From assembly GCA_020137815.1 (NCBI GenBank), contig CM035357.1, positions 558,001 to 622,000 of the forward strand: 64,000 bases of DNA, given 5' to 3'. The translations under genes were made by a program, and so were the position numbers. The number at the start of each line of letters is the position of its first letter. Within the stretch, counting starts at the first letter, position 1. Shown one piece after another: positions 1-64,000 of this stretch. The notes under the pieces were generated by a model, which saw only the letters and a program-made list of their open reading frames with translations, had not been told where the DNA came from and did not search any database. Source of the DNA: Hormiphora californensis. Taxonomy: Eukaryota; Animalia; Ctenophora.

Positions 1-75
1 TACGTTACCCCCTGTTGTTACCCCCATATTATTACCCCCTATTGTTAGCACTCTCTCTTTCCCACTCTCCAGAGA

Positions 76-22882
<22,807 letters not shown>

Positions 22883-23368
22883 TCAGGATGGATCACTGAA
22901 TCGGTTAGGATGCAGACGGAGTGAGGTGACTGTAATAAGGAAGTATTGCTGAGCAAAATGGTATGCCATGTTGAAATGGAGAAGAAGCACACAGATGGTA
23001 TCTGAGATATAACTGCTGAGACTCAGATAAACTGACGGTCACAGAGCGTGTTGCTAGTATTTATTTAATGTTATACTGTTTTTATTTTGTTGCAACACTA
23101 AATTTTCAGTCCTCTCATTTGTCTGGTGTTGTCAGTGCTACTGATAGGGCCCCGATAGGGCAACACGTTTACCGCACGTTTACCTAGTTTTCCTTTGTTA
23201 GCGGCGGTATTACGCCGCGCACCTCACACAATACTTTTAGCGCCGCGCCTCCGCAAGAATTTTCTGCCCGTGTTCTTTTATCGCGAACTTCTTCAAAACT
23301 TTTTGAAAACGGAGTTCAAACCCTAATTTTAAGTCTCTCAACCTCATCCCCTACTGTCAGAATAATCA

Positions 23369-26326
23369 ATGGCCAGCTACATGCAAGACTTACACAGCAG
23401 ATCTGGGACCGGTAAGTTTGTCTTAAATCCATCCTTTTTTCCGTCGACTCACCGCCATTTTCTTCCAGCGCCCAACCAAAACAGAGCTCGTTCCCGCTCG
23501 CCGAGGAGAAGAGGTGGACATACTGCGTTTGTGAAAAGTGCCTCACAGTACCAGCAACCACCGTCCCATTATACCCAGCCACCACCGCCAGGTCCACAGC
23601 AACCACCCCTCCCTCAGGAACCTTTTCCTGAACAATATCCTGAGGCTCAGACGTTAGACTCAGACGTTAGGCTCAGACGTTAGATAAACTGTTAGATAAA
23701 CTACGTATTACCTATGGTATCAAACTGACTGCGTTGGAATGGTTTCGATCCTATCTTACAGGTAGAATGACATCTGTGAATATCGGGGAAGAGAACTCTC
23801 CATCAATCGAAATTGATATTGGAGTGCCACAAGGGTCTATCCTTGGACCGATCTTGTTTATTATGTATACCCGAGAGCTCCAAGATATTGCAGGTATATA
23901 TGGCCTACAAGTTCACATGTATGCTGATGATACCCAACTCTATGTCAGCTTCAACAGAAAGGACCGAGACAGCATCTTTGAGAACGTCCAAAAATGCCTG
24001 CAACACATTAAATGGTGGATGAAGACGAACTACCTAAAACTGAATGCAGGTAAAACCGAGGTGCTTTTTATTAACAACAAGGCTGATAAGACACCGAACC
24101 CTCTGTCTATCCTCCTTCAAAAGAACGATGATCAGCCGACTGAACCATCCACAGAAGCTCGTAATTTAGGAATCTGGTTTGATCAAACCCTCTCAATGTC
24201 ATCACACGTATCCCGAGTTATACAGTCTTGTTGGAGTCAGCTGGCGAACCTGTGGAGGATTAGGAAGGGACTCTCTGTGGAACTAAAAACTCAGCTTGTT
24301 CATGCACTTGTCCATTCCAGGCTTGATTTTGGTAATGCATTGTTAGTAGGACTCTCAAAACGTGATCTACAAAGACTACAAAAGGTGCAGAACAGTGCTA
24401 CCAGATTCATCTATGGTTCAAAAGGTAGACGTGGTGTTACTGAGATGAGGATGAAACTTCACTTCTTGCCAGTTGAGCAAAGAATCGAGTTCAAAATCTG
24501 CCTCTTGGTCTACAAATGTCTTCATGGACTTATGCCTGAGTATCTCTCAGAAATGATTACACGCAGACAACCAAAGACCAGAAAAGTTCGTCTCGATGAG
24601 GACCTGACCCTATTGGAAAGACGCCATGACCACAAATATCTTAGTACACAGAAGGCTTTCAGTGTATGTGCTCCTAAGATATGGAACAAGCTGCCCAGGA
24701 ATCTAAGAGAAGCGACATCTCTCGAAATGTTCAAGACAATGTTGAAGTCTTACCTTTTCGCAATCGCCTATCCTGATTGTAAAAAAGCGCCTGGACCACT
24801 GAGGACGAAAACTAGAATTCTAAACCCTTCCTGTCCATAATGGATCCTAAACTGAATCTAAAGACAAGACCCAAAGGCAAGACCCAAAGACAAGGCATCA
24901 TCCATAATCACCACACTATATTATGTTATCATATTACTATTTTAATCTCAATCAATCAATCAATTTAATAATTTTTTAATCAATTTTCTATGCTTTTTAT
25001 TTTTTTAACTGTATCATCTCAACCTGACTCATGCACCCAGCCCTACGGGCGTCTTATTTATTTTATAACTCCTTTTTATCTTTACCGCATTTTCCCACCA
25101 TCACCCCTTTTTATATTTTATTTAGTTCAAACTGTTAGCATGCACATTGTCCCTCACTAAGCCCTTTTTATTTACATCTATATTTTATACCAATCAACTT
25201 ATTTCATTATCTAATCATCTTTTTACCCTAATTACTTATCTTTAATCAATTTAATCATAGTAAGCATTATTTATGGCTTTACTCTGGCTTTGAGATGGCC
25301 GCTATAGACGCGGTGAGAGTCTTAACGATAATCTCGGTGTTCTTTTAGTTATATCTATTAGTTCGAGTAATACGAGTAGTGGACTATCATATTTAACGCA
25401 TGATAGCGGGATATAAATGTTCGATATTATTATTATTATTATTATTATAGACTGGGTTAGTACTTTCTAAACAAATGATTGTGTTACGTTAACATAGATT
25501 AGTAAAGTAAATACCTCTAAAAATCGTAAACGATTGTAACCGTCCACTATTGTTTCAGATACGCAGGTGACGGTTACCAAGGTTACAACGGTTACTCGAA
25601 CGCCGCTCAGTATGCCTCCCACCCCGCTCCAGTCCAATACCCCTCCCACCACCAATACCCCTCAGCCTACCAAAGACCTGCTCCTCCCCAATACCACCAA
25701 CCCCAACAAACCTACTACACACAACAAGATCACCAGTACCAAGATATGAGGGGTTACAGGAACCCACCACCCCCCAGGAGAGAAGAAAAACCAGCTCAAC
25801 AGGGTGATTGGACGTGTACCAGGTGTCTGTTTAACAACTTTGCAAACAGGACGTCCTGCTACAAGTGCAGCATGGAAAAACCTGAGAATGCGCCCATGAC
25901 ACTTGATCTGAAGAAATGGGAGTGCGGGGATTGCTTTGCTATGAACCATGAAAAAAGGATGGACTGTTTCAAGTGCCAGAAAGCTAAACCACAAGATGCT
26001 AAAGAGTGTGATAATCTCAAAGATTGGGAATGTAGTAGTTGTAAGACGTATAACAATGCTCGTAGGACCAACTGTATCCGGTGTGATGGAGCGAGGCCGG
26101 GAAGGGAGAAGGAGTTGGAAGGCTAACCCAGATTGGAAGTGTGGAGGGTGTGGTATAATGAACTGGAGCTGGAGACCGGTGTGTTATAAATGTGGGGAGA
26201 GTGCTGATGGGGGGTCCTTTCCAACTGAGCCACCCGCTGATTGGGAATGTGGGCACGTGCGGGAAAAGTAACTGGGCGAGGAGAGATAAGTGTTACTCGT
26301 GCAGGGTACCCAAACAAAATAGTTAA
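23369..26326 (+). CDS. RanBP2-type zinc-finger protein (5 fingers) with a Q/Y/P-rich low-complexity N-terminus
   Basis: Exons 23369-23411, 23469-23652, 25559-26326, with matching phases. Fingers WTCTRC..N..CYKC, WECGDC..CFKC, WECSSC..CIRC, WKCGGC..CYKC and WECGTC..CYSC. Two apparent +1 frameshifts (~26119, ~26252) must be corrected to read fingers 4-5. Confidence 0.75.
23703..25449 (+). mobile_element. 5'-truncated CR1/L2-group LINE (C-terminal half of RT) in an intron
   Basis: ORF 23734-24840 has GVPQGSILGP, YADD, LKLNAGKT, SRLDFGN and LHFLP. Long AT-rich 3' UTR and an (ATT)n tail at ~25427-25448. Confidence 0.92.
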
Positions 26327-26796
26327 TTGAGAGATCTTTTTAGTTGATGATTGAGCGGACAATCAATTTGGTTGAAGAATGAATCAATTGCCTGACTATT
26401 CAGTAGCAGTTGTTGTAAGATGTGTTTCAGATGTGAAGTTGTAAGATGATGTTTCAGATGATGTGAAGTTGTTGTTGTCTAGTTTGTACCCTTCTTCGAT
26501 TTGAGAGAATTGAAAATGGGTGCAAACTGGACAAAGTTGTTGCGTTGTATGCCTATATCATTATTTCTTGTTTTTACAAGTGTGTGTTTTAATCTGCCCC
26601 GAGTATTTCCAGTACATCCAAGACCACGATTAATGCCGATATCTGCAGTACAAGCCCCCCAGAACTTTATTAATTGTTGTCAAGAACGGTACGAAACTGG
26701 GGGCCCCAGTTTCGACTTTCGTACCATTCTTGACGACAACCAATGACGTTCCCAGAATTCTAACCCAATATTCATTCCTAGCCTCTTCCAGTAACC

Positions 26797-29077
26797 ATGG
26801 CAACCACAACTTCACTTTCCAAACCCAAGTCTGAGCTGACGGAGGAGGAGCTGGCTAAGAAAGAAGAGGAGGAATTCAACACTGGACCTCTCTCTGTTCT
26901 CACCCAGAGTGTCAAGAATAACACTCAGGTAATGCAGAAATGAGAAACCGTCCTCACGGTGTCCTTTTTGAGGGGAGGGGGGGGGAAGACCATCCTATCC
27001 TGTTTTCGGGGGCTTATTATTTTCCTCGCGGTGTCCCATAAAACCGTCCTATTTGCCTTTTGGGGCCTTGTTATTTTCGGGGAGATGGTGCCTAATGCAA
27101 GCTGTACCGTGAATCAAGTGAATCTTATTGAATTGCGAGTCTCACAACATGTAGTGATTTGAGATGGAAGTATTTGGTTTTTCTCCAAACAAACAAAAAC
27201 ACACGATCTAACATTGCAAAAAAGGGTAAATTAAACAGGATGCGTCCATCACAAGTCTCTGTCTCAGCCGGCTGGTTCTCTTTGTCTGTTCAGCGATAAA
27301 ATCTGGGCCTCTCTCTCTGTCTGTAGAAAAGCGCTGTCTAACAGAGCTCTATCTGACAGCGCTTCTCTTAAAGAGTTCCATCACTCCAATAGGGCCACTA
27401 AGATGTTGTTGTTGTGGTATCATCTCCCTCGTTCTCATTTCCAGTAACATCATCCTCAGCTGCAGCAGGTGCATCAGCAGCAGCAGCACCACCAGATCCA
27501 GAGTTGTTTCCTCCTGAACCTCCCTTGTTTTGCCCGTCATTTCGTCTGGCACGTTTCTTGAGGGGCCTCATGTAACTGAAATAATATAGTGTTAGAAATT
27601 GAAATGAACCCCTTCATGATAGAGGGTGAGCGGGTGAGTGAAAGTTTGGGACTACTGTTTAGGAGACTGAGATTTACTTTTTGTGAGAAATAACGAACAG
27701 ACCAGCTTCCTCTGCATCTCCCAGGGCTGTGGATTCGTGGTCCTCCTCCTGGTGAAATAAAGGGGGTTAATAAGGAGTATCAGATTGGGTTCACACACAC
27801 TTTTTTAGTATAAAGTCTTAGTTGCAACAACAACCCTGATATAAAGGGGTCCAATGCACCAATTATCGATGTTATAATTAGCAACATTAGTGTAACAATT
27901 AGTAGTAAAAATTAGTAGTAACATTCACCTGGATAACAGCGGAGTTGCTGATGGAAAAGAGTAGTCCGATGGCTAGTACAAATAGTAACATGGCGTGTTG
28001 ATGGTAGTGGTTATAGGGGATGTGTAGTGTTTTGTTGGGGTATACTCTGAGAGAAATGGAATGGTTGCTACTGCTTTTATACCCCATCGAGGAGAGAGAG
28101 AGAGAGAGAGGGGGAATAGTGCGTTAGGGGAATTTCTCATGTTGAATCGGACCTTGATGCTAAAAAATAACAACTGAAAGAGTGAATGGAGATAGAGAGA
28201 AGGCGAATAGGAAAGAGAGAGTAAGAGAGAGTAAGAGAGAACAAGAGAGGGAGGGAGAGAGAGAGAGGGAGGGAGAGAAATATTCCATTAACATCACTAC
28301 TACGGTTCAACAAGTTTTATGGTGTATAGTACGCTTTTAGCGTTTAATCGTTAACCACTCAATGCCAGCTTAGTGAACGGGAGGGAGAGAAAAATAAATG
28401 GAGAGATAGAGAGAAAGATAGCTGGGGAGAGAGCATGTTATTTAGCCTAATCACGTGATTTGGTCTCACAGTGAAACTCTCACTGGATCTAAGAGTCTTT
28501 ACTCTTTACTGTACCACCAATTCTTCCGAACCCTCACAGAGTAGTTTGAGCTTTACAATACTGAACAGTGAACCTCTATACCTGTTATATACCTGTTATA
28601 CCTCTTCTCCAATTCCTTACTGAACCTGTACAGTGTGTTTGAACCTCCAACTCTTTTCGACAGGTGTTGATCAACTGCAGAAACAACAGGAAGCTCCTGT
28701 GTCGAGTGAAGGCATTTGACAGACATTGCAACATGCTGCTGGAAAATGTCAAGGAATTGTGGACAGAGACCCCTAAAACTGGGAAGGGAAAGAAGAAGGC
28801 CAAGCCTGTAAACAGGTATTAGATTCTTTAATTGACTATATCGAGGGAAATTATCCTCCCTGTAAATCGGCATTCTGGTTAATCGGGGGCCGTTAAGTCG
28901 GGGTCTGACTGTATATGTTTCAAACAGTTTGAAAAATAACCCCCCCCCCCGCCCCAACCCCCCAATACTTTTTCTAAAAAAAACTTATTTTTCAGGGACC
29001 GTTATATTCCCAAGCTGTTCCTGCGAGGTGACAGCGTTATCTTGGTACTGAGGAATCCCCGACTGGGCGGAAAGTAG
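26797..29077 (+). CDS. SNRPD2: Small nuclear ribonucleoprotein Sm D2
   Basis: Exons 26797-26928, 28664-28815, 28996-29077 give [36 protein letters not shown]|[35 protein letters not shown]...|[21 protein letters not shown]. Confidence 0.96.
27398..27991 (-). CDS. Small secreted peptide-precursor-like protein (103 aa), nested antisense in SNRPD2 intron 1
   Basis: Three phase-compatible exons 27991-27929, 27748-27678, 27575-27398 give [67 protein letters not shown]...DTTTTTS*. Signal-peptide-like N-terminus, Kozak gccATG and an upstream TATA. Confidence 0.7.
28071..28085 (-). promoter_or_regulatory. Extended TATA box GGGGTATAAAAGCAG
   Basis: ~80 nt upstream of ATG 27991. Identical to 4014-4028. 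Confidence 0.6.
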
Positions 29078-29365
29078 AGTGTGGACAGAATAGACTGTTT
29101 TATTTTGTTTTATTATGTCATAATATATCTCTCGAAGGTAGCTGCATACCCTTCAGCCTTCTTAAAATCAGACTGTTTTCATTTTGTCCCTTTGTCACAA
29201 TTTCCCATCATTGCGGTACTGTCGGTTTCATTGATGAATGGACTTCTCTCATAAATCACAAGTTGTAATTCACAGTTCACACCCCTGCTACATTCTGCAG
29301 AGTTGCCCCCATTCTGTCCCGTGTGTCAACCATTATCTAAACTCTATCCAGCCACAGTTTATGAT

Positions 29366-31327
29366 ATGTTTGGTGAGAAGGCGGTAGCATTAGTTAAAGA
29401 GGAGCACAGGACACCCTCTGAACAACTCCAACCCCTCAATGAGGATCTCATTAGACAGGTTTGTTATGTTCCAACCATCATTTACATTTGGGGCGCCTCG
29501 GTAAAAGTATTTGATTTAGGCCTAGAGTTCTATTTTTATTCTTGAGTCGCCTGACACTGTGATTTTTAGTTGGTTACGAAGTTACCCCTTGTCAGCGTGC
29601 GCGAAGGTCGGGGGATAATTCGTAACCAAGAGTTTTAGATTAAAAAGAAAGTGTGAACAATTCAAGTTTATTCCAGGTGCTAGCAGAGATGGGTGCACTA
29701 TGTGAGGCAAACAAGACTGATATTGATATCATGAGAACTGATGAGGGGGAGCATGAGAAAATGTTGCCAAGGTGAGAAAAATTTAGTTTAATTAAAGTGA
29801 GAGTGGACCGAATCAGAATTGGACAATTTTGTTGTAGGTAGTAGAGATTAGCTTTCTGAGCATTTTGAGTTTTTGTCGCTCAAAATCGACCCACCCATCA
29901 CTGAGGTATTTTTGTTATGTTGGGAGAACTCCTGTTTAATCAGTATGTATAAAACAGAATAGAAACAATCGTGGTGTTTTACTAACACATTCTGAATATA
30001 AGCAGTGAGGTTGACATGTCCATGCACAGAAGCAGGGCAATGCAAGCCAGCATATTAAAAATTTAAAGAATGTGTTAGTAAAACACACGGATTTTTTCTA
30101 TCCTGTTTGATAAATATTGATCCAGCAGAAATTCTCCCAACATAACAAAAATATCTCAGTGATGGGTGGGTCGATTTTGAGCGGCAAAAACGCAAAATGC
30201 TCAGAAAGCTAATCTCTACTACCTACAACAAACTTGTCCAATTCTGATCCGGTCCACTCTCACTTTAAATATTTAATTAACTATTTATTTAATTAAAACT
30301 AAACCCGATATATTCTGGTCCCAAGATTTCTTTTTTTCTATTAACCACCCCACCTCAGTTTCCTACTGCGACACTCAGCTCTGGAACACAACAGAAGGTG
30401 CACGTTAGCCTACCTGAAGGCAAGACTGGATAGAATTATTAGGTTTAGATGGGACCACGGGGCTGTACTACCTGAGGAGATACAAGTCAACCTACAGGAA
30501 CATGAGGTGAGAGGAGGGGATCAATATAATGTACCACAGTAGATAGCTGGAAAACTTATCAATGCCACCATTTCGATCAAAATGAATAAATCCGTTTGGA
30601 AGGGGGCTGTGTTTTGTGGGGATAGGCCAGCTGTGAAACTACATAACAATCTCTGATTTCAGAGGCTGTAACAATATGTTATCTGATTTCAGAAGCAATG
30701 GTTCAGCAAGTACAACAAGAACTTGGCGAACTATATGACGTCTCTACATGGCTTAGATCTAACTCAAAATACTGTCCCACCCAAATCACTTAAAATACAG
30801 GTCAGTGGTGTAACAGAGACAACGTTCTTTTGGCCTGTGAAATCGTGTAAATGTGTAATGTGTAAATTCCTTGGAATATTCCATCTTTGCAGTGCCTGCT
30901 GCAGTGCTGCTGCAGTAGTGGAAATTCCTTGGAATATTCCATCTCTGCAGTGCCTGCTGCAGTGCTGCTGCAGCAGTGGAAATTCCTTGGAATATTCCAT
31001 CTTTGCAGTGCCTGCTGCAGTGCTGCTGCAGTAGTGGAAATCGTGTAAATGTTTGGCCGAACCTAGAACTCACTAGAGTCTAGACGCCGGTTGAATGGTC
31101 CCAGTTTCAGAGATTTAGAGAAACAGTATAACAGTATAACACATATCCCGCATCAGTTCCTTCACACAGTGTCCCCCTCCCAGGTGCGATGTCTACAAGA
31201 ATATGGGGAGTTAGAAACAGAATCTGGGGAGATTGTGATGCTGACAATGAACTCTGAACACTACCTACCATTGTCAGAGTGTGAACCACTAATAAGACAG
31301 GGTGTTCTCCAGCATATGGGCAGTTGA
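29366..31327 (+). CDS. GINS1: GINS complex subunit Psf1
   Basis: Exons 29366-29458, 29677-29771, 30359-30506, 30693-30800, 31184-31327 give MFGEKAVALVKE...RHSALEHNRRCTLAYL..RLDRI..FRW..G...LDLT...PPKSLKIQVRCLQEYGELETESG...CEPLIRQGVLQH. Confidence 0.95.
29570..29629. mobile_element. TTGGTTACGAA mini-MITE with 9-bp TSD
   Basis: Flanks gatttttag / gagttttag. Confidence 0.75.
29796..30264. mobile_element. Palindromic MITE with TTAA TSD (Kolobok-like)
   Basis: ttaa|agtgagagtggaccg ... cggtccactctcact|ttaa with long inverted arms. A truncated copy starts at ~40514. Confidence 0.8.
30864..31040. repeat. 58-bp tandem repeat x3 in GINS1 intron 4
   Basis: Unit aaattccttggaatattccatctttgcagtgcctgctgcagtgctgctgcagtagtgg. 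Confidence 0.9.
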
Positions 31328-33051
31328 GGGAGGTAATTGGAATCTTGGAGAGGATCAAAACCAAATAATAATGCCTGAAGTATCTGGGTCTGAAAACGGA
31401 GATCTTCTGAATCTGTGACACAGTGTGCCAATGTCTCCCGCCACATTGTTTAGTGCGCGGAGGACGCGCAGACCTCAGTATGTTGAAAGTACACCGTGTC
31501 AGCAATTCAAACCATTCTTTGCCCGACCCTCTTTTGGTAGAAACACCCCTCGTGCTGGAAAGGATTCACGCTCCCCCTCGTTATTATGCAAATTATCTTC
31601 TTGTTCGTAGCACGGACACTGTCATGCGACTCAATGATGTTCAGGGTAACTTTCAACATTTGGACAGAGACTCTGAGCTTATTGGTTTTTAAAGAGTATT
31701 AATATTTATTACTTCACACAATACAATTACATTCCAAAATGTACAACTGAATTTCCTAGAGAAAGTGTTTCTCCCTTTTCCTAGTGTCTGTGTCCGAAAA
31801 TCTTCTCTTTCGCCTTTTTATACCATCTCTCCTGAAACGAAACGGGTGTTATCACATAATGTATTTACACTTTACAGCTAGGACAGATGTCAAAAGGAAT
31901 GGTTTTCTATTCAAAAGGAAAAGAAGAATGAAGTGAGAATAAAAATGGGCTGAGATGATCAGATTGCACTGTCATGGCCTGACATGGATTTCTTAGGTGA
32001 GTATTCAACAATGTTCCTTTAAACGTCTTTTCAAAGTTCGATAACTGTTGTTGAATCGCTTTCAGTTGGTTAAGTCGAATGGAGAACTTGAGTGAAACCA
32101 CCACGGACAGGGATTGAGAAAGTTCTACTGACCATCAAAATATCAAGGTAAAATCCACTTACCCCCCCCCCCCCCCATTATCCTTCTCAATTATCTTAAA
32201 GTTGTCACCTCCACCTCCAAATAACTCCCTCCAATTACCTTTCGTTTGTTGGGGCTGTCTTCATCATCACTAACATCGTCGACATCAGCAATTCTCTGAT
32301 TGGGTACTGCGTAATAGGTGCTCCCTCCCCCACTTCCCTTACTCTGTGGGGTGATGTGGGGTTAGGGGGTTAGATAGATGTGTATATAGAGGCCGAGGGG
32401 ATATATGGGGTTAGCTAGTTACTCTGAATGGATATATTATGTCGTGTTAGAGGGGATACATGTGGTTAGAGAGAGGATATTATCACGCATATAACCATTA
32501 TAGTCAGCGCCCAGGATCATCAAAGTGGTTAAATAATTAAACGTTTATCCGGATTTACACAACTCGCATCCATAACTCGCTGCGATTCTCACTCCACCTC
32601 TCACCCTTCTCACTCTGTCTATAGTAATGTGTGTAATTACATAATTACAGACACACACATTCTTCGAGGCAATCTCTCTCTCACATTATTCTCTGTACAT
32701 CTAGTCTCTCACTCAAACCAATCACTGAAATATCCAGGGGATTAACGATAATGGGTGCATGCAGAGAAGGCGAAAAATCCTACGTAAACCACCACACCCG
32801 GCGCAAGGGGGACGGGAACTGACCGGGAGTAGGTCACTGGGTATCAACGAGGGGGCTTCAGGAGGAACCACAGCAACCCAACCCTATCAACTTTACCTTG
32901 CCTAGCTCGACCCCCTTTAGGAGGGTCAGAACATAACAAACTCTACCTTGCCTAGCTCGACCCCCTTTAGGAGGGTCAGAACATAACAAACGAGTTCTGA
33001 TTGGTTGTTTACTTGTTTCGGTCGGTTCCTGGTTAGAACATAACAAACTTT

Positions 33052-33230
33052 ACCTTGGGTAATGGTGGTGCAACAACACTCAAACACATCCTACCTGGGG
33101 TAATGGTGGTGCAACACTCAAACACATCCTACCTGGGGTAATGGTGGTGCAACACTCAAACACATCCTACCTGTGGTAATGGTGGTGCAACACTCAAACA
33201 CATCCTACCTGTGGTAATGGTGGTGCAACA
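33052..33230 (-). repeat. 38-41-bp tandem array of exon end plus donor (gttgcaccaccattaccacag|gtaggatgtgtttgagt), ~5 copies
   Basis: The first copy in transcript direction is the donor at 33208. Confidence 0.8.
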
Positions 33231-33537
33231 ACTGTGGGACACATTCTTGAGGAGCAGGGCGTCTCTTTTTCTCTGGCCTCCGCTTTGAGTCGCAAATCTC
33301 TGAGTTTGTCCCGGGATTCGTTGGATGGCAATTGCTCTTTCTTGGCAACAATCACTGAACAGGAAATAGTAAAATTGTTAGACTTTGTTAGGACTTGATT
33401 TGACCAAACTATTTCTCTCTCTCTCTCTCTCTTTCTCCCCCTCTTGGGCACGTCGCGCCCCTCATGTTCGCGCGCCCCTCATGTTCGCGCGCCCGTAGGG
33501 CGATCCCCCCCACGGGGCTTGCCCGTTACGTGGGCAA

Positions 33538-33633
<96 letters not shown>

Positions 33634-33744
33634 ACCTGATCCACTCATGTTGGTCTGAGGTGTGTACATATTTGAAATTATTGAGTCAGCGTCCTCTCCT
33701 TCTGTGTACTCTTTCCATCGATCTAACAACGTCCCCTGGGACAC
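33209..33744 (-). CDS. Exons of an unidentified spliced gene (extent uncertain)
   Basis: An exon ending 33636 (..NMYTPQTNMSGS g|gtagg) joins in phase to exon 33354-33209 (VIVAKKEQLPSNESRDKLRDLRLKAEARE...PPLPQ|gtagg). Further candidate exons at ~32240-32340. No recognisable homology. Confidence 0.4.
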
Positions 33745-35314
33745 GGAGTATCAGTGTGCTCCTTTTTCTAGGTTGTCTTGTCAGGCCAATGCTCTGACAG
33801 AAAATGTCCCACCATTGATCATCAGAAAATACATGCACAGCGAAGATTGATGTTGATGCCTTTCTAATGATGTTCAAGCAGATTTTAATGCCTATTTGCT
33901 GTTTTCAATGCAAGTACATACTGGGTACGATGTCCCTCACCCTCCCTCCCGGGAAAGGAGAGATTCGCCCTATTCAGAAATGAAACATCGCACGTGACAA
34001 TCTATGAAAGAACAGTGCATGAGACAGAGACAGAGAGGGGGACCTCGTACCCAAGTGTAGATATTGTCTGAATGATAGTGAAAAAGTAAGCAACGCACAC
34101 AACAGCCAGCAAAAGAAATCTTGTCGATCTAATTAAATGAATTCACTTTGTTTTTCCCCCGAAATCGCGTGGTGTGAGAGAAGTTGAAAAGTCCAGATCT
34201 GCATGAACCACTGCCAGTGGTGCTCCGTCATATTGGCCACGTGAACAGTGTGGTTCAAATGGCGTCCAAAACACGCGAAAAATCATACATTGTTAGTTTT
34301 GGACTCTGGGAACGACGCATGGGGGCGCTGTGCAGATGCGTGTGGCCAATTTGACGGAGCACCTCTACTACTACTGCAGTAGCTGAGTAGTAGTGGTTCA
34401 ACACGCACTCTTTGTTCTCAGTGGTGCTCCGTCATATATCAGCTGTCCAGGAGGTCAGTATGACAGAGCACCACTGTATCTCTCAGCAGCTGAGTAGTAG
34501 TGGTTCAACACACTGTATCTCTCTCCCACCAGTACCTTTCGTTGAAGTACCTTATGTTCGTTACACTCCCCCGCTGCTGTTGTTCCACCTCCTGATGACG
34601 TCATAATTCCATTTACACAATAGATAACTCTATCTACTATATAGTATTATAGTTTACACAATGTATTGAGCTTCAAAGACAAAACCGGTGAAAAACGGCT
34701 CCAGAGAGGGAGGTTTGGAAAACAATAAAAATCAAAAAGAAATCGCAAAACCGATCAAAAAGAAATCGACCGTATGTCGGAGCAAGTATAATCGGGCATG
34801 TAAGCTAGAGATATCTAGAGCTAGACAGCGAGAGGGAGGGAGAAAGATACCCAAATAAAAGGCGAGAGGGAGGGAGAAAGATACCCAAATAAAAGGCGAG
34901 AGAGGGTTGTGAACCGTTCGATAATATCTATGTCAAGAGAGAAATTAGGTCACGTGACCTCTATCACGTGTTTTTATTCAGTGTTGCCAGCACAGGAACC
35001 CCTCGCGTGTGAGAGATAGGAATTACCTCTTTTACTGAAAGAGATAGTGAGTGGAAATGGTGGTGAGAAAGAAGAGAGAGAAGAGGAGAGAGAGAGAGAG
35101 AGTCAGAGAGAGAGAGAAAGAGAGAAGGGCGTGGGTCACAAGAGTAATTAACGGCCTATCACGTGGTAAGTGATTAAAGCTCATTATTCCTAATTTATCT
35201 CAGATCTACTGCAGAGGTCTGAGCCGAGAGAGTGAGATAGTGAGAGAGAGAGGAGAGAAGATCACACTCGGTGTGTGAGTGTGTTGGTATGTCTGAACAA
35301 CCGACTGAACAGGA

Positions 35315-35434
<120 letters not shown>

Positions 35435-35798
35435 CTCTCTCTCTCTCTCTCATCCTTTCGCTCTCTCTGATTGCACATCCTCCCGTCTCACTTCAGCTTC
35501 CCAATTTAATTGTGATTGCTTTGTCTGTTCGTCTATCTCTCGCAATTTGTCTACCTGTCTGTTCGTCTGTCTCTCGCAATTTGTCTAACTGTCTGTTCGT
35601 CTGTCTCTCTCACTTTGTCTGTCTGTCTGTTCGTCTGTCTGTCTGTTCGTCTGTCTCCCCCCCACCCCCCCCCCCCCGTCTGGTATATAACTCCATTTCA
35701 GACCTCTCAAACTTATTCTTTCAGGTAACACGAAATGTAGAGCAACTCTCGTGACGAACATGGAGGGTATGCAGTTCTGCTGGCTGAGAAACAAGAGG

Positions 35799-35917
35799 AT
35801 CGGAGCTGTGCTGGTTGTTACGAAAAACATTATGATCGGAGCTCTGCTGGTTGTTACGAAAAACATTATGAACGGAGCTCTGCTGGTTGTTACGAAAAAC
35901 ATTATGAACGGAGCTCT
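35799..35917. repeat. 39-bp tandem repeat x3
   Basis: Unit cggagctctgctggttgttacgaaaaacattatgaa. Confidence 0.85.
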
Positions 35918-36410
35918 CATCACTAGACTGTACCGAAATGCAGCGAACTCTATTTTTCTTTGATCGTCTGCTGAATAGTAGAAGTAGAAGGAGAGTTAAA
36001 TGATGTGAAGAACTCTCTTAGTGTGCTTAGCTTGTAACAGTAGTAATTATAGAGGAACACAAATACCTATTACAGAATGACCACACAAAGCCTTCGTCTA
36101 AAGGCCGGGGATTGACAGAGCGAGTACTGAGTAGTCAAGAGATGTCACAATTGCATTGGGCCAACTAGAACTAGAAAGTCGTTCTGAGCATATAATAGTT
36201 ATACTGGGTGTCGGGTGAAAATGTTACGTTGATCTGTTTAGTTTTCAAGTTTCTAATAAACTTCCGTTTCAACAAAACGATCCTATAATTTGTCTAAATA
36301 ACTGATGATTAGAAATGAATACAACTCAAGCTCATGCATGGCGAACTAATTTCAACCGACGGGATAACGCGGTCTTCTTTCTCTTGCTCTCTGTCACTCT
36401 CTCTCTCTCT

Positions 36411-36505
<95 letters not shown>

Positions 36506-36927
36506 TCTCAGACGAGTAAGAGTTGTAATCATGATAATCTATTCGCTAATGTTTCAGAATGCTCCCATTCTTGAAGAATCTTTCCGAAGACATCGCGTCG
36601 AATGAAAAGTCGCTCTCTCATCCCAGTCGATCACTTATCTTAAACCATGCTGTCGTTGTAGTTTCAATAACAACTGTGTACTTTTCATCTTTGCGCGCCA
36701 TTTTTCTTCCGCGCGTTAGATCTTTTCCCTTGATTTGCCACTCAGTTACACTTGTCCCACAACACACTAGCTTTGGGAAAAGGAAGAAAAATGACCCTTC
36801 ACAATGTAACATAAGAATATTTCTCCCACATAAACTATTTATAATACAAATCAGTTTTATCATCAGGAGCCGTGAACATAATTGCGAGCCCAGCATTATT
36901 GTCAGTTTCCGGTTTCCCATTTCAGTA

Positions 36928-39900
36928 CTACTTATCCACTTTCCAGATTCCAATGGTTCCATCCGCTGACCTAGAGCCGGTCACGACCACCTTATCTCCA
37001 TTTTCCTTTGTCAAAGCAACAATGCACGGTATCAAATCCGAGTGTGCTTGATCAATAGCTACTGTCCACTTTTTGGTAACCAAATCATAAACATGAAGTG
37101 CACACGAACGAGAACTTAGTATTAGCCTGCCACACTTTTCAATTGACGGTGGGTTAATTTCCATCAGCATCATCCCATCATATGCATATGCATCATATGT
37201 AGGTGGTGCGATGGTATAAAAGCTTATTCCGGGTGTAGGTGGCTCAATTGTCTCTAGTACACCCCAATGCTTGATGTAAAGAATCGTTCCTGACCGAGTA
37301 ACTCCGAAAACTGCATCATTAATGTTTCCATTGTGCGAATATGAGATTGGACGCATTGAAGTAAGGGTCGGTAACTGTTCATTTTCATACCATGTAATGA
37401 AACCAGGATACTCCTCAGGAAAAATCGGATCGTCCGGATAAGCAGTATCAAACAAGGGAGCCCATTGTAAAATCTTCCCCTGAATAGATATGCCAACCTT
37501 CCAATCGTCCCAACGAGCCACGCATGACACTGGCTCACCCACATTTGCAGATTTGCATTCTTCCTCAACCGAGTTATACGAAGACCACAAAAGAACCTCA
37601 CCTCCATCAGACACAATAGCAGGATTAGTTAATATTGCAGACATCCCAATTATTCTTTGGCCTTTCATTTTGTTCAATGGAAACGTTTTGTAGCTGTAGT
37701 TGCCAAACTTTCGTCTTCCTCCTCCACTTTCAATTTCATATAAGCTACAAGCTTGTCGGAATTGCAGTGTTACGTATAAATTTCCTATGGTACAGCACGC
37801 ACCAAACAACTCCCATTCCTTTGGGTTTGTTGAAGTCGTCATGAGCTTCAGAGTCCCAATAACTGTGTTATCCTCAACCGAAACTTTATAAATAGTACAA
37901 CTCCTAGTCCCCACATACACATTCCCTCTCGCCCCTGCTACCACAAACACAACAGTCTCTTGTTGATCAGGATCAGGTCTGAATTTGGCCAGAACATGTT
38001 CTGTGGAGGATGGTGGTTGAACAGGCGACTTCCTAAACGCCAGGACCTCAGCATGCCGGACCGCCTGTCTGTAGAAAGAAGATCTCCCAGAGGTTGAATC
38101 GACCTCAACTATCTCACCCTGTTTGGCTTCATAAGCTACTAGGGCTTCATATAGAAGGATATTACCGACCACTTCTTGAATGATGCTCTGGTTTTTGGTT
38201 AGGGTGTACCTACTCAACCCGCATATTACCTCCTCCAGTATAATAACCCAGTGTGTGGCATGTCGGATGTTTACTGCTTCTTTCTGGTCCCCGTTACGAA
38301 GTTTGAATTGTAGACTTGTGGCCGTTTTAAGTTTGAAGTTACTCACCTCTGATAGGGAGATGGAGTCCACGATTTGACCGGTAATCCGGTGTATAAAATA
38401 CAATCGGAACACCGTGCAAACAAGAGTTATGGAGTTCAGTTGGGTGGAATCAGCCGGTTGGGAGATTTTCACAAAACATTCCAACATGTTTGGTTTGTGA
38501 TGCAAATTAAATGGTAGATTCCGCACCAGACTGTCCTTTAGTCCACCCCACAGGGACAGAAAGGACGTCCAATCCTCTCCACTAACTTCACCTCGAGAAT
38601 CCTTGAGAAGATCAAACACTTTCTCCCCCGCTGTGTGGTCTCTTGTCACCCCCATTTCTTTCAGAACCTCAGAGATTGTCAGCCTGTTCCACGTTTTGTT
38701 CAACTCTATATTCGGCATGACAGGTTGGGCAGTAGAAATGGAGTTGAAGAGGGGTGCCCAGACGGGCTGGCCAGCAAACGGCTGATCCCTAATCATGCCT
38801 AACAGATCGGGGTGTTTTCTAAGACGTTCCATCAGTGCAAATACCGAGGGTCCGGGGAAGAATGCTGCTCCTGCTACCTCAAAGATCTTGTTGAGGGTGG
38901 TAAATGCTGACAATACCAACCCATCTTTTAACAGGAGTTGTGACTTGATGTACAGAAGGGATGACAGTGTTGCAGGGTTGTGTTGATGTTCTGTTACTAA
39001 ACAATCAACCGACAGCAGGTTGGGTGAAACAGTTATTGGTGTTCTTTCTAGTCGGGACCTGATAAAACTGTCTGGGCATGCTCGAACCTGTTCCATCGTT
39101 GTGGTTTTCTTCAAGAGTGGTGTTTTGAGCGAATGGGTCAGGGAGGATACCATGATGTTTCCACTCAGTTGGTCGTTAGAAGAGGTGGGACAGGACATTA
39201 ATTCAGGGAAGATTTGATCTCCAATTAACTCGATCAGAATCTTCTGAAAGAAAACTAGAATTTTCAGCTCCGTTCGACGCTTGAACTCTGCCTTTTCACG
39301 TTCATAATCTGCCTGACTTGTAAAGCACTGCCCAATAATACTTATCTCAAAGTCAAGGCTAGATCTCGGAATACACTGTTCAAATTGTGTAACTTTATAC
39401 TCCAGTGTCCTTATCAAACCGTCCGCAGTACACCCCAAATTAACCTCCCCCTCATCAATGTTCACAACCACGATATCACCCCTAGCAGGCATCTCTTCTA
39501 GAATCCCGCTTTCAGCTCCTAAAATGTACTGGCCAACTGGGGCCTCCAGAATCAGGTACAGGGCTTCTGGGAGGGTGGGGAGATAGGTAACTTGCCAATC
39601 AAGGGGCTTGATATATGACAGGAAAGTCTCGATCATTAGGACTCTCAGTGGGTTGTTATCACTTACAAACACTATTTGTTGTTCGGAGATGATACTGGCA
39701 ACAATTTGAAGGATCTGTAGGTGTGTGAAGTAGTAGAAGGGAAGTGTTAGGGGTAGGTCTCCTGTCCCGGGTAGAAGAGGCGGGGTGAGAGTTAAGGAGA
39801 ATTTTGGTATGGGAATCACAATGTTATCCCCGGCAGGTATCACAATGTTTGACAGTGTTTTCAACATGTCCTGTACCTCGAAATCCCAACTACCTTCATC

Positions 39901-40278
39901 AGTTAGGTTGTGTGAAAGCACTTGGAGTAGGTCCGTCATCAATCGAAATCTACGGTAGGCAGAGAAAAGATGGAAATTACATCCGCCGATCTGAAGTATA
40001 AACACATAAACCCGTGACCCATCTTCTGACGTTAGAACACCGTATCCCACAGTGGGGCTCCCACCAGGTTCTATATGTTTCTTCTCCCCGACCAGACAAA
40101 TCTTCTCAACATCCTCTACCATGCTCCATGTTAGAGGAGGTGAAATTAGTGAGTTGTCAATGGTAGGATGTTTGATGATGGTAGAGGCTGAGACTAGGGA
40201 CCGGGTGCCTTCTGATCTGGTGACAAGGCACGTTTCACAGAGTGTTGGGAGGGCAACATGCTGGCTATCATCAGTCAT
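36928..40278 (-). CDS. DENN-domain + C-terminal WD40 protein (DENND3-like), copy 1, one 3.35-kb exon
   Basis: uDENN-like VLTSEDGSRVYVF; cDENN SEQQIVFVS...IKPLDWQVTYLPTLP...LEAP..YILG...DIVVVNID; terminal WD repeat AHSDLIPCI...TGSRSADGTIGIWK. Acceptor ttccag|gatATG just upstream (exon starts 40281). Confidence 0.82.
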   Translation of the reverse strand: MTDDSQHVALPTLCETCLVTRSEGTRSLVSASTIIKHPTIDNSLISPPLTWSMVEDVEKICLVGEKKHIEPGGSPTVGYGVLTSEDGSRVYVFILQIGGCNFHLFSAYRRFRLMTDLLQVLSHNLTDEGSWDFEVQDMLKTLSNIVIPAGDNIVIPIPKFSLTLTPPLLPGTGDLPLTLPFYYFTHLQILQIVASIISEQQIVFVSDNNPLRVLMIETFLSYIKPLDWQVTYLPTLPEALYLILEAPVGQYILGAESGILEEMPARGDIVVVNIDEGEVNLGCTADGLIRTLEYKVTQFEQCIPRSSLDFEISIIGQCFTSQADYEREKAEFKRRTELKILVFFQKILIELIGDQIFPELMSCPTSSNDQLSGNIMVSSLTHSLKTPLLKKTTTMEQVRACPDSFIRSRLERTPITVSPNLLSVDCLVTEHQHNPATLSSLLYIKSQLLLKDGLVLSAFTTLNKIFEVAGAAFFPGPSVFALMERLRKHPDLLGMIRDQPFAGQPVWAPLFNSISTAQPVMPNIELNKTWNRLTISEVLKEMGVTRDHTAGEKVFDLLKDSRGEVSGEDWTSFLSLWGGLKDSLVRNLPFNLHHKPNMLECFVKISQPADSTQLNSITLVCTVFRLYFIHRITGQIVDSISLSEVSNFKLKTATSLQFKLRNGDQKEAVNIRHATHWVIILEEVICGLSRYTLTKNQSIIQEVVGNILLYEALVAYEAKQGEIVEVDSTSGRSSFYRQAVRHAEVLAFRKSPVQPPSSTEHVLAKFRPDPDQQETVVFVVAGARGNVYVGTRSCTIYKVSVEDNTVIGTLKLMTTSTNPKEWELFGACCTIGNLYVTLQFRQACSLYEIESGGGRRKFGNYSYKTFPLNKMKGQRIIGMSAILTNPAIVSDGGEVLLWSSYNSVEEECKSANVGEPVSCVARWDDWKVGISIQGKILQWAPLFDTAYPDDPIFPEEYPGFITWYENEQLPTLTSMRPISYSHNGNINDAVFGVTRSGTILYIKHWGVLETIEPPTPGISFYTIAPPTYDAYAYDGMMLMEINPPSIEKCGRLILSSRSCALHVYDLVTKKWTVAIDQAHSDLIPCIVALTKENGDKVVVTGSRSADGTIGIWKVDK

Positions 40279-41037
40279 ATCCTGGAACAGAAACGAGTTT
40301 AGGGTGCGTTAGACGATCAATTCAAAATGGTGGTCTATCTAGTACTTTTACGTTGATTATTCATTATTTAATGATGTTCTAACTGATGATAATAGATACG
40401 ACTACTAATTTCTCATTAATTAGGGGATAATTATCCCTTCAGTAAATCGATAACAGGCAAATAGTCGCAGTCCTGTCGACATCTACACTTCAAAACTCCG
40501 AATTTTCGGTTTAAAGTGAGAGTGGACCGGATCAGAATTGATCTCAGACAAAAAATTGAGCACCATTTCAAAAATCACCGCTTGGGCTGATACACCTTGG
40601 TATCCTCTACAAATCCCCAAAATTTCAGCCTTCTAGCCCTAAAATTAAATTTTAGGAACCTTAAAAACCGCGATTTAGGGTCCTCTTTTTTCCAACTTTG
40701 AGCCTCAAAGTTTGAGTTTGGTCGCGCACGGTGTCTATGTCACCAACTGTCGTTTTAGTTTCAATAACAACCGTGTCCTGTCCTTTCCATATTTGCGCAC
40801 CGTTTTTCTTCCGCACGTTAGATCTTTTCCCTTGATTTGCCACTCAGTTACACTTGTCCCACGACATACAAACACACTAGCATTGGGGAAAGGTAGAGAA
40901 ATAACCCTAATCCACAATGTGACATAATAATATTTCTCTTAGAGTGGTCATCTGACATAATCCAACGTGGGATTCAACGTGGAATTCGACGTGGAATTCG
41001 ACGAGGAATTCTACCAGATCAGAGAGACGCGCCGCAC

Positions 41038-41918
41038 TGGGGGGAGACACACTGAGGTTGGTCGCGTGCGTTCAACTCTCAACCTCGCGACACACACTGA
41101 AGTTCGAAGTTCGAAGTTTCGCGGAAAAGTTCGAAGTTTCGCGAAAACCCATTTTCGGCTGAGAAATCATTTGTAAGATGCTAGTTTATTTACTGTTACA
41201 TCTCTCAAGGTGTCCTCTATCAATACCGGGTCAATTTCACCGTTTTTAAAATTTTGGGTGAATTGGAACAACTGTGAGGCGGGAGACACACTGAAGTTGG
41301 GCGCGCTCGTTCAAATCTCAACCTTGCGACACACACTGAAGTTCAAAGTTCGAAGTTTCGCGAAAACCCATTTTCGGCTGAGAAATCATTTGTAAGAGGC
41401 TAACTTATTTACTGGTACATCTCTCGAGGTGTCCTTTATCCATACTGAGTCAATTTCACCGTTTTTGAAATCCGGTCATAGTGGTCCTAATTCACCAAAA
41501 ATTATAAAAACGGTGAAATTGACCCGGTATTGAAAAAGGACACCTCGAGAGATGTACCAGTAAATAAACTAGCATCTTACAAATGATTTCTCAGCTGAAA
41601 ATTGGGTTTCGCGAAACTTTGAACTTTTCCGCGAAACTTCGAACTTCGAACTTCAGTGTGTGTCGCGAGGTAGAGAGTTGAGCGCACGCGACCAACCTCA
41701 GTGTGTCTCCCCCCTGACCGGATTAGCCAAAAATTTAAAAACGGTGAAATTGACTCAGTAAGGATAAAGGACACCTCGAGAGATGTACCAGTAAACAAGT
41801 TGCAAAAGATTTCTCAGCCGAAAATGGGTTTTCGCGAAACTTCGAACTTCGAACTTCAGTGTGTGTCGCGATGTTGAGATTTGAACGAGCACGCTCAACT
41901 TCAGTGTGTCTCCCCCCA
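41038..41918. mobile_element. Foldback-like TIR element (ggggagacacactga family)
   Basis: Inverted ends and internal inverted duplications. Related copy at ~52797-54160. Confidence 0.7.
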
Positions 41919-41954
41919 CTAAGCAAATACTGTCACGCTTCAATTATTTTCTCT

Positions 41955-41997
41955 AGTTTCAAACTTTTCAACACTACTTTAAACAAATTAATTTGAG
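41955..41997 (+). other. Spliced-leader-like sequence at the LINE 5' end
   Basis: agtttcaaacttttcaacactactttaaacaaattaatttgag, 42/43 identical to 47591-47633. Resembles the published ctenophore SL as I recall it (unverified). Confidence 0.75.
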
Positions 41998-42146
41998 GTT
42001 CCGTTCAACTACTCCTCGTTAATCTTCTGAGAGCTCTGCTCAATCCATCTCTTTTCTAAAGACAAGACAAGTCTGGTGTTCCTGTCTCCCTCTACATTGA
42101 GCAAGCCTTAGGAGACCTCGTTGAGTCAAATCCGGGAAGCCAAATC

Positions 42147-43490
42147 TTGGTGGAGCGGTCCCTCGCGTCACTGTTACAGGATAGAATGTCGGGTGTGGCA
42201 CCCCAGTATGGAAATGGAATGACACGAACGAAGAAAGATTATGAAGGTGAGTTACTTGGCACGAGTTTCTCTGACAGATGTAAAGGCAGTACAGTGGTGA
42301 AGTGCCTGGAAGAGGGAAGAATGACCCCGCCGGATGGACCTACCAGAGAACACCTATGGAGAATGATTGTTATGTGCTACAACATGCTTCCTGACACATC
42401 TCGGTGTGCAACCCTATCTTCTGAGTCTGGAGTTTCGTTCTCGTGTGATGACCTGAAGGACAGTTTCTCGAAACTGAAGCAAGACCTGATTGATAGCCTC
42501 CCTGGACTTGTAGCCCCAAAAGTGAGTGAAATATTGAAAGTTAGCCAAGAGGAGAATGGAAGTGGTACCAGTCGAAGTATTGATCACCTGGCTAAGAAAC
42601 CATCACCACCAACCCCTGTCAAACGGTATGTAAATATCAAAGACACAAGTGATGAAGGAGTGACCCCTATGTGTGAGGAGAAATGGACCACTGTGGTGAG
42701 ATCGAAAGTGGAGAAGGCGTTGAAGAACATTCCTGTTCTTGATACTTCCGTGAATAGGAAGCACACTCAATTGTTCTTTGAGACTGATGATGATCTGAAG
42801 GAGGCAGAGAAGGCTCTATCACCTTTTCTGGATGTCACTCCGGTAGTTGAGAAACAGAAGAAGAGAGACCCTCGACTGATGATTTCTGATCTTGATCAGG
42901 ATCTATTGAACAAGGATGCGCTGATGGATGCCATCCTTAGTGATAAAAATGAGGGAATTAAGAGGCTACATCAGGCGGGGCAGGCGATCAATGTTGTACA
43001 CGTCAATATCCCAGGGAAGTATGCAGTGATCAAGGTTGCACCCGAAATTCGGACAACGATTGCCAACAACCGAGACAGGATTTTCCTGAAACTACGACAG
43101 CATATTGTGAAGGACAGATTCTATGTGACACAATGCTTCCATTGTCAGCGATATGGACATGTTGCAGGATCCGTTTACTGTCCTAACAAAGATAAGAGTC
43201 CCACCTGTGCATTCTGTTCAGGGGACCATGACACCAGACAGTGTAATGCGAAGAAGGACAATGATCTTGGTAGAATGAAGTGTGTCAACTGTGATGTTGG
43301 AGGTAGCAAAGAGGATAAGAGATATGCGAAATCTCACCCAGCATCAAGCAACTTGTGTCCGCATTATGTGAATGCTAGAGGACGACTCATGGAGAACACA
43401 AGTGGAGTCACAAAGGAGCGAAAAAACTCCTATCTGACGAGGGCGTGGGAAGATCTGAAAGTAAAGAGACGTGGAGGATCGGTACATTAA
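42147..43490 (+). CDS. LINE ORF1 (Gag-like, CCHC zinc knuckles)
   Basis: QCFHCQRYGHVAGSVYC, CAFCSGDHDTRQC, CVNC...HPASSNLC. The first ATG is probably at 42186 (MSGVAPQ). Confidence 0.85.
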   Translation: MVERSLASLLQDRMSGVAPQYGNGMTRTKKDYEGELLGTSFSDRCKGSTVVKCLEEGRMTPPDGPTREHLWRMIVMCYNMLPDTSRCATLSSESGVSFSCDDLKDSFSKLKQDLIDSLPGLVAPKVSEILKVSQEENGSGTSRSIDHLAKKPSPPTPVKRYVNIKDTSDEGVTPMCEEKWTTVVRSKVEKALKNIPVLDTSVNRKHTQLFFETDDDLKEAEKALSPFLDVTPVVEKQKKRDPRLMISDLDQDLLNKDALMDAILSDKNEGIKRLHQAGQAINVVHVNIPGKYAVIKVAPEIRTTIANNRDRIFLKLRQHIVKDRFYVTQCFHCQRYGHVAGSVYCPNKDKSPTCAFCSGDHDTRQCNAKKDNDLGRMKCVNCDVGGSKEDKRYAKSHPASSNLCPHYVNARGRLMENTSGVTKERKNSYLTRAWEDLKVKRRGGSVH

Positions 43491-46400
43491 ATGTACACTC
43501 CATTCAGAATAAAACGTCTGGGGTCATTACACATCTTGAGGATAAGAAATGTGATATCTAACTATATCTAATGCAAATTTGCATGGAAATGTAACACCCT
43601 ATCGTCAATGTGACGACGTGATCCGTCAGTGTGACGACGTGATCCGTCAGTGTGACGATGTGATCCGTCAGTGTGACGACGTGATTCGTAGGTATCACGT
43701 ATCACACGTGTTGAGAACTGCTTGCGACTTGAGGGGTCACATCACATGTATAAAAGGGAGAGAAAGAGAAAAAAAGAGAGGGATCACATCACATAGCAGA
43801 CAGGCAGAGAGAAAAACATAGAAACAGACCCCTCGATTTGCGATCGGTACGATCGCCCCAGTTTTGCTAGTATGTCTAATTCAGGAAACATACCTAAAGA
43901 ATACGGATACAGCTAAACTTCAGGAGATACGAGATTATGGCTGGAATATCTTTTCATCACCAAGAGCGGAGAGAGCGGGAGGAGGAATTGGTATTCTCTA
44001 CCGGGATGGAGTGAAGGTCAGGCTGTCACCTGTTCGAAATTTTCTGTCTTTTCAGATACAGGAGGTTTTAATTGGGGACGGTGCCGATCTCACTCGGTTA
44101 TGTAACATTTACAGACCCCCCTATACGGGTAAAGCTCGGTTTACTGAGGCGAAGTTCCTGGATGAATTCGCGGATTATCTCTCTGAACTGGTGTCAAAAA
44201 CAGGTCTTCCTCTGATCATGGGTGATTTTAATTTCCAGTGGCAGGATGGGAAAAATTTCTACACCAGAAAGCTAGCTGAACTCCTGGACTCTCTGGAATT
44301 TTCTCAGCTTGTTCCTAGGCAGCCTACCCACAATCGTGGAGGTACACTTGATCTAGTGGTTTGCCCGAAGGAAGTGGAGGAAAAAGTCAAATCCTTGGAG
44401 ATTTACCCTGATGGGACTGAATCCGATCATTTCCTAGTCTTGAGTGAGGTTTCCCTGGAAACCAAGCATGGCGACATGCAGGACCGAAATCGTGTCAATA
44501 CCTACAGAGACTTCAAATCAGTGGACCCAGTTTTGTTTACTAAAGCCGTTAGAGGACTGAATCTTGAGGATCGTATGCTGGAGGACTCCCCTGAAGAGAA
44601 CTTTGAGATCTATGAGCGAGAACTAGAGGAATTAGTGGATACTACTGTCCCATTGAGGAGGAGAAAGAAAGTTAAGAAGCTTCGCCCGTGGAGAGACAAT
44701 GAGGAGGTCAGACAGGCACTTAGACTCCGTCGGTGTGCTGAGAGGGCGTGGGAGGGTAATAAAACCCCCATCACGAAGAAGCAGTACAATGCTATGAAGA
44801 AGATGTTTGGAAAAGTTGACAAGGAAGCGAGGATTAACTACGTCAAAGCAGATCTCGAAGAATCTAAAGGGGACTCCAATGGCCTACAGAGGAAACTCAA
44901 CCGACTGCTGGGAAAAAGTGAGGTAGTACTACCTGAAACAGGATGTGATCGTAAACTTGCTGAGGATTTTGCGGACTTCTTTACTGGTAAAGTTGAGAAA
45001 ATCAGAAATTCTGTTACTGCGGAGGAGCATGCTTATGAGGATGTGGAATCTCTTGAGGACTCGGTTAGGAATTGTACGTTCGAGGAATTCAGGGAAGTCT
45101 CTTGTGAGGAGATTAAGAGGATAGTGAAGGATATGGCGGATAAGACGTGTGATCTGGATCTGATACCAACGTGGATGATTAAAGAGTGTATCGAAGTTTT
45201 TGCTCCTCTGTTTACAAGAGTTATTAACTCCTCTCTTCGCAAAGCTGTTGTTCCAGAGACGTTTCAGCAAGCCTTTGTTTTTCCCACCATTAAGAACCCT
45301 AATGGGGATAGGGACAGCCTATCTAACTATCGCCCGGTATCGAACCTACCATTTATCTCAAAAGTTCTTGAGAAGGTGGTACTTGACCAGCTCAACGAGT
45401 TCCTTCAGGAGAATGACTTACTGAACCCTCACCAGTCGGGGTACAGGGTAGGCCATAGTTGCGAGACTCTACTTATGGGAATGTTTGATGACCTTTTACA
45501 GGAAATGGACAAGGGTAATGTTGTTGCCCTTCTTCTTTTGGATATGTCGGCTGCCTTTGACACTGTGGATCATTCTAAGCTTGTGGACGTTCTGAGTAGG
45601 AGGTTTGGAGTAAGAGGAGCAGCCCTTCAGTGGTTTATCAGTTATCTTGGATCGAGGAACTTCAGAGTGAACGTGCGAGGAGAACTATCAAGGATGATTT
45701 ATTTGATATGTGGGGTACCCCAAGGATCCCTCCTTGGTCCAGTCTTGTTTCTTCTCTATGTGGAGGAACTTCAGGATCTGGTGCGTGCATATGGGCTTAA
45801 AATTAAGCTATATGCAGATGACTCACAGATTTATGTGAGTCTGGTTCCCTGTGATGAAGACCAATGGAAAGGAACGAAGAGGAATGTTGAGGAATGTCTT
45901 GATCGCCTCAAGGCATGGATGGTCAAGCACTGGTTGAAATGCAATGAGTCGAAGACGGAACTTCTTATCCTGGGTAAAAGTAGTGCTATCGATAAGCTTA
46001 CTTTTGAACCGTCGGTTAGGTTTGGGGATGTGGATATCGGTCCTATTGACTTCAAGGGTACTTCGGGCAAGACTCTGGGTATTTACATGGATGAAAACTT
46101 GACTTTGGAGCGTCAGGTGAACAGTGTGAGAAAACATTGTGGAATGCTGTTGAAGAATTTATGGCAGGTCAATCGTTGTCTGGACTTCTCCACCAAAGTT
46201 CTCTTGGTGAAGCAGCTTGTTATCTCCCGTCTGGATTATTGTAATATCCTTTATGGAGGTCTTCCAAAGAAGCTCATTGCCCGCCTTCAGAAGGTGCTCA
46301 ATTCCTGTGTTAGGTTCATCTACGGACTTCATGGTCATCAAGATGATTACCTGCCCTACCTGAGGGAGACTCACATTCTCCCTATTGAGCAACGTGTTGT

Positions 46401-46719
46401 CTTCAAATCATGTCTTATGGCCTACAAGATCATACATGGAAGTGCTCCAGACTACCTCTGTGAGCAAATACCTGCGGACAATGTACTGGATGTACCCCGC
46501 CGGACCAGAGCGACTACTGTGCCCGATCTCTTTAAGCTCCGGTACCCCAAACTGTCGAGTGTGAATGCCAGTTCTAAACTGAGGAAGAGGAGACCGTCAG
46601 TTCTCCTACCGGACCTTTGGAATGCCCTCCCCCTCGATCTGAGGTCGTTGACCACTGTGGAATCGTTTAAGACCCGTCTCAAGACAAGACTGTTCGTGGA
46701 ATCCTTTGGGGCTGACTAG
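43421..46719 (+). CDS. LINE ORF2, APE endonuclease + reverse transcriptase (N-terminus disrupted by Helitron 43557-43870)
   Basis: Removing the Helitron restores WRIGTLNVHSIQNK...CDICLIQET. Also GGGIGILY, IYRPP, MGDFN, SDH, NYRPVSNLPFISKVLEK, LLDMSAAFDTVDH, GVPQGSLLGP, YADD. Confidence 0.92.
43557..43870 (+). mobile_element. Non-autonomous Helitron
   Basis: Inserted between A and T with no TSD. Starts TC, ends CTAG, with a hairpin gcgatcg-gta-cgatcgc at 43840-43856. Confidence 0.9.
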
Positions 46720-47589
46720 TTGTGTCTTTCCTCTTTCCAGATTTCCCCTATCGCTATCCTATCACTCGCTGTACTGTCTATCAGGTAAGACGTGTGTTTG
46801 TACTGTGTGTCCCTCGTGACAAGTTTTTCTAGCATATCTTTTTGGGTTTGAAGCACGAGTGTCTGAGTGTGTAATACTATTTTTATTCAGTGTTCAGTTT
46901 CCGCTTTTTCCTGGGCGATGTCTGTGTTGAGGGTGGTGTCAGATTTATCTGAACCTTTTTTGATCTGATAAAGTTTTTTGGAGATGTGTAAAGGTTGTAG
47001 AGGATATTTTTTGAAGCTATATTTTTTGTCTTCTTACCATTTATGTCTGTTATGAATCCGATTGTATTTCTTCCATCTTATGAGAGCAGGTTAATTTGGT
47101 TTTTACCACCGTTTTTGAATCTAATTTTGGTTGAGTGTGTGAGTAAACTGCTCTGATTATCCCTCAGTGGCAGTATTAGCTATACTATGCTGTCCCTGGG
47201 GGATCTGGGCAGGATACAAGTCTAGATATTATTATTATTATTAGTTAGTCTTTACCATTTACATCTCTCTCACTACGAATGCGTGGCACATCCCACGTCG
47301 AATTTCTCGTCGAATTTCACGTCGAGATATGGCAATTATGTCGGATGACCACAGTTACATAATCGATTTATAATACAAATCAGTTTTATCATCAGGAGCC
47401 GTGAACATAATCGTGAACCCAGCATTATTGTCAGTTTCCGGTTTCCCATTTCTGTACTAATTTCTGTACTACTTATCCACTTTCCAGACTCCAATGGTTC
47501 CATCCGCTGACCTAGAGCCAGTAAGCCGGTAACGACTTGGTGATATAGACACCGTGCGCGACCAAGATTGAGCACCAGGTGTCTATATC

Positions 47590-47633
47590 GAGTTTCAAAC
47601 TTTTCAACACTACTTTAAACAAAATAATTTGAG
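47590..47633 (+). other. Spliced-leader-like sequence at the 5' end of the ORF1-only insert
   Basis: gagtttcaaacttttcaacactactttaaacaaaataatttgag begins exactly at the insertion boundary. Confidence 0.75.
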
Positions 47634-47688
47634 CAGGTTGATATGGTGATGTGACCGCCCCAAAGGGCAGAAAAGTGAAACGCTGATA

Positions 47689-48724
47689 ATGAAGCCGATG
47701 TATGAAGATAAAAGATTGGATAATATTCTTCGCCTACCGTACGAGGGCGATAACCCCAAGATAAAACAACTGATCGAATCCATTGATGACTTTGTTTTGG
47801 GAGTTGAACGGCTGCATTGGGCTGCTGTTCCCGAACAACAGATAAGTACTACACCCGAGAACGTTAGTCAATGCTATAATTCCATCAAATATGCACCTGC
47901 GAGGGATTTTACCCCTGATTGCTCGAGCCCAACCGAAAATAACATGGGGACATTCTTCAAACATCGTCTCAAGGACCTTTCTCCAAAACAAGTTGTTGAT
48001 GTCACCACCAACCTCTTTGTTTCCAGTGCTAAACTTGCTCAAGCAGCGATGAACAATTTGAACACCGTAATCACTGCAGAAAAACTCGAGAAACAACTCT
48101 CTGCGTGCAAAGAAGAGCTTGAACGAAATCGTGTTTTGGTCATTGAACTGCAACAAACGGTCATCAATGCCCAGAAAGAACAACTGAGCTCAGTGGAAAC
48201 GTCAGTGCAGAAGGTGAAAGCCTACTCGACAGTCCTGGCTCAAAACTATGCCGCTGGCCGCAGCCTCCCCTATTATGAAAAAGCTACCAACTCCCCCTAA
48301 GCCACCAACTTCGAAGCCTCTTTCTCCTACAGTAGTACCCCAGACAAATCGAGAGAAGAACTTGGTAATATTTGGGCTCCCAGAATCAACTGAGAATGCT
48401 GATAGAACCAATATGGATGAACTATTTGAAGAACTGAACGAGAAACCGAAAGTTGCTAACATGAAACGTATCGGTGAGAGAAACGAGGAACGCCCTAGGC
48501 CGCTCTTGGTATCTCTTGAGAAGAGAGCAACCCTTTTGGCGATCCTGAAGAAGGCACGGCAGCTCAAAGAATCCAAAAAACACTTTTCCATATATTTATC
48601 ACCGGATCTTAACCCCTCCCAACTAAAGGAGCGAAAAGCTCTGCTGGCCACCTTGAAACGGGTTCGGACAGATGATCCAAGTGGCAATTATTACATCAGA
48701 AACAATGTGATCCAAGTCGGATAG
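47689..48724 (+). pseudogene. ORF1p-like gene with one frameshift (ORF1-only insert)
   Basis: 47689-48300 (coiled coil, KAYSTVLAQN) plus 48248-48724 (REKNLVIFGLPE, RIG..RPRPLLVSL, IYLSPDL, YYIRNN). Homologous to 17296-18285. Confidence 0.78.
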
Positions 48725-48975
48725 CGAACTGAACTGTTTCTATATATGTTACCCCGCTTTAGGTAACTGCCGATGCTTTTAGCCTCTCGGCCTTGTAGGA
48801 TATATATATACTTAACTATATATGTCTATAGTGTAAGAGCGGGAAGAGTCTGTTAAGAACTCTAATATAAATTGTGATGTTCACCAAGGTAACGACCACC
48901 TCGTACCCATTTTCCTTTTTCATAATCATAGTAAGTAGTAACTATGCACGAATTTAAATCTAAGTTTCTTGATCG

Positions 48976-49028
48976 TTGGTAATGAAATTACCCCTCCGGC
49001 GAAATATCAGGGGTGACTTCTTAACCAA
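48976..49028. mobile_element. TTGGT...ACCAA mini-MITE with 9-bp TSD
   Basis: TSD tcttgatcg at 48967-48975 and 49029-49037. Confidence 0.8.
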
Positions 49029-49041
49029 TCTTGATCGATGG

Positions 49042-51889
49042 TTACTGTCCAGTGTCCACTTTCCAGACTCCAATGGTCCCATCTGCTGACCTAGAACCGG
49101 TCACGACCACCTTTCCCCCATTTTCCTTTTTCATAGTAACTATGCACGGTATTAGATCTGAGTGTGCTTGGTTGATAGTTAATGTCCACTTTTTGGTAAC
49201 CAAATCATAAACATGAAGTGAACATGAACGAGAACTTAGTATTAGTCTGCCACACTTTTCAATCGACGGTGGATTAAATTCCTGCATCGGTATCATCCTA
49301 TCATAAGCGACCGTAGGTGGTGCGATGGTGTAAAAGCTTATTCCGGGTGTAGGTGGCTCAATTGTCACAGGAGCACCCCAAGACTTGATGTAGAGAATCG
49401 TACCAGACCGAGTAACTCCAAAAACTGCATCATCATTGCTACGATTGGAAACTGAAAGTGGAAGCATTGAAGTAAGGGCAGGTAACTGTTCATCTTCACA
49501 CCATGTCATGAAATCAGGATGACTACATTCAGCGTTAAGTGGATATATGTTCCAAATATAAGCAGCACTTGATGAGGGTCCCCATTGTAAAATCTTTCCC
49601 CGAATTGATATGCCAACCTTCCAATCGTCCCAACGAGCCAAGCATGAAACTGGCTCACCTACATTCACAGATTGAGTCAGTTTTTCATCCAAAGACCACA
49701 GAAGTAACTCACCTCCATCCGACACAATAACAGGCATACCTTCCATCGCAGACATACCAATTATTCTTTGGCCTTCCATTCTTTTCAGAGGAAACGTTTT
49801 GTAGCTGTAGCCAAACTGTTTTCTTCCCCCTCCGCTTTTGATTTCATATAAGCTCCAAGCTTGCCTGTATTGAAGTGTTACATATAAAATATTCATAGTC
49901 CAGCACGCACCAAACAACTCCCAATCTTTCGGATTCGTTGAAGTCGTCATGAGCTTCAGAGTCCCAATAACTGCGTTATCCTCAACAGAAACTTTGTAAA
50001 TAGTACAACTTCTAGTCCCCACAAAAACATTTCCTTCGTACCCCGCTACCACAAACACTACAGTCTCTTGTTGGTCTGGATCAGGTCTGAACTTGGCCAG
50101 AACGTGTTCGGCATGCCCAACTACCTTTCGGTAGAAGGAAGATCTCCCTGAGGTTGAATCCATCAATGGGAATACCGAGGGTCCGGGGAAGAATGCTGCT
50201 CCTGCTACCTCAAAGATCTTGTTAAGGGTGGTGAATGCTGGCAAGACCAACCCATCTTTTAACAGGAGTTGTGATTTGATGTACAACAGTGATGACAGTG
50301 TTGCAGGGTTGTGTTGATGTTCTGTTACTAAACAATCAACTGACAGCAGGTTGGGTGAAACAGTAATTGGTGTTCTTTCTAGTCGGGACCTGATAAAACT
50401 GTCCGTGTCTGGGGAAGCTCGAACCTGTTCCATCGTTGTGGTTTTCTTCAAGAGTGGTGTTTTGAGCGAATGGGTCAGGGAGGATACCATGATGTTTCCA
50501 CTCAGTTGGTCGTTAGAAGAGGTGGGACAGGACGTTGACTCAGGGAAGATTTGATCTCCAATTAACTCGATCAGAATCTCTTGGAAGAAAACTAGAATTT
50601 TCAGCTCCGTTCGACGCTTGAACTCTGCCTTTTCCCGTTCATAATCTGCCTGACTTGTAAAGCACTGCCCAATAATGCTTATCTCAAAGTCAAGGCTGGA
50701 TCTCGGAATACACTGTTCAAATTGTGTAACTTTATACTCCAGTGTCCTTATCAAACCGTCCGCAGTACACCCCAAATTAACCTCCCCCTCATCAATGTTC
50801 ACAACCACGATATCACCCCTAGCAGGCATCTCTTCTAGAATCCCACTTTCAGCTCCTAAAATGTACTGGCCAACTGGAGCCTCCAGAATCAGGAACAGGG
50901 CTTCTGGGAGGGTGGGGAGATAGGTAACTTGCCAATCAAGGGGCTTGATATATGACAGGAAAGTCTCGATCATTAGGACTCTCAGTGGGTTGTTATCACT
51001 TACAAACACTATTTGTTGTTCGGAAAGGATACTGCCAACAATTTGAAGGATCTGTAGGTGTGTGAAGTAGTAGAAGGGAAGTGTTAGGGGTAGATCACCT
51101 GTCCCGGGTAGAAGAGGCGGGGTGAGAGTTAGGGAGAATTTTGGTATGGGAATCACAACGTTGTCTCCTGCAGGTATCACTATGTTTGACAGTGTTTTTA
51201 GCATGTCCTGCACCTCGAAATCCCAACTACATTCATCAGCTAGGTTGTGGGAAAGCACTTGGAGTAGGTCCGTCATCAATCGAAATCTACGGTATGCCGA
51301 GAAAAGATGGAAATTACATCCGCCAATCTGAAGTAAAGTCCGATTTTTAATAATGTGAACGGGGGGCGCGCAAAAAACTTTCCCACGCACCGTGGGAAAG
51401 TTTTTTTTCGTTTTGTTTCGATCATTTCTCTGGCTCCTGATAAGATAAAGACTTGATCTTGGTTGCATTGAAAAGGTCTTAAAATTATCTTTCCGATACT
51501 TCCGAGATCAAGTCTTAAGATTGTCAAGAACAGAATTTAGCACGCGCAAATAGAATTAAGTGGAATTAAGTGCGCGCCCCCCGTTCACATTATTAAAAAT
51601 CGGACTTTATAAACACATAAACCCGTGACCCATCCTCTGAAGTTAGAACACCGTACCCCACAGTGGGGCTCCCACCAGGTTCTATATGTTTCTTCTCCCC
51701 GACCAGACAAATCTTCTCAACATCCTCTACCATACTCCATGTTAGAGGCGGTGAAATTAGTGAGTTGTCAATAGTAGGATGTTTGATGATGGTAGAGGCT
51801 GAGACTAGGGATCGGGTGCCTCCTGATCTGGTGACAAGGCACGTTTCACAGAGTGTTGGGAGGGCAACATGCTGGCTATCATCAGTCAT
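49042..51889 (-). pseudogene. DENN+WD40 copy 2: internally deleted and interrupted by a MITE (pseudogene unless the MITE is spliced out)
   Basis: N-terminus near-identical to copy 1. In-frame deletions of 243 and 16 codons, divergent WD40 region, and a MITE at 51336-51607. Confidence 0.7.
51336..51607. mobile_element. MITE with TA TSD inside DENN copy 2
   Basis: TIR aagtccgatttttaataatgtgaacggggggcgcgc. The empty site gaagtataaac is seen in copy 1 (~39995). Confidence 0.85.
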
Positions 51890-52039
51890 ATCCTGGAACA
51901 GAAATAAAATATTGTCTTCATTCCAACAGGCACAAGAAGATAAGAATCAGTGGAGAAATGACGGAGTCGCGGTACAAAATTGGCAAACGTTGCTGGCCCC
52001 CACGCGCAGCGCGGGATAAGGCAGCGCTTTTCAAGGTAC

Positions 52040-55000
52040 AAAACGTCAAAAAAGATTTATACTTCATTTTTTTTCAACTGTTCACCCCCCCAAAGTCGTG
52101 CGCGGAATTGTTTTGCGCGTCTATCACATGTTAACGTATAGCGCGCGCCACGAAATTTCTAAATTTCACTGAAATTTCGATTTTGGGTGAACAGTTGAAA
52201 AAAAATGGACTTTAAAAAAAGAAGCGTGCGAGATTTTCATTTTTTTTAGAAAATTTTAAATTTTAATTTTAAAACCGTGCGCGGCAAGTGCGCGCAACGT
52301 TTAAATAAAAGTTCAGCGTTGTGTGTTGCAGTCCGTCATGAGGCCCCTCGGAAATGTTCAAGTCATGCACAATCAAGTCACGCCCACCAATCACAGCTCA
52401 GAACGCGCGGAGGGCTTCGCGCGTTCTGAGCTGTGATTGGTGGGCATGACTTGATTGTGCATGACTTGAACATTTCCGAGGGGCCTCATGCGCATTTTCA
52501 TATGGAATTTATGGAATATAGTCGAATTTTTTAATCAAGGGACAGGGGGCCGCGCATTCAGAGAGGTCGCGCGGCGTTGTATTTGCGCGTGACAATCGAG
52601 ATCAAGTTCCTGGCAATCTTAAGACTTTAACCTGGAAGCGTTGGAAAGATAATTTTAAGATCTTTTCAACGCAACCAAGATCAAGTCTTTATCTTATCAG
52701 GAAGAGGAGATATGAGCGAAAACATTTAGCACGCGCAAAAAGACTTTGTAAATGCGCGGCCCCCTGTCCCTTGATTAAAAAATTCGACTATACGCATGGG
52801 GGGAGACACACTGAAGTTGGTCGCGCGCGTTCAACTCTCAACCTCGCAACACACATTGAAGTTCGGTAAGCGGTAAAGTCCATTTTTTTTCAACTGTTCA
52901 CCCAAAATTGAAATTTCAGTGAAATTTAAAATTTTCGTGGCGCGCGCTATACGTTAACATGTGATAAACGCGCAAAACAATTCCGCGCACGACTTTGGGG
53001 GGTGACTGTCTGGCGGCGCCAGACCCCAATTTGACAGTGCGCTCAGATGGGTCGCGGCGCCAGACAGGGGGGTGAACAGTTGAAAAAAAATGGAGTATAA
53101 ATAAAGTCCATTTTTATTCAACTGTTCACCCCTCAACTCGTGCGCGTGCGATATTTTAATTTACGCTGCGCGCGCTACACGTTAACATGTGATAAACGCG
53201 CAAAACAATTCCGCGCACGACTTTGGGGGGTGAACAGTTGAAAAAAAATGGACATTACTCACTCGGTTCTTCACATTTTTTGGACGTTTTTGGCCATAAC
53301 TCAGCCATTTCTTGACCAATTTGCAAAATCTTGGGCTCATTGGATTCCAATTTGGAAAGAAGACATTAAGACCTTTAAAATGAGTCCTAGAAAATGAAAA
53401 TCGGCGCAAAATGCGCGGCGTTATAGCGAAAACGCGCATTTTACGCCATAACGCCGCGCATTTTGCGCCGATTTTCATTTTCTAGGACTCATTTGAAAGG
53501 TCTTAATGTCTTCTTTCCAATGAGCACAAGATTTTGCAAATTGGTCAAGAAATGGCTGAGTTATGGCCAAAAACGTCCAAAAAATGTGAAGAACCGAGTG
53601 AGTATTTACCGCGAAGTTTCGCGAAAACCCATTTTCGGCTGAGAAATCATTTGTAAGAGGCTAACTTATTTACTGGTACATCTCTCGAGGTGTCCTTTAT
53701 CCATACTGAGTCAATTTCACCGTTTTTGAAATTTTTGGCTAATTCGGTCACAGTTGTCCCAATTCACCAAAATTTTTAAAAATGGTGAAATTGACTCGGT
53801 ATGGATAAAGGACACCTCGAGAGATGTACCAGTATACTCCATTTTTTTTCAACTGTTCACCCCCCAAAGTCGTGCGCGGAATTGTTTTGCGCGTTTATCA
53901 CATGTTAACGTGTAGCGCGCGCCACCCAAATTCTAATTTTTATTAAATTTCAGTTTTTGGGTGAACAGTTGAAAAAAAATGGACTTTAGATAAGTTAGCC
54001 ACTTACAAATAATTTCTCAGCCGAAAATGGGTTTTCGCGAAACTTCGAACTTCGAACTTCAGTATGTGTCGCGAGGTTGAGATTTGAACGAGCGCGCCCA
54101 ACTTCACTGAAGTTGGGCGCTCTCGTTCAAATCTGAAGTCTTCAGTGTGTCTCGCCCCCATATGATACGAACATACCAGAGTGCTTGTGGTTAACTCACC
54201 CGGGTCATTTTGTAAGTTGGTCCCTAAGGGAACTTGAAGACCGTCTTGATAAAAAATAATGTGGGCATAATTGCATCATTCAGTGATCGGATTTAGTTGT
54301 TGAGTAAGCTCAAATTGATCATGATTGATTGTTTCAATTTCATTTTAAAGTCGGATTTTTTGAAGTTGTCACCCCCCTTCTCGTGCGCGGAATGTTTTTG
54401 CACGTCACATCACATGTTAAAGTCCGTTTCAAGCGACTTGACCCGTAATTCTTGGAATTTGGCGCATTGCGCGTGTATTTACAAAGGGGAAATCCTGAAT
54501 TTCCAGGAATCTCAGGTCAAGTCGTTTGAAACGCACTTTAACGTGTGGTGTGCGCGTCAAAATTGATAAATTTCACACGTGCGGTCATTTTGGGGTGACA
54601 ACTTCAAAAAACCCGACTTTACAATTTACACAACAAAATTAAAATATAGTCGAATTTTTTAATCAAGGGACAGGGGCCGCGCATTTACAAAAGTCTTTTT
54701 GCGCGTGCTAAACGTTTTTGCTCATATCTCCTGTTCCTGATGAGATAAAGACTTGATCTTGGTTGCGTTGAAAAGGTCTTAAAATTATCTTTCCAACGCT
54801 TCTGGGTTCAAGTTTTAAGATTGCCAGGAACTTGATCTCGATTATCACGCGCAAATACAAAGCCGCGCGACCCCTCTGAATGCGCGGCCCCCTGTCCCTT
54901 GATTAAAAAATTCGACTTTATTATTACCTTACTCTCGTTTTTTAAGAAACGCTTTAGTAAGAAACTTTTTTATAAGAAACTTTTCAAATGTAAATCACAC

Positions 55001-55530
55001 AATTCAGAGACACCACAACAAAATATAACACCCCTAACTTGTTTAGTTTCTTGATAAAGGAGAAATTCTTTTTGTTTTTGGATTGCTTACACCTGTAGTT
55101 TCCTAGAAAAAAAGTTTCTTATTTAAAAGTTTCTTGAAATATGCGAGCATAATTAACGAGAGTAAGGTATTTAATATAGCGAAACTGAAACTTGAAATTA
55201 GGGTCTGACGGTCATCAACGCCGAAATAGGGAACAACATGTTTCTGAATGTGCTTTTCAATACGAATCTAACGCAACCGGAATTAGCTTTCTATCTTGTC
55301 GGGAAGTATCGCACCCAAAAACCGCCAAAAGGGCTGCACTCGTGACGCGAGCCAATTTGCCTATAATTACAGGCTCGCGCGCATGAAATTGAGGTTTTTG
55401 GGAGTATCAGGGGGCGATACTTCCCGACAAGATAGAAAGCTAATTCCGGTTGCGTTGGATTCGTATTGAAAAGCACATTCAGAAACACGTTGTTCCCTAT
55501 TTTGGCGTTGATGACCGTCAGACCCTACTT
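52040..55530. mobile_element. Cluster of nested palindromic/TIR elements
   Basis: Palindromes at ~52337-52490, 53256-53605 and 55200-55528. TIR elements at ~52518-52792 and ~54645-54920 (tagtcgaattttttaatcaagggacagggg), plus aagtccatttttttcaactgttcacc repeats. Confidence 0.7.
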
Positions 55531-55815
55531 GAAATACACAACAATTAATAATAATGTACAACAAATAACAAGTATGTATATAGTATGTACATACGCATAC
55601 ATTGTACTATGTACTTACAAAATTGTTAAATTATGCCCTTGAAATTGAAATTGGCATTCAGTTAACAATTTGGCATGGCACTTATGTAATTTGTTGACTT
55701 TGAGTAAATCACAAAGTTTAATGTTACCATTTAACACAACCCTCGCTTTAAATTTAAAATTAATGAAAACATGTCACATGAAAATCTTATCAAGTCATCT
55801 AAAATTCCTCCATTT

Positions 55816-57664
55816 TTAAAGTTGCATTATCAAATCTGCGAACAGTCTGACAGAAAAAAGGACAAAGAAGTGGAAAATTAATAATCTTCCAATAGTTACT
55901 CTGTCGCCACTCCAGCTTCTACAAGTTCCAAAGCTGCCTTTGGTTCAGGCTGACAGGCCAGGAGTGTTAGCATTTTCCTGTGGACCTGAAGAATTCAAAT
56001 CATTAATTCTTGGCTGAAATCCAATCTATCAGTATCATCATGATAAATTGCCTTGGGGCCCAGAGAGACTGGTGGATCTATCAAAGTTAAGCTTGGCAAA
56101 CACAATCCGGGGTGTGTCACCATGGCAACCCCCTTCAAAATCCCATGACAACCCCCTTCAAAATCCGATTTGTCACCATGACAACCCCCTTCAAAATCCC
56201 ATTTGTCACCATGACAACCCCCTTCAAAATCCCATGTGTCACCATGACAACCCCCTTCAAAATCCCATGTGTCACCATGACAACCCCCTTCAAAATCACA
56301 TATGTCACCATGACAACCCCCTTCAAAATCCCATTTGTCACCATGACAACCCCCTTCAAAATCCCATGTGTCACCATGACAACCCCCTTCAAAATCCCAT
56401 GTGTCACCATGACAACCCCCTTCAAAACCACATATGTCACCATGACAACCCCCTTCAAAATCCCATTTGTCACCATGACAACCCCCTTCAAAATCCCATG
56501 TGTCACCATGACAACCCCCTTCAAAATCCCATGTGTCACCATGACAACCCCCTTCAAAACCCCGTGACAACCCCCTTCAAAATCCCATGTGTCACCATGA
56601 CAACCCCCTTCAAAATCCCATGTCTCACCATGGCAACCCCCTTCAAAATCCCGTGACAACCCCCTTCAAAATCCCATGTGTCACCATGACAACCCCCTTC
56701 AAAATCACATATGTCACCATGACAACCCCCTTCAAAATCCCATGTGTCACCATGACAACCCCCTTCAAAATCCCATGTGTCACCATGACAACCCCCTTCA
56801 AAATCCCATGTGTCACCATGACAACCCCCTTCAAACCCCATGTGTCACCATGACAACCCCCTTCAAAATCCCATGTGTCACCATGACAACCCCCTTCAAA
56901 ATCCCATGTGTCACCATGACAATCCCCTTCAAAACCCCATGTGTCACCATGACAACCCCCTTCAAAATCCCATGTGTCACCATGACAACCCCCTTCAAAA
57001 TCCCATGTGTCACCATGACAAGTGACAACCCCCTTCAAAATCCCATGTGTCACCATGACAACACCCTTCAAAATCCCATGTGTCACCATGACAACCCCCT
57101 TCAAAATGCCATGTGTCACCATGACAACCCCCTTCAAAATCACATATGTCCCACAATTACCTTGACGTGGATCTCGTGGTGTTTAAATATCTCCCCATCT
57201 ATATTCCAACAACTGCATTTTTCACATTCCAGCGCATCCCGGGGATCCTCTAGACAGTCCCGGATATGATCAGATGATGAGTCGGGGGTTGTCGGTTGTC
57301 GGTGGTTACAGTCACCACGGAAACGGAATTCCGTTACCCGATGGACGTCCACTAGATCACCCGTAAACTGCAAAACGGTTAACGGATGTCATGAAAACTT
57401 TCGAACTGGCGATGGTTTGTTTTATGTCACGTGATGCCCAAATATGGCATGTCACGTGATGTCAAAATATGGTGTGTCACGTGATGTCCAAATATGGTGT
57501 GTCACGTGATGCCCAAATATGGTGTGTCACGTGATGCCCACACTTACTGGTTTGCTAAAGAAGGCTGTGTTGAAAAGGTACTTGAAGTATCTCATTCCAC
57601 TTGCTTGTCGGTGGATTATCAAGTCAAGACACCCGTCACCAAGATGTGCCGAGGGGGAGAGACC
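55816..57664 (-). CDS. CERK: 3' exons of a ceramide-kinase-like (DAGK/SphK family) gene; 5' part not located
   Basis: Exons 57664-57548, 57367-57161, 55985-55900, 55846-55816 give GLSPSAHLGDGCLDLII..., VDVHRVTEFRF, SCWNIDGEIF...IHVKVHRKML. These match recalled CERK motifs GLSPxAHLGDG, VEVYRV and SSWNCDGE...VRVH. Confidence 0.8.
56112..57147. repeat. 33-bp minisatellite (~31 copies) filling a CERK-like intron
   Basis: Unit gtgtcaccatgacaacccccttcaaaatcccat. Confidence 0.95.
57424..57540. repeat. 25-bp tandem repeat (~4-5 copies) with CACGTG cores
   Basis: Unit gtgtcacgtgatgcccaaatatggt. Confidence 0.85.
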
Positions 57665-57666
57665 CT

Positions 57667-60600
57667 GGGAGGATATAGGATGTGAGGTGGTACTGCAAGG
57701 GGGACAGACCCTGATAAAGGGATAAGAGGTGATACAAGGGGGACAGACCCTGGGAGGATATAGGATGTGAGGTGGTACTGCAAGGGGGACAGACCCTGAT
57801 AACGGGATAATAGAGGTGATACAAGGGGGACAGACCCTAATAAAGGGATAATAGAGGTGATACAAGGGGGACAGACCCTGATAAAGGGATAAGAGGTGAT
57901 ACAAGGGGGACAGACCCTGATAAAGGGATAAGAGGTGATACAAGGGGGACAGACCCTGATAAAGGGATAAGAGGTGATACAAGGGGGACAGACCCTGATA
58001 AAGGGATAAGAGGTGATACAAGGGGGACAGACCCTGGAAGGGATAAGAGGTGATACAAGGGGGACAGACCCTGGAAGGGATAAGAGGTGATACAAGGGGG
58101 ACAGACCCTGATAAAGGGATAAGAGGTGATACAAGGGGGACAGACCCTGATAAAGGGATAATAGAGGTGATACAAGGGGGACAGACCCTGATAAAGGGAT
58201 AAGAGGTGATACAAGGGGGACAGACCCTGATCATGATAAAGGGATAATAGAGGTGATATAAGGGGGACAGACCCTGGAAGGGATAAGAGGTGATATAAGG
58301 GGGACAGACCCTGGGAGGATATAGGATGTGATACAAGGGGGACAGACCCTGGAAGGGATAATAGAGGTGATACAAGGGGGACAGACCCTGATAAAGGGAT
58401 AAGAGGTGATACAAGGGGGACAGACCCTGATAAAGGGATAAGAGGTGATACAAGGGGGACAGACCCTGATAAAGGGATAAGAGGTGATACAAGGGGGACA
58501 GACCCTGATAAAGGGATAATAGAGGTGATACAAGGGGGACAGACCCTGATAAAGGGATAATAGAGGTGATACAAGGGGGACAGACCCTGATAAAGAGATA
58601 AGAGGTGATACAAGGGGGGGGGGACAAACCCTGAGAGGGATAATAGAGGTGATACAAGGGGGACAGACCCTGATAAAGGGATAAGAGGTGATACAAGGGG
58701 GACAGACCCTGGTAAAGGGATAAGAGGTGATACAAGGGGGACAGACCCTGATAAAGGGATAAGAGGTGATACAAGGGGGACAGACCCTGGGAGGGATAAG
58801 AGGTGATACAAGGGGGACAGACCCTGATAAAGGGATAAGAGGTGATACAAGGGGGACAGACCCTGATAAAGGGATAATAGAGGTGATACAAGGGGGACAG
58901 ACCCTGATAAAGGGATAAGAGGTGATACAAGGGGGACAGACCCTGATAAAGGGATAAGAGGTGATACAAGGGGGACAGACCCTGATAAAGGGATAAGAGG
59001 TGATACAAGGGGGACAGACCCTGATAAGAGGGGATAAGAGGTGGTACAAGGCCCAAGGGGGACAAACCCTGATAAAGGGATAAGAGGTTATACAAGGGGG
59101 ACAGATCCTGGAAGGGATAAGAGGTGATACAAGGGGGACAGACCCTGGTAAAGGGATAATAGGTGATACAAGGGGGACAGACCCTGATAAAGGAATAATA
59201 GAGGTGATACGAGGGGGACAGACCCTGGAAGGGATAAGAGGTGATACAAGGGGGACAGACCCTGGTAAAGGGATAATAGGTGATACAAGGGGGACAGACC
59301 CTGATAAAGGGATAAGAGGTGATACAAGGGAGACAGACCCTGATAAAGGGATAAGAGGTGATACAAGGGAGACAGACCCTGATAAAGGGATAAGAGGTGA
59401 TACAAGGGGGACAGACCCTGGAAGGGATAAGAGGTGATACAAGGGGGGACAGACCCTGGAAGGGATAAGAGGTGATACAAAGGGGACAGACCCTGGTAAA
59501 GGGATAAGAGGTGATACAAGGGGGGACAGACCTGATAAAGGGATAAGAGAGGTGATACAAGGTGGACAGACCCTGGTAAAGGGATAAGAGGTGATACAAG
59601 GGGGACAGACCCTGATAAAGGAATAAGAGGTGATACAAGGGGGACAGACCCTGATAAAGGGATAAGAGGTGATACAAGGGGGGACAGACCCTGATAAAGG
59701 GATAAGAGGTGATACAAGGGGGACAGACCCTGATAAAGGGATAAGAGGTGATACAAGGGGGACAGACCCTGATAAAGGGATAAGAGGTGATACAAGGGGG
59801 ACAGACCCTGATAAAGGGATAAGAGGTGATACAAGGGGGACAGACCCTGATAAAGGGATAAGAGGTGATACAAGGGGGACAGACCCTGATAAAGGGATAA
59901 GAGGTGATACAAGGGGGACAGACCCTGATAAAGGGATAAGAGGTGATACAAGGGGGACAGACCCTGATAAAGGGATAAGAGGTGATACAAGGGGGACAGA
60001 ACCTGATAAAGGGATAAGAGGTGATACAAGGGGGACAGTCCCTGATAAAGGGATAAGAGGTGATACAAGGGGGACAGGCCCTGATAAAGGGATAAGAGGT
60101 GATACAAGGGGGACAGACCCTGATAAAGGGATAAGAGGTGATACAAGGGGGACAGACCCTGATAAAGGGATAATAGAGGTGATACAAGGGGGACAGACCC
60201 TGATAAAGGGATAAGAGGTGATACAAGGGGGACAGACCCTGATCATGATAAAGGGATAATAGAGGTGATATAAGGGGGACAGACCCTGGAAGGGATAAGA
60301 GGTGATATAAGGGGGACAGACCCTGGGAGGATATAGGATGTGATACAAGGGGGACAGACCCTGGAAGGGATAATAGAGGTGATACAAGGGGGACAGACCC
60401 TGATAAAGGGATAAGAGGTGATACAAGGGGGACAGACCCTGATAAAGGGATAAGAGGTGATACAAGGGGGACAGACCCTGATAAAGGGATAAGAGGTGAT
60501 ACAAGGGGGACAGACCCTGATAAAGGGATAATAGAGGTGATACAAGGGGGACAGACCCTGATAAAGGGATAATAGAGGTGATACAAGGGGGACAGACCCT

Positions 60601-62810
60601 GATAAAGAGATAAGAGGTGATACAAGGGGGGGGGGACAAACCCTGAGAGGGATAATAGAGGTGATACAAGGGGGACAGACCCTGATAAAGGGATAAGAGG
60701 TGATACAAGGGGGACAGACCCTGGTAAAGGGATAAGAGGTGATACAAGGGGGACAGACCCTGATAAAGGGATAAGAGGTGATACAAGGGGGACAGACCCT
60801 GGGAGGGATAAGAGGTGATACAAGGGGGACAGACCCTGATAAAGGGATAAGAGGTGATACAAGGGGGACAGACCCTGATAAAGGGATAATAGAGGTGATA
60901 CAAGGGGGACAGACCCTGATAAAGGGATAAGAGGTGATACAAGGGGGACAGACCCTGATAAAGGGATAAGAGGTGATACAAGGGGGACAGACCCTGATAA
61001 AGGGATAAGAGGTGATACAAGGGGGACAGACCCTGATAAGAGGGGATAAGAGGTGGTACAAGGCCCAAGGGGGACAAACCCTGATAAAGGGATAAGAGGT
61101 TATACAAGGGGGACAGATCCTGGAAGGGATAAGAGGTGATACAAGGGGGACAGACCCTGGTAAAGGGATAATAGGTGATACAAGGGGGACAGACCCTGAT
61201 AAAGGAATAATAGAGGTGATACGAGGGGGACAGACCCTGGAAGGGATAAGAGGTGATACAAGGGGGACAGACCCTGGTAAAGGGATAATAGGTGATACAA
61301 GGGGGACAGACCCTGATAAAGGGATAAGAGGTGATACAAGGGAGACAGACCCTGATAAAGGGATAAGAGGTGATACAAGGGAGACAGACCCTGATAAAGG
61401 GATAAGAGGTGATACAAGGGGGACAGACCCTGGAAGGGATAAGAGGTGATACAAGGGGGGACAGACCCTGGAAGGGATAAGAGGTGATACAAAGGGGACA
61501 GACCCTGGTAAAGGGATAAGAGGTGATACAAGGGGGGACAGACCTGATAAAGGGATAAGAGAGGTGATACAAGGTGGACAGACCCTGGTAAAGGGATAAG
61601 AGGTGATACAAGGGGGACAGACCCTGATAAAGGAATAAGAGGTGATACAAGGGGGACAGACCCTGATAAAGGGATAAGAGGTGATACAAGGGGGGACAGA
61701 CCCTGATAAAGGGATAAGAGGTGATACAAGGGGGACAGACCCTGATAAAGGGATAAGAGGTGATACAAGGGGGACAGACCCTGATAAAGGGATAAGAGGT
61801 GATACAAGGGGGACAGACCCTGATAAAGGGATAAGAGGTGATACAAGGGGGACAGAACCTGATAAAGGGATAAGAGGTGATACAAGGGGGACAGTCCCTG
61901 ATAAAGGGATAAGAGGTGATACAAGGGGGACAGGCCCTGATAAAGGGATAAGAGGTGATACAAGGGGGACAGACCCTGATAAAGGGATAAGAGGTGATAC
62001 AAGGGGGACAGACCCTGATAAAGGGATAAGAGATGATACAAGGGGGACAGACCCTGGAAGGGATAAGAGAGGTGATACAAGGGGGACAGACCCTGATAAA
62101 GGGATAAGAGGTGATACAAGGGGGACAGACCCTGATAAAGGGATAAGAGGTGATACAAGGGGGACAGACCCTGATAAAGGGATAAGAGGTGATACGAGGG
62201 GGACAGACCCTGATAAAGGGATGAGAGGTGATACGAGGGGGACAGACCCTGGTAAAGGGATAAGAGGTGATACAAGGGGGACAGACCCTGGAAGGGATAA
62301 GAGGTGATACAAGGGGGACAGACCCTGATAAAGGTATAAGAGGTGATACAAGGGGGACAGACCCTGATAAAGGGATAAGAGGTGATACAAGGGGGACAGA
62401 CCCTGATAAAGGGATAAGAGGTGATACAAGGGGGACAGACCCTGATAAAGGGATAATAGAGGTGATACAAGGGGGGACAGACCCTGATAAAGGGATAAGA
62501 GGTGATACAAGGGGGACAGACCCTGATAAAGGGATAAGAGGTGATACAAGGGGGACAGACCCTGATAAAGGGATAATAGAGGTGATACAAGGGGGACAGA
62601 CCCTGGAAGGGATAAGAGGTGATACGAGGGGGACAGACCCTGATAAAGGGATGATAGAGGTGATACAAGGGGGACAGACCCTGATAAAGGGATAAGAGGT
62701 GATACAAGGGGGACAGACCCTGATAAAGGGATAAGAGGTGATACAAGGGGGACAGACCCTGATAAAGGGATAAGAGGTGATACAAGGGGGACAGATCCTG
62801 GAAGGATATG
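57667..62810 (-). repeat. 39-bp satellite (~130 copies) derived from the CERK-like exon acceptor
   Basis: The minus-strand unit cttatccctttatcag|ggtctgtcccccttgtatcacct mirrors the real junction atatcctcccag|ggtctctccccc at 57664. Confidence 0.92.
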
Positions 62811-64000
62811 ATGTGAGGTGATCTGAAATCGGAATGGGAATTAGAACTATGTTTAAATCCTGTGAATCAAGGTCATAGTCGTGTTGTTATTGGTTCTCTG
62901 CCCGACTCCAAAAATCACAACCTTCACTGCGCTGGCAAGCAAAAAGGTGGCCCCTTCCCCTAAACTTCCCCAAAGCATTATACACAAGTTACAGCATGTA
63001 CAGGGTGTTCATGTGGATTTTGGGGGGATTTTTTGTGCTGTTACAATACTAGGGATTTTGAGCTTCACCCAGAAAAAAGTTCAGCGGGGGGAACTCAGGT
63101 TCTTCGTGCCAGCTGAGTTCTTCGAGCTCAGTCCCGTTGCCGTGGACCTGGTTGGCTGATGGTCCAGTGATTACGGTCAAATCACACCGGCTCTCTCCCC
63201 AATCTTGGGGAGTAAACTTTGCCAGAGACCTTGCCGAACTCAACTATGGCACCGAGCTCTAGCAGTGCGGCTGGTCCCTGCTGGGATTTGGTTCGGCGGT
63301 CGATTGATGAGCGGTTGGTTGACGATTGATATCAGTCGTTGATCGATCGTTTGTCGGTCGGTCGTCGGGCTGAGTCTTAGTGAGGATCCCGGTTGAACTG
63401 ATAATCTCACCCCAGCCAGTAACCTTGTTACACATGGCAACCCATGATTTGTAATCACCGAGGGCCTCTGCCTACTAGGCATGCCTGATGACCCTTCGGC
63501 TGTCTCCCATTTAATTATGGGGGGTAAATTCTACGCCAGAGAACTAGCCTCCCTCAATTATGGCAACCCATGATTTGTAATCACCCGGCAGCTGTAGCCT
63601 TTAAAACAGCCCTCCTGTCCAACATCCCATATTGGTCGGACGGAGGTTACCTTCTCTCACAAAAATAGGGGTTATTCCCCTGGGGAACCTCTGCCCAAAT
63701 TTTTGCCACATACTACCTTTGCAATATATCTAGAACAATCCTCCTCACTAACAAACAGATCAAGCAACACACTTGATTTGGTAATATTCTCCAAACTAGT
63801 ATACAGAAGTAACCTATTCGAATAAACCATCCCCAACCATCCCGATCTGAAAGAAGTAGCAAACCACAGGGCAAGAATCGCTACGGCCGGGGAATTCCAA
63901 CAAAACCACATCATAAGGGACCCACGATTAAGGTAGGGCAGGTCTGGGCCATAACAAAGGGCCACCTCCGCCGTATGGCAAGTAATTACCCCGCAATAGT

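Follow-up and report, generated by a model that had tools for sequence, protein, structure and literature searches.

Spliced-leader exons head several unrelated families of ctenophore non-LTR elements and probably derive from trans-spliced RNA

The DNA analysed here is a 64-kb stretch of the Hormiphora californensis genome, which we refer to as the window. Its features are listed in Table 1. Exactly two matches to the leader pattern occur in the window, and none occurred in 100 shuffles. A third copy was not found in the 64 kb when fuzzy 14-20-mers were used. Copy 1 is identical, at 43 of 43 bases, to the leader printed for Hormiphora californensis (PMC8527503). Note that it lacks the leading G of the leader, base 41954 being a T. 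Copy 2 matches the same printed leader at 43 of 44 bases, and the sole mismatch is an A for T at position 47624. An earlier note on this DNA, made from the letters alone, had stated that the 44-mer resembles ctenophore leaders; the printed leader confirms this. Two properties of a spliced-leader (SL) exon were found: identity to the leader of ctenophore mRNA 5' ends and, at a metagenome locus described below (L008), a small RNA gene that encodes the exon and has GT as donor directly behind it. We conclude, from this base-by-base agreement, that the 44-mer is the host ctenophore SL exon. According to the portion of PMC8527503 available, the leader is on 56% of Hormiphora californensis Iso-Seq reads, and long reads were mis-mapped to genomic leader copies. 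That portion counts 718 genomic copies in Hormiphora and 491 in Mnemiopsis, and leaves them unclassified.

Table 1. Features identified in the window, numbered from its first base.
Feature	Position	Strand	Remarks
ORF1-only relative of W2, element W3	17165..18402	-	Intact 329-aa ORF at 17296-18285; control element
Older DNA-transposon shell around W1	40944..47352	.	18-bp terminal inverted repeats
Spliced-leader exon copy 1	41955..41997	+	Exact match to leader bases 2-44; opens LINE W1
LINE W1, APE endonuclease and RT	41955..47241	+	Head is copy 1; (TAT)5 tail at 47227-47241
W1 ORF1, 434 aa	42186..43490	+	Visual inspection shows knuckle-like Cys/His motifs at the C terminus
W1 ORF2	43445..46719	+	Open apart from Helitron-like insert near start; PF14529/PF03372/PF00078
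314-bp insert with Helitron-like ends	43557..43870	.	Begins with TC, closes with a hairpin and CTAG; lies between A and T
Mini DNA transposon, left 9-bp target-site duplication	47528..47536	.	
Mini DNA transposon, left part	47537..47589	.	Terminal repeat, short interior, first 12 bases of right terminal repeat
Spliced-leader exon copy 2	47590..47633	+	43/44 to published leader; head of element W2
ORF1-only element W2, 1.29 kb	47590..48882	+	Head is copy 2; no poly(A) or repeat tail
W2 ORF1, two overlapping frames	47689-48300, 48248-48724	+	Frameshifted
Mini DNA transposon, right end	48883..48896	.	Last 5 bases of right terminal repeat and 9-bp duplication at 48888-48896

For both window copies, likeness ends at the last base of the leader. 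The SL gene intron and upstream region have no good match in the window (best local scores 23-32). Hence, the abrupt end described in the earlier note, with no shared SL intron behind it, was confirmed. Similarly, donor, intron and gene promoter are all absent around both exons. The window 44-mers are not fragments of SL RNA genes, or SL pseudogenes, a possibility that the same note had raised.

Copy 1 forms the head of W1, which has ORF1, an ORF2 with APE and RT, and a 3' repeat tail, as autonomous APE-type LINEs do. We take W1 to be of the CR1 group, L2/Crack-like, a tentative label drawn from C-terminal motifs. Its ORF1 is 43-49% identical to ORF1 of three metagenome loci introduced below (L002, L003 and L011). 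No significant Pfam family was found for any ORF1 examined, including that of W1. Close relatives of ORF2 are mostly on 3.5-5.6-kb contigs. One intact relative, P0016, aligns to W1 in two pieces (43445-43558 and 43870-46710). The 314-bp insert between them has ends that resemble those of Helitrons, and is missing at the matching place in L005, a 94%-identical relative. Judged from its reading frames, this copy of W1 is dead, because the insert interrupts ORF2 near its start. The ‘full LINE’ of the earlier note is thus broken in its ORF2. L005 belongs to the W1 family, and is identical to it at 230 of 231 bases over leader and 5' UTR, at a different flank. The 5-bp repeats at 41954-58 and 47242-46 are a candidate target duplication of W1, with 5' microhomology; the left repeat overlaps the first 4 bases of the leader. 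W1 was inserted into the DNA-transposon shell, which itself interrupts a duplicated host segment.

Copy 2 heads a second element, W2, located in the end of a mini DNA transposon. When W2 was removed in silico, a perfect 17-bp terminal repeat of the transposon was restored. On this reconstruction, copy 2 is the exact 5' edge of the nested insert. We rejected copy 2 as the outer insertion boundary; the duplication-bounded insertion starts 53 bases earlier, at 47537. The boundary that the earlier note placed at 47590 is therefore correct for the nested W2 but not for the outer insertion. Uninterrupted paralogues of the mini-transposon target are present at ~36960-36975 and 49080-49095, and in one contig of run X1. 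Another end of the same transposon family is at 40718-40746, and in runs X1 and X5 numerous distinct flanks stop at 47537.

The ORF1 product of W2 is predicted to comprise a coiled coil, an RRM and a C-terminal domain. It has 11 intact relatives, of 318-345 aa, and an 84% relative in the Pleurobrachia bachei protein set. In two samples of organism A (X1 and X5), the family of W2 is present in multiple copies. The predicted model of one relative, P0003, is of moderate confidence, with a mean pLDDT of 59.5 (70-82 for the RRM/CTD part). Its best fold match is human L1 ORF1p (Foldseek E 1e-5), as are all of the top 11 matches. A PDB sequence search for a match to L1 ORF1p gave 0 hits. The W2 family protein is, on this model, predicted to fold like L1 ORF1p. 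The element ends 158 bases past the stop codon. Because it has no tail, we infer that W2 is a retro-insertion from its head, its protein and its clean interruption of the transposon end. Ten of 11 W2 homologues are on contigs of 1.0-2.0 kb; no contig is recorded for the 11th. These short contigs favour an ORF1-only element, although W2 may be a 3'-truncated insertion. In one X1 contig, a joint between the leader end and 48372 was set aside as too weak (22-base side, likeness 90).

The two elements differ in the traces that they show: a repeat tail and a candidate target duplication for W1, an extra 5' G for W2. This G, at 47590, is in neither the target repeat nor the SL gene, which (in L008) has C there. 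No letter but C precedes the leader A of the SL gene in three DNA runs. Copying through a cap yields an extra G. Possibly, the G at 47590 was copied from a cap, although this is a single case (n=1) with a chance background of about 1 in 4.

A further element in the window, W3, was found by protein similarity (tblastn of the window), independently of the leader. Both of its ends are set by an empty duplicate at 12546/12547. The 3' end, an A9 run, follows soon after ORF1, and there is no ORF2; W3 is thus ORF1-only by its true end and empty site. Its protein stands at 32% to P0003, of the W2 family. By this comparison W3, the one case available (n=1), is too distant to be the source of W2. Like W2, it has a single ORF, and the P0003 model predicts an L1 ORF1p-type fold for this ORF1-only group. 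The head of W3 has no leader. Instead, there are three TCAGTT-containing units, which we take to be initiator-like, and, at 18311, a putative polypyrimidine-CAG acceptor that precedes the ATG by 25 bases. Trans-splicing of a W3-like element would give a W2-like head, and an acceptor within the leader itself would be unneeded. Note that the sole element found independently of the leader has none, and that this counts against copying from trans-spliced RNA, the explanation that we prefer below.

Metagenome contigs were scanned with the exact 31-base leader core. The scan sees exact leaders only, and its count does not extend to families in which the leader has drifted or is absent. The 12 rows obtained represent 11 distinct loci: six clear retroelements (three protein lineages), one probable element, three mRNA-like loci and one SL RNA gene/5S array. 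No loci were obtained when viral_contigs and genome_contigs were scanned for the leader. L002, L003, L005 and L011 are LINEs of the W1 clade, while L007 is a LINE of another lineage (ORF2 ~25% identical). L006 is an ORF1 relative of W2. We rejected it as surely ORF1-only; its contig stops ~110 bases past the stop codon. L010 is a probable element, and was rejected as a confirmed LINE; ORF2 was not seen and there was no match among the other ORF1s. The mRNA-like loci, L001 (cathepsin), L004 (Rpn9) and L009, are host-gene ORFs that start 1-3 bases past the leader, at contig ends. Finally, L008 is an SL RNA gene, with two copies 778 bp apart, each an exon followed by GT, alternating with 5S rRNA.

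DNA contigs of organisms A and B cover the SL RNA gene. In a run guessed to be RNA, the exon is covered and the SL gene promoter and intron are uncovered. Among the matches listed, the exon end passes into unrelated sequence in 21 (X1), 15 (X5) and 19 (X9) contigs, with a consensus agreement of ~0.45. At the other side, exon bases 1-3 are abutted by varied flanks in DNA runs (24 of 120 loose-end rows listed). Of the RNA contigs, those of X22 cover leader bins only and those of X20 separate pieces only. None of those listed bridges leader and element body, which is no sign that such RNAs are absent, since the runs labelled as RNA contain no more than 0.07 of the words. The earlier note had suggested the variant at 47624 as a marker of leader replacement in transcripts. 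It is not a clean one; a single RNA contig, from another sample, has the variant in a different context.

Considered together, these loci show the SL exon heading copies of non-LTR elements whose proteins belong to three or more lineages unrelated to one another. It is not the ordinary 5' UTR of one family, an outcome that the earlier note had allowed for. Ten leader bases lie outside the search pattern; in each of the seven element loci all ten are exact, and element sequence follows directly. The starts of the element heads lie 0-2 bases from the A of the leader, and heads of the L002 and L011 type lack the first two bases. The junction between leader and element is exactly at the splice donor in all nine SL-headed copies. 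Conversely, the elements themselves are diverged. Across four SL-headed subfamilies, identity is 43-60% for ORF1 and 50-67% for ORF2. The 60 bases behind the leader, compared between W1 and L002/L003/L011, are 52-57% alike, where the shuffle level is 50-52%.

We consider it probable, and well supported, that the elements were reverse-transcribed from leader-trans-spliced RNA, repeatedly and in many families. Briefly, element transcripts would be trans-spliced, like ordinary comb-jelly mRNAs, using an acceptor that precedes ORF1. A LINE reverse transcriptase would then copy the whole capped RNA, and the leader would become fixed in DNA as the element 5' end. Splicing is placed before reverse transcription because the junctions are exactly at the donor in three protein lineages with unrelated flanks. 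This order of events, proposed in the earlier note, is supported as likely by donor-exact junctions in the DNA of several families. Acquisition appears to be repeated, as one and the same leader stands on families whose adjacent 5' UTRs are no more alike than shuffled sequence. An unchanged leader on such families suggests renewal more than once. Where the acceptor lies is a separate matter. It may, with some hesitation, be placed in source copies that have no leader but a start site and a YAG acceptor of their own, as in W3. We are doubtful that the integrated leader's own terminal AG serves, and equally doubtful that the leader is kept under selection without re-splicing.

Use of the terminal AG is part of a larger cycle, in which elements carry no promoter, are read through from neighbours, and swap the old leader at each round as the AG of the integrated leader acts as acceptor. 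The cycle would fit one leader per element, identical to the gene exon, on deeply diverged families, and the junction is similarly placed in four subfamilies. There is also no YAG within the first 100 bases behind the leader of W1 and L005. In dinoflagellates, by analogy, an AG inside a retroposed leader is described as being reused as acceptor (PMC12014239, in the part available). However, in W2, L006 and L007, three of the eight SL-headed element types, the leader is followed after 3-6 bases by a YAG, which would compete and would vanish once used. Furthermore, the leader's terminal trinucleotide is GAG. As a splice acceptor, GAG is rare and poor. By contrast, polypyrimidine-YAG stands 2-3 bases before the ATG in two of three inspected, possibly trans-spliced, host ORFs. 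In leader-headed mRNAs, the ATG stands at this spacing from the leader. The better acceptor of W1 would be the leader's first AG, which predicts stacked leaders, and stacks are present in none of the nine SL-headed copies. The most telling case is W3, which does without a leader and has a start-like head of its own. Given the GAG, the YAG retained in three of eight types and the head of W3, the proposal in the earlier note that promoterless elements use the terminal GAG as their next acceptor was not supported, and we regard the cycle as rather unlikely. R2 and other elements are cut out of host transcripts by ribozymes. The promoterless cycle would be analogous, in that a host transcript would be trimmed to the exact element 5' end. 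Unlike R2, trimming would be by the spliceosome and a capped leader would be added.

Other explanations place the leader in the DNA by different routes. Each lineage could have captured it once by trans-splicing and then inherited it as its own 5' end, with transcription starting at the first A (initiator-like) and selection for translation or cap-like recognition keeping it unchanged. CAGTTTC, which occurs both where the SL gene starts and in the head of W3, is consistent with this, as is the pyrimidine before the leader's A in W1 and L005; an unused YAG behind the leader would also be expected. Nonetheless, 41 bases would need perfect conservation across families with the ORF1 divergence given above, and at least three independent captures are required, making this improbable in our view. 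Alternatively, the leader could be the target of an SL-gene-targeting element (NeSL, CRE or SLACS type), or a switched template in a chimera with SL RNA. SL-gene-targeting elements do exist (PMC4640811, in the part available). We find the idea scarcely credible here, because the flanks (of both copies, of L002-L007 and of L011) show no relation to the region upstream of the SL gene, there is no SL intron behind either end of the elements, and the endonuclease is APE, not restriction-like. The junctions are, without exception, exactly at the splice donor, which neither SL-gene insertion nor template switching predicts. Neither insertion into SL RNA genes nor a restriction-like endonuclease, the marks of NeSL/CRE elements, was found.

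Copying from trans-spliced RNA, the reading that we prefer, has relatives in known systems. Relict DinoSL retrocopies are known from dinoflagellates (PMC12014239, citing Slamovits and Keeling 2008 and Song 2017). There too, in the part of that paper available, DNA copies made from RNA by reverse transcription carry a leader exon at their 5' end, and an integrated leader can be trans-spliced again. The dinoflagellate cargo is host mRNA, with re-splicing at an internal AG and stacked relics, whereas here the cargo is retroelements, in an animal, with one complete leader and no stack. In Hydra, ~30% of TE Iso-Seq reads carry SL (PMC12220107). Our elements resemble Hydra transposons, and Cer1 of C. 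elegans (PMC3315495), in that element RNAs use the host trans-splicing machinery. The available parts of those reports concern RNA; here, the leader is in integrated DNA copies, because of which we take the spliced RNA to be the likely template. The Cer1 full-length genomic RNA is described as avoiding the SL1 site (PMC3315495). As for NeSL, CRE, SLACS and CZAR (PMC4640811), a LINE adjoins an SL exon in DNA. Those elements insert into SL RNA genes and have a restriction-like endonuclease, whereas ours are dispersed APE elements with unrelated flanks. Like mammalian HAL1, or half-L1 (PMC5753468, in the part available), W2 and W3 encode ORF1 only, with a predicted L1 ORF1p fold. By analogy, both must borrow a reverse transcriptase. 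Unlike HAL1 (PMC5753468), they belong to a ctenophore lineage, have no sequence match to L1 ORF1p, and have a leader or initiator-repeat head. They are thus not HAL1 proper, which descends from mammalian L1. Titles and abstracts searched included no report of SL-headed ctenophore LINEs, and the available parts of PMC12460157, PMC12221973 and PMC7986045 hold nothing on such elements.

By the proteins encoded, the leader-headed elements described here are multi-family. This suggests that many of the 718 Hormiphora genomic leaders (PMC8527503, as counted in the part available) are retroelement heads. Such heads matter for annotation, and provide a ready marker of full-length insertions. It is less easy to believe that whole comb-jelly LINE lineages are promoterless, with each integrated leader as the next acceptor and a large share of the hundreds of genomic leaders as heads of this kind. 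If true, any read-through transcript would yield an exact, capped, full-length element RNA. A testable question follows: in lineages that trans-splice, do LINEs dispense with a promoter and take both 5' end and cap anew from the host leader? In several families, host RNA processing appears to have been written into transposon DNA.

In L008, a metagenome locus carrying the core of the spliced leader (SL), a 778-bp unit comprises the ctenophore SL RNA gene alternating with 5S rRNA. Conserved cover of the SL RNA gene stops ~100 bases past the exon, and Rfam holds no family that matches the gene. Coordinates of this array, and of most other features described here, are listed in the table.

Two oddities concern leader copies. 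Among the contigs of DNA run X1, one, placed on window positions 47591-47621, reads as a leader broken off after ~base 32 and, one extra base further on, a second leader that is complete. This may reflect insertion of an SL-headed element into an older leader copy. At L006, a relative of the leader-headed, ORF1-only element W2, the A+T-rich flank immediately upstream of the leader shows a loose likeness to the 3' half of the leader itself, which may be due to chance. Note also that, immediately ahead of the ORF, W2, L006 and the probable element L010 all carry CAGAAA preceded by a short, hairpin-like GC motif. Despite this, the L010 protein is unrelated to those of W2 and L006.

Features in the window and in leader-bearing metagenome loci (window positions unless a locus is named)
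Feature	Position	Strand	Remarks
Proline-rich protein, single-exon ORF	2913-3983	-	homeodomain-like stretch at end; by eye
Receptor-like multi-pass membrane protein, single-exon ORF	6359-7444	-	by eye
W3, intact ORF1-only element	17165-18402	-	initiator-like repeats at head; own CAG acceptor
LINE fragment, 5'-truncated	23686-24840	+	RT 3' part; ~40% to family of W1 (leader-headed LINE)
DENN-domain gene, long, single-exon, tandem duplicate	36928-40278; 49042-51904	-	
GC hairpin-like motif + CAGAAA, W2	47650-47675		
Same motif, L006 and L010	~20-45 bases past leader		
Long tandem array	56143-57150		33-bp unit, 31 copies
Long tandem array	57652-62800		39-bp unit, ~130 copies
SL RNA gene/5S rRNA array	L008:263-381, 693-835, 1041-1159		

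Elsewhere in the window, both tandem arrays have open frames on the minus strand. Neither these frames nor the two single-exon ORFs at 2913-3983 and 6359-7444 have a Pfam match. No leader is found in the vicinity of the LINE fragment. The junction of the DENN-domain gene duplication bears one end (40718-40746) of the mini-DNA-transposon family that hosts W2, and the second gene copy is interrupted by 273 bp at ~51335-51608.

The ORF1 profile matched 6435 library proteins (E<=0.001). Together, W2 and its leaderless relative W3 point to a so far undescribed superfamily in ctenophores, similar to HAL1, the ORF1-only half-L1 of mammals.

Follow-up and report, generated by a model that had tools for sequence, protein, structure and literature searches.

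A 130-copy minisatellite built from a ctenophore CERK intron-exon junction and likely removed with its intron

The original paper on the amphioxus minisatellites called mirages is reportedly that of Canestro et al. 2002. In the available parts of two reports, mirages are described at amphioxus Adh3, the globins BflGb6 and BflGb9, troponin C and PGBD5, without disturbance of splicing (PMC3087553, PMC3902484). For the VNTR of human F7, the available part of the report describes functional pseudo-sites that go unused, with the exon-proximal site winning; for a repeated acceptor, the textbook 3' site rule of first-AG scanning would favour upstream copies (PMC1557585). Here we analyze a tandem repeat next to an exon of a ceramide kinase gene (CERK) in a ctenophore, "the window" being the whole 64-kb stretch of DNA considered. 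The CERK array is a mirage, i.e. an intron-exon-boundary minisatellite of the type known from amphioxus. We read it as a 130-copy minisatellite of the CERK junction that likely arose by local duplication and is likely spliced out with its intron via the acceptor at 57664, and we give this reading a probability of about 0.8.

Anatomy of the CERK array

The features first needed are as follows.
57548..57664, minus strand: CERK exon GLSPSAHLGDG...FFSKP, 117 nt, phase 0 to 0 (tblastn and RNA contigs)
57161..57367, minus strand: next CERK exon, FTGDLVDV...HEIHVK, 207 nt (tblastn and RNA contigs)
55896..55985, minus strand: last coding CERK exon, VHRKMLTLLACQ...stop (tblastn and contig loose ends)
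57665..62823, minus strand: mirage minisatellite, 130 copies of ~24 nt of intron end (ending in AG) plus 15 nt of exon start
62797..62823, minus strand: copy 1, the most distal, with an ancestral-type intron end kept
57749..57775, minus strand: copy 129, an out-of-frame decoy with the same intron-side sequence as the authentic site, from which it lies 85 nt upstream

The 117-nt exon has its acceptor AG at 57666-57665 and its donor after 57548, and its extent is matched by two RNA contigs (X7 record 14 and X3 record 2). The joint from 57548 to 57367 is present in RNA contigs of X1 and X3, and the loose ends of X1, X2, X3 and X5 before 57159 match, by eye, the last coding exon. Four ctenophore-type CERKs (including those of Mnemiopsis and Bolinopsis) share 74-90% identity with the exon peptide, and six others 41-53%. 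A relaxed tblastn search found no upstream CERK exon in the window, and the intron bearing the array must thus be longer than 6.3 kb, as that exon lies outside.

The units are arranged head-to-tail directly ahead of the acceptor at 57664, with a modal length of 39 bp, a range of 37-48 bp and 37 distinct variants; 50 of the 130 are identical. TRF gave a period of 39 and 129.5 copies over 57696-62800, in agreement with the 130 copies found by an AG-anchored pattern. The minus strand holds 131 AG/G sites, namely the 130 upstream copies (62797 to 57710) and 57664 itself; the AG end is kept in every copy, and junction sites account for 131 of the 134 AGs on the sense strand of 57665-62830. The unit spans a real host intron-exon boundary (57664 being fixed by contig X7 and by homologues), with splice signals kept in the copies. 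The interior is concerted and excludes the edge copies, the ancestral form also occurring inside the array: copy 129 has retained an intron end of ancestral type (distance 2), as have copy 1 at the distal extreme and copies 64 and 115 (distance 8), and the true site shares this form. Copy 1 would mark the upstream edge of the original duplication.

A sequence-only reading of this stretch had described a 5.1-kb satellite of some 130 copies of the CERK 3' splice junction, derived locally from it. The counts above bear out the description, the junction similarity held on alignment (at least 13 of the 15 exon-start bases in 98/130 copies, 93 at 13 and 5 at 14), and the local derivation is supported by the exact register and by the edge copies. 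That reading had also seen proximal copies grading into the true acceptor, and here it was mistaken, as there is no gradient: copy 130, which adjoins the true acceptor, is of consensus type (distance 13), and it is copy 129 that lies at distance 2.

As the unit joins intron end to exon start and carries the ancestral form at both edges, we propose that a piece of ~40-46 bp across the acceptor was duplicated in tandem. Slippage or unequal exchange would then have expanded and homogenised the interior, such turnover being suggested by the unit variants, the retained edge copies and the duplication of a 1.86-kb block with no mismatch:
58108..61975, strand not assigned: higher-order duplication, block 60120-61975 (1856 bp) against 58108-60119 (2012 bp)

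This inner block may be a recent duplication or an assembly artefact, which should be considered when referring to the copy number. If two reads or alleles were stacked, the array would be real but inflated, with a true count near 80 (~3.1 kb), a possibility that is compatible with our main reading and that we regard as somewhat unlikely. The two halves differ by 0 mismatches and one 156-bp (four-unit) gap, and elsewhere in the window a homopolymer-rich stretch (~16340-16870) resembles poor long-read sequence and Top2 carries a one-base frameshift. However, recent unequal exchange also yields perfect multi-unit duplications, and rare unit variants recur base for base, which argues for high local accuracy.

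Acceptor choice and reading frame

Contig X7 record 14 aligns to 57548-57664 with 7 differences over 117 positions, and the translation of its 29-nt loose end, SCCSPQANN, is that of the upstream exon. A contig ~94% like the CERK exon hence joins the upstream exon exactly at 57664. In X3 record 2, the match stops at 57664, one base short of the contig end. Some properties of these data need to be considered: the X7 and X3 contigs are ~92-94% alike over the CERK exon and their source animals may be without the array, and every RNA contig is ~2-8% different from the window, perhaps representing a sister species or population that lacks it. As the contigs possibly come from such relatives, they place the exon start rather than demonstrate the skipping of decoys. 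No contig of the eight RNA runs covers 57680 or beyond (the stretches examined end at 57720 and 57760), an absence that is no proof; contigs lose rare isoforms, and a single one spans the junction and has an upstream part that can be read. An X10 contig (<90% alike, 47 bases) represents a more distant spliced CERK and was left out of the count, and short contigs that align to a 25-bp intronic repeat (57428-57540) were disregarded, their flanks being unrelated. We also considered the pyrimidine tract as old coding sequence, PISSQ aligning with PQASK, and rejected this, because SCC is conserved ahead of the tract in the four ctenophore proteins and the RNA loose end has other sequence in its place. 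With a relative's mRNA joined at the last copy only, the array is likely a tolerated repeat; the earlier alternative that ~130 decoys must be skipped is supported.

Against a local matrix built from 25 acceptors, 120 of the 130 decoys score at least as high as the true acceptor, for which a branch-point-like motif is predicted:
57682..57686, minus strand: predicted branch-point-like motif CTCAC for the authentic acceptor, with its A at -19
A YTNAY motif with its A at -15 to -40 occurs in only 8/130 decoys, as compared to 20/25 other acceptors of the window, while 101 decoys have one with its A at -10 to -14. Given these scores and the near motifs, the decoys are not plainly dead. YTNAY is enriched at real acceptors (20/25 against 14.0, P = 0.01), whereas the narrower CTNAY is not (10/25 against 8.3), such that the branch-point argument rests on YTNAY. 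We propose that the homogenised copies have no well-placed branch-point-like motif and only poor donor-like sites, as predicted from their sequence, and that exon definition likely leads the spliceosome to match the last AG to the donor lying 117 nt downstream. As the exon-proximal acceptor at 57664 would be chosen, the array would be removed with the intron, near neutral and with no coding role.

It is unlikely that leaky decoys instead act as a dosage dial, with copies 130, 129, 128 and 127 used appreciably, their products degraded and array length tuning CERK. If copy 129, with its authentic-type intron side, were used, the exon would be 202 nt long. Most decoys score no worse than the true site, and a human minigene with duplicated splice sites showed low-level recognition of them, according to the available part of that report (PMC3265369). 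On the other hand, no contig of the eight RNA runs enters copy 130 or 129, an argument that is weak as the contigs come from relatives, and in the available parts of the mirage reports no aberrant mRNA is produced (PMC3087553, PMC3902484).

The same reading had proposed that upstream copies could insert variable (GLSPLYHLLSLYQ)n tracts into the kinase, and we consider this use of in-frame copies to be very improbable. It drew on the frame:
57527..61099, minus strand: stop-to-stop ORF of 1190 codons, beginning in the array, crossing the exon and ending in the next intron
The claimed ORF, 57527-60862, does run into GLSPSAHLGDG, but its stop-to-stop end is 61099, 60862 being a TTG. The unit length, held to be a multiple of 3, is so for the modal 39 and in 88/130 units (85 of 39 nt), while 42/130 units shift the frame (16 of 41 nt, 14 of 37 nt and others). 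The long ORF agrees with a nearly stop-free sense strand, but this scarcity of stops equals that of shuffles: among 100,000 unit shuffles, 41% are stop-free in all frames and 77% in a given frame. The ORF is a by-product of the pyrimidine-rich unit. It mixes the three frames of the unit, with 31 GLSP, 26 VCPP and 14 GSVP over 1070 codons, and the longest (GLSPLYHLLSLYQ)n run in it is 4.

In favour of an insert, 63/130 copies are in frame (permutation mean 45, P = 0.036, with the duplication ignored) and 33/130 are in frame and open. The excess, however, vanishes with one duplicate block removed (31/79, P = 0.27; 27/83, P = 0.55). The four copies nearest 57664 (130, 129, 128 and 127) are all out of frame, and the nearest open copy, at 57877, would add 71 unrelated residues in mixed frames just before the conserved GLSP..H..DG motif. 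In the four ctenophore CERKs, MSCC..Q..K is followed directly by GLSP, as it is in the cDNA-like loci L001 and L002; a metagenome scan with the CERK alignment had yielded 2 loci from 175 candidates, both spliced, cDNA-like and distant. No insert before GLSP was found in the four CERKs, in L001 and L002 or in the junction-crossing contig, all of them from relatives. Thus, neither mark of a coding VNTR, units that keep the frame and a repeat present in mRNA or protein, is seen in the CERK array or, for the second, in these relatives.

We give hardly any credence to the copies being ratchet points of recursive splicing: in every unit a GT follows the AG at a distance of one base, and position +5 is a G, but a recursive site has a strong GT donor directly after AG, re-splicing here would leave one base and, due to this offset, shift the frame, and the in-unit GT scores 1.7 (115 copies; eight variants score 3.6-4.3), below all 26 real donors (2.3-10.9).

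Junction repeats in Top2 and at exon edges

The Top2 gene of the same window, in which the best match of the exon compared is Bolinopsis (80%, the other seven at 62-71%), contains five further junction repeats. Each of its 21 decoy acceptors would lead to a frame shift or a stop; over 26-42 nt of intron, some are the same as the real site. As such decoys match the real site yet would break the frame, position alone must be able to decide the acceptor. This argument assumes a working gene; the Top2 copy carries a partial duplication as well as a frameshift near 8530.

Tandem copies lie near 7/66 junctions of Top2 and CERK, and junction 20-mers are overall not repeated more often than intron 20-mers (7/66 against 155/661). 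In a rough seed-placement model, junction-derived arrays number 6/14 against 1.65 expected (P = 0.002), or 5/13 against 1.54 with the CERK array excluded (P = 0.01); it should be noted that the arrays were classified by hand after the data were seen and that intron length is inflated by inserted elements. We advance only tentatively, and hold doubtful, that mirages form preferentially at exon edges in ctenophores too, and that the spliceosome there selects the final acceptor from as many as 130 intact ones. With such a bias in a non-bilaterian lineage, repeat seeding tied to gene structure may date back to the origin of animals, and the CERK locus and Top2 arrays would offer a natural assay, variable in length, for exon definition outside the bilaterians.

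That a dispersed satellite or mobile repeat landed at CERK and resembles the junction by chance is extremely improbable: the local search for the unit spans just the 64-kb window, but 13-14 of 15 exon bases match in exact register with the AG, both array edges carry the ancestral intron end, the window holds no good match elsewhere (three, all with 4 mismatches in 20), a 24-nt piece had 0 matches in metagenome_contigs (a weak test), and the five unrelated Top2 repeats each match their own exon only.

Comparison with described junction repeats

The phylum, the array size and the rough excess of junction repeats at exon edges are new here. We found no description of a ctenophore mirage in the literature searched, a coverage that mostly leaves out subscription journals. 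The repeat class is extended from amphioxus to ctenophores, with 130 copies as against 2-9 in the published cases compared, as far as the available parts of these reports go. Arrays of this kind produce long spurious ORFs joined to genuine exons, and the CERK array points to no new protein function. If only the last copy is used in a carrier of the array, this would be a strong natural demonstration of 3' site choice led by the downstream exon rather than by first-AG scanning.

The following comparisons refer to the available parts of the cited reports. As in the amphioxus BflGb6 mirage, the CERK array repeats in tandem the 3' end of an intron and the 5' start of an exon. It shares with amphioxus mirages in general a unit within 10-160 bp, the kept AG, a homogenised interior with divergent edges and the occurrence of several independent cases in one region. 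Unlike those mirages, which have 2-7 copies, it has 130 (~80 if the inner duplication is an artefact), all with the AG kept, its ctenophore host is non-bilaterian, and its exon start is placed by contigs of relatives that may lack the array. Extra splice signals gained by tandem duplication are also the basis of the Rogers intron-gain model (AG/GT duplication), but there the duplication is purely exonic and creates a new intron, whereas in CERK an existing intron was only lengthened (PMC3265369, PMC2812944); the upstream part of the CERK unit is intron, with no match to the conserved SCCSPQA coding motif. In the 37-bp VNTR of human F7 intron 7, the edge unit likewise spans an exon-intron junction; the donor is repeated there at five to nine sites, while the CERK array repeats the acceptor at 130 (PMC1557585), for which first-AG scanning would predict the opposite choice.

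A minisatellite of copied acceptors in CERK

Tandem repeat detection placed a 39-bp array of 129.5 copies at 57696-62800, on the minus strand in an intron of the ceramide kinase (CERK) gene, and we regard it as a genuine mirage minisatellite of unusual length, that is, one built from copies of an intron-exon boundary, in a ctenophore. Two adjacent exons give a weak match to Pfam CERK_C, below the family cut-off. A search with the exon peptide found one full-length CERK (P0002), whose nearest named relatives are those of Mnemiopsis leidyi (72%) and Bolinopsis microptera (67%), and the 39-residue exon after the array is 74-90% identical to four ctenophore-type CERKs, as compared with 41-53% for six others tested. 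The exon upstream of the array intron is not inside the window and is placed beyond its edge.

Last three exons of CERK
57664-57548, minus strand, exon after the array, antepenultimate
57367-57161, minus strand, second of the three
55985-55896, minus strand, final exon

The second of these carries an insertion of about 21 residues (57226-57300, minus strand) relative to other ctenophore CERKs, spanned without gaps by the aligned RNA contigs. Both downstream introns also contain minisatellites, at 56143-57150 (33 bp x 31) and 57425-57540 (25 bp x 4.6), which start about 10 bases past the donor and do not copy the donor itself.

The array comprises 130 minus-strand units, every one ending in AG, followed by the true acceptor at 57664, which opens GLSPSAHLGDG. 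In each unit, a pyrimidine-rich stretch of about 24 nt closes with the AG and is followed by 15 nt resembling the exon start. The sequence-only reading that the unit reproduces the CERK acceptor junction is borne out: besides the AG in 130/130 units, 13 or 14 of the last 15 nt match the exon start in 98/130. Pyrimidines make up 74% of the sense strand, and junction sites account for 131 of the 134 sense-strand AGs in 57665-62830. Unit length is 39 bp in 85/130, 41 in 16, 37 in 14 and 38-48 in 15 more, so that the supposed multiple of three applies to 88/130 units and fails for the rest.

Three sites retain an intron end of ancestral type, marked by a CTCAC motif: the true acceptor, copy 129 and the most distal copy 1. 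Copies 64 and 115 keep it in part, and the remaining copies are homogenised (50 units are identical). This distribution suggests that the junction may have been duplicated first, with interior turnover following. The block of copies 22-68 (1856 bp) aligns to that of copies 69-119 (2012 bp) free of mismatches and with a single four-unit gap, pointing either to unequal exchange in the very recent past or to an error of assembly; in the latter case the count falls to about 80.

Exon start and coding potential

Contigs from 8 of 10 listed RNA runs were compared with the window. One contig (X7 record 14) differs from the window at 7 positions over 57548-57664; beyond 57664 its unaligned tail translates as SCCSPQANN, which is the upstream exon. 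In another (X3 record 2) the match breaks off at 57664, with one base of the contig left, and 57548 is joined to 57367 in runs X1 and X3. None of the contigs of the 8 runs covers 57680 or further. The RNA fixes the exon start at 57664; decoy skipping in an animal bearing the array is not thereby proven. The contigs diverge by about 2-8% from the window, which could be within-species if the two Top2 exon sets (seven exons in duplicate, 12547-16273 and 18403-20999, plus strand, differing at 66/950 bases) are haplotypes; a sister species without the array and the same species are equally possible sources.

The sequence-only reading further held that upstream copies could insert peptide tracts, a proposal that the data do not support. 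Copies in frame with the exon number 63/130, 33 of them open through to the exon, as compared with 45 +/- 9 after shuffling of unit order (P = 0.036), and this excess is lost once one copy of the duplicated block is removed (31/79, P = 0.27, or 27/83, P = 0.55). The long, nearly stop-free ORF does exist; it mixes the unit's three frames, its longest pure (GLSPLYHLLSLYQ)n run being four, and 41% of shuffled units are equally free of stops in all frames. None of the four copies nearest the exon is in frame; the nearest one that is (57877) would add 71 residues. No insert precedes GLSP in the four ctenophore-type CERKs, where MSCC, four residues and K stand immediately ahead of it, nor in the cDNA-like loci L001 and L002. 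The array bears no sign of selection for coding, and is likely neutral and spliced out.

Choice of acceptor

By a matrix derived from 25 acceptors elsewhere in the window, 120/130 decoys score at or above the true site, and AG plus tract therefore do not explain the choice. Two features set the true site apart. Its donor sits 117 nt downstream. GT sites within the units score 1.7 in 115 copies and 3.6-4.3 in 8 variants, as compared with 2.3-10.9 for 26 real donors. The true site, like 20/25 real acceptors (shuffles 14.0, P = 0.01), has a YTNAY whose A lies at -15 to -40; 8/130 decoys have one so placed, and in 101 decoys the motif is nearer, at -10 to -14. Exon definition would thus probably pick the true site, helped by the putative loss, in the decoys, of a correctly spaced branch point.

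Near copies of the own junction 20-mer lie within 600 bp at 7/66 Top2 and CERK junctions: acceptor 57664 of CERK and the following in Top2, which was annotated by Bolinopsis Top2.

Top2 junction repeats (four acceptors, two donors)
4708-4739, plus strand, acceptor 4739
7685-8447, plus strand, acceptor 8447
9312-9499, plus strand, donor 9338
9605-9823, plus strand, acceptor 9809
10165-10553, plus strand, acceptor 10540
18731-19063, plus strand, donor 18786

Each holds 1-8 extra copies. All decoy acceptors (21/21) shift the frame or meet a stop, and several match the real site exactly over 26-42 nt of intron; if Top2 works, the spliceosome must therefore favour the exon-proximal copy by position alone. 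This premise is weakened by a frameshift near 8530 and by the partial duplication. The frameshift, of one base at about 8528-8531 (plus strand) in a conserved exon, is an assembly error or marks a damaged copy, and the duplicated exons, whose donor repeat is not alike in the two sets, represent a segmental duplication or an uncollapsed haplotype. One Top2 exon of the window is nearest to that of Bolinopsis (80%, as compared with 62-71% for the other 7 matches), which, together with the CERK exon, identifies the host as a ctenophore. An inverted repeat of about 460 bp (10762-11213 / 11550-12009, 98% identity) lies within a Top2 intron.

Other repeats and known systems

Tandem repeats make up 11.5% of the window, the big array excluded, and repeated 20-mers are commoner in introns (155/661) than at junctions (7/66). 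Counted per array, 5/13 besides that of CERK are junction-derived, with about 1.5 expected under a rough placement model (P = 0.01), which should be considered a lead only. A 38-bp x 4.7 array at 33051-33230 (minus strand) resembles a donor repeated within an unannotated gene on the same strand, with a 50-bp pair nearby (32889-32991, minus strand). Two nearly intronless copies of a gene with DENN domain and beta-propeller (36931-40308 and 49042-51946, minus strand; Pfam DENN, E 4.9e-20) are 83-95% alike in DNA. The homopolymer-rich 16339-16866 resembles low-quality long-read sequence, and long ORFs at 42060-48721, 23671-24837 and 17299-18327 presumably encode LINE-type retroelement proteins.

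Our literature search for a ctenophore mirage found no case among the results listed. Passages on the Hormiphora genome in PMC8527503 describe high heterozygosity and many non-coding indels, and make no mention of junction repeats of this kind. The CERK array is notable for its host, its size and the natural experiment on acceptor selection that it offers. Mirage minisatellites are known from amphioxus (PMC3087553), and further cases, PGBD5 and troponin C, appear in passages of PMC3902484. Intron gain by duplication, as outlined in parts of PMC3265369 and PMC2812944, makes a new intron, whereas the CERK array makes none. In the human F7 VNTR, as passages of PMC1557585 have it, the donor is repeated five to nine times and the exon-proximal one alone is used; the CERK array, in contrast, repeats the acceptor.
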